A stretch of 52,824 nucleotides of DNA, from IMG/VR virus record IMGVR_UViG_3300031576_000058, positions 1-52,824 of that record. One strand, given 5' to 3'. The position numbers were made by a program, and so were the translations under genes. The stretch comes from a virus. Taxonomy: Duplodnaviria; Caudoviricetes. The notes beneath the pieces were generated by a model. It was not told where the DNA came from, searched no databases, and worked only from the letters and a program-made list of their open reading frames with translations. Numbering within the stretch: position 1 is the first letter of the stretch; each line of letters opens with the position of its first letter. Positions 1 to 52,824 of the stretch are shown in pieces.

Positions 1-132
1 AGATTTCCGAACCTCACGATGTTGTCAATTACCGAACTCCGGCGCTTATTCACTTCTCGCTGGGGGTCCTTCAGGTTCCGGACCAAGCCGAAGATCTCAT
101 CCCCCTCCCAATACCCCAAGAAGGGAACGAAG
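1..132. repeat. Terminal overlap with 52693-52824 (circular assembly)
   Basis: 132 nt identical except position 6 (T) vs 52698 (G); the portal reading frame continues across the junction. Confidence 0.97.
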
Positions 133-1190
133 GGGTACTCTTCTTCGTCGTTCTCAAAGGGGTTGCCCTGCTCCAGCTCCAGGTCGATCACGGGCAGGAA
201 GACGGTCATTTGCAGCCGCCGCCGCAACCGCCGGATCACCTTGATGTTCTCGGGATCCGTTGCGGCGAGGTCTCTGGCAAACTTCAGCATCTCAGGCGTC
301 GGGGGGTCGATCTCGTCAATGGAGTTGCGGACCTTGTCGGCCAAGAGCCACACCGGCTCCCAGGTGCGATACCACCCTTCGATCACCCGGACCTCGTCGC
401 GCATCCAATCGTAGAACTGGACGGCCTCAATGCTCGTCGTCTTGTAGGCGTCTTTGGGATCCAGAGACGGGATCATGTGGGTCCGTCCCGGATCGGAGGA
501 CTTGAGCAGTTCGAGTGCCTTCTCGATCTCCTCGGCCTGCTCCGGGTAGGTGGCCTTGATGATGTCCACGGCGACCATCTTGTGCCAGTAGACGTCGCGG
601 GCGTCGCTCAGATCGTACCGCTGCCAATCGGGATCCCAGACCACCTCCCCCGGCCGGCATTTGTGGATCAAGACCCGACCATGGACCGGATCATCCAGGT
701 AATCGACGCCAACGTACACGACCCCGAGTCCGCCGATGACGCCGTCCTTGAACTGGTCGGACAGGGTAAACTCCGCCTCTTGGTCCTGGGCCACCCGCTT
801 CATGACCCGGTGCATGACGTTGATATCCTCGAGGTCCTCGGCCCCTTCCGGCACGGGCCGGACCTCTAGGCGGGAACTCTTCTCGTAGCCCGTAATGATC
901 TCAATGACGGGACGGATCTCGTTGATGGTGAGGCAGGCCCGCGATTCACTCTCCAGCTTCCGGCGCTCCTCCTCCCGCCATTGGCCCACGCCGGAATTGA
1001 AGTCGAAATCCTCCTTGGACTCCTTGCGCCACTTCACCCAGATGGGATGGTTCCAACAGTAGAGAAAGCGTTGCTTGAGGCGCTTCACCCGATCGGCGGC
1101 GTCGCCGTTAACCCCCGGGAGGCCCGAGAACGATGAGCTCACCCTCCCGAGACCCGCCTCCACCTCAAGACCGCTGAGCATTTCCGCCAT
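1..1190 (-). CDS. Portal protein, P22-like, N-terminal part (about 668 aa in total)
   Basis: Manual translation from ATG 1190 (MAEMLSG...QW..EE...LTINEIRPVIEIITGYE...VWDPDWQRYDLSDAR); in frame with the 51876-52811 ORF; missed by the ORF track. Confidence 0.9.
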   Translation of the reverse strand, partial: MAEMLSGLEVEAGLGRVSSSFSGLPGVNGDAADRVKRLKQRFLYCWNHPIWVKWRKESKEDFDFNSGVGQWREEERRKLESESRACLTINEIRPVIEIITGYEKSSRLEVRPVPEGAEDLEDINVMHRVMKRVAQDQEAEFTLSDQFKDGVIGGLGVVYVGVDYLDDPVHGRVLIHKCRPGEVVWDPDWQRYDLSDARDVYWHKMVAVDIIKATYPEQAEEIEKALELLKSSDPGRTHMIPSLDPKDAYKTTSIEAVQFYDWMRDEVRVIEGWYRTWEPVWLLADKVRNSIDEIDPPTPEMLKFARDLAATDPENIKVIRRLRRRLQMTVFLPVIDLELEQGNPFENDEEEYPFVPFLGYWEGDEIFGLVRNLKDPQREVNKRRSSVIDNIVRFGN

Positions 1191-1204
1191 GGCCTACCCG
1201 CTCC

Positions 1205-1753
1205 TCAGCGTTTCCTAATATCGGCCACACGCTGGTTAAACGCCTCTTCCTCGGCTCTCAGGGCAGAGACCCGAGACTCCAGGGAGGTCTTCTGTTCCTC
1301 CAGGATGGCGATATCCCTGCGGATCTGTTCCTCGCCGGTGGCCCGCTTCTGGGCGATGTCGTCCTCCACAACTCTCAATCCGACTTGGAGACCCTCCTGG
1401 AGACCCCTCAGCTTCTCCTGGAGGGCCCTGATCTCGACATCCAGGGATGCGAGCCGTTGCTCCCTCTCCGCCAAGAGTAGTCGCGTATCCTCCTTGAACG
1501 CCGAGAGGAGGCCGTCCCGCTTCCCCTCCATCTCGGTCACATGTTTCTGCATGTCCTGCAGGTTCAGACCTGCAGCCCGAGCTTCTTCCTCCGCCGTATT
1601 CTTGGCCGCGGTGAGCTGCCCGACGCGGCCTTCGAGCTCCAAGACCGTCCGGGCCAGTTCCAGCCCCTTCTCATACACCCTGAATTGCCGGTAGCCCTGT
1701 TTCAACGCCTGGGCGATCTCGGCCGTGCTGACTTCCTGCTCTTCTTTCGCCAT
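1205..1753 (-). CDS. Coiled-coil protein
   Basis: 182-aa E/L/K/R-rich heptad pattern; RBS GGAGG. Confidence 0.7.
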   Translation of the reverse strand: MAKEEQEVSTAEIAQALKQGYRQFRVYEKGLELARTVLELEGRVGQLTAAKNTAEEEARAAGLNLQDMQKHVTEMEGKRDGLLSAFKEDTRLLLAEREQRLASLDVEIRALQEKLRGLQEGLQVGLRVVEDDIAQKRATGEEQIRRDIAILEEQKTSLESRVSALRAEEEAFNQRVADIRKR

Positions 1754-1756
1754 TGC

Positions 1757-2242
1757 CTACCTCCCCTCCACCATTGCGGTATAGTTCCGCACGAACTCCT
1801 CCACAGTCCCCTTGCCCTCCGCCGTGTTCCAAAACCGTTTCCAATATCCCGCGAGGCCTTGCACATCCTCGGGCTCTGGCAACGGCTCCTTGAAGCGGCA
1901 ATACTGGACACGGCACAGTGCGGTCGCGTAGGCGAGATTCCACACCAGTTGCTCCAACTTCGCCCTCCGGTGGACGGAGAGCTCCATTATTTTCACGGCG
2001 AGATCGCCCCGATAGATCAGAAAGTTGTCCCAGCAGTCTTGGTGGGTCGCCGGTTCCATCTGGAAGATGCCAAGGGCTGGCCCTCCGCCCATCTGGACGA
2101 GGTATCGTCCCAAAAGGCTTTCCTGGGCCGCCGTACCCATGAGCAGATTCTCGGCCGCCTCCGACCACAATCCGAGGTGCCGTAACACGGGTCGGATCAC
2201 ATACTCCCGCAGGTGGGGAGCGTTCATGCTCACTTTCGGCAC
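1757..2242 (-). CDS. Endolysin (lysozyme-like muramidase/transglycosylase)
   Basis: GTAAQES (candidate catalytic Glu), GPALGIFQMEPAT, YWKRFWNT, typical of phage lysozyme-fold lysins. Confidence 0.75.
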   Translation of the reverse strand: MPKVSMNAPHLREYVIRPVLRHLGLWSEAAENLLMGTAAQESLLGRYLVQMGGGPALGIFQMEPATHQDCWDNFLIYRGDLAVKIMELSVHRRAKLEQLVWNLAYATALCRVQYCRFKEPLPEPEDVQGLAGYWKRFWNTAEGKGTVEEFVRNYTAMVEGR

Positions 2243-2550
2243 TCCAGCGTCACAAAGACGCTTGAACCCGTCGTCAGCAAGGGAATGATCGAGCTGGGGT
2301 TCTCCTTGATCTGGTATATCCCTGCCACGGTGATGGCCGTGCCGTCCGTGTCCTCCATCGTCCGAGGCGTGTCGGCGACATCGTTCTTACCCTGGAGTGC
2401 AAAGGTCGTGATCGTGCCTTCGATCGTGGCGCACTTGTCCCGGAACTGCTGGACGCTGACCGGCATACAGACATCGCCCGTATTGATCGGCCCCCACCGG
2501 ACCTTACAGCCGTTCCCGATCGGCGTAATCGTCGGAATCACATTGGCCAT
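2230..2550 (-). CDS. Hypothetical beta-rich virion-type protein
   Basis: 106 aa, good RBS, ALQGKND motif. Confidence 0.6.
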   Translation of the reverse strand: MANVIPTITPIGNGCKVRWGPINTGDVCMPVSVQQFRDKCATIEGTITTFALQGKNDVADTPRTMEDTDGTAITVAGIYQIKENPSSIIPLLTTGSSVFVTLECRK

Positions 2551-2565
2551 GCTCGCCTCCCCGTC

Positions 2566-2823
2566 TCATTTGCCGCTAAAGGTATAATATTTCACCATCT
2601 CCCAGATGGCGGCCACGCTCAGGCCCCCCAGTGCCCCCGTGCCAGCGGATTTAGCCTTCAGCATGGTTACATCCTTCGATAGCTTGGTGATGGACTTCCT
2701 CAGCTCATCGAAGTTCGCCGAGCCCTCGTCCATCCGGCGCTCGATGGTCCGCAGCGAGGTTCGGACCTCCCCGATGAACTCCCCATACCGCTGGTGCCAT
2801 TCACTGTCCGTCATCTCGCGCAT
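2566..2823 (-). CDS. Coiled-coil protein with C-terminal TM (holin-like)
   Basis: 85 aa; GALGGLSVAAIW hydrophobic tail; two genes upstream of the lysin. Confidence 0.5.
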   Translation of the reverse strand: MREMTDSEWHQRYGEFIGEVRTSLRTIERRMDEGSANFDELRKSITKLSKDVTMLKAKSAGTGALGGLSVAAIWEMVKYYTFSGK

Positions 2824-2830
2824 TGGTCTG

Positions 2831-3850
2831 TTATCCCTCCACGCTCCGTCGCCGCCGCCGGAGCCACGGCATCATGCTGATCCCGGCCCCCACCACCACA
2901 ATCTGCGCCTGCAAGGACTCCGTAAACCCGACAGCCTCCTGAATCGCCCGAGCAATGTGCTTCCGAACCTCTTCCGTCAGGCCCACGGCCTCGGCCATGA
3001 CCTTGCGCTCTTCGACCGTCAGATCCTCGGTCAGGCCAATTTGCTCCTCGATCACCTTGAGCACGCTCCGGCCCAAGGATTCCGTCAAGGCCACGGTCTC
3101 CTGGATGCTCTGGAGCTTCGTCCTGATGCTCGTCAGTTGCTCGGAGAGCTGCGGGGCCTCGGTGATGGTCCGGGCGACCAGCTTGGTGAGGGCTTCTTCC
3201 AGCGATACACTCTCCGCGATCGTCTTTTTCACATCACGCCGGAGGTCCTCCGTCATGGCCGTGGATTCCGTGATGGTCCGGCGGACTTCCTTGCTGAGGC
3301 TCTCGGTCAGCGAGACGGTCTCGGTCAGATTGGAGACCTTCTGGACGGTCCGGCTGAGCTGCTCGGCGAACTGCGGCTGCTCGACGATCGCCCGCTGGAC
3401 CTGGAGGGACAAGGATTCGGTAAGACCCAGATTCTCGCCCAGGGTTTTCGCCACCTGCTTCATCAGGGTTTCCGACAGGCTGACCGACTCTTGCAGGGCC
3501 TTGGCGACCAGGAAGACCAAGGATTCGGTCAACCCGAGGTCGTCCGCAATGGATTTCAAGGCAAGACGGCTGGCGAAAAGGCTCTCGGTCAGACTCACGG
3601 TTTCCTCAATCCTTCTGGCGACTTGCTTCACTACTGTTTCGCTCAGGCCGAGGCTTTCCGACAGGGCCTTGTTGGCTTGCTTCACCAGTGCCTCGGTCAG
3701 TGCTGCGGTGTCGGACACCGACTGGGTAAATAGCGCCCCTCCAGCCGCAACGTCTCCCAGCAGAGCGTGAAACCACCCCGGCGCACTCGCCAGCGGGCCA
3801 AACCAGCCCCGGGCGGTGAACTTCTGCTGAAAGACGAGAATGACGCTCAT
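2831..3850 (-). CDS. Tandem ~19-aa repeat fibrous protein
   Basis: Repeated E[ST]vsLtE.L.k.V.k.I units. Confidence 0.75.
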   Translation of the reverse strand: MSVILVFQQKFTARGWFGPLASAPGWFHALLGDVAAGGALFTQSVSDTAALTEALVKQANKALSESLGLSETVVKQVARRIEETVSLTESLFASRLALKSIADDLGLTESLVFLVAKALQESVSLSETLMKQVAKTLGENLGLTESLSLQVQRAIVEQPQFAEQLSRTVQKVSNLTETVSLTESLSKEVRRTITESTAMTEDLRRDVKKTIAESVSLEEALTKLVARTITEAPQLSEQLTSIRTKLQSIQETVALTESLGRSVLKVIEEQIGLTEDLTVEERKVMAEAVGLTEEVRKHIARAIQEAVGFTESLQAQIVVVGAGISMMPWLRRRRRSVEG

Positions 3851-4672
3851 CTAGTTATCCGTTTCCCGTATCGACATCCACGAGCCTGCTTTGACCGTCA
3901 GGCCAGACGCCACCGCAATCTCGGACTGGAATCGAATCGCAAACGTACCGTCCGCCGATGGGATGATGAGACCAGAGAGGATGCAGAGCGTGTTCGTCGC
4001 GCCAGGTCCAGTCGTCGAGGCTGCGCCATCGGTGTCATACGCCGTCGCCGCTCCAATGGCAATGTTCGTGGCGGCAATCCCTGGCGTTTCTCCGGATATT
4101 TTCTGGACGATAAGCAGCGTTGGCGAGGCCGGGCCGTTGACGCCAAAGCGCGAGCCCGTCGTGGTCGCGTTGGTCTGATGAATCAAGTGGGCCTCGAAGG
4201 CGTATTTCTTCCCGCTGAGGATCGCCTGAGTCAGTCCCGTCACGTCGGCGAAGGAGGTCGTCGCGTTCACCACGTCGGCGGTGACGCGGAGAATCTTGTT
4301 CAGTAGGGTCACATTCTTGAGATGGAAGAATAAGATGTCAGGTCCAAACTCTAGGGCCTCCCCAGGCTGGAGCGTCACTTTATGCTGCGACTGCTTCGTG
4401 CCGTTCCGGTCGTAGCGCACTTCCAGGTCTGTGGCGACGGAGGCATGCTCGTTGCGCCACATCGCGTAGATCACGGTGCGGCGGGTGTTGGCACCGGGGG
4501 CGGAGAGCACGTTCGTGATCGTCGCTGTAGTGATGTTCGCAGGCGTTTGCGTTCCCGCCCCCGAGGGAGCCAAGGTTGTGCTCGATGCATCCACCCAACA
4601 GACGGTCGAGTTGACGTCAGCCGCCGCGCTTGTGACGACTTCGAGAGTGTCGGTGGTCAGTTCCAGAATCAT
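3851..4672 (-). CDS. Thr/Ala-rich putative fibre/structural protein
   Basis: 273 aa; C-terminal TSFADVTGL...VKAGSW beta-sandwich seen in fibre proteins. Confidence 0.65.
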   Translation of the reverse strand: MILELTTDTLEVVTSAAADVNSTVCWVDASSTTLAPSGAGTQTPANITTATITNVLSAPGANTRRTVIYAMWRNEHASVATDLEVRYDRNGTKQSQHKVTLQPGEALEFGPDILFFHLKNVTLLNKILRVTADVVNATTSFADVTGLTQAILSGKKYAFEAHLIHQTNATTTGSRFGVNGPASPTLLIVQKISGETPGIAATNIAIGAATAYDTDGAASTTGPGATNTLCILSGLIIPSADGTFAIRFQSEIAVASGLTVKAGSWMSIRETDN

Positions 4673-5380
4673 CTACATCTCACCCCGCAGGACCGCTGCG
4701 CGGATTTTGTGCTTAGGGAACTCGCTGTAGTCGAAGGGCTCAATCCTCGCATTCCGAACGGCCGCAGCGATAGTATGCCAGGTAGTCGGCTGGATAGCAT
4801 TCGTCCAGCTCATAGTCACTGTTCCCCCATTACCATCCTCGCTCGACCCAAATCCTTTCCACAGGGGATCTCCCGCACCTCGCGTTTGGGCTTCAAATCG
4901 TTCGGTCTGTCCAGCACCCGCCGCCCCTGCGCCCGCGGTCGCCTCCTCAAAGAACGCCTGATCTGTCACGACATCCCCGATACTGCTACCGGGCACATCC
5001 ACGGTGGGAGTCGCCGTGGTTCCTGTGTTCGTAAAGACAGTACCGGATGGGATTTTTTGATCCACGTTCTCAAGGGTGATCGCCCCCGACATGACCTCAC
5101 TCGCTGCCGCAGGAAAAGTGACGACCACATCGTTCAGTCCATTTGCGGACCCAACTAACCCCCACATGGTCAGCGCATCCGTCCCCACCTGATAGAGCGC
5201 AATGCGCTTGAGCGGAATCCCCTTATAGGTGACCCCGCTCGGAATCTGGTCGTTCGCCTCATCAAATCCCGCCGTCGTCACACGGATGTAGGTGTTTTTC
5301 CCGGAACCGCCGTCCACCTGATAGGTGAGCGACGTGACCCCCTGACCGCCGAGCGCATTTGACGCTACGACAGTCGCCAT
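4673..5380 (-). CDS. Putative structural beta-sandwich protein
   Basis: 235 aa, G/T/A-rich, coupled to neighbouring genes. Confidence 0.6.
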   Translation of the reverse strand: MATVVASNALGGQGVTSLTYQVDGGSGKNTYIRVTTAGFDEANDQIPSGVTYKGIPLKRIALYQVGTDALTMWGLVGSANGLNDVVVTFPAAASEVMSGAITLENVDQKIPSGTVFTNTGTTATPTVDVPGSSIGDVVTDQAFFEEATAGAGAAGAGQTERFEAQTRGAGDPLWKGFGSSEDGNGGTVTMSWTNAIQPTTWHTIAAAVRNARIEPFDYSEFPKHKIRAAVLRGEM

Positions 5381-5382
5381 AC

Positions 5383-5754
5383 TCAGTTCACCGGCGGGCC
5401 GACCTTCAGACCGCTTGGGGGCTTTGGGGCGGTGAGGTCGGCCAAGTCGAAAGGGACTTCGGCACTCTTCGGCGACTCATTCCCAAACGTATCGTAGGCC
5501 GTCGCCGCGACGTACCACTGGCCGTATTGCGTCACGCCTGCCTGGGCCAGCGTGTAGCCCGTGACGTTACCGACATCAATCGGGGCCTGGTACTGCCCTG
5601 GCTGGCGGGTAAGATAGATTTTGTACCCAGCGAGGTCCACTTCGAGGTTGGCATCCCAGGAGATGACGCCGTTGAGATCCACGCGGACGCCAGCGGCCCA
5701 TGCCGGGGAGGCGAGAGCACACAGGAGCGCGAGACACACCAGAGTCCGTTTCAT
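5383..5754 (-). CDS. Secreted fibronectin type III domain protein
   Basis: Signal peptide (AWA), WDANLEVDLAGYKIY...AATAYDTFGNES FN3 pattern. Confidence 0.8.
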   Translation of the reverse strand: MKRTLVCLALLCALASPAWAAGVRVDLNGVISWDANLEVDLAGYKIYLTRQPGQYQAPIDVGNVTGYTLAQAGVTQYGQWYVAATAYDTFGNESPKSAEVPFDLADLTAPKPPSGLKVGPPVN

Positions 5755-5759
5755 AGTCG

Positions 5760-6659
5760 CTACTCCACCACCAAATCGTAGGTTGTCTGAAGCGAATCTC
5801 CTGAGCTCAAGTTAATCACGCTGAAGATCACCCGGCTCCACATGATCCCGCCGCCCGTGGCCGCCTGGTGGAAGAGGCCCCACTCGACGATGCCAACCGA
5901 CGCATCTACGGTGTTGGTGCCGACCGTTCGGAAGACGGAAGCATGAGCCCCTTCTGTCCGGGATCCCGTGGCCCGGGTATTGTCGGGGTTATACTGGGTC
6001 GTCAGCTCCGTCAGGAGCGTCGTGTGGGTTTCCTGGACGGTATCAGTCCCCGTGCCGATCGCGTGGAATCGCATATCGCTGATGACGGCGAGGGCCTGCC
6101 ACGCATCGACGAGGTAGCCTTCCCCCGCATTGACGATCAGGTTTCGGAACGGGCCGTGCTCTTTCACCAAGCGATAGCGTTGGTGGCCGGCCGCAATAGC
6201 GGAGGGTGTCAGGCTCCCGAGGAACGAGGTGGGCGACCTGACGAACTGATCGCCCTGGCGCATGTAGTCCCCGGCGAAGTCTGGGCGGAACTGGCGGACC
6301 CGCAGGTATCCGACGAGCTTGCCACGTCCTTGGAATTGGCTGGCTGCTGTGGCGAGAAACTCCTCGGCCTGAGCGAAGCCGCTCCTGACGACCACCGGGC
6401 CCTCGGCGGTCTGGCGGATCAGCTCCCACCGGACCTCCTCGCGGACCTCCAGACCCGATTCGTCCTCAACGATCTTCTGATACTCCCGGACTGCCGGGAT
6501 CAGCCCGAAGAAGGTGGAGTAGAGGAACCCGGCCAAGGTGGCGACCGAGATGAAACCCCAGACCGCGATCTTGCGAAATGCTTTGGCCTTCCTATCGACT
6601 GGCGGTCCGCCTTTATCCGCTGAGAATTGCTCCCCGAGCTGTGGGCCTTCTTGCGCCAT
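5760..6659 (-). CDS. Tail-associated protein with N-terminal TM segment
   Basis: C-terminal NLIVNAG...AIGTGT...EWGLF...GDSLQTTY domain common in phage fibre/baseplate regions; TM near aa 30-55. Confidence 0.6.
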   Translation of the reverse strand: MAQEGPQLGEQFSADKGGPPVDRKAKAFRKIAVWGFISVATLAGFLYSTFFGLIPAVREYQKIVEDESGLEVREEVRWELIRQTAEGPVVVRSGFAQAEEFLATAASQFQGRGKLVGYLRVRQFRPDFAGDYMRQGDQFVRSPTSFLGSLTPSAIAAGHQRYRLVKEHGPFRNLIVNAGEGYLVDAWQALAVISDMRFHAIGTGTDTVQETHTTLLTELTTQYNPDNTRATGSRTEGAHASVFRTVGTNTVDASVGIVEWGLFHQAATGGGIMWSRVIFSVINLSSGDSLQTTYDLVVE

Positions 6660-6874
6660 TAGCCTCCCTCCTTTGGCTTACGCACGAGTCCGATCCCGTG
6701 CATGTCGATCGCTCCGTCAACAAATGCGTGGTCGTATCCGGCCTCGCGGAGCTTGGCTTCAATCTCGTCGTAGGTCTCACGACTGACCTCAAGAGTGGCA
6801 AAGGTGTACGTCGTCCGCCTGACCACCTTGGCCTCCAACCCCTCCGAGAACTGGCCCCGCTCCCTTGTCATCAT
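6659..6874 (-). CDS. Hypothetical phage protein
   Basis: 71 aa, overlapping start/stop with neighbours. Confidence 0.6.
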   Translation of the reverse strand: MMTRERGQFSEGLEAKVVRRTTYTFATLEVSRETYDEIEAKLREAGYDHAFVDGAIDMHGIGLVRKPKEGG

Positions 6875-7272
6875 CCCCCCCGTTGCTTGATCTGGCTGAC
6901 GATCTCAGCCTCAATCTGGCGGAGCTGCCGCAACCATTCCTGTTCCGGGCCAGTCAGGGCCCTCCGCTTCGCCTCGGCCTCAAGTTGCGCGATCTGCCTT
7001 CTGACCTCCAAGAGATCCCGTTTATCCAGTTTGATCTGCATCTCTGCCACCTCCCAAGCCTTGGCGAAGTGGGCGTATCCTTGGTACGAGACGCCGCTGA
7101 GGACCGAGGCGGAGAGGCTCAGGGCGATGAGGCGCTTGGTCCAGGTGTCGAACCACGCTAAGCTAAGCGTTCGATGGCTTTTTCGTACCATCGCGCCATC
7201 CTCACGGCATAACCGTAGGTTCCGAGCAGGTCGGGCAGTGCTCGTAGCAGCCAGAGCAATACTTTGCCCCAC
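6871..7272 (-). CDS. TM plus coiled-coil protein (true start probably the internal MVRKS)
   Basis: Hydrophobic helix followed by heptads. Confidence 0.55.
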   Translation of the reverse strand: MGQSIALAATSTARPARNLRLCREDGAMVRKSHRTLSLAWFDTWTKRLIALSLSASVLSGVSYQGYAHFAKAWEVAEMQIKLDKRDLLEVRRQIAQLEAEAKRRALTGPEQEWLRQLRQIEAEIVSQIKQRGG

Positions 7273-7321
7273 AACCCTTGCACTCGACCCAGACGACCTC
7301 GTGTATGCTTTGATCGAACAA
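7202..7321 (-). CDS. 39-aa Cys-rich microprotein (3x CxxC)
   Basis: Manual translation MFDQSIHEVVWVECKGCGAKYCSGCYEHCPTCSEPTVMP; TTG directly after the terL stop. Confidence 0.4.
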   Translation of the reverse strand: MFDQSIHEVVWVECKGCGAKYCSGCYEHCPTCSEPTVMP

Positions 7322-8734
7322 CTAGGCCCCCATCCAGGCGAGCGGACCGCCGACTTTCTTGGCCACCTTCTTCACCTTTTTCGGGGGTCGCAGCAGGTCC
7401 GGCAACGGGTAGAGCTTCGCGGCACCCAGCATGATGGCATCAACCGGGTGGCTGTGCAGACCCGACGCGCGTTTGTAGGCCTCGAGGGTCGGCGTCACCC
7501 GTCCCAGAGCATCCTTGGGGTAATGGGCCCCCCCGCGGAGTGCCTTTCGGACGATCTTGCAGTCCGGATCCACGACGAAAAGGGGCTTCCCTCGGATGTT
7601 CCGGCTCAGGACGGCCTTCAGGCTGTCCCGACGCTCCCGCCACTCGATGGCTCCAGCTTCGGGCGAGGCGTTCAGGAGGTCAATCATGGTCTTCACCGCG
7701 CTCCGCTGCGAGTTCGACTGCTCCCTGGTCGCCATGGCCGGATCCACGATGTCCCGAAACTGCCACTCCTCCCGATCGCCAAGGTACTGCGACTCCCACG
7801 GAAGCACCTGGGTCGTAATGAGTTGCTCGAGCCCGATGTTCTCCCCCCGGACCGCTCCCAGGATGTGCCAATGGCCTAGTTTGGTCGGCTGGGACCAAAT
7901 ACACGTAGGGTTCAGTCCCCCGTCCCACGTTCGCACGATCTCCACGCCCCGAATGATCGGGAGGGGCTTCTTGGCCGTATGCCAGTCATCGTTGTATTCG
8001 GGCATGAGCTGCTCCCCCAGGATGATTTGACCCACCTTCCCCTCGACGAGCCGGGAGACGAGGTCGCCACGGCCGATGGCGTAGAGCAAGGCCTTGTCCC
8101 GTTCCCGCTTCTCCCAGGAGATGTGGGGGTTCTCGCCTTTCGGGATCCGGAAGGACTCTGCCTTGAGCTCGCCGACCCTGAGTTCCTGGGCCAATTCCTT
8201 CAGCTTCTCCATGATCTCCATGGTCCAGTGGTCTTCGTCGGGCGGATTCATCGTAATCTGAATCCACGGCTCGACGCCCTTCTGCCGGAGCGAGGTGGCG
8301 CCGACGCCGAGCACTTCGGCTGCCACACCCCCGGAGATGTCAGCGGCCGGCGCCGGCTCCTCAATCCAGAGAGCCCCAATGCCGAAGCCTTGCAGCTTGT
8401 TGATATCCTTGGGGTTGTCCATGCCCATAAAGTAAAAATGCACCAAGCCACCACCGACAATGGCTTCAGTCTTCCCTTCGGCCCACTGGATTTCCAACCC
8501 CTCTTGTTCCTGCTCACGGATCGTCTCCATGACGGTCCGCTGCAGGTTGGCCCAGGTATCTCGAATGACCGCCATCCGGATGGGGAGAAACTGCGGATTG
8601 GTCTGTTTTGCTCGATAGATAGGCTTAAACAGGCCGCCCGTCGTCTTGCCCTCCCCCCGGGGACCCATAAGCAAGGTCAGGAAGGCGTCCGACTGCATGA
8701 AGTCCCGAACCGTCTTTGTAGCGACAAACCTCAC
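7322..8734 (-). CDS. terL: Terminase large subunit
   Basis: Walker A GPRGEGKT, Walker B WIEE, TMNP, RNase H-like WDGG/DPA/HPVDA. Confidence 0.93.
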   Translation of the reverse strand: MRFVATKTVRDFMQSDAFLTLLMGPRGEGKTTGGLFKPIYRAKQTNPQFLPIRMAVIRDTWANLQRTVMETIREQEQEGLEIQWAEGKTEAIVGGGLVHFYFMGMDNPKDINKLQGFGIGALWIEEPAPAADISGGVAAEVLGVGATSLRQKGVEPWIQITMNPPDEDHWTMEIMEKLKELAQELRVGELKAESFRIPKGENPHISWEKRERDKALLYAIGRGDLVSRLVEGKVGQIILGEQLMPEYNDDWHTAKKPLPIIRGVEIVRTWDGGLNPTCIWSQPTKLGHWHILGAVRGENIGLEQLITTQVLPWESQYLGDREEWQFRDIVDPAMATREQSNSQRSAVKTMIDLLNASPEAGAIEWRERRDSLKAVLSRNIRGKPLFVVDPDCKIVRKALRGGAHYPKDALGRVTPTLEAYKRASGLHSHPVDAIMLGAAKLYPLPDLLRPPKKVKKVAKKVGGPLAWMGA

Positions 8735-9039
8735 TCGTCAGGCTCCTCTTTTTCCTTCTGCTCAAAGACGATCTCCACCTTCTGTTTCTCCTTGATATCT
8801 ATAGCCTGCCTTGGCCGCCCCTCTGCCCGATCCCAGACCATCCCAACGTAATGGTGCGCCGTTTTCGGACCGCTGTTGATCCCCCTGACCATCGCACCCA
8901 CCATGTCCTTCATCCGATGCTGAATCAGGTAATCTCTCAAGGCCCTCATGCTGTCCCGGGGGATCTTATCTTTCGAGCCCTTGGGGCGGCCAGCGTTGCC
9001 CTTCTGAAACGGCCGTCCCCTTTGTTTTCTGTCACCCAT
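8731..9039 (-). CDS. terS: Terminase small subunit
   Basis: FQKGNAGRPKGSK and DRAEGRP motifs; ATGA overlap with terL. Confidence 0.8.
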   Translation of the reverse strand: MGDRKQRGRPFQKGNAGRPKGSKDKIPRDSMRALRDYLIQHRMKDMVGAMVRGINSGPKTAHHYVGMVWDRAEGRPRQAIDIKEKQKVEIVFEQKEKEEPDE

Positions 9040-9075
9040 TGCGTTATCTCGCGTTCTTTCGTGTGTAACTTCCCT

Positions 9076-9137
9076 AAAACAAAAGGCCCGTACCGACAGG
9101 CTTCCCGATCAGCATGGGCGCTCAACAGAGTCGGCCC
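9076..9137 (-). promoter_or_regulatory. Antiterminator/terminator RNA element, copy 1 (before terS)
   Basis: Sense GGGC-CGA-CTC-tgtt-GAG-c-GCCC...GGGC-cttttgtttt. Confidence 0.75.
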
Positions 9138-9147
9138 TTGATCCTTC

Positions 9148-9315
9148 TCACACAGTATCGGTCATCGTTCCCCCATGACTCACAATCCACAGCTGTTTCA
9201 ACAGTTCCTTACCTACCACCCGTAGGGCTCTGTTGTGCGCATGACCCTTGACGCCTCGCTCATCACTGGGTTGGCCCTCAAGCATCGTCTGGGCTGAGGC
9301 GTCATAGACCTCTCC
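9148..9315 (-). pseudogene. Possible C-terminal fragment of an IS110/IS116-like phage protein
   Basis: EVYD...KGHAHNRALRVVGKELLKQLW, preceded by an in-frame TAG. Confidence 0.35.
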
Positions 9316-9385
9316 CTATCCACCTCGGCTCACACTTCGGGCAAACGGGTTTCCCCTGCCCCCTGCTCAAACACGCTCTGATCCA

Positions 9386-9646
9386 TCATTCACCCCGCTC
9401 TCCGTCAGTCCCAGCCATCCCCGTCTCCACCCGAGCCACCACCAGATGTTCCTCGCTCCCACACTTCCCACAGACCACGCGCTCCGCTTCGGTCTTCAGG
9501 GCTCTACGCGCTAGATGCCCCCGGATCAGGGACAGGGATATCTTCCCCGTCCATGCCCCGCCTGGCAGGTTAAAGTCCAGCCGGGAGGCCCTTTGCCCGT
9601 TCGGCGGACTCACCGTGATCGAGACCCGCGTGGTCTGCTCCCCCAT
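9386..9646 (-). CDS. Small protein with CxxC
   Basis: 86 aa, RBS GGAGG, WTGKISLSLIRG and CGKC. Confidence 0.6.
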   Translation of the reverse strand: MGEQTTRVSITVSPPNGQRASRLDFNLPGGAWTGKISLSLIRGHLARRALKTEAERVVCGKCGSEEHLVVARVETGMAGTDGERGE

Positions 9647-9653
9647 GGGCCTC

Positions 9654-9980
9654 CTAGTGCCACCAGCCGTCGTGGGCCGGCAACCAGACCCGCCCGCGCG
9701 CCGCCGTCTTCGGGTGGAACACGAACATGCTGACCATCTTGACGCCAGTTTCCCGGGTCACCTCAGGCTCCACCGGCATCGGGATGATGAGCATACTGTC
9801 TCCCCCCCGGAAGGTGAGCCGGGTGACGCTATAGCCTTCGTCGGTTTGCGCCCCAGACTCGACATTGGCGATCTCTTGCCCCACCAAGAACTCGCGGAGG
9901 TCCTTGTTGATCGGGGCCGCATCCCTGACCCGCCATCCCTGGCTCAGGGATCGCATGACCTTCTGGATCAGGTTCGCCAC
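9654..9980 (-). CDS. Hypothetical protein
   Basis: 108 aa, GTG start with GGAGGAG RBS. Confidence 0.6.
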   Translation of the reverse strand: MANLIQKVMRSLSQGWRVRDAAPINKDLREFLVGQEIANVESGAQTDEGYSVTRLTFRGGDSMLIIPMPVEPEVTRETGVKMVSMFVFHPKTAARGRVWLPAHDGWWH

Positions 9981-9982
9981 CG

Positions 9983-10243
9983 CTACTCCTCCTCAGATGC
10001 AGGGGCAGCCCTCTCCTCCAGTGCTTTGATCCGGCCCTCGAGTTCCTTCACCCGAGCCTTCCCTTCCTGCTCTAAGGCCACCAGCTCCCGGACCGCCTCC
10101 TCAGAGACGGTCCCACGGTCTAGGACATCCTGCGGGACTCGAAAATGGCTCCCGAAGGCCTCGACCACGATATTGCTCGCATCCTTGGTCTCGACGACGG
10201 TGGCCGGCACGTAGATCCGGGCACCCTGCTCTATTTTCGGCAT
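9983..10243 (-). CDS. Hypothetical protein with C-terminal coiled coil
   Basis: 86 aa, strong RBS. Confidence 0.65.
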   Translation of the reverse strand: MPKIEQGARIYVPATVVETKDASNIVVEAFGSHFRVPQDVLDRGTVSEEAVRELVALEQEGKARVKELEGRIKALEERAAPASEEE

Positions 10244-10268
10244 CTCCCCTCCTCTCTCTCGTTCCGAC

Positions 10269-10547
10269 CTAGATCCGGTTCACCACCGTCTCGATCCGGG
10301 TCTTGAGATCCCGGAGCAGACCCCCGCAATCCACCGCCTCCCTCAGGAGCGGGTTGTCGGGCCTATCAACCTTGCCTGCCTCAGATCGTGGGTCCTTATT
10401 CCCGAACAGGCGATCCTCTAAAGCGGTTACGAGTTCGTGGCATTTCTGGGCTAAATCGACCGATTCCCGCACATGCTGGGTGATTGGCGTTTCCAAGGTC
10501 CTGGGGGCCTGTCCGTGACTGGCCTGGGTATATCCTTGGTCTCTCAT
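10269..10547 (-). CDS. Hypothetical helical protein
   Basis: 92 aa, strong RBS. Confidence 0.6.
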   Translation of the reverse strand: MRDQGYTQASHGQAPRTLETPITQHVRESVDLAQKCHELVTALEDRLFGNKDPRSEAGKVDRPDNPLLREAVDCGGLLRDLKTRIETVVNRI

Positions 10548-10562
10548 CGCTTACCCTCCTCC

Positions 10563-10823
10563 CTACCGTTTGCGTTTCGGCAGCCCCCGCCGGCGCGCGC
10601 CAGCGAACTCCTCGAGTTGCGCCTCGGTCATACCCGTCTTGGTCTTCTTGCCCGCACGTTTCCGGGCCAAGTCTGCGCCCATGAACCCCGCTTGGGCTTG
10701 ACTCACGGCCGGATCCGTCATGGTGATTCGGGCCCCCGGTATGGAGTCTATCCCGAAGGCGCGAAGCTGCTCCCCCGGATCTTCCTTGACCTTCCCCGGG
10801 CGCTCCCATTTGATGCGACCCAT
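10563..10823 (-). CDS. Small basic phage protein
   Basis: QAGFMGADLARKRAG...EAQLEEFA. Confidence 0.6.
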   Translation of the reverse strand: MGRIKWERPGKVKEDPGEQLRAFGIDSIPGARITMTDPAVSQAQAGFMGADLARKRAGKKTKTGMTEAQLEEFAGARRRGLPKRKR

Positions 10824-10833
10824 CGCTAGCCCC

Positions 10834-11058
10834 CTACTGAACCACGGCCGGCAACCCGATCCAGAGCCGCACCAACAGATAACCCAAGGCTGCCGCCTCT
10901 ACCAGCGTAATCCAGATCAGGACCCGGTACGTGACTGGCGCCTCAAGATTCCACTCGGCCTTCCTCAGCCCCAGGAGGGCAAGCACCAGTTTCACAACGA
11001 CTACCAGCCCGAGGGTCAGGACCGACAGCTTTGGGAAGCCTTTCTTTTCCTCGCCCAT
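10834..11058 (-). CDS. Two-TM membrane protein
   Basis: Two hydrophobic helices, RBS GGAGGAG. Confidence 0.6.
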   Translation of the reverse strand: MGEEKKGFPKLSVLTLGLVVVVKLVLALLGLRKAEWNLEAPVTYRVLIWITLVEAAALGYLLVRLWIGLPAVVQ

Positions 11059-11171
11059 ACTCCTCCTCCGGAAGATGCTTCAGCGAGTACCAGATCAGCG
11101 AAAACGTCCCGGCATACAAAAACACCATGACGCCGAGCAAGACGAGGACCACGATCAGCGATTCCATGACT

Positions 11172-12311
11172 CTATCTGCCCGCCCAACACGCCCGGATCC
11201 GTGCCGCCGCAAACAGGACAATCATGGCCTGCGCCGGCCAATGGAACAGGTTGGTCAGCCACATCGCCACCCCGGCCATCAGGACTACCATGCCCCAGGC
11301 CTGCTGGATCCGGTCATCACTCTGGACCGCGACGGTCGCATCGAGAAGGCACCGTGCCGCAAAGAGGCCCCACACAATCACCCCGATCAGCCCGAGCTCG
11401 AAGAGCACTTGGAGCGGCTCGTTGAACGCCTCCGTAAACACGGCGGACGAGGCCCCATAGGTCTGCACCATCACGCCCTCGGGCCACAACACCCAGTTGC
11501 GCCACATCCCCGGGCCGATCCCGGTCCAGGGAGCGACCGTCCACCACTCGGAGAGCCCCAGGACCCACGGGCGAACTCGGCCCCCCAAAGTCAGGGTACT
11601 GGACCAATCGCGGACCAGCAGGATCCCCGCGAGCATCCCGACCCCACTGACCGCGACGAGTTGTCGAGAGCGGCCGCGCATCCAGATCACGAACAAGGGG
11701 ATCAGTGAGACGAGGACTGGTAGCCGAGACCTCGAGGAGAAGATCAGGGCGTACCAAACGACCGTAAAATATAGTATTTGCGCGCCGTTGAGCCGTTCGC
11801 CCAGGAGGGCCCACGCCACCGGGTAGGCCATGGCCAGGTAGAGGCCCCAATAGTTCGGATGGGAGAGGAGCCCAACGGGCCAATACATGAAACCCTCCTT
11901 GACGATCAGGCCAGGGTAGATCCCGACGATGTTCAGGACGCCAAGGACGGCATTCACACCAGCGGCAAGGAGGATGCCGTGGGCAACCATACGCTCGGTC
12001 GATGACTTCATCTCGAGAGCAAGGCCGTACAGGATCGCCGACAGCACGAGCAGGCCCAGGACCTCGATGGACCGCGGCGGCAGTCCGAGCAGGATCGCTT
12101 TCACGGCTGACCAGACAACGGGGAGGCAGAGCCAGGGTTCGATCCGCCACAGAAAGAGGGCGAGGGCGATGCCTCCGAAGAGCCACAGCAAGACGAGGGG
12201 AAGGTGCTGGAGCGGGTCGAAGTTGAGGCTGAAGCTGATGGGGAGCGGGAGGGCCGAGGTGACTATCAGCCCCGCCCACATCGCCGAGCTGTAGGACCAT
12301 CGACGCCACAT
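11172..12311 (-). CDS. O-antigen ligase/O-oligosaccharyltransferase-like (Wzy_C) polytopic membrane protein
   Basis: About 10 TM; GLLSHPNY, SRSR, GRVRPW, PWTGIGPG, EAFNEPLQVLFELGLIG. Confidence 0.8.
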   Translation of the reverse strand: MWRRWSYSSAMWAGLIVTSALPLPISFSLNFDPLQHLPLVLLWLFGGIALALFLWRIEPWLCLPVVWSAVKAILLGLPPRSIEVLGLLVLSAILYGLALEMKSSTERMVAHGILLAAGVNAVLGVLNIVGIYPGLIVKEGFMYWPVGLLSHPNYWGLYLAMAYPVAWALLGERLNGAQILYFTVVWYALIFSSRSRLPVLVSLIPLFVIWMRGRSRQLVAVSGVGMLAGILLVRDWSSTLTLGGRVRPWVLGLSEWWTVAPWTGIGPGMWRNWVLWPEGVMVQTYGASSAVFTEAFNEPLQVLFELGLIGVIVWGLFAARCLLDATVAVQSDDRIQQAWGMVVLMAGVAMWLTNLFHWPAQAMIVLFAAARIRACWAGR

Positions 12312-12318
12312 CCGACAC

Positions 12319-13035
12319 CTAGTAGTTCAGGCTTTCCAGAAAAAAGACGTATCCGTACCCGCTAATCGTATGGCCCGCCCCCGTCGAATACTGGACGATC
12401 TGGTGCGTCGAGACAAAGATATCGGTCGTGTTGCAGTTGGCCGGCCCGACCGAGCTGTGGCCGATGTTGCTGCAAATCCCGCTCGCGGTGCCGAGTTTCA
12501 ACTGGACGTTGACGCCTCCCGACCCGGTGGCCGTTCCCACGACCTTCTCGACCACGGCATCGATGACGAGAGCCCCGACCGGGATGGTGGCGGCCGTATC
12601 GGTCAATGACAGATTGGTGCTGAAGGGAAAGACCGCCACCTTCATCCCGTGCTGGCGCGGCACGTTGACCAGCTTCACCCCACCCGGGGTGACGTTCTCG
12701 ACGCGGATCCTGGCACCGAAGTAGGGCCCCGAATCAACCCAGGCGATGACATCCACGGCCGTCACGGTGTCGGCCATCCACCAGTCGCAGACGCCGTTGG
12801 AATCCGTGGTGGGCGGGTTGGTCTTTGTGGTCGTAAGCGTAAACTCGCTGTAGATGGTCGGTTCGGTGTTCAGGTTGGCGGTAACCACCCGGCATCGGCC
12901 CGTAGTAATCGCTGACCCGTCATCCCCGCGTAACTGCAGCCAGAAGCGGTTCGAGCCGGCCTCTGAGACGGGGACGAGTAACAGGCTGAGTGCCAACACG
13001 CCTACGAGGATCATCAGACTACGGATTCGCTCCAT
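12319..13035 (-). CDS. Secreted Ser/Thr-rich protein with a virion head-binding-like N domain
   Basis: Start MERIR with RBS GGAGG; signal peptide ending VSEA; PTIYS...NPPTTDSNG.C.WW. Confidence 0.7.
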   Translation of the reverse strand: MERIRSLMILVGVLALSLLLVPVSEAGSNRFWLQLRGDDGSAITTGRCRVVTANLNTEPTIYSEFTLTTTKTNPPTTDSNGVCDWWMADTVTAVDVIAWVDSGPYFGARIRVENVTPGGVKLVNVPRQHGMKVAVFPFSTNLSLTDTAATIPVGALVIDAVVEKVVGTATGSGGVNVQLKLGTASGICSNIGHSSVGPANCNTTDIFVSTHQIVQYSTGAGHTISGYGYVFFLESLNY

Positions 13036-13093
13036 CGGTCTTCCTCCCTCCGCGTTCTTGTTATGAGCGCCAAAGCTCCTCCTTACGCGAACA

Positions 13094-13122
13094 TGATGGC
13101 GGCGAGGCGAAGGCTTTGTCAA
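13094..13122 (-). promoter_or_regulatory. Possible sigma70 promoter for the secreted protein/Wzy_C pair
   Basis: TTGACA at 13122-13117; weak -10. Confidence 0.35.
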
Positions 13123-13130
13123 GGGATTTT

Positions 13131-13292
13131 TCAGCGGCTGACTTCTCGCTCCCGGCTTTTGGCCTGGCATTGGTCGCACAGCTCCCCGAAGGTTGGCTTG
13201 AACCGGATCAGGAAGTAGCCCCGCTTCGGCCACTGCGAGCAACTCCGGACCCAGTGCCATGCATCCGAATCCTTCCTTCTGCGGTAGGTCAT
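13131..13292 (-). CDS. Small His/Cys protein
   Basis: MTYRRRKDSDAWHW..C..WP...LCDQC; ATGA coupling. Confidence 0.55.
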   Translation of the reverse strand: MTYRRRKDSDAWHWVRSCSQWPKRGYFLIRFKPTFGELCDQCQAKSREREVSR

Positions 13293-13717
13293 TCTTTGCC
13301 TCCTGCCATCTCCGGCCTTGGGAACACGGCCATGCGATGCCACAGGGCTCCGTCTTTATTGAGCCAGCCCCTCATGACATATTTCGAGAGCCGATCTCGC
13401 AGCGCGTGTCGGGTCATCGCCAGTTCCTGGGAGGACAAATTGATATCCCATCCATGCTTCTCACAGACCGCAACCGTGTGAATGGCCAACCGATAGGAGG
13501 CCTGGGTACGCGGCGACACCGTGCTGGCCGGTAGGGGCGCGACGCGCATCTGTCTTTCCATGGCGAGTCTATCGGCCGTCATCAGGCTGTGCATCCCTGA
13601 CACCCGCACACTACCTACGGACTCATAGAGCTTCACGATCTGGACAAAGGCATCGAAATCTGACGGTCGGCTGAGGTCGAAATCCAGCGTGAGACTGATG
13701 GGACGGGGTCGCCTCAT
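13289..13717 (-). CDS. Putative winged-helix DNA-binding protein
   Basis: SQELAMTRHALRDRLSKYVMRGWL; ATGA overlap. Confidence 0.5.
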   Translation of the reverse strand: MRRPRPISLTLDFDLSRPSDFDAFVQIVKLYESVGSVRVSGMHSLMTADRLAMERQMRVAPLPASTVSPRTQASYRLAIHTVAVCEKHGWDINLSSQELAMTRHALRDRLSKYVMRGWLNKDGALWHRMAVFPRPEMAGGKE

Positions 13718-14097
13718 GGACTCCTCACGACCACCCCTATTGCAATCAAGGCGTCGCTCAGATTGCGCCCGTCGGCCAGGGTCACCTCTGCCACCCACCG
13801 CCCAAAGGAATCTCGGCTACACACCTTCGCCAGCAGCCACCGCTCTGGTCGAAGCAGGTTGATGAGGGTGTTCGTAGCCTCCGCATGGCCGTCGTGCCCC
13901 CTTTCCGGGGCGTCGATCCGGGCGAGGCGAATCCGGCGGGTCGCCACCAAGTCGAAGTCCATCAGCACGGTCGCCACGAAAGTATCGCCATCAATGATCC
14001 GATCCAACTTGATCTGGTGGGTGAAGCACTGCCCCACCGCAGCATGGGCGAGCAGGACGGACCAAAGGATCCACAGGACCACCAGGCGGACGATCAT
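13714..14097 (-). CDS. Secreted thermonuclease (SNase family)
   Basis: IDGDT, IRLARIDAPE, DSFGR; signal peptide. Confidence 0.88.
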   Translation of the reverse strand: MIVRLVVLWILWSVLLAHAAVGQCFTHQIKLDRIIDGDTFVATVLMDFDLVATRRIRLARIDAPERGHDGHAEATNTLINLLRPERWLLAKVCSRDSFGRWVAEVTLADGRNLSDALIAIGVVVRSP

Positions 14098-14302
14098 GGC
14101 TTGCCTCGGGCGCGGATGGCAGCGGCAAGTTTTCTACCTACTGAGTAGTAACTTTTATTGGAAAAAAGAGTCTCTGCCACCTTCGCACACGCCTCCCGCT
14201 CCTCCTCAACGGCGGCACGGATGGCTACCACAATTGCCTATTTCAACCTTGGTGCATGTAGCCCCCAGTTATCAATTGTTTTTTGTGCTCTTTCCTCTGG
14301 CG

Positions 14303-14701
14303 TCATCGCTTGTGCCACTCCTGCTTCATGTAGTCGGCAACAGCTTCGGCTATCGTATCGTCTGTCGCTTCATTGGCCATCGAGGCATTGATTATGTTGG
14401 TCAAGTCAGCTACCCACCGCTCGTACCGATTCTCTATCACCGTATCCCTCGTCGGACGTGTAGGGTCATTCTGCCAGCCGCCAGGGCGAGCGAGGGCTTC
14501 TGCTCTCCCAAATGATGCCTCTTCTTCAGCGGTTAGGAGAGAACATTGATCTGGAGTCAGTAGCCTCGTTGATGCTCTCCATACTACTGTAAGGTCAGCT
14601 TTGAGGGCGGCGACCTGTTGGACGTAACACTCTTCATCGTGTTTCACTACCCCTTCGCTATCTATTTCAAGTACGCATCCAGGGCACCCTGGCGATTTCA
14701 T
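14303..14701 (-). CDS. Hypothetical protein
   Basis: 132 aa, RBS GGAGG. Confidence 0.55.
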   Translation of the reverse strand: MKSPGCPGCVLEIDSEGVVKHDEECYVQQVAALKADLTVVWRASTRLLTPDQCSLLTAEEEASFGRAEALARPGGWQNDPTRPTRDTVIENRYERWVADLTNIINASMANEATDDTIAEAVADYMKQEWHKR

Positions 14702-14747
14702 GCTTCCTCCAACAGTCTTTGAGTTTACGCTCTGCTATAGACGGCGA

Positions 14748-15067
14748 TCATCGCCCCCACCCTTTTAATCTTAATCGCTCCCTAAATGCTCTGTGGCTTC
14801 TACTTAATCGACGCACATCGTTATCGTTTTTAGCTCCATCATACCCCCCCACCACGCAACTCGAAGTTCGGGGTCCGTGTGGGGGTTGTCGTCACGAGAC
14901 TTGCTGTGCATGAAGGCGGCCACCCCATCAACGGAGGCTTGGTCGATGCCGTGCAACCGCCGCACTTCGTCTATAAGGTTTTAAACCATTAGACGTTGAA
15001 GCGGGCGATCATAGAGCAAACCCTCCCGAAGTTCCTGCTCAATCTGCTTAATGTCAGCATCGGTCAT
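14748..15067 (-). pseudogene. Disrupted gene with an Rmf-like motif
   Basis: In-frame TAA at 14981-14983 and apparent frameshift at G7 (14844-14850); G..AF...NP...R.AW..GY. Confidence 0.4.
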
Positions 15068-15405
15068 GGCTCATCATCTCCAATTTCGTCAAGCATAACT
15101 GCATCGTAAGTAGAATAGCAGTCATCGCACACTCGCCCCTCTTGTGGCGTGCATTGCTTATCGCAATGGATGCACTTCATGGATTAACCTCAGGTATGGA
15201 TGGTCCATCCCACCAATGGACGCAATGAATCTTGTCCTCCCGTGCGTGGCACTCAGTCTCCGCGGTTCCATCGTAACCGCAAGAGCAACACACACCGCCG
15301 GTCATGGCTGCCCCCTTCCCCACTCATCACCTTCGGCATAACAAGACCAGCAGATATCAGGCACAATACTGAATACCTCTACTTCTTCTCCGCACGCCTT
15401 GCAAA

Positions 15406-15825
15406 TCATAAGTCGCATGGCTGCTCTACTGAGCAGTCATGGCTCACTCCTTGCCGGATGCCTCCGATTCCTCTGCTGTGCATCGTTCGTTTGGCTGCGG
15501 CAAAGACAGAAGTGTGTATCTTGTGACTATACACCCACGGAAAGGACAGATGGTCGGGTTGAGTTGGAAGATAGAATCGAAACCCATAGGGTGACTTTTC
15601 CCAATGGAACCCCCGCTTTTCCATCGCCTCCACAACGAGGCCGATGCCATGCCAAGATTGAAGATCGCCACCGAAGTAACCTCTACCGCTTTCGTCATGC
15701 CATAGATGTTTAGAGGTTGGATACTTCGCGGGTTCCCACCCCAGTAACTCCTCAGCCACCCACTTGAGCAGGTCAAGGTCAGTCATCGCCCCACCTTCGT
15801 TATGAACCACAAAACACCTATGCAC
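15406..15825 (-). CDS. Phage ABA-sandwich/NinX-like protein (likely start MTDLD)
   Basis: VAEELLGW...SWHGIGLVVEAM. Confidence 0.45.
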   Translation of the reverse strand: MHRCFVVHNEGGAMTDLDLLKWVAEELLGWEPAKYPTSKHLWHDESGRGYFGGDLQSWHGIGLVVEAMEKRGFHWEKSPYGFRFYLPTQPDHLSFPWVYSHKIHTSVFAAAKRTMHSRGIGGIRQGVSHDCSVEQPCDL

Positions 15826-16410
15826 ATTAGGAGGATTGTCAATATAGGGGTATCAGTATTTATTGTCATGACTTATCCCCCTACGCTGCCGGATGCCCCT
15901 GATCCTTCCGTTGCGCCCGCCAGCGGACCCACCGCGCGAGTAGATGGGCGATTAGATAGAACGTCACGGCCCCAACGATGCCGCCAACGGTACCCTCGAT
16001 AACGTGGCCGAGGAGGGTGGAGTCGGTCACGGATTCTGCAAACTCATCGGTAACATTGGTTGCTCTTTCCCACATTTACAACAGACCCATACTATAGTTT
16101 TAGACGCTGCTGAACTACTGGGCACGGATGCCATGCGTGTTTTGCAATAACAATGGAATCCTGTGTCTAGAACCGGGCAAAGTTCAGAATCAGCCACGGC
16201 TTACTCCATCTCATCCACGATATACGGCGGGTCATCCTGAAACGCCTCCTCTGTAAAGCCCCCATCCGCCACGATGGCAAGGAGGGCGAGGATGAAGGCG
16301 AGGACGATCATGGCTTCCTCAGCAATTTAATTGAGTAAACTTTTTGATTGGCGTGAGGGCCTCCACAGGACTCACATTTCATTGCCATCCTCACTTTCAT
16401 TTATAAGGCC

Positions 16411-16547
16411 ATCCGCGCACGGGCCGGGCTTGATACCGACTTTTCTATCCAAGACCCCTGTCTGCTCTTCCAGCCTCATCACAGACAGACCTGATAGACA
16501 ATGGGGAGGCTCTCCGTGCGTGTCCTACCACGCCGCCGTGCGCGGAT
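16411..16547 (-). ncRNA. Cloverleaf-like structured RNA, copy 1
   Basis: 12-bp closing stem, GCGTG-GTAGGA-CACGC arm, CTATC/GATAG arm, GTCGG-TATCAAGC-CCGGC arm. Confidence 0.6.
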
Positions 16548-16549
16548 TT

Positions 16550-16756
16550 CTAATCCCTTATCCACAGTTCAGCATACTCCTGATCCATGTCGTCGGGCTC
16601 TCGTAGACCGAACTCAGGTCCGTACCAGAAGACGTGTTGACAGCCAGGACACTTCAGAATTACCGCCACACCACCCCTTGGGCCACTCAAGAGCCCTTCT
16701 GTATTTTTACAGAGAGGACACTGAAGTCTATTCATGTTACCAAGCTCCCCCTCCAA
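16550..16756 (-). CDS. Small zinc-ribbon protein
   Basis: CPLC...GPRGG...CPGC; lies between the two structured RNAs. Confidence 0.65.
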   Translation of the reverse strand: MEGELGNMNRLQCPLCKNTEGLLSGPRGGVAVILKCPGCQHVFWYGPEFGLREPDDMDQEYAELWIRD

Positions 16757-16762
16757 TTTTAT

Positions 16763-16946
16763 AATCCGCGCACGGGCCAGCTAGCTAGGCTGACAGTACG
16801 TCTATCCCGCTTCAGCAGCCTGATAGGCCAAGCTACTATCTGGGGCCGTGCGGACCTGCCATTACTGGCTCATCCTCACTCCTTACGGTGCCCGTAGCAC
16901 CCCAACGGATTTGACAATCCTCGGCTCACGCCGCCGTGCGCGGATT
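16763..16946 (-). ncRNA. Cloverleaf-like structured RNA, copy 2 (expanded)
   Basis: 13-bp closing stem; first 20 nt identical to copy 1; CGTG/CACG, CTATC/GATAG and GTCAGC/GCTGGC arms. Confidence 0.55.
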
Positions 16947-16953
16947 CTCATAC

Positions 16954-17337
16954 TTAGAATCCCCTCTGTCGCGCCCGGACCTCCTCGAAGTCCTTACGCA
17001 CCTTCACTGCGTGCTTGGCATGGATGATCCTCGCCAGCCTGATGGTCTCGTTGCCGAGTCTCTCTATTTCCGCCAGATCGGCAGGGTCGGCACTTGCCAG
17101 GTCGAGGGGCACGGTAGCGATCATATGCTCCCAATCCAGGCCAGCCTCCAGAACCGCGTCGGCCAGAACGTGGTCTCCCAAGATCTCCCGCGCTGTGGGC
17201 TCCGCGATCAGGGCCACCGCCTCGGCATCGGTGAGCATCTTCGCCCTGGTCTGCACGGCGGTAACTCCAGGGGGTCGGAACGCGAACGGAGGAAACTCTT
17301 CTGGCGTCTCTTTCGTGCGATCTTTTGGATAGGCCAT
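16954..17337 (-). CDS. Hypothetical protein
   Basis: 127 aa, RBS GAGGAGG. Confidence 0.65.
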   Translation of the reverse strand: MAYPKDRTKETPEEFPPFAFRPPGVTAVQTRAKMLTDAEAVALIAEPTAREILGDHVLADAVLEAGLDWEHMIATVPLDLASADPADLAEIERLGNETIRLARIIHAKHAVKVRKDFEEVRARQRGF

Positions 17338-17385
17338 GTCGTCATCCTCCTCTCGGGTTTGGCCAGGGTTCGTGCGCTGATTCTT

Positions 17386-17853
17386 TCAATCCCTTCCGTG
17401 CTTATGCCCAAACGGTCCCTTGATGTCCAGGTCGATCTTGTTGATGACGGAACCCCCCTGACTTGTCGAAACAGCCCCGGCATTGCTCGTAGCGGTCCCG
17501 CTCGCATTCACGTTCGTCGTACTCGGGCGAATGAGCGGGAAGAACGCGCCGATCGCTGCTCCCGTAATCAGGTGCTCAAAGAAGGTCTCGCTCGACGCGA
17601 TGTTCGCTTCGAGATCCTTGCAACTTTCAGCGATCTCCTCGCCCTTCTCGTTCGCACCGAGCACACACCGTTGCTGGTACGGAATCACGTAGTCGGTGCC
17701 TATGAAAAATCGTATCCCCTCGCGCCCGTAGGTCCGCACGACAACCCGTTTCCCGCCCTCAAATCCAGCCGGGATGTCCACAAACTGCGTGGTGAAGTTC
17801 GCGCACCCTGCCAGAAAGGCAATGGATAGCCACAGCATCAATAGCACGATCAT
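17386..17853 (-). CDS. Lipoprotein
   Basis: Lipobox LAGC. Confidence 0.7.
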   Translation of the reverse strand: MIVLLMLWLSIAFLAGCANFTTQFVDIPAGFEGGKRVVVRTYGREGIRFFIGTDYVIPYQQRCVLGANEKGEEIAESCKDLEANIASSETFFEHLITGAAIGAFFPLIRPSTTNVNASGTATSNAGAVSTSQGGSVINKIDLDIKGPFGHKHGRD

Positions 17854-17953
17854 TGGTCATCCTCCTTGGTGAATTGTTTGCGAAATGAGAGTCCAAGCCA
17901 GATCAGCCCGACAATGGAGCCAATGAGCCAGGCGGCGATGATGAGGGGGGCGG

Positions 17954-18634
17954 TTATGGCTGCCTCCGATTCGCCGGCCAGCACTCCGGATGATCCCGGA
18001 GGCCGTCAAAGATTTCGCTGCTTGTCCAGTAGAAATAGGCGATCGCCGCGAGCTGTTTCCCCATGACACTCGCCCACCACGCCTCCTGCTCCTCGATCTT
18101 CGCACACCCAGGAAAGACCCAATCGTAGCCCCCGAAGGCTTGGAGTGTTCCCACCACGGAGGCCTGGCTACCCGAGACAGCGTCCTTCCACTCGCGGAGT
18201 CGGAACGGATAGAGGTATTCCTGCCACCACTGCTCGAGGGCGTTGCCCTTCTTGTACGGATACTCGTGGTGGGCAATCACCGCATGGTCCAGGTCAAACA
18301 CCCCAAGCTCCTTGGCCAAGTCGACGTTCCCGTAGTCCACATACCGGAGCTCTGTTGCGTGGGCCAGCCTCCATGAGCGGTAGGCATCCGGCCGGTCCTC
18401 CGGTTCCCCGAAGTAGACGTACAGCCGAGAGTCGGCGAATGTCACCACCTGTTGCACATCGAAGGCAATGTACCCGTCAAAGCCTGCCGCCTTCACCTGG
18501 GCCACGGTCTCCGGCCGACTGTCTGCCACGTAGATCAGGCGAGTGATGGGGCTGGTGATCCGTGGGATCGGGGGTGCGGCACAGGAGGACAACAGGATCA
18601 CCAAGGATAAAATCCGGGTGAGGGGCCTGCTCAT
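17954..18634 (-). CDS. Lipoprotein, possibly glycoside-hydrolase-like barrel
   Basis: Lipobox LSSC; VKAAGFD, FGEP, TLQAFG, AYFYW. Confidence 0.55.
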   Translation of the reverse strand: MSRPLTRILSLVILLSSCAAPPIPRITSPITRLIYVADSRPETVAQVKAAGFDGYIAFDVQQVVTFADSRLYVYFGEPEDRPDAYRSWRLAHATELRYVDYGNVDLAKELGVFDLDHAVIAHHEYPYKKGNALEQWWQEYLYPFRLREWKDAVSGSQASVVGTLQAFGGYDWVFPGCAKIEEQEAWWASVMGKQLAAIAYFYWTSSEIFDGLRDHPECWPANRRQP

Positions 18635-18635
18635 C

Positions 18636-19484
18636 TCAGCCCCCCTTCCGCCGCTTAGGCTTCACTCCGTGTCGCTGTGGCATCAGTATTTCTTTTTGCC
18701 GCCCTTCTTTTTCTTGATCGCTTCCACCCCCCTCTTCGGTCAATTCCCGGAAGGCTCCGCCCTGGGCAGAGATGAGCTGCACCAAGGAGGAGTGAGGGTC
18801 CGGGCTGGTCATCTGGATTCCTGCAATGACCACGGGATCCGCTAGGAGAATTTGCTGTGCAACTTCTTGCTGCATTATTTCTATCGAGGACCAGTCGCAA
18901 TCCATCCCGATTGAGCGCAATCCCAGGCTTCGCGCTACCAAGGGCGTCGTGCCTGTTCCCGCAAAAGGATCAAGCCAGATTCGGCATTCAGGGAACATCC
19001 GCATTGCCCCATAAGGGATTTCCTTCACGAAGGGCGCGGGGTGCCCTCTTGGTCTATTGCGGTCCTCAGCACCTATCCATGGTTGGGGAGCGAAGATGAT
19101 CCACACCCCGGGCTTCGGCTTCATCGTCATGACCATCATTTCACAAGATAGATAGGCACGGGTCCACCCGCGACCGAATTGTCCATTGCACGTCACCAGA
19201 TTCTCGCTGGCAGCAATAATGGGGACGGCCATTTCCCAGTCCCCGACCGAGGCGTAGATGAAATGCTTCTGGATCATCAGCGGGAGTACCCAGCACACCG
19301 GGCCTCGAGCGACCCTGACGCACTCCGCATAGCACTCCCTGAGAAACGCAATATAGTCTTCCCACCGATCCCACGAGTCATTCGGGTATCTCTTCTTGGC
19401 GTTATACGGTGGACTCGTCACTATCCCGTCCACGCTCTTGTCCTTGAGCCGCCGCGCATCGCCCTGGAGAATCAGAAGGGACAT
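18636..19484 (-). CDS. DNA methyltransferase, N6_N4_Mtase beta class
   Basis: VTSPPY, HPAPF, LDPFAGTGTT; start MSLLILQGD with RBS GGAGG. Confidence 0.9.
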   Translation of the reverse strand: MSLLILQGDARRLKDKSVDGIVTSPPYNAKKRYPNDSWDRWEDYIAFLRECYAECVRVARGPVCWVLPLMIQKHFIYASVGDWEMAVPIIAASENLVTCNGQFGRGWTRAYLSCEMMVMTMKPKPGVWIIFAPQPWIGAEDRNRPRGHPAPFVKEIPYGAMRMFPECRIWLDPFAGTGTTPLVARSLGLRSIGMDCDWSSIEIMQQEVAQQILLADPVVIAGIQMTSPDPHSSLVQLISAQGGAFRELTEEGGGSDQEKEGRQKEILMPQRHGVKPKRRKGG

Positions 19485-19581
19485 AATTCCTCCAGCCGCC
19501 GCCGATTCACGCACGGTGCCAGCCCCGCTGCCATGGGGGAACGGAGGACTGGGCGAAACCTGCACCGTGCGTGACCTCCCC

Positions 19582-19749
19582 TCAGAAGCAGTACGTCGTA
19601 CACACGCCTCCCGAACAGCACGTTTGGCAGAAGATCACCCTCCCATCTGGTGCGTACACCGTCGTCGTCGTACAGGTCGCATACACCACGCCCTGGACCG
19701 CTACGACGAGTAGAGCGGCCGCCAACATCGCGCGAGCTGCCCTCCCCAT
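19582..19749 (-). CDS. Secreted 6-Cys microprotein
   Basis: Manual translation ...VVYA|TCTTTTVYAPDGRVIFCQTCCSGGVCTTYCF. Confidence 0.65.
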   Translation of the reverse strand: MGRAARAMLAAALLVVAVQGVVYATCTTTTVYAPDGRVIFCQTCCSGGVCTTYCF

Positions 19750-20195
19750 AGGTATTGCTCCTCTTTGGCCTTGATCTCAAAGCCGCTGTCGGTCTTGTCC
19801 AATACCAGCGTGGCCCGTCGCATCAGCCACACCGCGCGGGTCTTGGTTGGCTTCGCCCACCCGTGGACTTCCGCCAGTCCGCCGGACGCTAGCCACTTCT
19901 TGAGCCGCGGGTTGTAAACCGCCTTCAGGACCCGGTCCCGGAACTCGGTCAGCACGGTGCTCTGGGTCATGCCTGCCTCCAAGAAGGGCTTTGGCCATTC
20001 CCCTGGCCGGAACCAGAAGATATCGCCGAAGCCGTACATATCCCGGGTGAAGGCAAGGACCTTGCCCCCTGCGCCCCGGCCCGGGATCCGGTAATTCCGC
20101 TCCACATCCTCGACCTCGTGCCCCTGGCGCCGATGCCACTCGAGGCTCTTGTGCTTGACCGTAGTGCGCTTTTTCTTTTTGACCTCTTCTCTCAA
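19701..20195 (-). CDS. PD-(D/E)XK nuclease/resolvase-like protein
   Basis: VE...DMYGFGDIF...QST...EVHGW; follows the helicase. Confidence 0.6.
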   Translation of the reverse strand: MREEVKKKKRTTVKHKSLEWHRRQGHEVEDVERNYRIPGRGAGGKVLAFTRDMYGFGDIFWFRPGEWPKPFLEAGMTQSTVLTEFRDRVLKAVYNPRLKKWLASGGLAEVHGWAKPTKTRAVWLMRRATLVLDKTDSGFEIKAKEEQYLWGGQLARCWRPLYSS

Positions 20196-21376
20196 AACGG
20201 AACTCCATCGCTCACGACATCAAACCGGCGACCGGGACGGTCGAACACCACGGCCATCTCGCCCGTGGCACCGTCCCTCGCCTTTGCGACGCTCATCATG
20301 AAGCGGGCTGCGGCCTTGCTCATCTCCTCGGGCTTCGCCCACAGGAAGGTCACGCTGTCTGCTTCCTGCTCAATCTCGCCTGACTCTCGGAGGTCGGCCA
20401 ACGTCGGCCGCTGTGACCGCCGCGCCTCCACCGCCCGGTTGAGTTGGCAGACAACCACCGCAACGCACTCGTGGATCCGCATCATCATGCGGAGTTCGCG
20501 CAGGATGTCCCCGACCTCTTCCGCCCGCGTCTGTTCCTTGTTCTTTCTTGCCCGCTTGAGATACCCGAGGTGGTCGATGAAGACGAGCCGGATTTGGCCC
20601 TCGTCAAGGCACCACGAGAAATCTGCGACGAGGTCGTCCCATGTCTTCGCGGGCGAGTCCAGAAGATAGGCCTGCCTGGGGCTCTCTCGCTGCTTCTTCG
20701 CCAGCCTGACCGCCCTCGACACACCGATCTCGAGCGGCACAAAGAGCGTCGGCAGCCCCCTCGTGGCGAATGACGTGGCCCACTGCATGGCGAGCGTGGT
20801 CTTGCCTCTGCCTGGCCTCCCTGCAATGACGTGGATCGTCCCGGGGATCAGTCCCCCCACCATGCGATCCCACTCATCAAATCCCGTCACCAGCGTTGGC
20901 CCATCCATCTCGGCAGGTATAGCCTCGGCAACTGACACCAGACGCCGCTGGACTTCGCCGTTGCCCTCGATGTCTCGCCACAGCGTCCTCAGCTTCGACC
21001 GCTTCTCGGCTGGCGGGGCATCCTCGCTAAGCAGGTCATTCATCTTAGCAACCGCATGGCGAGACCGATCCTCCCAGGAGAACTGCTTGAGCTTCGAGAT
21101 CCACCATGCCTGTCGAACATCCGTTTCCTCAAATGGGAGCGACTGTAGCAAAGGACGGAGCTTCGGATTCTCATCGGCAAAGGATGGCAGGCATAGATCC
21201 TCCCCCCTCAGAGCCCAAAGCCGCAAAGCCCTGAACGCCTCTCCGTGGGCTGGGTGCATGTCCTCTGGATCGAGGAGGCGCAGTGCTGTTCCATAGTTCT
21301 CCGTATGGTAGAAGCAGTTCGCTAGCACCATTGCCGAGGTCTTCTCCTTGGTGAGGATCATTCCGACACCTCCCAC
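20192..21376 (-). CDS. dnaB: Replicative helicase, DnaB-like
   Basis: GRPGRGKT, IDHL, QLNR, LRESGEIEQEAD, AKARDG. Confidence 0.92.
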   Translation of the reverse strand: MGGVGMILTKEKTSAMVLANCFYHTENYGTALRLLDPEDMHPAHGEAFRALRLWALRGEDLCLPSFADENPKLRPLLQSLPFEETDVRQAWWISKLKQFSWEDRSRHAVAKMNDLLSEDAPPAEKRSKLRTLWRDIEGNGEVQRRLVSVAEAIPAEMDGPTLVTGFDEWDRMVGGLIPGTIHVIAGRPGRGKTTLAMQWATSFATRGLPTLFVPLEIGVSRAVRLAKKQRESPRQAYLLDSPAKTWDDLVADFSWCLDEGQIRLVFIDHLGYLKRARKNKEQTRAEEVGDILRELRMMMRIHECVAVVVCQLNRAVEARRSQRPTLADLRESGEIEQEADSVTFLWAKPEEMSKAAARFMMSVAKARDGATGEMAVVFDRPGRRFDVVSDGVPF

Positions 21377-22227
21377 TGAGGCCCGTGCTGGATTTCATCC
21401 GGATCCGCCTTGGCCGCCTGAAGATAAGACTCAAACTTGACCCCGAAGAGCGTCTCTGGCCGTAGGTACTCGTGCATCTTCGGGTCGTTTGCCCAGGTGG
21501 TTACCTTGTAGTCAACGACCACTCGCACATCCTCAAGCGTGAAGCTTTCGCTGGCTCTCGCAGCGAGGTGGGCAATGGTGGTCTTCGTGTTGGGGCTGAA
21601 TCTCTTGCCGGTTCTCTCGTTGAGGTATGCGATAGCATCGGAGATGAAGCCGTTTAAGGAGGGGATGTCGGGCTTGCCCGACAATGTCTTTCTCTTTTTC
21701 TTAGGGATTAGGGATTGGGGATTAGGGATCAGGGATACTGAGTTAGGGATTAGGGATATTGGGTCTGTAACACGGTTACACGGTCGGTTGACGGTCGGCT
21801 GACTGTCAGGTGACGGTCGGCTGACTGTCTGCCAACGGTCAGGCAACCGTTGCTTAAATAACGGATATGTCTCAAAAAAATCGTTTACAATTAGAACAGA
21901 CGAGCACTGCTCAAGGTCAGTTTCGACGGCTTGGAGCATCCTGGGAGACTTCGGGGTTCGCTTGAACCGCTTGCGGACGAACACCCAGGATCCGTCCCTG
22001 ATGATCCTCCGACGATCGGCAAGGCTGGAAAGGTAGGCCCTAACCTTGGCCAGCGGAAGCTCTGTGTCCGCAGCAATCTGTTCATCCGTTGCCCTGTAGA
22101 TGCCGGAGGGTCTGGTACGTTCGTTCGCAAAGAGGTAGGCGTAAAAGCCCTTATTCTCGAAGGGGAGGCCCTCAAGTTTGTCGTCGTTCCAGAGGCCGCT
22201 GTAGAGCGGATGGTATTCGCCCATCAC
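21358..22227 (-). CDS. Replication initiator with conserved phage C-terminal domain
   Basis: N-terminal wHTH-like region; YLNERTGKRF...YLRPETLFG.KFESYL. Confidence 0.85.
   Translation of the reverse strand: MMGEYHPLYSGLWNDDKLEGLPFENKGFYAYLFANERTRPSGIYRATDEQIAADTELPLAKVRAYLSSLADRRRIIRDGSWVFVRKRFKRTPKSPRMLQAVETDLEQCSSVLIVNDFFETYPLFKQRLPDRWQTVSRPSPDSQPTVNRPCNRVTDPISLIPNSVSLIPNPQSLIPKKKRKTLSGKPDIPSLNGFISDAIAYLNERTGKRFSPNTKTTIAHLAARASESFTLEDVRVVVDYKVTTWANDPKMHEYLRPETLFGVKFESYLQAAKADPDEIQHGPQWEVSE
21666..21850. repeat. Putative origin iterons within the initiator gene
   Basis: 19-bp TGACGGTCGGCTGACTGTC at 21789 and 21811; TAGGGAT array 21701-21762; palindrome 21666-21683. Confidence 0.6.
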
Positions 22228-22296
22228 GACTCCGCTCTACAGGGTGTGCCCGGGGATTCGTTCAGAAGAGGGGGGAACGGCTTTGTTGGCGAGACT

Positions 22297-22337
22297 TGGT
22301 GGCCCCAGCGGGATTCGAACCCGCGTTTCCGCCTTGA
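22297..22337 (-). other. attP core: 3' half of tRNA-Glu
   Basis: TCAAGGCGGAAACGCGGGTTCGAATCCCGCTGGGGCCACCA (anticodon loop end, T arm, acceptor, CCA); no 5' half; about 40 nt after the int stop. Confidence 0.88.
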
Positions 22338-22378
22338 TTCGACGGCGATAGCTTGACTTTCGCTAATTGCCCCAGAAA

Positions 22379-23344
22379 CTAAACTGGCTCCTGGCCAGAG
22401 ATCTCCTCCCCGAAGGCCAGATCGACCAGGCGCCGGTCCTCCTCCAGGAGGTGGATATACACCGTCGTCGTGTCCACCCGGGCATGGCCGGCGAGCTTCT
22501 GGATCCGCCACATGTCCTCGGCCCGCGTCGCCCGCAAGGCGAGTTCCGTCAAGTAGGTGTGTCGGAACCAGTGTGGGCTCACGTGCGGCAAGCCCGCTCT
22601 TCTCGCGTAGGTCTTGATCGTCCCGTAGAGGCTTGTTTGAGACAGGCGCCGCCGAGTCCGGCTCAACAAGACCGGACCGCCGACCGGCTTCCCCCTTCGC
22701 TCCCACAGGATCATCAGATGCTTGACCGTCAGGGGCGAGAGCGGCATGTAGCGACGCCGCTTCCCCTTGCCGTGCCTGACGAACCAGGACCGCTTCACCA
22801 GATCGAGGTCTGGCCAGTCGGTCATCAGGAGCTCGCGTCTTCGGCCCCCCGCCTGCCACATCAGCAGCACCGCCACCCGGTTCTGGTAGGCCTGCAGCCG
22901 CTGGTCCTGGACTGCCTCCCTCCAATACCGGGCCGCTTGGCCCAGGCTCAGGGCCCCCTTTGGGTGCCAGACCTCCGCCCGCGGTCTCGGGACCAAGGCG
23001 ACCGGGTTCCCCTTGACTAACCCCTCCCGTTGCAACCAGCGGAAGAAGGCTGAGAGCGCGGCGAGACGCATCCGGATCGAGGCCGGCGCGAGGTTCCGCT
23101 CCCGCATCTCGGCGGTCCAGCCGCGCAGATGTTCCTTCGTGATCCGCGACTTCTCGGCTTTCTTGCCCTGGGATCTCAGGTAGGTCCAGAACCAGCGGTA
23201 GGCCCGCCTGTAGGCGTCGATCGTGGCTGGGCTCCTCCCCTCCTCCTCGAGCGACTGGAGGAACTTGTGGACCCAGTCTCGGCTGACCACGACCGCCTCC
23301 GTGATGGGGCGCCCATGATAGCCGGATGAGCGAGTGAGCGTCAA
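22379..23344 (-). CDS. int: Tyrosine integrase (XerC/D-like)
   Basis: R (GGRRREL), K (GKG), HWFRH, LAGH, TTVY; SAM-like N domain. Confidence 0.93.
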   Translation of the reverse strand: MTLTRSSGYHGRPITEAVVVSRDWVHKFLQSLEEEGRSPATIDAYRRAYRWFWTYLRSQGKKAEKSRITKEHLRGWTAEMRERNLAPASIRMRLAALSAFFRWLQREGLVKGNPVALVPRPRAEVWHPKGALSLGQAARYWREAVQDQRLQAYQNRVAVLLMWQAGGRRRELLMTDWPDLDLVKRSWFVRHGKGKRRRYMPLSPLTVKHLMILWERRGKPVGGPVLLSRTRRRLSQTSLYGTIKTYARRAGLPHVSPHWFRHTYLTELALRATRAEDMWRIQKLAGHARVDTTTVYIHLLEEDRRLVDLAFGEEISGQEPV

Positions 23345-23374
23345 GGTGGAAACCTTGCAACGCGCTACCCCCGG

Positions 23375-23668
23375 TCAGTATTGACTTTCAACGGCCTCCC
23401 GAGAGCCGAGGTATTTCGTTGCAAACTGGACGTTCTCGTAACGCGAAAGCTCTTGCTCGACCTGTTCTTGCTGGCCGATACTCTGTGTGAAAGCTCGCAT
23501 CGCCACGAGGCCGACATAGAGAGCTTCCCTCATGGCATCTTGCAGCTTCAGGCGTGGATGGGTTTCGCGGCGCCACGCTTGGTACTCCTTGGCCATCTCC
23601 TTCAACTCCGAAGGAATCCGGATGTGAGTCACCTCGGTCTTCTTGCCGTTCACAGCGTCACGCCGCAT
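23375..23668 (-). CDS. Ribbon-helix-helix-like regulator
   Basis: VTHIRIPSELKEMA. Confidence 0.5.
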   Translation of the reverse strand: MRRDAVNGKKTEVTHIRIPSELKEMAKEYQAWRRETHPRLKLQDAMREALYVGLVAMRAFTQSIGQQEQVEQELSRYENVQFATKYLGSREAVESQY

Positions 23669-23897
23669 TGGATCGCTCGTTGGATAACCCGAGCAGGTAG
23701 TCGGTGCTGGTCTCGAAGACCTTCGCCAGCATCCTCAGGTCCTCGCTGTTGGGGTCCGCTCGGCCACACTCCCAATGGCCGACCATGCCCCGGGACTTCG
23801 GCGGCTTCATCATTCTGCCGAGGCCCTCCTGGGTGAGCTTCGGCTTGGCCCCCATCCGGAGAGCCTTGATACGCAAAGCGAGTGTCCGGTTCGCCAT
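23658..23897 (-). CDS. XRE-family HTH regulator (Cro-like position)
   Basis: LTQEGLG...WECGRADP...STDYLLG. Confidence 0.88.
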   Translation of the reverse strand: MANRTLALRIKALRMGAKPKLTQEGLGRMMKPPKSRGMVGHWECGRADPNSEDLRMLAKVFETSTDYLLGLSNERSNAA

Positions 23898-23913
23898 CGA
23901 GTCGCCTCCGTCA

Positions 23914-23961
23914 TCCGCTCACTATACTAGCCCTGATTTTGCGCGTGTCAAGAACTTTTTT
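23914..23961 (-). promoter_or_regulatory. Leftward early promoter/operator
   Basis: AAAAAAGTTCTTGACACG...TAGTATAGTGAGCGGA; mirrored at 24722-24769. Confidence 0.7.
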
Positions 23962-24001
23962 TCAGTGGGCAAACAGAAAAGGTCCGGCTATGATACCGCT
24001 C

Positions 24002-24382
24002 ATGAAACGAGCCAAGGAGTTAAGTCGCACCATCCTCGACGCTTTGAAGCGCCACGGCTACAAGCAGGACATTCTGGCGCCTGTGGTGGGCCGGAGCAGA
24101 CAAATGGTCAATAAAAAGCTCAACCTGAAGAGTCCGTTCACTTACGAAGAGGTGGCCAGGATCAGCGATTTTCTCGGGATTCCAGACCTTTGCAGCCAGG
24201 GGAAGTCTTCCAGCGCAGGGCACGATCCAGCGGCACGCGCTTTGCTTACCTTTCTCTCTATGCTACCCTCAGACCAGAGAAAGGAGTTTTACCGTGCTGC
24301 CGCGACCATCCTTCAGGGGTACGTTGCTACGCGGCGCCCATCGCAGGCGCTCCAGATCCTTCGCGCCGCCAGCAAGAGGTAA
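24002..24382 (+). CDS. HTH repressor (cI-like), probably leaderless
   Basis: GYKQDILA...SRQMVNKKLN...EVARISDFL; TATGAT 7 nt before ATG, no RBS. Confidence 0.75.
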   Translation: MKRAKELSRTILDALKRHGYKQDILAPVVGRSRQMVNKKLNLKSPFTYEEVARISDFLGIPDLCSQGKSSSAGHDPAARALLTFLSMLPSDQRKEFYRAAATILQGYVATRRPSQALQILRAASKR

Positions 24383-24410
24383 GAAGATCATCGACTTCAG
24401 GACGGCGAAG

Positions 24411-24689
24411 ATGGCTAGGTTGCTCCACACGATCAGAAAAGCCGCGCTGTCTGTTGCCGTCGTGGCAGGACTGGCCGCCTGCGGGCCAACCGCCTACCAG
24501 GCGTACTACCGTGACTGCGTCCGGGCCGGCGATCCCGAGCACATCTGCCGGTACCAGGCCGAGATGATGCGCCAGCAGGCGATTCAGACCAACATCGGGA
24601 TCATCCAGACCTTCAAGCCCGCCCCGCCCCCACCCCAACGGACGATCATCTGCACAGACTTGGGGGGCGGTAGGGTGAGCTGCCAGTAA
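24411..24689 (+). CDS. Lipoprotein (possible superinfection exclusion)
   Basis: Lipobox LAAC; co-oriented after the repressor. Confidence 0.6.
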   Translation: MARLLHTIRKAALSVAVVAGLAACGPTAYQAYYRDCVRAGDPEHICRYQAEMMRQQAIQTNIGIIQTFKPAPPPPQRTIICTDLGGGRVSCQ

Positions 24690-24721
24690 CCCCCCTCCTG
24701 AGGACCCCCCCTTTTTTCCCT

Positions 24722-24769
24722 AAAAAAGTTCTTGACACGATCTCGTCTGGTGCTCATACTATGAGCGGA
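24722..24769 (+). promoter_or_regulatory. Rightward early promoter/operator
   Basis: TTGACA-17 bp-CATACT with upstream A-tract. Confidence 0.75.
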
Positions 24770-24770
24770 G

Positions 24771-24992
24771 GTGAGAACCATGGACAGCCCGTTGGACCCG
24801 AGATACTTGGACGGCCTCGCCGATGGCCGCAGGGATGCCGCCTTGGCGGACGACCCAGACATCAAGGGGTTTGTGGAATCCCCCGCCATGGACGAGGGGG
24901 AGAAGCTCTACACGCTCGGCTATCTCTCTGGGTGGAACCATGAGGTCTTCGCAAGGCTCCCGAAGGAGAGCGTCGATGGCCGAGTGGCCTGA
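24771..24992 (+). CDS. Hypothetical early protein
   Basis: RBS GGAGGT; Y..G..DG / Y..GY..G motifs. Confidence 0.6.
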   Translation: MRTMDSPLDPRYLDGLADGRRDAALADDPDIKGFVESPAMDEGEKLYTLGYLSGWNHEVFARLPKESVDGRVA

Positions 24993-25655
24993 GCAGGCCT
25001 ACCAGAAGGTCGCCGCACATTGGGCGAACTGCCCCACTTGTAAATCGGCGGGGGGAGAGGAGGCCGGACTCAAAGACCTCTGCCCTACTGGTGCGGTGCT
25101 GACGGAGCAGTGGTGGAATGCGGAGAGGACCTGGGCCGAAGCAGAGAGGGAGAAGCGATGAAGTGCTGCGGACGCGAAATGGAAGAAATCGAACCAGCGC
25201 ATGACGAAACCAAGGGTTTACACGGATCACAAGAGCCATACCTGTATTGCGCTAGCTGTGGACGTGAAGTTCCTTGGTCTATCTATAACAACCCGGACCT
25301 GGACGAATCAGAGCTCCAAGCCATGCACGACCAAGCTGCATGTTGGGAGGGAAGGTAAAGCCGTGCTCGCCTATTGCTGTCTCTACGTCGGCGCCCCTCT
25401 CTTCGGACGGGTCGATCAGGTGTCGGGGCTGTCACCTTCATCCAGACGAGTGCAACTGCTACGTGACAGGGCTGAAGATCGTGTCCATTCTTACAGGAGG
25501 GATGGTGAAGTGACCACCTGGATATATATCAAGTCAGAACCCCAACTATGGACGGTCGGCTTTTATGATCCAAACGGGAAGTTCCATCCCGACAGCGACC
25601 ACACGGAATCAGAGGATGCGGCGGAAAGGGTCCATTACCTAAACGGGGGGAACCA

Positions 25656-26039
25656 ATGACACCCGTGCTTGAGGATCCCGCGCACCCGAATACCTACTTC
25701 CTCTGCGCCGAGTGTGGGGATGAGACGCGGCCACGGACGCGAGAGGAGGAGGAACGGGGTCTTTGCTGGAACTGCGCCTTCTGGCAGACCTGGGTGGAGC
25801 GCAAGGACCATCCGGCCTACCGGGAGCACATCGTCCGGATCGGGGCCAACCACTACCTACTCGCCCCGGAGGATTCCTTCGCCAGACCCCGGGGCCTCTG
25901 CGGCACCCGCCTTGCCATCCTGTTCAAGGACGGACGCCGGGTCGAGACCAGCAACCTCTGGCATCAGGGCGTGATCCCGATGCGGTGGCGGATCCGGTTG
26001 CCAGACAATGCGACGTTCGTAGCAGCTGGAGGAGGATGA
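25656..26039 (+). CDS. Hypothetical zinc-binding phage protein
   Basis: CAEC, CWNC, TSNLWHQG. Confidence 0.65.
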   Translation: MTPVLEDPAHPNTYFLCAECGDETRPRTREEEERGLCWNCAFWQTWVERKDHPAYREHIVRIGANHYLLAPEDSFARPRGLCGTRLAILFKDGRRVETSNLWHQGVIPMRWRIRLPDNATFVAAGGG

Positions 26040-26163
26040 GCAATGAGGTTCTTCGTGATCGACAATGTCATCTGGATTCGCTTCATGGACGCGAAGCAGC
26101 GCGGGGTGCGCTATCCCAGGTGGAAGATCGTGTGGCGATGGATTTTTGGCTAAGGATGGGGCA

Positions 26164-26619
26164 ATGCTAACTATACGCCCATGGCTAACCCGGTATAAGG
26201 CGACCCTTCTTTTCCTGCACTGTGCGAACTGCGGCAGTCCTTTCGCCACGCATCATTCCGAACTTAGAAGGGGTGGCGGGATATTCTGTGGCCACAAATG
26301 CCGGGCCGAATTTCGATCTCGGGTGTGTAAAAAGCAGTTTTGGTCCAGGGTTATCAAGACAGACCATTGCTGGATCTGGACAGGTGCGCTGACTGGTCCG
26401 GGATACGGCGAATTTACCTTGAACGGCAAAACCCGATCAACCCACATCTGGGTTTGGGAGCATTTCAACGGACCAAGACCAGAGGGCATGAGATTATTTG
26501 TATGCCACCGTTGCGACAATCGTTCATGCGTGAGACCGGATCACCTGTTTCTTGGCACTCCGAGCGACAACGTGCAAGATGCTGTCCGAAAAGGAAGAAT
26601 GGGGAGGAAAAGACAATGA
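26164..26619 (+). CDS. HNH endonuclease
   Basis: [27 protein letters not shown]. Confidence 0.9.
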
Positions 26620-27761
26620 ATCCTAAGCACACGGAAACCGTACCGGTACCTACGGGTAGTCAGCATGGACATGAGCAGCCACTTCCTCAGAAGTTTGAAA
26701 CAACGCCCGGTGGAGCAGAGATGATGTCCCAGGGCCTTGTTGACATCCTGATGAGGGTAGCTGACCGAAGACCTCGGGACGAAAAGAAATTCATAGTGGA
26801 TGCCCTGGCCGAACTCGAGAACGTCCCGGAAGAAGCGCATCTCGCTTTTTACTCTATCCCGTACCGCGAGAGGTCCGGGGATGAGACAGGCAAGACCACG
26901 ATGATCGAGGGTCCATCTATTCACGCCTCCCTGCCCCTGGCGCGACGATGGGGCAATAATGTATCGGGTTGCCGCCAGGTAGGCGAAACCGACACCCACT
27001 GGAACCTTGAGGGCTATAGCTTCGATGCCGAAACGGGTTTCGTTTATATCCGCCCGTTTCAGCAAAGCAAAATGTATAAAGTCGCAGGGCGCTTTGTCGA
27101 GGCTGGAGCGGATCGAAAAATGATGCTGTACCAGTCGGCAGTATCCAAGGCCATCCGCAACGCACAACTCGGGATGATCCCCAAATTCTACACCGCAGCC
27201 TACGTGGCCAAAGCAAAGGCGATAGTGGCTGGCAAGTGGGACACGAAGACGAACCCCAAGGCGGTTGAGGGCCTCCTTCGGTCCTTCGCTGCTATGGGCG
27301 TCCCACAGGAGATGCTAGAGCGGTCCGCTGACAAGCACATCTCGGAATGGACTGGAGATGACGTCGCCACCCTCCGCGGCCTGTTCAACGCCATCCAGGA
27401 CGGACAGGTGACGCTCGACGAGGCCTTTGGGAGTGGAGAGGCCGAGGCACCACCCGATCCGCAGACGAAGGCCCAGGTGGCACAGGAAAAGGCGGCGACC
27501 ACTCAATCTCCGACTCCGCCGAAGCCACCGACTGAGCCCAAACAAGAGAAGGCGGGGGCGGTGAAGCCTACCGATGTCGCCAGCGATTTCAAGATCAAGC
27601 AGGTCCACAAGATCCTCAGCACTCACGGGATTGAGTTGAAGCTACTTCCCGAGAACCCAACTGAGTCTGAGGCCATGGAGATCATCAACGCGGGGTCCAA
27701 GAAAACGAAGACCCTTGAGGTCTTGGAGCAGATCAGGAAGGTCAGGGAAACGAAGCAGTGA
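26616..27761 (+). CDS. Putative single-strand annealing/recombination protein
   Basis: RPRD...FYSIP...IEGPSI...WGN; adjacent to an exonuclease-like gene. Confidence 0.5.
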
Positions 27762-28396
27762 AGGATCTCGTCATCGACAGGGTGGCAGGATTATACCGCT
27801 TCGAGCACGAGGGTAAACGCTACGCTTTCCCGAGCATCACGGAAGTCCTTGGCGCGACCGTATCATGGAACCCCTGGGCGAACGAGGAACACCGTATCAG
27901 GGGAAGCTACGTCCACAAGGCCTGCGCCATTTTGGATGGCGCTGAGGATGCCTCGGGGCTGGACTGGGACACCCTCTTTCCCCCCTATGTCCCTTACATC
28001 AAGGCCTACGCGAAGTTTCAGAAGGAGTCGGGCTTCGTGTCCATGATGAGCGAGCAGCCGGTGTGCTCCATGAAGCACCGATACGCCGGAACCTTCGACA
28101 CCCTGGGAACACTCCCAGTGCTCAGGAGGCGCAAGAACGCCGTGGCCCTGGTGGAGCGCAAGACGGGATCGGTCGAACCGTGGACCGCGCTCCAACTGGC
28201 CGCCCAGGAGCAGGCCTGTACGGAGTACCTCAAGATGAAGGGACCCATTTTCCGCCTAGCCGTAGAACTCCGGGCAGACGGGAACTACCGGACCGAGGAG
28301 TATCAAAGAGCGTCAGATTTCAGCGTGTTTTTGGCATTGCTGGCCGGGTTCAACTGGATGCTGGAGAACGAGAAGCTCAACAAGGGAAGGAGGTAG
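27758..28396 (+). CDS. PD-(D/E)XK (Cas4/RecB-like) exonuclease
   Basis: PSITEVL, RGSYVH, YAGTFD, ERKTG, LQLAA. Confidence 0.75.
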   Translation: MKDLVIDRVAGLYRFEHEGKRYAFPSITEVLGATVSWNPWANEEHRIRGSYVHKACAILDGAEDASGLDWDTLFPPYVPYIKAYAKFQKESGFVSMMSEQPVCSMKHRYAGTFDTLGTLPVLRRRKNAVALVERKTGSVEPWTALQLAAQEQACTEYLKMKGPIFRLAVELRADGNYRTEEYQRASDFSVFLALLAGFNWMLENEKLNKGRR

Positions 28397-28398
28397 CA

Positions 28399-29085
28399 AT
28401 GGTCACACACACGGAGATCGAGCGGGCGACCGCGACGGTCCAAGAACTGTCGCCAAGAGTCCAGTCCTTCCTAGAAGAGGTCAAGGAGTTCACCATCATC
28501 GTGCCTGAGCACTACCAGGAAGCTGGCGACTGGCTTCGGTCCATCAAGGGGCGCCTGAAAGAAGTCGAGGATCGCCGCAAGTCCTTGACATCACCCCTCG
28601 ATGAAGTCAAGAAGCGGATCATGGATTTGTTCCGACCCATCGAAGCGATTTACTCCCAGGCCGAAACGCTCCTCAAGGACAAGATCAAGCTCTACAGGGA
28701 CGAGCAGGAGCGGATCCGGCAGGAGCAGGAGACCAAGGCACGTGTCGCTGCGGCCAAAGAGCAGCAACGCCTTCAGGGCCAGGCCGATACCAAGGCGGCG
28801 AAGCTGGAGCAGCGGGGGCTTTGCGACGCGGCGGCGGAGATCAGAAATGCGGTGCCGGAGGTGACCCTTCCGGTGATTCCTCAGACCGAGGTGCCGAAGG
28901 TCGCTGGGCTGGCGTTCCGGGAGCACTGGGCGTTCCGGATCACGGATGCCGACCAGGTGCCCCGAGAGTATTGCTCTCCGGACGAGAAGAAGATCCGTGC
29001 AGTCGTAGAGGCCCTCAAGGCCAATACGAACATCCCTGGCGTGGAGGTCTGGCGGGACGACAGCGTGGCATCCGGGCGGGGGTAG
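28399..29085 (+). CDS. Coiled-coil recombination-associated protein (Gp157/DUF1351-like)
   Basis: Long coiled coil, then VPREYCSPDEKKI...IPGVEV. Confidence 0.55.
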   Translation: MVTHTEIERATATVQELSPRVQSFLEEVKEFTIIVPEHYQEAGDWLRSIKGRLKEVEDRRKSLTSPLDEVKKRIMDLFRPIEAIYSQAETLLKDKIKLYRDEQERIRQEQETKARVAAAKEQQRLQGQADTKAAKLEQRGLCDAAAEIRNAVPEVTLPVIPQTEVPKVAGLAFREHWAFRITDADQVPREYCSPDEKKIRAVVEALKANTNIPGVEVWRDDSVASGRG

Positions 29086-29088
29086 GGA

Positions 29089-29271
29089 GTGGATCAAGAC
29101 AACCTTGACGCCCTTGAAATCCTCTCATCAGAGAAATACTGGCCGAAGCTGACGAAATGGGAGCAGCAATTCCTCGACTCTCTGGAGCGACGGGACCATT
29201 GGACAGAACGGCAGCAGGAGTTTTTAGACCGGATCTGGAAAGAAGTTGTGGTGGAGAGGCGAAGGGAATGA
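29089..29271 (+). CDS. Small hypothetical protein
   Basis: LTKWEQQFLDSL...TERQ..FL..IW. Confidence 0.6.
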   Translation: MDQDNLDALEILSSEKYWPKLTKWEQQFLDSLERRDHWTERQQEFLDRIWKEVVVERRRE

Positions 29272-29481
29272 CCGTCCACCTTTACGCTCGCCCATTCCAG
29301 CCGCTGACGAAATACGTTGACCATGTTCTGGTTGGCATGGGATTCTCAGTCCGGAAGGCCACCCGGAGGAATCATCCGCGAAAACTCTTCCGCTGTTGGA
29401 TCTGCAAGAGGCTTAGGTGGGCCAAGAATCTGACGGTTCAAGTGTATTATGACGAGATGGTAATCTCCTGCAGGGAGCACC

Positions 29482-29547
29482 ATGGCTGACAAATCCGCCA
29501 TCGAATGGACGGACGCCACCTGGAACCTGTTGCTCTCCCATCCGTAG
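29482..29547 (+). pseudogene. Truncated Gp37/Gp68 (DUF5131) N-terminus
   Basis: MADKSAIEWTDATWN then stop after 21 aa. Confidence 0.7.
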
Positions 29548-29560
29548 AAAGTAGGGAATC

Positions 29561-32380
29561 ATGAGCCGGATCATCCTTGGCAAGTCCTGGGAGTCACAGC
29601 CGAAGAACATCTCCCTAGACCTCGATCTGTTGCTCCGGACCAGGATGCTTATCCAGGCCAACTCAGGAGGAGGGAAGAGTTATCTCCTCCGCCGCCTCGC
29701 CGAGCAGCTCTTCGGGAAGGTCCCAGTCCTCATCGTGGACCCCGAAGGCGAGTTCGCCACCCTCCGAGAAAAATATGGGTATGTCCTAGCTGGGAAAGGC
29801 GGGGAGACCCCGGCCGATCCTCGGTCGGCTGGGTTACTGGCCCAAAGGCTTCTCGAGCTCCAGGCCTCGGCGGTATGCGACCTCTACGAGATGAAGTTGT
29901 CTGACCGGCACCGATGGGTCCGGACCTTCTTGGAAGCGGTGATCGACGCCCCGAAGAAGCTCTGGCGGCCAACCGTGGTGGTCGTGGACGAGGCCCACAC
30001 ATTTTGCATGGACCCAGAAACAGAAATTCTGACAAGTTCCGGATGGAGAGGGATAACCGAAGTAGAAGTTGGGGATCGAGTTGTTGCCTTCGATCCAACG
30101 AGTGAATTATACCGAGAAGAACCTATTCGTCGGATCATAGTTCAAAATCACTCTGGGCCGATGGTAGGACTCACAAGCGATGGGATTGATGCGCTTGTTA
30201 CTCCAGACCACCGAGTAGTTTTGCGTCGAATGCAGCGGGCACAATATCAGGGTCGAAAAGAAAGCGTCAAGAAAAGGCGACCCAAATACCTCACCTTATA
30301 TCCATGGACTTTTTGTCACGCCTCTTCGGTTCCTCATCACGCATATATTCCAATCGGTGGAGGACCGGATGGTCCCGGTCTAGCAAGACTTTCAACGGAT
30401 CTAAGCCGCCTATTGGGCTGGGTTATTACGGATGGGAGCTTTGTGGGGTCGTGCGGCGGCAAATACTTGCGCTATCTTTCGATTTCCCAATCGACCGCGA
30501 CTCTCAAAGCAGGAAGAAGGATGATTGCTGAGATGCAATCCTTGCTCAGTCGATTTGGCTCGCATTCGGTATATTCACGGCCAGAAAGGGAAAGTGTGCG
30601 TCCTGATCGCACCGTGAGACACTCTCAGAGCAAAGAATTCTATCTCGGAGAGCGATTATCGCGTCTGGTGATGGGCTGGCTTGGTCCAGACATTCACCGA
30701 ATTCCCCGAGTCATTCTAAGCCAAGGGTCTAAGCATCAATTGCGAGCCCTATACCAAGGCCTCTTAGAGGGGGACGGAACCTCATACATGGGACGCTGGA
30801 CGACTTTTTATCCTGGGAAAAATGAGGGATTGGCTGACGATTTTCAGGAACTTGCAACAAGACTAGGAATCAGTACGACCAAGCGTTTTGTGTGGAGCAT
30901 AGGCCAATGGAGGGTCCTTATAAGCAAGCGACGTCACCACTATGTCCGGAAACCGAATTCCCATGTTTACTCTGGAATCGTCTGGGATATTACTGTTCCT
31001 TCAGGTGCTTTCGTAGCGAGGCGGCGAGGAAAGGTCTTTGTAACTGGAAATTCCCCCGAGAAAGGCCATGGGGAGTCGGAGGCGGCCGACGCCATGATCG
31101 GTCTGGCCACCCGGGGGAGGAAAAGGGGCTTCGCGGCCGTGTTCGCTACCCAGCGATTGGGGAAGCTCCGGAAGGACGTGGCGGCCGAGCTCCTCAACGT
31201 CTTGATCGGCCAGACCTTCATCGACATTGACCGGAAGCGGGCAGCCGAGGCCCTCGGTATCCCCCCGAACGAGCAGCGGCGCTTCTTCGACCAGATCAAG
31301 GTGATGGAGCCAGGAACATTCTGGGCCCTGGGCCGAGCCGTAGCGATCGAGCGGGTCCTCCTGAAGGTCGGGTCGGTGGAAACGACCCACCCGGAGCCAG
31401 GCTCCACAAAACATGCTGCGGCGCCCCCACCGCCCCCAGAGAAGGTCAAGGCCCTGCTGCCCAAGCTGCAGGATCTCCCAAAGGAGGCGGAGGATAAGGC
31501 GAGGACGGTAGCCGAGTTCCGGGCGGAGATCGGACAGTTGAAGCGGGAGCTGGCGGCGGCGAAACATACTGCGACTACGGTTCCACCATTGCAGCGTGAG
31601 CCACAAATCAGGGTAAAAGAAGTCAGGGTTCCGATGCTGAAGAAAGGCGATGTGGGCCGGATTGAGAAGGCCATTGCGTTCTTGGCAAAGGTTACAGATC
31701 GGATGGCCCGGGCTCAACAGGTTGTCGTGACCGAGTTGGGTCTGATGCGCGATGCGTTCAAGAAAGAGGCTGTAAAGCCCTATACAATCAGTGTGCCTCC
31801 ACCCACGAAACCAATACTTGACCAGCGCAGCCTCCACTTCAAGCAGCACGTTCGCAATGTGGTGGAAGGTGCGCGGCAACCACTGCGCATAGGTGATGAC
31901 TTCCACCCAAGAACCGTGGCTGGTTCCCTTCCCAGGGGAGAACAGATCAGCCTGACCGCCGTGGCGCAGTACCCAGAGGGCGTGGATCGTCAGCAGCTCT
32001 CCATTCTCACCGGCTACAAGCGGTCCAGCCGGGACTCCTACGTTCAGCGGCTCAAGGACCGAGGATTGGTGGGGGTCCGGGGTAACCGGATCATGGCCAC
32101 GGATGAGGGCCTCCTAGCATTGGGGTCAGATTTCGAGCCCCTTCCCACTGGCGAAGCTCTCCGGGACTACTGGATCCAGAAACTCCCCCAGGGGGAAAAG
32201 GCAGTCTTGCAGGTCTTATTGAAGGCCTATCCGGATTCGGTCGATCGGGATGCCATATGTGAGATGACCCAGTACCGCCGCTCCAGCCGTGATGCCTACC
32301 TGCAAAGACTCCGGGCCCGCCAACTCGTATCGGATGACGGGCCCAGAAGGGTTAAGGCGTCCCCGCTGCTTTTCGACTAG
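29561..32380 (+). CDS. HerA/FtsK-like (DUF87) ATPase with intein and two C-terminal wHTH repeats
   Basis: ANSGGGKS, DPEGEF, DEAH, RGRKRG, ATQR. Confidence 0.85.
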   Translation: MSRIILGKSWESQPKNISLDLDLLLRTRMLIQANSGGGKSYLLRRLAEQLFGKVPVLIVDPEGEFATLREKYGYVLAGKGGETPADPRSAGLLAQRLLELQASAVCDLYEMKLSDRHRWVRTFLEAVIDAPKKLWRPTVVVVDEAHTFCMDPETEILTSSGWRGITEVEVGDRVVAFDPTSELYREEPIRRIIVQNHSGPMVGLTSDGIDALVTPDHRVVLRRMQRAQYQGRKESVKKRRPKYLTLYPWTFCHASSVPHHAYIPIGGGPDGPGLARLSTDLSRLLGWVITDGSFVGSCGGKYLRYLSISQSTATLKAGRRMIAEMQSLLSRFGSHSVYSRPERESVRPDRTVRHSQSKEFYLGERLSRLVMGWLGPDIHRIPRVILSQGSKHQLRALYQGLLEGDGTSYMGRWTTFYPGKNEGLADDFQELATRLGISTTKRFVWSIGQWRVLISKRRHHYVRKPNSHVYSGIVWDITVPSGAFVARRRGKVFVTGNSPEKGHGESEAADAMIGLATRGRKRGFAAVFATQRLGKLRKDVAAELLNVLIGQTFIDIDRKRAAEALGIPPNEQRRFFDQIKVMEPGTFWALGRAVAIERVLLKVGSVETTHPEPGSTKHAAAPPPPPEKVKALLPKLQDLPKEAEDKARTVAEFRAEIGQLKRELAAAKHTATTVPPLQREPQIRVKEVRVPMLKKGDVGRIEKAIAFLAKVTDRMARAQQVVVTELGLMRDAFKKEAVKPYTISVPPPTKPILDQRSLHFKQHVRNVVEGARQPLRIGDDFHPRTVAGSLPRGEQISLTAVAQYPEGVDRQQLSILTGYKRSSRDSYVQRLKDRGLVGVRGNRIMATDEGLLALGSDFEPLPTGEALRDYWIQKLPQGEKAVLQVLLKAYPDSVDRDAICEMTQYRRSSRDAYLQRLRARQLVSDDGPRRVKASPLLFD
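30005..31051 (+). mobile_element. Intein with LAGLIDADG homing endonuclease (349 aa)
   Basis: CMDPETEILT start, VTPDH block B, LLGWVITDG and LLEGDG, VWDITV, VTGN|S; lower GC. Confidence 0.92.
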
Positions 32381-32559
32381 TAGAGGACGTTATACGGGAA
32401 TCCCTGTGGGCTACAGTGGCTCGGCCAGTATTTCTTGCCGCCCTCCTTCTCAATCACCCCACCTTCCCCGGCGAACTGCGTCTCGCAGTAATACTTCGGC
32501 GCACATCCACCAAGGGCAATGACCGTCACGATCGACAGCAACAGCACAATCCGGGTCAT
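32377..32559 (-). CDS. Small lipoprotein
   Basis: Lipobox LGGC. Confidence 0.65.
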   Translation of the reverse strand: MTRIVLLLSIVTVIALGGCAPKYYCETQFAGEGGVIEKEGGKKYWPSHCSPQGFPYNVLY

Positions 32560-32575
32560 CCGCCATCACCTCCCT

Positions 32576-32755
32576 TTACGGTTCTTGGAGCAGCTCATGG
32601 AGCATACGGCTGGCCGTATCTCCGGAACCGATCAAGGCCGCTTCCTGCTCCGGGGTTAACTCGTCCTTCCGCGCGAGTTGCTGCACCACATTCACCAGCA
32701 TCCCCACGGTTTCCAGTAGGTACTTGATCGTCTCCTTGTCCACCGGAATAATCAT
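32576..32755 (-). CDS. 59-aa hypothetical protein
   Basis: Manual translation MIIPVDKETIKYLLE...; RBS AAGGAGG. Confidence 0.55.
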   Translation of the reverse strand: MIIPVDKETIKYLLETVGMLVNVVQQLARKDELTPEQEAALIGSGDTASRMLHELLQEP

Positions 32756-32780
32756 GTGGTTCCCTCCTTGCGCCTCCTGC

Positions 32781-33254
32781 CTACTCGAGCAGGGCCCCCT
32801 GCGTCTTCTGGACGAAGCCGGTCACGGGCTCAGGGACCACAACGCCAGCTTGCGTCAGGATGTCGTAGGCGTTAAGAACGAAGTTGGTGATCTCCGTCAG
32901 GATCGACATAGGGGTAATGGCGTTGGGATCCGCCTTGGTGAGTTCCATCGCCCGCTTCGCTGCGTCCCACGCAATGTCGTAGCCTGCCGTGAGTTTCGCG
33001 CAGTTCTCCTTGGTCAGGGGCTTCATCCAGTTGGTCCTGAGTGTCTGAGCCTCGGCCACCAAACCTGCCGATTCGAGGGTACCCGCCTGCGAGTAGGCCC
33101 GATCCTTGGACTGGCGGCATCCCTTCAGGATCGTCTGCCCGAGAGCCACAACGACCTGGGCCGATTGCTGGGCCTTGCCATGAGGGGTCGTCGCACAGGC
33201 TGACAAGACAAACAGGCAGAGGACGACCAGCCCCATCGTTCGCTTACGCTTCAT
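32781..33254 (-). CDS. Lipoprotein (possible spanin-type lysis accessory)
   Basis: Lipobox LSAC; follows the holin-like gene. Confidence 0.6.
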   Translation of the reverse strand: MKRKRTMGLVVLCLFVLSACATTPHGKAQQSAQVVVALGQTILKGCRQSKDRAYSQAGTLESAGLVAEAQTLRTNWMKPLTKENCAKLTAGYDIAWDAAKRAMELTKADPNAITPMSILTEITNFVLNAYDILTQAGVVVPEPVTGFVQKTQGALLE

Positions 33255-33286
33255 GGGATTCCTCCTCCCATCCGATGTGGGACTTC

Positions 33287-33619
33287 CTATGTGGTCGCCC
33301 CCGTCAAGGCCTTGATGCCACCGTTACTGAAGAACTTCAGGGCACCCCGAGCACCTACATAGGTCCAGATCGCATAGAGCGCCTCTAGGGGTACTCCAGG
33401 GAACAGAATCGGTACCCCGGTAGATGCCAGCGTGACCCAGAACTCGGTGGACATGATCCCGGCCTTGGCGTCTCCGCCGATCTTGGCGAACCCCCTGGAG
33501 CCGATGTACGTAATGATCCCCAGGAAGGCCTCCTTCGGCGCCTCGGGGAACACGTAGGTCAGGATCCCCCCGCCAACGGCCAACCAAAACTCTGTCGTTT
33601 TCCAGCCATCCCTTAGCAT
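33287..33619 (-). CDS. Holin-like protein with internal duplication
   Basis: GWKTTEFW...YIGSRG repeated as GIMSTEFW...YVGARG. Confidence 0.65.
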   Translation of the reverse strand: MLRDGWKTTEFWLAVGGGILTYVFPEAPKEAFLGIITYIGSRGFAKIGGDAKAGIMSTEFWVTLASTGVPILFPGVPLEALYAIWTYVGARGALKFFSNGGIKALTGATT

Positions 33620-33642
33620 CTGCTTCCACCTCCCTCCGAGAC

Positions 33643-33703
33643 AAAAAAAACCCGCGACGAGGGTGGAATTACCCTCAATCGCGGGCTCTCTACGAGTCGG
33701 CCC
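33643..33703 (-). promoter_or_regulatory. Antiterminator/terminator RNA element, copy 2 (before holin)
   Basis: GGGC-CGA-CTC-gta-GAG-a-GCCC...GGG-T8; TTGACA at 33746-33741. Confidence 0.8.
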
Positions 33704-33742
33704 GAAATCTAGGTTACTATATACCAGTATATATCGAGAATG

Positions 33743-36700
33743 TCAAGGCCTTGCTGGCATCATCTTCCTGAAGACCTTGGGTCCCTCATGGATGCGCCGT
33801 TCCGCCCTCGGGATCTGGGATTCACGGAGTCGTGGTCTCAGACGGTTTCGGATATCCCGGCTGGTGATCGGAAACTCGGGATAGAGGGCGTTCCATCGGT
33901 CAATGTCGTCCTTGCCTGGGCTGGTCTCCAAGACCACATCGGCCCCTTCGAGGCGCTGTTGCGCCCGGAGCGACACGACCCGGTCGATGACCGCATCCCG
34001 CCGCTTTCTGACCTCGACATAGGCTGACAGGATCATGTCCTGCTCCGAGGCCGTCAAGGACCGGAAGCCCGCCATGTTCAGGAGTACGTCCTTCAGATCC
34101 CCCTTGAACTTGAGCATCCCCTTGGGGTCCCGGAAGTCGTAGTCCCCCTCCCAGATTTGTCTGAGGCCTTCCGTCCAGCGGAGCGCCGGTGCCCGCTGTC
34201 TTAGAGCGGATATCAGACGTTTGGCTGGCTCTGGGACCACCCCCTTCTCCTCTCCAAGCGCAGCCTCTCCGCCAGCCAAGGCTAGGCTCCCCAGTGGTCC
34301 CAAGGCCACGTTGCCGATCGCCTCCGGGACGCTCTGGCCTCGCGGCACGTCCACCATCTGGACCGAGTAGGAGAAGTCGATGCCCAGCAGTCCCGGGAGG
34401 CCGTAGGCGATCAGGTTGGCGATCGTCTCCCCGTACTCTTCCTTGATGCGGTTGTAGAGTTCCAGGGTGATGTAGGCCCCGCCCGCAATGGCGATGAGGG
34501 GATTCAGTAGGCCCTTCATCCCACCAATGCCAATGTTGGCTCCCAGCCATTTGCCCGCCCCGACAAAATCCTTGTCGGCCAACAGGTCCGCGATCAGCTC
34601 GAGGTTCTTGATCTGAAAGCGCCGGAACTGGAAGATCGTGGATTTGACCGGAGCGGTCAGGCCTGTGGACATGGCCCGATAGAGCGCCCGTGGCTGGTCC
34701 GTCCGCAGTCCAAGGAACTGACTGTAGATGTTCCCGCGGAGGAAGGCGTATTCGGCTGCCTGGGCATCTTCCAGTCCCATCTTTCGCGCCTTCAGGTACA
34801 TGGTCAGGAAGGCGACCTCTTGGTTGAAGGTCTCAGGGGCTAAGCCCCGCAGTTGCTCGCGGAACCTCGCCATCTTGAATCTCTTCAATGGCCCCGCCTC
34901 TCCGACAAACTTCCCGCCGGCGAGGAACCGGACCCCGTGCTTCTCCAGAAGATCCTTGCCGATCAGCTCTTCGCCGCTCTCAAGGGTCACCTTCCCCAGG
35001 TAGAGCCGCCGACCATTCACAAACTCCCTCGTGCTGACGATCGGCCAAAGCGTCTGGAACGTCTGGAGGCGGTTCAGGAAGTGGAATCGCGGGCTCAGGT
35101 TCAGGAAGAGATACGCGGACAGAGATTTCGCGCGGTTGGTCCACCGTTCCAAGGCGAACGGCCGGTGGAAATGGCTAAGACCTGGGATCCGCTCCAAGAG
35201 GTTGTCGAGCATCTGCGAGGTCTGGCTCTTGTAGCCCCACAGGATATTCAGGTTTGCCTCAAGCTCATCGGCCAGCGTCGATCGCCCCGATTTTCGCACC
35301 TTGTCGATCAGGGGTTGGACGGCTCGCCTCGCGTCGGTGACGTGAATCCACCGGGTCAGGCCATGGTTGTAGATACCCAAGACCCACTCGAGGTCTTGGC
35401 TGAATCCCGGATAGCCCTCCCGGTGCCGCAGCGACCCCCACCACTTCTTCTTGCCCTCCTTGGTGCCGATGACTCCCTTAAAGGCCCAGGACACATCTTC
35501 GGCCCCAATATCCATGGCGTCGGCGATCCGGTTAATGACCATCCACCGCCTCGGCCTCGACACCCGGACTACGTCAGGGTTCACAAACTGCCGCTGATCC
35601 ACCACATACATCTCCGCCGTCCGCTCGGGGTTGCTGGCATGGTCCTCGTTGATTCTCTTCATAGCCTCGTACCGAGTCCGGGCCGTCCCGATAAAGGCCA
35701 TCCCCTCGTCGGCCTTGACGAAGATCCGGAAGTCGCCGGGGAAGATATGGGGCAAATACTTGTCGATCCCCCACTCGTCCGGGATCATGCGCTGCAGCTC
35801 TTCGGTCGTCTCCTTGGCGACCCGTTTCCGGACCTCCTCGAGCTGTTCCGCCGTCCGACGATGTTTGCCTTCCGGAATCGGGATCTCCTCCCGGACCTTC
35901 GTGTCGATCCGGTCCTCGACCGCGGGCCTCAGATCTTCGCGCATCCGCTCGATGATGAGCTGCCGGTCCGCATCGAACTTCTCCCGGAAATACCGGGCCG
36001 CCTCCTTGGTCTCCTGGGAGATGTCGGTCCGGGCCTCGATCGCCTCAATATCCTTACCCTCGAAGATGTCCCAAAAGACCTCCCCGGTCTTCCCGAAGTC
36101 GGCCTTCGGGATCCGCCCTGTGGCCTCCAGGTCGGTCTCCATCCGGCGACCGAACGCGATGCGCTGGTTGATCTCGCCCAGGTTCAAGGCCCGGATCGCG
36201 GCGGCCGCTTCTGGACCGTAGCGCCGAAGCACGTTCGAGGGGGTGCCGATCATCGAGAGCCAGCCGTAGTCCTTCATCGGCTTCTGGATGATGACCTTGG
36301 GTCCCTGGCCGGAGACCCGCCGCTCCTCTGCCCTGCCCTCGCGCTGCCATTCTTGGAGCCGCTCAGCCCATTCGTCTTGGGGTTCCTCACCGAAGTCGGC
36401 TTTCGGCTCAGAGACGCGGTAGGCAGGCCGAGCCCCCTCTGCCGCCCGCAGCCTCAGACGCTCGCCCTCCCTGAGCCTTCCCAGTGTATAGCCACCTTCA
36501 AGCACGCCGATGCCGTGATCCAGGATAACCCCCCCGTCGATGTACCTCTGGGCCGCCCGCTTGATTGCCTCTGCTTGTTCGCCCTTGTATTCCGGATAGA
36601 AGCTCAAGGCCGATGTAGCCCCGTATTCTCGTTGCCGAGCCCGCACATAGTCCACTAACTCTCTCCCCCGGAGGAACTTGGCCACCGGCACATCCTCGAT

Positions 36701-39700
36701 CGCCCGTGAAGTAATACCGGAGCGGTATATAAGCGAAACGTAGCCCTCGGGTGTCTTGAGCTGCTGCCCGATGCGGACGAGGTGCTGCCCGTCCTCCACC
36801 CGGACCCCGATGAGATCGTGGGCCAGCTCCGGCACGAAGAATTGCGCCTCGCCCGCAGGAATCCGATGGGCTTTTTCGGCTACCCCTTTCGGAGTGGTCC
36901 TGAGAACGGTATAGACGCCAGAATCGATGATGACGTGGCCTTTCATGCCGGGGAGCATTGCACTAAAGGTCTCCGTCAACTGAACATCGCTATCAGAGGC
37001 AGAGGTCATCCCGCTCGGGTGGTTGTGGAGCATCCAGTACCCATCCGCCCCGAGCCGCTCCATCCGTCGCTTCATGCCCTCGATGGTTCTCGCAACATGC
37101 GTCTCCCTGGGCCCCCTTTGCAGAAAAGCCTCAGCCGACCCCGGCATCCGTGACGTAATACCCTCATGGGCGACGATCTTTCCTTCCTTGACATAGAAGA
37201 TTCGTAGCGTCTCGAATTGCGGGTTGCGGAACACCTGGGCCAGCCCTGCGAGGTCCTGGGCCGTGTGGACCGTCTGGCCCCGGAGGTCCACCCGTCCCTT
37301 TTGGTACAGCTCCCGGGTAATTCCGATGCCGAGGATTCTGGCGCCGGCCGCACCGGGAATCCCACGGGGCAGCTTTCCGGAGACCGTAGAGGCCCCTTGG
37401 ACCGACTGCTCCACGTCCGCGATGGCCTCCTGCGCTCGGACTAGATCGGATTCGGGGGAGTCGGGCCGTCTTTGGTAGAACGGCTTGGGTAGCGGCTCCT
37501 CCACGCGAGTCGGTGTCGGCGCCTTGACCTCGGGTGCCTTCGGGGGGAACCGCTCCAAGAGCCGCCCGATTTCCTGCTCCGGGATATGGAAGAAGTTGCC
37601 GGCTGGAGAGTATTTGGCCCCATGGCGGAGGAGCTGGTCGCGCTGGGCCATCTTGGCGTTCTCGATCTTGATAAGGCCATCCTGGCGCTGCCGCAGCTCG
37701 TACTGGTCCGCCCCCTCCAGTGGCACACGATCGCCAGCCTTCAGGGCCTCCATGACCTGCTCTGGCGTCTCCAGCCGCTCGCGGCCCAGCTTGTGACCGA
37801 AGTTCTCCGCCAGCATCGGCATGGTCCCGCGCCTAATCTCGAGGCCGGAGATTTGCCGGTCACCGGCATTGAAGGTGACGTAGCTCCGCTTCGGCACCTC
37901 TCCAGCCGCACCGTATTGTCCAACCACCCTGGCCAAAGGTAAATACCTAGCAATCCGATCCATGTGGGGAGTGATGAGGCCCTGGAGGATCCCAAATCGG
38001 TGTCCGCTCTCGTCCTTGACTTCGTGGAGGACCAGTTGTGGTTGGAGTTCCGTGGACCGGACGACCTCGCCCCGGTACTTCCGGGTCTTGGCAAACTCCT
38101 CCGCCTCCTCCTGCTCTGCCAGCAACGCCTTTCGCTTCTCCCAAAATCTATCGAACGCTTCGTTCGACGCTTCGAGCGGCATGAACTGGAGATCCAGCAA
38201 GAAATCTTTCAAGCTGGCCACCGTGGGGTCTTTCGGCAGATCCCGGTATTCGATCATGCCCTCGCGGGTGATGCCTTTCGCTTCCATGGGGGAAGGAGTC
38301 GGAAGTGATGGTGGTGGAGCCTCTGGCAATTCCGGCGTTACGGCCTTTTCTATCTTGCCCAATGCCACCTTCATCCAGTCAGGTTGATCTACTAGAACGT
38401 GCCGAGGTGCTTCGTATGGGGTGGCCTCTCCAGGAGTGACCATCCCCTGCTGCACATCTTTCCACTGTGGGGCGTTGAACACCTCGCCTTGTGGCAGATT
38501 TTGCACTAGCTCCATAATCTGATCCCGGTAGCCTTGAGCGATGCGTCCAATAGCACTCCTCGGGATCATCATTCTGTCTGCCATTCCCTCAAAGCCCGTG
38601 TCTATCCCTGGCTCACCGGCAGCTTTCTTTCTCAACCGGGAAGTGGCTGAGAAGAGGTCCTTGTGGTTGGCGTCCGGGAAAATCACTCGGACTGATCCCT
38701 TCTTCCCACGACCGATGAAGATGCTTCTCGCCGGGACGGCCTCAATAGCCTTGGTCGGAGGTGCGAGTTCCGGCTGTACCGCTGTCGGTGGCCTCTCGAA
38801 CAGTGGCGTCTCCTCGACGGGACGCACCTCGGCACCTTCGGGGGCACGGATCGGCTCTCTTGGGACCTCGCGGGGCGGGGCAAAGGTCATCTGGCCGGGG
38901 GTGAACGGCTCTTCGCGGATGGTAGGTGCTACTGGAGAGACCACGGGCTGAGGAACCTCTCCCGCTCTTATTTCCTCAGCCGACGGAATGTTGAGCTTTG
39001 ATCTCACGGACCGGATCATGGTCCGTGCGTCCGAGAGACCAATGTTGTTAAAGCCAAACTCTGGCTTCATCTGATCGAATACTTGGGCAGCGACAAGACC
39101 CTGCCTACTCAACTCAGAGATTCTGTCGGAGAGTCCCAGCCTTTGAGAAAGGGCAAACTGTCTGTCAATCTCCTCTTGGATATAATCTGGAACGGACTTC
39201 CTTGTGGCTTCCTCTGGTATTTGGGCAGGAGCGGGGGCTACTGCTGGTGCCACAGGAGCCGCCGGTGGCGGCGTCACCAACGCCTCGAGCCGCTCCGCCT
39301 CTTGGTCTCGCGCCAACTCCTCGAGCGCTCCCGAGAACCGCTCAAAGCCCACTTCGGTCGGCTCAAGGCCGGTCTCGACGTACATATCCCTTGCCTCGTC
39401 GGCAGTGATCCCAGCCTTCAGCCGATCAAGTATTTCCAGGTAGAGCGGATTCTCCTTGTCGCGGCGGATCGCCGCCACGATCTGAGACGGGCTGGCGGCA
39501 ATGCCTTGGAGCTCTGGGAAGAGTGACTTGAAGCCACCGACTCTCCGGTATTCTCCTGGCTCCCCCACCAGCTTGCCGGTCGGTGTGGCCTCAGAGACTT
39601 CCTGGAGGGCATCGGCAAGGCCAGTAGCCTTCCCCTCAGCAATCACGTCGATTGGACTCTTTTCCACAGCCTTTTCCACTGGTGGGGCTGCAGGAGGAGC

Positions 39701-41416
39701 GACGACGGGTGTGGGAGCGGCTTTTGCCTCAACCGCAGTCGGAGCGACACTGAGCACCTGGGCGCCCTTGGGGGTCCGGACGAGTTCGGGCGGCCTGGCC
39801 TCCCTTCCCTCCTGTTGCGAAAAGGACACAGCGGAGGTCAAATTGTCAAAGTGGACCTTGGCCCGTCCATCTGCCCAGACCACCTGGTAGGATTGTCCTC
39901 GTGGAGGCCTCTCAGGTAGGGCTGTAGGCGCAGGGGTAGGTGTTGGGGCGGCTTCTGGCCTGATCGCCTCAGGAGCGGCTGGTGGGCGCACAGGAGGAGC
40001 AGGTTTGGGGGTCGGCTCAGGCGGATCGGCAGGCCTCGGAGGGGCTTCAGTCGGAGTTGGCCCTATGGCTGTCCGGATTCCGGGCGACGAGGCCTCTTGG
40101 GCCGTGGCAGCAGATTGGGTGGCGAATGTCGCCTTCTGCAAGAGTGCATCGTTGAAGTTCTTGAGCTTCTCGGGATCCTTGGCGAGGTCCTGTCGGATGC
40201 GCTTGATGGTGTGGAGCTTGTTTTCTTGGGCCCACACCTCCTCGACCAGATCAGCAACCGTGCGTTCAGGGCTTTTGGACAGCTTCGCCCGCCATGTCTT
40301 GACTCCCTCACGGATCACGCTTGGGCGTGGCCCCTCCACCTGACGCCCAAAGAGCCCCAGCATCCCGATATGGAAGTCCCTCTCGAATGACTCGGCGTCC
40401 CGCTGCGAGTAGCCCATGTCGAGCAGGATGTGCTTGGCCGTGGCTCCCACCGCGATAAACGGCGAGGCCATGAGCCGCGTCCCTAGATCAAGCGCCTGCC
40501 AGGCCCAGATGAACGGTGTCCATCCGGCCCGCCGGATCCGGTAGGTAAACTCGTCCTCGTTCGGATAGCGGGGCATCTTGTTCGGGTCGATCGTGAAGGC
40601 TGGGCTTTCGGCAATGACTTGCAGGGTCTCGCGGATACCGCGGAGGCCCGGGCCGGCCGCTTCGGGCGGGATCTCGACCCCGGGCACCCCTTCAACGGCA
40701 CCGACGACATATGGCACTCCACGAGGTTCTTCCTGGGGTGCTGGAATAACCGTCCTTGTTCCACGACCCGGGGTCGGTGGAATCCCGAATGGATAGGCGG
40801 CCCGGAGGTCCTCCTCAGCCGCCAGATCAGGGGTTGGCGCCGGCACCATGCCGGGGATCCGCCCCATTTCTTCCCCGGTGGGGAGCGAGGCTATGCCGCG
40901 CTTTCCTGCCTCAAGCTGTCGGCCTACAGCCGCTTTGATGCGATCAAGGACAGATGGCTTCGGCGCGTCGGCGAAGGCCTGCTTGATAGAGTCTGTAGTC
41001 GTTTTCTTTTGGGACGGTTCGGTGAAGGCTTTGCGGATCTGATCGGACGTAATCTTTTTGGCTACGGTTCCTTCGGCCGCCTCTGCCTCTCTGGGCGAGA
41101 GGAGATTCAACATGTCCTTCATCCACGGCAGCTTGAATCGCTCTGGTTGGGGTTCGGGCTCAAAGGATGGGATGGGAAGATCGGCGCCTTCGTACTCTTT
41201 TATATTTGATGGGATAGTGAAGGCTGGAGGCTCGGCCTGCTGTTCGCCGCCGTTGCCACCATTGGGCTCAAGGAGGGTAAGGGGAGGCTCAGTGCTTGAA
41301 CGGGGTAATGCTTTGTAGCCAGGACCCAGAGAGCGCCGAAACTTCTCATAGAGAGCTTCCTCACCATGCTCCTCCGAGAAGAGGGACCGGAGGTGATCGG
41401 CGGTAATCTTGGCCAT
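33743..41416 (-). CDS. Giant DNA-ejection/polyvalent protein with JAB/RadC-like domain
   Basis: 2557 aa, last tail-module gene; E...HNHPSG...S..D motif; Pro/Ala-rich linker. Confidence 0.8.
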   Translation of the reverse strand: MAKITADHLRSLFSEEHGEEALYEKFRRSLGPGYKALPRSSTEPPLTLLEPNGGNGGEQQAEPPAFTIPSNIKEYEGADLPIPSFEPEPQPERFKLPWMKDMLNLLSPREAEAAEGTVAKKITSDQIRKAFTEPSQKKTTTDSIKQAFADAPKPSVLDRIKAAVGRQLEAGKRGIASLPTGEEMGRIPGMVPAPTPDLAAEEDLRAAYPFGIPPTPGRGTRTVIPAPQEEPRGVPYVVGAVEGVPGVEIPPEAAGPGLRGIRETLQVIAESPAFTIDPNKMPRYPNEDEFTYRIRRAGWTPFIWAWQALDLGTRLMASPFIAVGATAKHILLDMGYSQRDAESFERDFHIGMLGLFGRQVEGPRPSVIREGVKTWRAKLSKSPERTVADLVEEVWAQENKLHTIKRIRQDLAKDPEKLKNFNDALLQKATFATQSAATAQEASSPGIRTAIGPTPTEAPPRPADPPEPTPKPAPPVRPPAAPEAIRPEAAPTPTPAPTALPERPPRGQSYQVVWADGRAKVHFDNLTSAVSFSQQEGREARPPELVRTPKGAQVLSVAPTAVEAKAAPTPVVAPPAAPPVEKAVEKSPIDVIAEGKATGLADALQEVSEATPTGKLVGEPGEYRRVGGFKSLFPELQGIAASPSQIVAAIRRDKENPLYLEILDRLKAGITADEARDMYVETGLEPTEVGFERFSGALEELARDQEAERLEALVTPPPAAPVAPAVAPAPAQIPEEATRKSVPDYIQEEIDRQFALSQRLGLSDRISELSRQGLVAAQVFDQMKPEFGFNNIGLSDARTMIRSVRSKLNIPSAEEIRAGEVPQPVVSPVAPTIREEPFTPGQMTFAPPREVPREPIRAPEGAEVRPVEETPLFERPPTAVQPELAPPTKAIEAVPARSIFIGRGKKGSVRVIFPDANHKDLFSATSRLRKKAAGEPGIDTGFEGMADRMMIPRSAIGRIAQGYRDQIMELVQNLPQGEVFNAPQWKDVQQGMVTPGEATPYEAPRHVLVDQPDWMKVALGKIEKAVTPELPEAPPPSLPTPSPMEAKGITREGMIEYRDLPKDPTVASLKDFLLDLQFMPLEASNEAFDRFWEKRKALLAEQEEAEEFAKTRKYRGEVVRSTELQPQLVLHEVKDESGHRFGILQGLITPHMDRIARYLPLARVVGQYGAAGEVPKRSYVTFNAGDRQISGLEIRRGTMPMLAENFGHKLGRERLETPEQVMEALKAGDRVPLEGADQYELRQRQDGLIKIENAKMAQRDQLLRHGAKYSPAGNFFHIPEQEIGRLLERFPPKAPEVKAPTPTRVEEPLPKPFYQRRPDSPESDLVRAQEAIADVEQSVQGASTVSGKLPRGIPGAAGARILGIGITRELYQKGRVDLRGQTVHTAQDLAGLAQVFRNPQFETLRIFYVKEGKIVAHEGITSRMPGSAEAFLQRGPRETHVARTIEGMKRRMERLGADGYWMLHNHPSGMTSASDSDVQLTETFSAMLPGMKGHVIIDSGVYTVLRTTPKGVAEKAHRIPAGEAQFFVPELAHDLIGVRVEDGQHLVRIGQQLKTPEGYVSLIYRSGITSRAIEDVPVAKFLRGRELVDYVRARQREYGATSALSFYPEYKGEQAEAIKRAAQRYIDGGVILDHGIGVLEGGYTLGRLREGERLRLRAAEGARPAYRVSEPKADFGEEPQDEWAERLQEWQREGRAEERRVSGQGPKVIIQKPMKDYGWLSMIGTPSNVLRRYGPEAAAAIRALNLGEINQRIAFGRRMETDLEATGRIPKADFGKTGEVFWDIFEGKDIEAIEARTDISQETKEAARYFREKFDADRQLIIERMREDLRPAVEDRIDTKVREEIPIPEGKHRRTAEQLEEVRKRVAKETTEELQRMIPDEWGIDKYLPHIFPGDFRIFVKADEGMAFIGTARTRYEAMKRINEDHASNPERTAEMYVVDQRQFVNPDVVRVSRPRRWMVINRIADAMDIGAEDVSWAFKGVIGTKEGKKKWWGSLRHREGYPGFSQDLEWVLGIYNHGLTRWIHVTDARRAVQPLIDKVRKSGRSTLADELEANLNILWGYKSQTSQMLDNLLERIPGLSHFHRPFALERWTNRAKSLSAYLFLNLSPRFHFLNRLQTFQTLWPIVSTREFVNGRRLYLGKVTLESGEELIGKDLLEKHGVRFLAGGKFVGEAGPLKRFKMARFREQLRGLAPETFNQEVAFLTMYLKARKMGLEDAQAAEYAFLRGNIYSQFLGLRTDQPRALYRAMSTGLTAPVKSTIFQFRRFQIKNLELIADLLADKDFVGAGKWLGANIGIGGMKGLLNPLIAIAGGAYITLELYNRIKEEYGETIANLIAYGLPGLLGIDFSYSVQMVDVPRGQSVPEAIGNVALGPLGSLALAGGEAALGEEKGVVPEPAKRLISALRQRAPALRWTEGLRQIWEGDYDFRDPKGMLKFKGDLKDVLLNMAGFRSLTASEQDMILSAYVEVRKRRDAVIDRVVSLRAQQRLEGADVVLETSPGKDDIDRWNALYPEFPITSRDIRNRLRPRLRESQIPRAERRIHEGPKVFRKMMPARP

Positions 41417-41417
41417 A

Positions 41418-42785
41418 TCACTGGCTCAACTCTCTGGCGATTGCATCTTGCTGCTCCGGTGTCAGGTCCATGAACCGCTTCCCGTACTTACTTTGGGCGG
41501 CCTCATCGGCCCTCTTGCGGAGTTCGGCCTGCTGTTCGGGACTAGGCTGAGGCACTTCCCCGCCTTCCTCTTGCTCTTGCATCGCCTTCGAGATCAGCCG
41601 CCCGATGTTCTGGCTCATCTGCTTCTTCTGTTGCGACGTCAGGCCTTCCGTGATGAGCTCGATATTCGCCAGGGCCCCGGTCAGAGTCTTCAAGGGGATC
41701 TTCTTGCCACTCAACAGGTCGAGGCGTGTCTGTTTTAGGTCAATGTAGAGCTGGCGTTCCTCTTTAGGGATAGCCGCTCGCCTCCCACGCTCTACCGCCT
41801 CGGTCTTCCGCGCAGCCAGATCAATCTCGAGTTCCGACGCGACTTCCCGCGGGATCCGCCTGTTCGAGACCATATCGGCCGCCTGGCGCGGGAAGGAGAG
41901 TTCGATCTTGCGCCAGGCTTCCAGGGGCTTCATGCCGGATAATCGTAGTTGCGAGTAGGTCCGCGCGATGAGCCCCTCCGGACCCATCACGTTGGTCAGC
42001 ATGCCCGCCGTGATCTCCGCTCCCTTGGTCCGGAAGAACTTCGACTCGGCGCTCAGGACTTGGTCGATCATGTCGAGACGCTTCTGGCCGTCCTCGACAC
42101 CCCCCTCACCCAGCGAGAATAGGTTCTTCCCGAAGCGCTCCACGTCGCGCTGCATCGCACCGCGCTCGCGCTCCGTGTCGATGTAGGTCATGAACGGTCC
42201 GATATCCTTGGTCTCGCCGGACTCCACGAGGGCATGGTAGAACTGGCCCACGGCGTTGACCCGGTCCTCCGGTGTCTTGGCCTCTTTGAACAGCGTCATG
42301 GCATCCGAGGCTTTCTTGCGACCAGAGCGAGCCCGCTCCTCGGTTTCGATCTGCCGCGTCAGGTCGAGACCCCGGACGCCTGCCCGCTCTAGCCCAATGA
42401 GGGCCTCGGCCCCCCCGGGTTGCGTCAGGGCTTCACGGAGGGACCTTGGTGTAGCACCTGCCCCTGGGCCTCCAGGCGTCGATACCCCAGGGGTCACACC
42501 CACCTCCAGCCCGGTCGGTGCTGCCGGTTCCGATCCAGGAATGGGTGGAAGCCCCGCCGTAGTTCCTCCCGGTGCCAGCAGACGCCGAAGATTCTGTGGC
42601 GCTTGAGCAAGCAAGCCCTGTTGCTCCTGATACTGCTGCTGTGCCCTTCGTTCCGCCTCCTCCAACATCTGCAGGCGACGCCGCCGATCGGTCATGTCCT
42701 GCGATCGGAAATAGCTGTCGATCGCCGCCGGGATCCCCTTGGCGAGTCCGAGTTCGAGACCGGAGGGATAGGTCACGTCAGCCAT
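41418..42785 (-). CDS. Putative ejection (internal virion) protein
   Basis: 455-aa helical protein in the canonical podovirus position. Confidence 0.6.
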   Translation of the reverse strand: MADVTYPSGLELGLAKGIPAAIDSYFRSQDMTDRRRRLQMLEEAERRAQQQYQEQQGLLAQAPQNLRRLLAPGGTTAGLPPIPGSEPAAPTGLEVGVTPGVSTPGGPGAGATPRSLREALTQPGGAEALIGLERAGVRGLDLTRQIETEERARSGRKKASDAMTLFKEAKTPEDRVNAVGQFYHALVESGETKDIGPFMTYIDTERERGAMQRDVERFGKNLFSLGEGGVEDGQKRLDMIDQVLSAESKFFRTKGAEITAGMLTNVMGPEGLIARTYSQLRLSGMKPLEAWRKIELSFPRQAADMVSNRRIPREVASELEIDLAARKTEAVERGRRAAIPKEERQLYIDLKQTRLDLLSGKKIPLKTLTGALANIELITEGLTSQQKKQMSQNIGRLISKAMQEQEEGGEVPQPSPEQQAELRKRADEAAQSKYGKRFMDLTPEQQDAIARELSQ

Positions 42786-42788
42786 AAG

Positions 42789-43859
42789 CTATGCCCTGGG
42801 GGCGTACACGGTATTGTACCCTGGCGTCCCGCTATAATAGGACCCGCCGTAGCTCGGAGCGTAGCTGGGGAGGCCAGCCGAAAGCCCCCCCCCAAGAGCA
42901 CCGCCAAGAGCAGCGCCAAGCGGACCACCAAGCGCGGCGCCTCCTAGGGTAAGCAGGCCGCTCATTAGGCCACCCTGAGCCTGGGATTGGGCATTCTGGG
43001 CCTGGATCTGCGCGTTCATCACGGCGAGGTTCTGGGCGGCCCGTTGCTGATTCACGTTCGCCTGAAGCGATCGGTCGTAGTTATATTCCTGCGTGAGTTG
43101 CCCGAACTGGGGTGGGGTTTGGATATAATCCAGGCCCAACGACCCGAGACCACCGGCGAACTGATACGGGGAGACGTTCGGGACCCCGGCCAGTAAGCCT
43201 CGCCGGAGACCCAAGGTCCGCTCGGCGGCCGGAGAGAGGGTATATCCCACCCGGGCCGCCCGCTCGAGCTCGTACTGACCCGAGAGGTATTTCTCTTGCC
43301 CCTGGCGCTGGAGCATGTCCTGAAAGGCTGTGCTGTAGGGGCTGGAGAGCTGGTAGCCTGAGCCCAAGGCGCGGCGGAAACGTTCATCGAGGTCGCGCTG
43401 CTCCTGCAGATGACGCTGCGCCATCGCCGGATCGGTCGGGAGACCCCCTTCGAGGGCGGTCCGATACCTCTGCTGAAATCCCCGGCCGATCTCGAGCTGC
43501 CGTGCCGCCTCTTCGCCAGCGTAGTCCTCTGGGCTCAGGCCGGTGGCCCGCTGGAAGGCCGTCCGTTCCTGTTCGGTGCCCGCGAGACTCTCGGCCTGGA
43601 GGCCGCGGAGTCCGGTGAAGAGGCCGAGTTCGGACACCCCCGCCTGGGCCAAGAGGTCAGACAGGTCGATCCCGAGGGTTTCCTCGATCGCCTTTCTGGT
43701 GGCCTCTTGCTCGGACTGGAGCTTCCGGGCCCGCTCCAGGTTCTCCTGGTAGAGTTCCCGCCCGCCAGCCCGAACCTCTGTAAGCTCTGTGCTTGGAGGC
43801 GGCGCAGGAGGAACCGGCGGTAGACTAGGGATCTTGGGCTTTGTGAAGAAGCTGCTCAT
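42789..43859 (-). CDS. Putative ejection (pilot) protein
   Basis: Q/A-rich with Gly-zipper GGAALGGPLGAALGG. Confidence 0.65.
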   Translation of the reverse strand: MSSFFTKPKIPSLPPVPPAPPPSTELTEVRAGGRELYQENLERARKLQSEQEATRKAIEETLGIDLSDLLAQAGVSELGLFTGLRGLQAESLAGTEQERTAFQRATGLSPEDYAGEEAARQLEIGRGFQQRYRTALEGGLPTDPAMAQRHLQEQRDLDERFRRALGSGYQLSSPYSTAFQDMLQRQGQEKYLSGQYELERAARVGYTLSPAAERTLGLRRGLLAGVPNVSPYQFAGGLGSLGLDYIQTPPQFGQLTQEYNYDRSLQANVNQQRAAQNLAVMNAQIQAQNAQSQAQGGLMSGLLTLGGAALGGPLGAALGGALGGGLSAGLPSYAPSYGGSYYSGTPGYNTVYAPRA

Positions 43860-44314
43860 GTCTGGGCCTCAGCCATGCGATGCCACAGTGGGCTCCACTC
43901 GCGGTAGAGGACCCACCACGCCCATCGGGTCCCTTTCTTGTATCGGACAAAGTGCCATTGCTCGCAGAACTTGGTCAGGCGCAGGACGTTCTTCGCCTTC
44001 CGGTCCAGTCGGGTCAAGATGCAGGGCACCCCGCGCCGCCAAGCCTCCTCGACGAAGCGGTCAAAGAGGTCCGCCAGAATCTTCCGGCGCCGCGCCGTCC
44101 AGAAGCCGGACCGGACCGCGAGGTGTTCCACGATATGGTGCTCGTCGATCTTCGCCATGCTGACGAAAGCAAAGGGCACCCCCTTGTCCTCGATGAGAAC
44201 TATCCATTGCGTGTGATCGGTCCGGAACTCGCCCGGGACGCCGTGTGCCTCGACGATCGCCTGGGCCTTCGGGTGCGGAAGTTCATCCCGATCTATGACT
44301 AGGAAATTACTCAA
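43856..44314 (-). CDS. GNAT-like protein
   Basis: IVEHLAV..., position between fibre and ejection genes. Confidence 0.45.
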   Translation of the reverse strand: MSNFLVIDRDELPHPKAQAIVEAHGVPGEFRTDHTQWIVLIEDKGVPFAFVSMAKIDEHHIVEHLAVRSGFWTARRRKILADLFDRFVEEAWRRGVPCILTRLDRKAKNVLRLTKFCEQWHFVRYKKGTRWAWWVLYREWSPLWHRMAEAQT

Positions 44315-45534
44315 TGTTTGATAATCCAGTGCATGGTGATGTACGGCTGCAAGTTGTTGTGGGCACCGCCACCGCCAGTGGAGCTGGTAGCAAGGGCGTT
44401 CCCTATGCCCATAAGACCGCTACCAGCGGCCCCACCCGCAACGGGATCGGTGCCAGATAGATGGGTGTGGGCAGGCATCTCGGCGATGGTAAGTGTATGC
44501 GTCTTTGCGCCGCCAGTTTCCCCAAGCACGTCAAACTCAGTCTGTACCGCATCCAGGCCTACGGGGATTCGGCCTTTCAGGTTTGGCAGGTTGAACGTCG
44601 TGCTGCCGTCGCCAGTCCCGTAGGTCGTACCAATGACGGCGAACAGGCCCGAGTAGGTCGTCCGGCTGACGGCAGTGCCATCGGTCAAGAGCCATCCCGA
44701 GGGGACAACTCCTGAGTGTCCGGCGAAGACCAGCATGGAGCCGGTGGGGGTCGCCGACGACGCCCAGACGAGCGTTCCGGATCCGGTGGTCTGCGTGGTG
44801 AGGACGTCGCCAGCATTGCCCGTGGTCGGAGGCAAGAAGTAGGTGGCTTCGCTGGTGGCGTGGGAGGCCTGGATGCGCGTGCCAAGGCTGCTCGTCGCAT
44901 GGTAGAGGATGATCTGGCTGGTCCGGGTCGTGGGATGCCCCACGAGCAGATCCGTGGCCCAATCCATGACTCCGGTCGAGGCTGCCCGGAGGTAGTTGTT
45001 CTGGTTGGAGGGCGCGGTCGTCGGCCAGATGTAGGTGACGCTGGCCAAGGCATGCCCCGCCTGAAAGCGGGTCTGGAAGGTCGTGCCCGCGTGCTCGAAG
45101 ATGAGTTTGTTCGTGCGGCTGGTCTGGTGACCGATGGTGAGGTCGCCGACGAGCCTTAACGGATTGTCATTCAACGTGAAGGGAGGATCCTGGTACCAGT
45201 ACGTGTTGCCGGTGATCCCGGCAATGACGAACCGGAGGCGCTCGATCTCGCCGGCCAAGGAGGTAGCCAGGCTCTCCCCCCCACCCGGGAAGGGATCAAC
45301 CTGGTTCCGCATCTGCGTGACGTTGGAGCTGTAATCATCCACGCAGTTCGGGGTATCGTTCGTGACGCCGACCGTGGCAAAGGAGTTATTAAGGTCGGAA
45401 GCGGTGAGGATCTCGTTCGTGGCCCACGTCTTAAACACCGAACAATTCCCTGCGGGCCAGAGGGTCCAGGGCATGGCCAGCAGGAGTAGGCCAGCGAGGA
45501 CGATGCCAACAATACCGATATCGCGCCGACTCAT
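44311..45534 (-). CDS. Tail fibre with collar domain and N-terminal signal-like leader
   Basis: PSGWLLTDG...LFAVIGTTYG.GDGSTTFNLPNL; KTW..NEILTASDLN. Confidence 0.85.
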   Translation of the reverse strand: MSRRDIGIVGIVLAGLLLLAMPWTLWPAGNCSVFKTWATNEILTASDLNNSFATVGVTNDTPNCVDDYSSNVTQMRNQVDPFPGGGESLATSLAGEIERLRFVIAGITGNTYWYQDPPFTLNDNPLRLVGDLTIGHQTSRTNKLIFEHAGTTFQTRFQAGHALASVTYIWPTTAPSNQNNYLRAASTGVMDWATDLLVGHPTTRTSQIILYHATSSLGTRIQASHATSEATYFLPPTTGNAGDVLTTQTTGSGTLVWASSATPTGSMLVFAGHSGVVPSGWLLTDGTAVSRTTYSGLFAVIGTTYGTGDGSTTFNLPNLKGRIPVGLDAVQTEFDVLGETGGAKTHTLTIAEMPAHTHLSGTDPVAGGAAGSGLMGIGNALATSSTGGGGAHNNLQPYITMHWIIKH

Positions 45535-47093
45535 TCGGCCACCCTCCCATAGACCGTAGCCTCGGTAATCCGGAACGTCTCCCCCGGACCGCTATTGAAG
45601 CCTTCGATGCTGATGCGCGTCCCGTGGAAGCCGAGGCGCTTTTTCCTCCGACTACGTGCCACCACGCCGAGGCGGTCAACGCCTAAGACGAAGGAACCCA
45701 ACGGGACCCCGAGACCGCCCATGTTGAAATTCAGTGGCGTCACGGTTTTCAGGACTCCGTCGATATACACGTTTACGGACAGGTTGTAATTGCCCACGGA
45801 CTCGAACTCAAACTCCAGGAAGTCAAAGGTCTTCTTCCGCCCCTTCCACTCCGGGATGATCTCACCGAGATCGGCATGGTCCGTCTGGAAAACCCCGATG
45901 TAGCCGAGCCCATTCTTGGACCGGGTAGACTCGTCCATCTTCCAGGCCTTGCCCGCATCATCCCCGAAGTACGGGCGGTCGATGCCACCGATCTTCCGCA
46001 TGACTAAGGACTGGCACACATCCCGGTCGGAATACATGAAGCGCGGTCCGACCCGGGGGTTGTTGAAGTCGATCGTGACGCGCCGATCGTTCTTCGTAGA
46101 GCCGAGACCAGACACGGCCGCATAGGCCATCCGTTTGTCATCGTAGTAAATCAGGTGGGCAAAGGGCATCCTGGACGGGCTGATCTGGGCCCGCTGCCAT
46201 TCCTCCATTTTGGGGCTGAAGATGTTCGATGATTCCGCGTCCCTCTCTACCCCGGTCCGACTGAGGACGTGGAAGTGGCCTATGGCATCGGGGAAGAGCA
46301 CATCGTTGGGAATGGCCACAGGCCCGTAGGGCCCCGAAGATCCCACCGCCCAACTCTGGGGGTCGTACCGCCAGTTCACGGGGTTAATTTGCGAGGTATC
46401 AATGATGAAGATGCCCTTGGGGTACTTGAACACGATGAGCATCTTAGCGAAGCTCCAGGCGGCAGAAATATACTGCGAGAATCCGGGCTCGATCGGGATG
46501 AGCACTCCGCCGCTGGCCGCCCGGAAGTCTTCATGGTCGGTCGGGCTCGAGACGTAGGCCACATGATCCAGGAAGGCCCACAGCCGCCCTTGGTGGACGA
46601 TCCCATGGAAGGGCTGCCGCGCCCCGACCCAATCACCCCCGGTTGGGGGGTTGGCGATCGAGGTCATCGCCACGAAATCTCCGGATCCCACCCGAGGCGA
46701 GGTGTTCCCGTCAAAGATGAACATCTTTTTGGCCCGGCCGACAAGCTCCGCCCCACCCTCAATGATGTGCGGGGGGTGCCGGGTGGCCGTGAGCGTTCCA
46801 GGTGCCAGCGGCGTCGTGGGGAAGGTCCAGGCCCCTTCGTCCCGCTTCACCGACCCATCGGATACTACGGCAATCAACCGCTGCGTCAGACTGTCGGGCC
46901 ACCAGTCCCGCATCGCCAGGATGGAACCAGCCAAGGCCGAGGCGTTCTGCGGGGTCGCGCCGCCCTCTTTCTCCAGGATGTTGTTCTCCAGCGTCCCGTT
47001 CCTGTAGTTGATGAGGCCAGCGATAGGAACACGAGTAATTCCATACATTCCGTCAGTTCCAATAGGAATTGGTGCTCGTGTGCCCACGTACAT
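45531..47093 (-). CDS. Tail nozzle/stabilisation protein (beta-propeller, P22 gp10-like)
   Basis: 520 aa, GRLW, beta-rich; position in the module. Confidence 0.65.
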   Translation of the reverse strand: MYVGTRAPIPIGTDGMYGITRVPIAGLINYRNGTLENNILEKEGGATPQNASALAGSILAMRDWWPDSLTQRLIAVVSDGSVKRDEGAWTFPTTPLAPGTLTATRHPPHIIEGGAELVGRAKKMFIFDGNTSPRVGSGDFVAMTSIANPPTGGDWVGARQPFHGIVHQGRLWAFLDHVAYVSSPTDHEDFRAASGGVLIPIEPGFSQYISAAWSFAKMLIVFKYPKGIFIIDTSQINPVNWRYDPQSWAVGSSGPYGPVAIPNDVLFPDAIGHFHVLSRTGVERDAESSNIFSPKMEEWQRAQISPSRMPFAHLIYYDDKRMAYAAVSGLGSTKNDRRVTIDFNNPRVGPRFMYSDRDVCQSLVMRKIGGIDRPYFGDDAGKAWKMDESTRSKNGLGYIGVFQTDHADLGEIIPEWKGRKKTFDFLEFEFESVGNYNLSVNVYIDGVLKTVTPLNFNMGGLGVPLGSFVLGVDRLGVVARSRRKKRLGFHGTRISIEGFNSGPGETFRITEATVYGRVAE

Positions 47094-47945
47094 CTAGGCC
47101 GCCTCCGTCCGGGACCCGTGGAGGGGCAATCGCTTCCGACGATCGTCCTCAAAGATCTTGGCCTTCCCCACGGCAAAGATTTGCAAGGTGTCTCCCTGCT
47201 TGTTGTCGTTCTTGACGTACTGGATCCAGTAGAGCCCCCCATCCGCGATGACGTAGCGCCAGTTGCGTGGGATCAGGATGGTGACGCTACCCGCAATGTC
47301 CGTAGGAATGACGGTGTAGGGGTACTCGATGCGGCGGGCCCGGTCCGGATAGCCCTCGAACCGAATCTTTTGCTCGGCAATCCGGGCGAAATACCGGGGA
47401 GGCCACACCGGGTCGGGCGGGTCCGGATAGTTCTCTCTCAGCCATTCCTGGGACCGCTGAAGGACCTCCCAGGAGTTCTCGCCCAGGAACATCCCGATGA
47501 TGTGCCGGACATCGGAGGCGAGGCTATATTCATCCTGGAAAACGGTAAAGGTCGCGGCGGCATTGTTAGGACCGTTGAAGGCCGCATCGAGGGTGGCCGG
47601 GCCCAGACCGCCGGTGTGGGTGGCGATCCGGTACACCTCCGCGATGCCCTGGATGATGATTTTCCGCCCCTGGACCGAGGAGACAGGTGGGCTCGAGAAA
47701 CTTATCGATCCGTTGCCGTTGGTGACGTTGACCGTGCCGGCCGTGATGGGGGCCACGGTGCTGATGGCTCCAGGGGGGTCCGCTCTGGTGAACAGGTAAT
47801 CGGCCTCGTTGCAGATTTCCTGGTAGGCCCGGACGACCGCCCGCTGGGCATCGACGTAGAAATCGTCAACGGCAGCGACAGCTTCCCCGCCGGAGCGGGA
47901 AATCACGTCCTGGACCAAATCGGCAAAGTTATCGAAGTTCGCCAC
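47094..47945 (-). CDS. Head-tail adaptor with inserted beta domain
   Basis: Helical ends; TAGTVNVTNG insert; position in the module. Confidence 0.6.
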   Translation of the reverse strand: MANFDNFADLVQDVISRSGGEAVAAVDDFYVDAQRAVVRAYQEICNEADYLFTRADPPGAISTVAPITAGTVNVTNGNGSISFSSPPVSSVQGRKIIIQGIAEVYRIATHTGGLGPATLDAAFNGPNNAAATFTVFQDEYSLASDVRHIIGMFLGENSWEVLQRSQEWLRENYPDPPDPVWPPRYFARIAEQKIRFEGYPDRARRIEYPYTVIPTDIAGSVTILIPRNWRYVIADGGLYWIQYVKNDNKQGDTLQIFAVGKAKIFEDDRRKRLPLHGSRTEAA

Positions 47946-47972
47946 GAGCGGCCCCCCGGAACGGGACGGCCG

Positions 47973-48221
47973 CTACGAGCGCCGGTCCGGCTTGTTCGGC
48001 GCGTGGAGGTTCGGAGACTTGCTCTGCTCGATCCCCGACTTCCCCCGCGTGGTCAGGTCAACCTTGGTCCCCTTACTGATGCCCGCGAACCGCCCAAGCT
48101 GCGCGTTCGCTTTCTCGCTCGTCTTGGAGATGCCGAGCTTCTCTGTATCGCCCTTCGGCTCAAGCCCCTGTCGGTTGGCCCGCTTCAACGCATCCTTGCC
48201 CGGATTGGGGTCTACGCTCAT
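47973..48221 (-). CDS. Small basic protein
   Basis: RBS AAGGAGG. Confidence 0.55.
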   Translation of the reverse strand: MSVDPNPGKDALKRANRQGLEPKGDTEKLGISKTSEKANAQLGRFAGISKGTKVDLTTRGKSGIEQSKSPNLHAPNKPDRRS

Positions 48222-48233
48222 GGTGTCCTCCTT

Positions 48234-48422
48234 TTACAGAATGGCCGCATGGAACTCTTCCCGCGCGATCTCTTGTTGACTCACCTCCTCATGTCCGCAG
48301 AATGGGCAGCACCGGACCTCCATCTCGCCCGACCCCTCCTGAACAATGACCCCAAACTGCGCGAGGCAGCTCAGGCAGAGGAAGCTATGGCTCACTCCTG
48401 GCTCCCACCAGACGGTAAACAC
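48234..48422 (-). CDS. Small zinc-ribbon protein
   Basis: CLSC...CPFCG. Confidence 0.5.
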   Translation of the reverse strand: MFTVWWEPGVSHSFLCLSCLAQFGVIVQEGSGEMEVRCCPFCGHEEVSQQEIAREEFHAAIL

Positions 48423-48919
48423 TATGGCGATGTGTAAACCGTCTGCTCGACCCCTCGATCGTTGGGGGGCACCCCGGCGCCATCGCCCAGGTCGGGATCC
48501 CCCTCGAAGATGGTCACCCCGACGGCGTTAAAGGCGGTCGTGCCGGGCGTGAAGCTGGCCGGAATCTGAATCCAGCCGATCGTGCAGCGGTTGGCCGTGC
48601 GCTTCGGGACCGGCGCGTTCTCATGGGCTCCCGCCGTGGCCCCTTCCTTCACCGTTACGGCCCCAGCGCTGTCGATCTCGACGCGCAGCTTCTTGAACTG
48701 ACTCGCGCCGGTGGCCGTGAACATGGCGCTGACGTTGATGTTGTCAGCGGCCGCCTTATTGTAGTAGGTGTCGCCGATCCAGTGCTGGAACGTGCTGACC
48801 TGCAGCTTATCGGTCTGCGAAGCCACGCGGACTTGGGCCCTTGTCATCATCCGGTTGGTCAAGGCCTGGAGGAGGCTCACCAGATCCGCCTGACTATATC
48901 CGATCGCTTTAACGATCAT
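48422..48919 (-). CDS. Putative capsid decoration protein
   Basis: 165 aa, FTPGTT motif; downstream of the capsid gene. Confidence 0.5.
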   Translation of the reverse strand: MIVKAIGYSQADLVSLLQALTNRMMTRAQVRVASQTDKLQVSTFQHWIGDTYYNKAAADNINVSAMFTATGASQFKKLRVEIDSAGAVTVKEGATAGAHENAPVPKRTANRCTIGWIQIPASFTPGTTAFNAVGVTIFEGDPDLGDGAGVPPNDRGVEQTVYTSP

Positions 48920-48928
48920 CGCCGCCTC

Positions 48929-49456
48929 CTATTCCAGGCCCATGGCCGCGAGCAGTGGTCGCCCGCGGTCCTGGTCCATGTCCTCGACCTTTCGGAGCCA
49001 CGCCGCATAGCGTTCAATCTTCAGCCGGACCTCCGGGAGGGCCCGGACCTCGAATTGCGGCATCCCGTCGCCGTCGACCTCTTCCAAAAACCTCACCAAA
49101 TGCGTGATGTGTCGACAGAGGGAGTACGGCTTCCCGTCCTTGGTGAGCTTCTCTCTGATGATCCGGCCCCGGCTGTCCACGCGGGGGAAGTCGTAGCTGG
49201 TCGCCCCCTCGTCGCTTGGGTGCCAGACTTGATTGCCCTCGCCGTCGTCCACCATGTCCACGGTCCCCGGGTAATACACGGTCCGCTTCGGGTGGCCCCC
49301 CAGATAGACGACTCTCGCCTCGACGTGCAGGGATCCCGGGACCGCCCGAGGCCTGGGGCGTTCGACGGATTCCTCGAAGTCCTCCGCCAGGGCTGGATTT
49401 TCCAGCAACTCTGATGGCGGAGGCGTCTCCTTGCGCTTCTTCGCTGGCTCTGGCAT
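48929..49456 (-). CDS. Hypothetical head-associated protein
   Basis: 175 aa, RBS AAGGAG. Confidence 0.6.
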   Translation of the reverse strand: MPEPAKKRKETPPPSELLENPALAEDFEESVERPRPRAVPGSLHVEARVVYLGGHPKRTVYYPGTVDMVDDGEGNQVWHPSDEGATSYDFPRVDSRGRIIREKLTKDGKPYSLCRHITHLVRFLEEVDGDGMPQFEVRALPEVRLKIERYAAWLRKVEDMDQDRGRPLLAAMGLE

Positions 49457-49458
49457 GG

Positions 49459-49602
49459 TTAGCTCCTTTCGATGATTTCAGCCCTGCCCCACCGTACTAG
49501 GGCCGCTTTCTGTGCGTGTAAACTTCTTTCCAGGGGAGCTGATCTCGCCCTGTGGAAGCTCTGCAGGGATTTTTCACGTTTGCAATGCCCACAATGTTTC
49601 AT
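49459..49602 (-). pseudogene. Remnant of a homing endonuclease (Zn-ribbon N-terminus)
   Basis: MKHCGHCKREKSLQSFHR..., 47 aa, lower GC. Confidence 0.45.
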
Positions 49603-49644
49603 GGTCGTTTGCGCGTAATCCCTCTAAGTGCCTGAATCTACACG

Positions 49645-50724
49645 CTAAACGTTAGATCTGTGAACGCGAACAGCGATCAATCCGTTATCCTGGGCGTTGA
49701 AGACGGCCTTGGTCACCTCGAGGATCGCCCCGATGGCAAAGCCGGTCTTGTTCGCATAGTCGAACGCCTGCTCCACCCACTCCGGCTTTTGACCCCAAGC
49801 GTAAGCACCAGCTTGGCGGCCGCAGAGCAGGTTTTCCGAGCCGTTCAGGTTCGAGGCTGATCCCCAGTTGGTAGTCACAGCCACGCGGGTACAGGACCGG
49901 ATAACCACCCCGTCATAGATCCCTTCCGCCCCGGTAAAGAGCGGGTTCTGGTTGCCGCGGACCTGCGCCTCACGCTGCGCCTGCGCCCAGTTGGGGTCCA
50001 AGGTCTTGAGATCGTGGAGCGAGTCCGGGCTGACCACGAGCAGGAAATACTCGCCGCCATCGATTTGCACCGGAAAGATCTGCGGGGTGGCCTTGCGGGC
50101 CACGGTCTTGGCCCTCGTGATGAGCGTCAAGGTCAAGATGTCGCCACTCTCGATTGTGGCTGTGGAGACCGCATCGCCTCCATAGACCGCCCGGGTCGGC
50201 GAAGTGGACAGCGCCGTAAAGATGCGGTTGTCGATAAACGCGGCGAGCCAGTCCTTGAGGAGCTGCTTCGCCGTCATGCGCTGACTGAAGGCGGTCCGGC
50301 GCTCGGACATTCGGCCCCTCAGCCGTACCGCGTTCCGGAACTGGTCGAGCGTGACGTTATCGCTGAAGAAGCTCACCGCCTCCTCGCTGCCCTCCAGGGT
50401 CGCATCACCTTGGATGCCGGCACCCGTGAGCTGTCTCGCCAGGGTAAATGTGATCGTATCGCCCGGATTGGCTTTCAGTTCCTTCTTCACCTGAATCACG
50501 CTGTTCGGACTCTCTTGCATGTACGGGCCCCAAAAGACCCGCTCCGGCAGTTCGATCCAGATATCCTCCGCCCACCGCTTGGCGGTTTCGGCGGCCCCAG
50601 CGGTCACCTCCGTATCGACACCGCCGACCATGGGCGGGACCAAGAGCACGAACAGGAACAGGGCCAGCCCCGCAAAGCCTCTGTTGGCCAGCCATAGACA
50701 CAATCGCACTTTCCAACTGGTCAT
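49645..50724 (-). CDS. Major capsid protein (N4 gp56/DUF4043 family) with hydrophobic N-terminal extension
   Basis: KEL...GDTITF.L...L.G.G..GD..LEG.EE, FTG..G.YDGV. Confidence 0.88.
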   Translation of the reverse strand: MTSWKVRLCLWLANRGFAGLALFLFVLLVPPMVGGVDTEVTAGAAETAKRWAEDIWIELPERVFWGPYMQESPNSVIQVKKELKANPGDTITFTLARQLTGAGIQGDATLEGSEEAVSFFSDNVTLDQFRNAVRLRGRMSERRTAFSQRMTAKQLLKDWLAAFIDNRIFTALSTSPTRAVYGGDAVSTATIESGDILTLTLITRAKTVARKATPQIFPVQIDGGEYFLLVVSPDSLHDLKTLDPNWAQAQREAQVRGNQNPLFTGAEGIYDGVVIRSCTRVAVTTNWGSASNLNGSENLLCGRQAGAYAWGQKPEWVEQAFDYANKTGFAIGAILEVTKAVFNAQDNGLIAVRVHRSNV

Positions 50725-50734
50725 CCGTCTCCTC

Positions 50735-51634
50735 CTACCCTTGCAGGTACCACTCCCACATCTCCTTCCTGTTTTTCTTGATCCACGCCTTTTGCTCGTC
50801 GGTCATCGCGTCGATCTGGCGCCTAGTGAGACCTGTCTGCGAAGACGTGGACGACGGCATGGTCGCGATACCCCGGGGTTTGCTGGCATTGTCGATGACT
50901 TTCGTGACGATCTCTTTCCGCCCGCGCTTCGCCCCGCGCTCTTCGATCTCGGTGGTCGAGGCCTCGTCCTCCTCGCCCAGCTTGCCTTTGGCGTACTCGT
51001 AGGCGGTCAACGCGGGGTTTTCGCTCAGGTAGATCATGTTCCACAGGAACGGATCCTTGGCCTTCCCTGTGCTGGGGTCGATCTTCACGGCCTCAAGCAC
51101 GCCGGCCTTAGCCAATACGTCGTCAAATTCGTCCACGCGGGATCGCATGATCTCCTGCGACAACGTGACCTTCGCCTGGATGCTCTCCATCCGGACTTTG
51201 CTCAGGTCCCGGCTGAACTCCTCCTTGATCTCGGACCGGACGGCCGTGACGAGCTCGTTCAGGTCGGCCATTTGGTTGTAGTCTTTGGATGCGGCGGGCT
51301 TGTCTGCCGCATCATCGGCCCTGCGCCGCTGTTCCTCGTCGAAGCGCCGACGCATCTGCTCGACTTCTTGGTACAGGCGCTTCCGCTTGCCGCGCTCCTC
51401 GTCCAGGGCCTCCTTGCGGACCATCTTCGGGGCTGGCGCGGCGGACGGCTCTTCGGTGACCTGTTCCTCTGTGGGCTCAGGGGTGCCGACCTCCAGACCC
51501 GCCTTCGGAAAGTCCTCGGGCAAGTCGATCTGGACCGCCTCCTCCCCTGCGGGCGGATCGAGCACGGCGGTCGCCGCCGTGGGTTCTGTCTCTACCGCTG
51601 GTGCGGCTTCGGGTTCCTTCTTCTTCCTTGCCAT
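50735..51634 (-). CDS. Scaffolding protein
   Basis: Acidic/Pro N-terminus, ALDEERGKRK coiled coil, NPA..AYEY; between portal and capsid. Confidence 0.8.
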   Translation of the reverse strand: MARKKKEPEAAPAVETEPTAATAVLDPPAGEEAVQIDLPEDFPKAGLEVGTPEPTEEQVTEEPSAAPAPKMVRKEALDEERGKRKRLYQEVEQMRRRFDEEQRRRADDAADKPAASKDYNQMADLNELVTAVRSEIKEEFSRDLSKVRMESIQAKVTLSQEIMRSRVDEFDDVLAKAGVLEAVKIDPSTGKAKDPFLWNMIYLSENPALTAYEYAKGKLGEEDEASTTEIEERGAKRGRKEIVTKVIDNASKPRGIATMPSSTSSQTGLTRRQIDAMTDEQKAWIKKNRKEMWEWYLQG

Positions 51635-51767
51635 GATGGTCGCTCCTCGCCTTAACGGGTTGGCTCCCGATGGGCCTTGCGGCCTTCGCCTTGGTGACCG
51701 GGGTGGCGCCCGAGGACCAGGGACCGCTGATCCGCCGTTGAGGGTTTAACGGGTTCCCTCAGCCCGC

Positions 51768-51818
51768 AAAACGAAATGCCCACCGGGTTTCCCCGATGGG
51801 CACTCTAAGAGTCGGCCC
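51768..51818 (-). promoter_or_regulatory. Antiterminator/terminator RNA element, copy 3 (before scaffold)
   Basis: GGGC-CGA-CTC-tta-GAG-t-GCCC...GGGC-atttcgtttt; TTGACA at 51866-51861. Confidence 0.8.
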
Positions 51819-51875
51819 CTCTAGTGATCTACCCTTATGTTCGCCACACGATCAGGCGATTGTCAACAAAAATCT

Positions 51876-52824
51876 CTACGTGGCCAGGCCTCCGAGGAGA
51901 CCCGCCCTCGAGGTTGCTTGGTCCTGGACAGCATCCACCGCTTCGGGCGTGGCTGCCTGGACGAGTTTGGACGGCGCCCCCGGGGTCCCGCCGCCACCTG
52001 GGGCCGGAGGGGCCTCTGGACCTTGCTGGCCCTGCATAATCTGTCGGACCCGCTGCAGGACCCGCTGGCGATCCGGAATATCGGTCAGTTCGATGATGAT
52101 ATCCACCAAGGCCGGGGCCAACTGCGGCACCTTGTCAAGGAGTTCCATGAGCATCACCAAGCCGGCCGCTCGGGCCGTGGGCGTCGACGGGGAATCCGAG
52201 ATGGTCATGTCGTACTTCAGCGATGGGATGTCCCGCTCCACCGTCACGCGCCCGCGCTTCTCGTCGATCTTGCGCTGGTTGATCGTGACAAACGCCGTCC
52301 CCCCGGACTCCTCATCCAGCCTGAGCGTCATTTCCGAGGTGTAAATCTGCTGGACGCGCTTGGCCAGACGTTTCCCGAAGATCCGCCGTGATCGCCGGTA
52401 GTTATCAAACAGGCCAGTGCTCCCCACTTGCCCCTGCTGTTGCAGCCGAGCAATGGCGATGCCGGATTGCGCCTGGGACGGTTGCCCCTGGAGCGGGGCG
52501 TTCACGAGGCTGATCTCACGGATCTCCTGCTTGGAAATCTGATCCTGGGCCATAACCCATTGGGGCATTTGCGGGACCTCGACGACTTCCGGCTTGGAGT
52601 TGGGATTCTTCCGCCATCCTACATTCCCCGCCCCCGCCCCTTCCGTCAGGAACTCCGGATTCTCAAGGTCGGTTCGCATCGCCAGCCACCGGAGATTGCC
52701 GAACCTCACGATGTTGTCAATTACCGAACTCCGGCGCTTATTCACTTCTCGCTGGGGGTCCTTCAGGTTCCGGACCAAGCCGAAGATCTCATCCCCCTCC
52801 CAATACCCCAAGAAGGGAACGAAG
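51876..52824 (-). CDS. Portal protein, C-terminal part
   Basis: GLVRNLKDPQREVNKRRS, SGIAI..LQQQG, YDMTISDSPS.PT.R (P22-portal-like). Confidence 0.9.
   Translation of the reverse strand, partial: FVPFLGYWEGDEIFGLVRNLKDPQREVNKRRSSVIDNIVRFGNLRWLAMRTDLENPEFLTEGAGAGNVGWRKNPNSKPEVVEVPQMPQWVMAQDQISKQEIREISLVNAPLQGQPSQAQSGIAIARLQQQGQVGSTGLFDNYRRSRRIFGKRLAKRVQQIYTSEMTLRLDEESGGTAFVTINQRKIDEKRGRVTVERDIPSLKYDMTISDSPSTPTARAAGLVMLMELLDKVPQLAPALVDIIIELTDIPDRQRVLQRVRQIMQGQQGPEAPPAPGGGGTPGAPSKLVQAATPEAVDAVQDQATSRAGLLGGLAT

Follow-up and report, generated by a model that had tools for sequence, protein, structure and literature searches.

Genome organisation of the phage

The window, by which we mean the whole stretch of 52,824 bp that was analysed, is an IMG/VR virus record with 60% GC. 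A P22-like portal ORF of 712 codons with one stop is in frame across the contig ends, running on the minus strand from 1190 to 1 and then from 52824 to 51876. Although the record is labelled as linear and 68% complete, the genome is closed, i.e. complete circular or circularly permuted, and the CheckV completeness of 68% is too low because the portal ORF runs on across both contig ends. This is a temperate phage, whose genes include those for an integrase, an HTH regulator, a replication initiator, a DnaB-like helicase and a methyltransferase.

Nearly all genes relevant to this study lie on the minus strand and are described here in the direction of transcription. Early, replication and unknown genes (about 24 kb to 9.4 kb) lead up to site 1, which is followed by a putative small terminase (terS, 102 aa, 8731-9039), the large terminase (terL, 7322-8734; PHROG 2, PF03237), eleven mostly uncharacterised genes and the portal (PF16510). 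Then comes site 3, after which a putative scaffold of 299 aa (50735-51634), the capsid gene (49645-50724; PF13252) and the tail genes are found, including one for a 2557-aa protein (33743-41416). Site 2 lies next and precedes a putative lysis block with a 110-aa putative holin made of two repeated hydrophobic halves (33287-33619) and two lipoprotein-like ORFs. The gene context given in the preliminary description holds for the capsid, which has a family match as have terL and the portal, whereas the names terS, scaffold and holin are taken from position and composition alone, none of the three having a family match.

Some other genes of the window are worth recording. The 2557-aa protein, encoded last in the tail module, lacks a PHROG match, and its RadC-like JAB match is sub-threshold only; the provirus G001, described below, has a stretch that is 37% identical to it. 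A HerA/DUF87-type ATPase of 939 aa (29561-32380, plus strand) contains an inserted LAGLIDADG domain (residues 394-444) that resembles the insertion of an intein or a homing endonuclease. A 53-aa ORF (14804-14965, minus strand) matches the ribosome modulation factor just below threshold, with 26.6 bits against a cut-off of 27.9.

A repeated element heads three gene modules

The sequence GGGCCGACTC-N3-4-GAG-N-GCCC occurs in exactly three copies in the window, all on the minus and thus coding strand. Site 1 (9116-9137), before terS and terL, reads GGGCCGACTC-TGTT-GAG-C-GCCC, with the segments GGGC, CGA, CTC, TGTT, GAG, C and GCCC. Site 2 (33683-33703), before the putative lysis block, has the loop GTA and reads GGGCCGACTC-GTA-GAG-A-GCCC, and site 3 (51798-51818), before the scaffold and capsid, has the loop TTA and reads GGGCCGACTC-TTA-GAG-T-GCCC. 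As RNA, each copy is predicted to fold into a hairpin, here called hairpin A, with an outer GGGC/GCCC stem, an inner CUC/GAG stem and CGA opposite one unpaired base.

The pattern GGGCCGACTCN{3,5}GAGNGCCC gave three matches in the window and none in any of 100 dinucleotide-preserving shuffles. The three sites lie on the coding strand exactly where the preliminary description had put them, and its account of the sequences is right in all details. The bare 10-mer with one mismatch is not enriched (8 observed, 9.5 expected), so only the three exact copies stand out. A covariance model, a check that the preliminary description had proposed, was built from five copies and scores sites 1 to 3 at 35.7-40.4 bits, while the next match in the window reaches 14.1 bits. 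With three copies confined to one genome one might think of a chance repeat or of a recent duplication without function. Such an origin is very improbable: the shuffles already contradict it, the flanks and terminator interiors of the three window copies are unrelated while the motif is exact, and orthologues and structural variants are present in four other genomes.

Several other roles for the element were considered and rejected. Downstream of GCCC an ATG begins an ORF of 13 codons in the window, whereas in the relatives L017 and L020 the frame is another one, which speaks against leader-peptide attenuation. The distance from the upstream stop codon to the element varies from 3 to 249 nt, unlike what ribosome-coupled control would need. 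The stem is too short for an RNase III site, the three copies are too far apart for a pac site, and by reading, the GA lacks the preceding 3-nt bulge in the right register of a K-turn.

The element runs into intrinsic terminators

Every motif of the window runs into an intrinsic terminator whose 5' arm begins with the GCCC of the motif (RNAfold, three of three sites), and the terminator hairpins close with GGGC, GGGT or GGGC before a T tract. At site 1 (terminator 9076-9119, minus strand) the hairpin 9119-9086 starts from the element's GCCC and is followed by CTTTTGTTTT (9085-9076). The stem at site 2 (33643-33686) extends from GCCC (33686-33683) to GGG (33653-33651) and is followed by T8 (33650-33643); this is the strongest minus-strand candidate of the terminator scan with -30.2 kcal/mol. 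At site 3 (51768-51801) the hairpin reaches from GCCC (51801-51798) to GGGC (51781-51778) and ATTTCGTTTT follows. In the terminator scan the three sites rank 1st, 3rd and 8th among 63 minus-strand candidates, the others being mostly long imperfect folds within genes. A GC-rich hairpin with a U tract on the transcribed strand is thus predicted at all three sites by RNAfold and by the terminator scan, in agreement with the preliminary description. We take the terminators to be real, in view of the two-sided changes in 3 of 15 pairs among the site 1 orthologues described below. The three U tracts of the window are followed by the G-rich boxes AGGGAAG, GGAGGGAGG and GAGGGAAC.

The same GCCC cannot pair in hairpin A and in the terminator at once. 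The folding energies are -6.8 to -9.2 kcal/mol for hairpin A and -20.8 to -34.8 kcal/mol for the full terminator; the residual hairpin that is left without GCCC has -11.4 to -17.4 kcal/mol and ends at least 4 nt short of the U tract. A stem detached from its U tract should be disabled as an intrinsic terminator. These energies and distances bear out the two mutually exclusive pairings that the preliminary description had proposed. Since the full terminator is far stronger than hairpin A, termination would be the default, and hairpin A would need a stabiliser in order to prevail.

The same anatomy can also be read without any switch. The element would then be the 5' flank of a compound terminator, or serve the 3'-end processing or stability of the upstream mRNA, while the late genes would be transcribed from separate promoters or by leaky read-through. 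Terminators are common at the borders of phage modules, and GAG-N-GCCC can pair with the U tract and so lengthen the stem of the terminator. We consider this reading quite unlikely. A terminator can do without any specific sequence, yet conservation in the motif is highest in its 5' half GGGCCGACTC, outside the terminator. Moreover, the 23-130 nt that separate the U tract from the following start codon hold no promoter-like sequence, by reading, at any of the three sites.

Relatives carrying the element

Among GenBank phages no relative was found by megablast with 25 kb or by blastn with site 1, and the best terL relatives in tblastn have at most 27% identity. The contigs of metagenomes and of GTDB genomes were scanned with the exact W-type pattern only, i.e. 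the motif as in the window plus a terminator. The metagenome scan gave seven loci, of which four are chance matches in coding sequence; the others, L017, L021 and L020, carry the element before a terS homologue, and L017 and L021 are overlapping contigs of one phage. In GTDB genomes there were four loci, all of them chance matches in coding sequence (Methanoregulaceae and Syntrophobacteraceae).

The loops of the L017 and L020 copies are TTTG and TAAGT, and the terminator interiors are altered with compensation: 3 of 15 pairs in the terminators of these site 1 orthologues have changes on both sides. Thus loops and terminator interiors vary around a fixed motif in the window, L017 and L020, as the preliminary description had stated for the window. 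The terS proteins of L017/L021 and L020 are only 31-36% identical to that of the window while the 17 fixed motif positions are identical, an identity that was partly forced by the exact search pattern. The motif is constrained far more strongly than its surroundings, because it is identical in phages whose terS is that divergent.

Homologues of the capsid and terL provided an unbiased route to relatives and led to G002 and G001. G002 is a complete phage of 58.7 kb with terminal repeats and 72% GC, compared with 60% in the window; identity with the window phage is 51% for terL and 71% for the capsid. At positions equivalent to those in the window it has two copies of the form GGGC-AGA-CGCG(T)-ATC/AACCA-(A)CGCG-C-GCCC, one before terS and one at the portal/scaffold junction, and both are followed by a hairpin reusing CGCGCGCCC and then by a U tract. 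In the provirus G001 the sequence GGGC-GGGA-CGC-ATTGAC-GCG-C-GCCC stands before terS, with a strong hairpin next to it that has no U tract. No element was found at the portal/scaffold junction of G001 or in the capsid relatives G003 and L011.

In total, eight copies are known from five genomes (three in the window, one in L017/L021, one in L020, two in G002 and one in G001). All eight stand in front of packaging, head or lysis modules and are oriented with transcription, all contain GGGC, GA and GCCC, and in each of them the next hairpin takes the GCCC of the element, or more, as its 5' arm. The architecture is therefore kept in the relatives. The earlier statement that the element gates every late module fits the genome of the window, but the relatives have only one or two copies.

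The IMG/VR collection was searched in several ways. Among the 80 loci of a search based on the terL alignment, the element was found only at G002 (L032, with the descriptor) and at G001 (L034, by reading), the G001 copy lying outside the descriptor because of its 4-nt internal loop. The model R1 did not recover the G-type copies. The exact motif was found at five IMG/VR loci, four of which lie in GC-rich sequence without a terminator and look like chance matches; the fifth, L008, has the exact 21-mer of site 2 (28 bits) with no terminator at its GCCC. Variant patterns gave 12 loci, the only real ones being the two of G002. With further variant patterns, a terminator starting at GCCC was seen in none of 36 loci in one set, and the single real one of 15 in another was G001 itself.

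In L020 (1129-3132, minus strand) the element and terS lead directly into a homologue of the window gene at 42789-43859, with no terL there. Upstream there is an HTH_17 gene (AlpA/excisionase-like) and a large ORF (7092-8975, plus strand) that appears DNA methyltransferase-like by reading. L020 may be a satellite, or else a deleted prophage, and would have kept the late-gene signal of its helper.

Two further sequences were noticed in the high-GC relatives G001 and G002. Just past the U tracts of both G002 sites (L122 and L118) stands a common TTTCGGGGAGGC, which adjoins the start codon at one of the two only. Upstream of the element, CCTAG-NN-TAGACTCG is conserved between G001 (2470-2498) and G002 (53790-53751), and the TAGACT in this region could be the -10 box of a high-GC host.

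RNA fold or DNA site

That GGGC, GA and GCCC never vary would be expected of a protein-DNA site just as much as of an RNA. Between lineages the inner stem differs, but it stays paired, and the general architecture and the GA are kept. In the alignment of seven copies all 49 of 49 cells are paired; six of the seven pairs are invariant, and the one compensatory pair (U-A to G-C) is owed to a single genome. Of 500 control shuffles, 27 have a covariation score at least as high as the observed one. The G001 copy was left out of this count since MAFFT displaces it by one base; for this copy RNAfold gives a slightly different hairpin as the optimal fold. An RNA structure is compatible with these alignments and mildly supported by them, short of proof.

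We therefore weighed the possibility that a regulator of the phage or host, such as a late activator, a repressor or a stoperator-type roadblock, binds the element as double-stranded DNA, its place beside terminators being accidental and RNA folding irrelevant. The element is an imperfect inverted repeat in which, apart from GGGC, GA and GCCC in all eight copies, 17 positions are invariant in the five W-type copies, with the single compensatory pair as the covariation seen, and the phage is temperate and has HTH regulators. However, the spacer between the arms varies from 3 to 6 nt among the copies while the 3-versus-1 asymmetry of the internal loop is kept. Such variable spacing would be tolerated by a hairpin loop but not by a dimeric DNA site. 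In all eight copies the element has the same orientation and overlaps the terminator arm. An activator site would have nothing to activate, because the region between the element and the gene is a GC-rich hairpin without a -10-like box, and a roadblock right ahead of a strong terminator would be redundant. Altogether a DNA site is an unlikely explanation of the element, and a hairpin acting as RNA accounts better for the spacing and the overlap.

Promoter-like sequences upstream of the sites

TTGACA occurs ten times on the minus strand of the 52.8 kb, and two of these boxes precede sites 2 and 3, at distances of 43 and 48 nt respectively. From this density we estimate the chance of finding TTGACA near two of the three sites at about 7 in 10,000. 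Upstream of site 2, a promoter-like sequence (33718-33746, minus strand) was recognised by reading, with TTGACA (33746-33741), a spacer of 17 nt and TATATA (33723-33718). The TGA stop codon of the gene for the 2557-aa protein falls within this TTGACA. The automatic promoter scan omitted it, as that scan needs a T at position 6 of the second hexamer. The -35-like TTGACA of site 3 (51861-51866), 48 nt upstream, has a poor -10 at 17-18 nt (CGAACA or GAACAT), and site 1 and its orthologues have no convincing promoter upstream. Judged by reading, the -10 ahead of the terminators is thus good at site 2 and poor at site 3, and site 1 has none.

Sites 2 and 3 look like promoter-leader-terminator units. 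Because of the TTGACA boxes 43-48 nt upstream, which the preliminary description had overlooked, they may be promoter-proximal attenuators, nearer to the PR'-tR' layout of lambda than to an internal gate. With sigma-70-like -35 boxes of their own, both sites would probably make short terminated leader RNAs until a factor appears, by analogy with PR'-tR'. At site 1, a gate for transcripts that read through from the operon upstream is more likely.

Counted from the predicted transcription starts of sites 2 and 3, hairpin A would begin after about 8-13 nt. A promoter-proximal position is also that of nut and put sites, and it could mean that the element is a loading site at which a factor or the RNA itself makes the polymerase resistant to terminators in a processive manner. 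The overlap with the terminator would then be incidental or merely helpful. Three serial gates in one direction would be redundant for a processive mechanism, whereas three separate gates with one terminator each are what one would expect of a local one. The terminator overlap, kept in eight of eight copies, also speaks against a processive factor. The loop, which is the recognised part in boxB, is free in length and sequence here. On balance we regard processive loading as rather unlikely, and we return to the local hairpin as the preferred reading.

Elsewhere in the window, divergent TTGACA promoters at 23924-23951 (minus strand) and 24732-24760 (plus strand) flank the region of the HTH gene and are probably early promoters. 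A second promoter-like pair (15841-15869, minus strand, and 16737-16765, plus strand) lies in a stretch of low third-position GC.

Search for a protein that reads the element

The preliminary description had recognised no Q, N or late sigma factor in this genome. In agreement with this, six-frame searches of the whole window gave no match at E <= 1 to the Q families PF03589 and PF06530 and no sigma region 2, and around 70 window ORFs compared with PHROGs and/or Pfam contain no RNA polymerase and no known antiterminator. The CAT RNA-binding domain (PF03123) had no match at E <= 1 in the six frames either. Neither the 939-aa HerA-like ATPase with its LAGLIDADG domain nor the 2557-aa protein contains an RNA-polymerase domain. 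Reading the motif as a promoter of a phage RNA polymerase is also defeated by the terminator that would follow right after the promoter start.

The proteins common to all five element-bearing genomes are only terS, terL and a 356-aa protein of the virion region. Only two early or middle proteins of the window, of 108 and 86 aa, have homologues in G001 or G002, which are the other two long genomes with the element. The 108-aa ORF (9654-9980, minus strand) has homologues upstream of terS in both and is a candidate reader by co-occurrence alone. Its family has one further relative, its AF2 model has a pLDDT of 66, and a Foldseek search of this model against the PDB gave nothing at E <= 0.001.

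The 86-aa ORF (9386-9646, minus strand), the last gene before site 1, is a candidate by position alone. Its homologue in G002 ends 33 nt ahead of the G002 element, and G001 has no homologue. This family (the window protein and P0002-P0015, about 65-100 aa), with 15 representatives at E <= 0.001 among 1.84 billion proteins, has an invariant WTG, a G and CxxC(G). Against Pfam it gives weak zinc-ribbon hints only (Com, E 0.027, two of ten members), its HNH-like lead in the Atlas (0.91) shares few features, and its AF2 pLDDT is 65. Both families are thus rare and unannotated, with low-confidence predicted folds and no informative match. Homologues of either protein are absent from the compared parts of L017 and L020.

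Small Arg-rich proteins, which would suit a processive antiterminator, exist as well. On the minus strands of L017 (862-1245) and L020 (2746-3132) an ORF of 127-128 aa, 67% identical between the two and with an Arg-rich C-terminal tail (RRKTVRKRRRRG), stops only 3 nt short of the element. No family match and no homologue in the window were found for it. The window ORF 10563-10823 also encodes a small Arg-rich protein, with a GARRRGLPKRKR tail. That these Arg-rich ORFs are not homologous between the genomes speaks against processive loading. No single candidate fits all element-bearing genomes, and a host factor or lineage-specific readers are possible.

Proposed mechanism and significance

The motif is real and does not belong to a described RNA family, and most simply it is explained as a factor-dependent antiterminator/terminator switch that heads late modules. 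In this proposal each site would be a cis-acting RNA, in a leader or between modules, that can adopt either of two mutually exclusive folds. The strong terminator hairpin would form by default, and RNA polymerase would stop ahead of the late block. A sequence-specific factor would bind hairpin A, which combines an outer GGGC/GCCC stem with an internal loop NGA on the 5' side, 3-5 bp of inner stem and a loop of free sequence, and would hold it so that GCCC is kept from the terminator. With GCCC withheld, the residual stem would end at least 4 nt before the U tract and the polymerase would read through into terS-terL-portal, scaffold-capsid-tail or the lysis genes. For such a hairpin competing with the terminator under the control of a factor, with RAT-like logic outside the RAT family, we put the chances at about even. 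That the element acts as RNA, that a factor exists and which one it is, and that the sites are regulated in time, we infer, because the mechanism is read from the anatomy of the sites and from thin comparative evidence.

A broader proposal is possible but doubtful, namely that a third type of late-gene switch stands beside the DNA-bound Q and the processive N. Here a small protein or a host factor would read a bulged hairpin of 21-25 nt (GGGC, NGA, stem, N and GCCC) and locally disarm a dedicated terminator for each late module, and satellites or defective relatives such as L020 would carry the element ahead of their own terS so as to fire on the signal of their helper.

If true, a local antiterminator read as RNA at every late module would be a distinct design of late control. 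The very small cis element could then serve synthetic biology as a compact and orthogonal transcription gate, and would be a sequence handle for late-gene boundaries and regulators in uncultured phages. With eight copies found in five genomes the family is rare, so its general importance is limited unless wider searches add copies.

Comparison with known systems

Late-gene control is known in detail for few model phages, where it works through Q, N, put, late sigma factors and activators. No Rfam 15 family matches the window at the gathering score, and at E <= 5 the surroundings of the three sites gave one unrelated match (PK-IAV, 18.9 bits). The papers covered by a full-text search of the literature, as far as their text was accessible, contain no account of the motif or of a RAT-like late switch in phages, and the matches to the 10-mer seen there are unrelated primers. 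This fits the preliminary description, which did not recognise the element as a described motif.

The element differs from the antitermination signals of other phages in its conserved parts. As in lambda N-nut (boxB) and HK022 put, a small hairpin of a temperate phage is proposed here as antitermination signal. However, the boxB loop is conserved and recognised, whereas the loops of the five W-type copies, 3-5 nt in length, all differ from one another (TGTT, GTA, TTA, TTTG and TAAGT), and it is the stem and the GA bulge that are conserved. The sites also lie ahead of late rather than early genes. A resemblance to boxA is seen at site 3 only (CGACUCUUA), and a boxA reading was rejected. HK022 put consists of two adjacent stem-loops of about 70 nt in total that act without a protein; our element is a single hairpin of 21-25 nt with no conserved second stem upstream. 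In ANTAR targets two hexaloop hairpins are found, the second of which overlaps the terminator, whereas the element is a single hairpin whose loop measures 3-6 nt and has no conserved bases.

Short, oriented and exact repeats between genes are also known from temperate actinobacteriophages, i.e. the stoperators of cluster A and the start-associated sequences of cluster K. These occur in tens of copies, are DNA sites or have no defined function, and have no tie to terminators, unlike the element described here, which has one to three copies per genome, each fused to a terminator.

Two other systems are similar in placement or in logic. In placement the element resembles PR'-qut-tR' of lambda, a late-gene gate in which a promoter stands closely ahead of a terminator, after the early and replication genes and before the terminase genes; at sites 2 and 3 the TTGACA boxes may provide such a promoter. 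Lambda Q attaches to promoter DNA and works processively from this one site, while our element is itself transcribed, overlaps the terminator and is present in three copies in a genome where no Q family was found. In logic it resembles the RAT/CAT systems of BglG, SacY and LicT, where a hairpin overlaps the 5' arm of a terminator, termination is the default and a factor stabilises the hairpin and thereby allows read-through. The RAT logic named in the preliminary description stands as far as the overlap is concerned, since GCCC is common to both folds in eight of eight copies. It does not extend to the RAT family, as no CAT_RBD domain is encoded by the phage. The RAT consensus is about 29 nt long and has two internal loops, whereas the element has 21-25 nt, one 3x1 internal loop and, by reading, an unrelated sequence, and it stands in three copies ahead of the late genes of a phage instead of sugar operons. 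What it has in common with RAT is a short imperfect hairpin with an internal loop, the 3' part of which overlaps the 5' arm of the terminator. We therefore describe the element as outside both families, with a logic like that of RAT/BglG and a placement like that of PR'-tR'.
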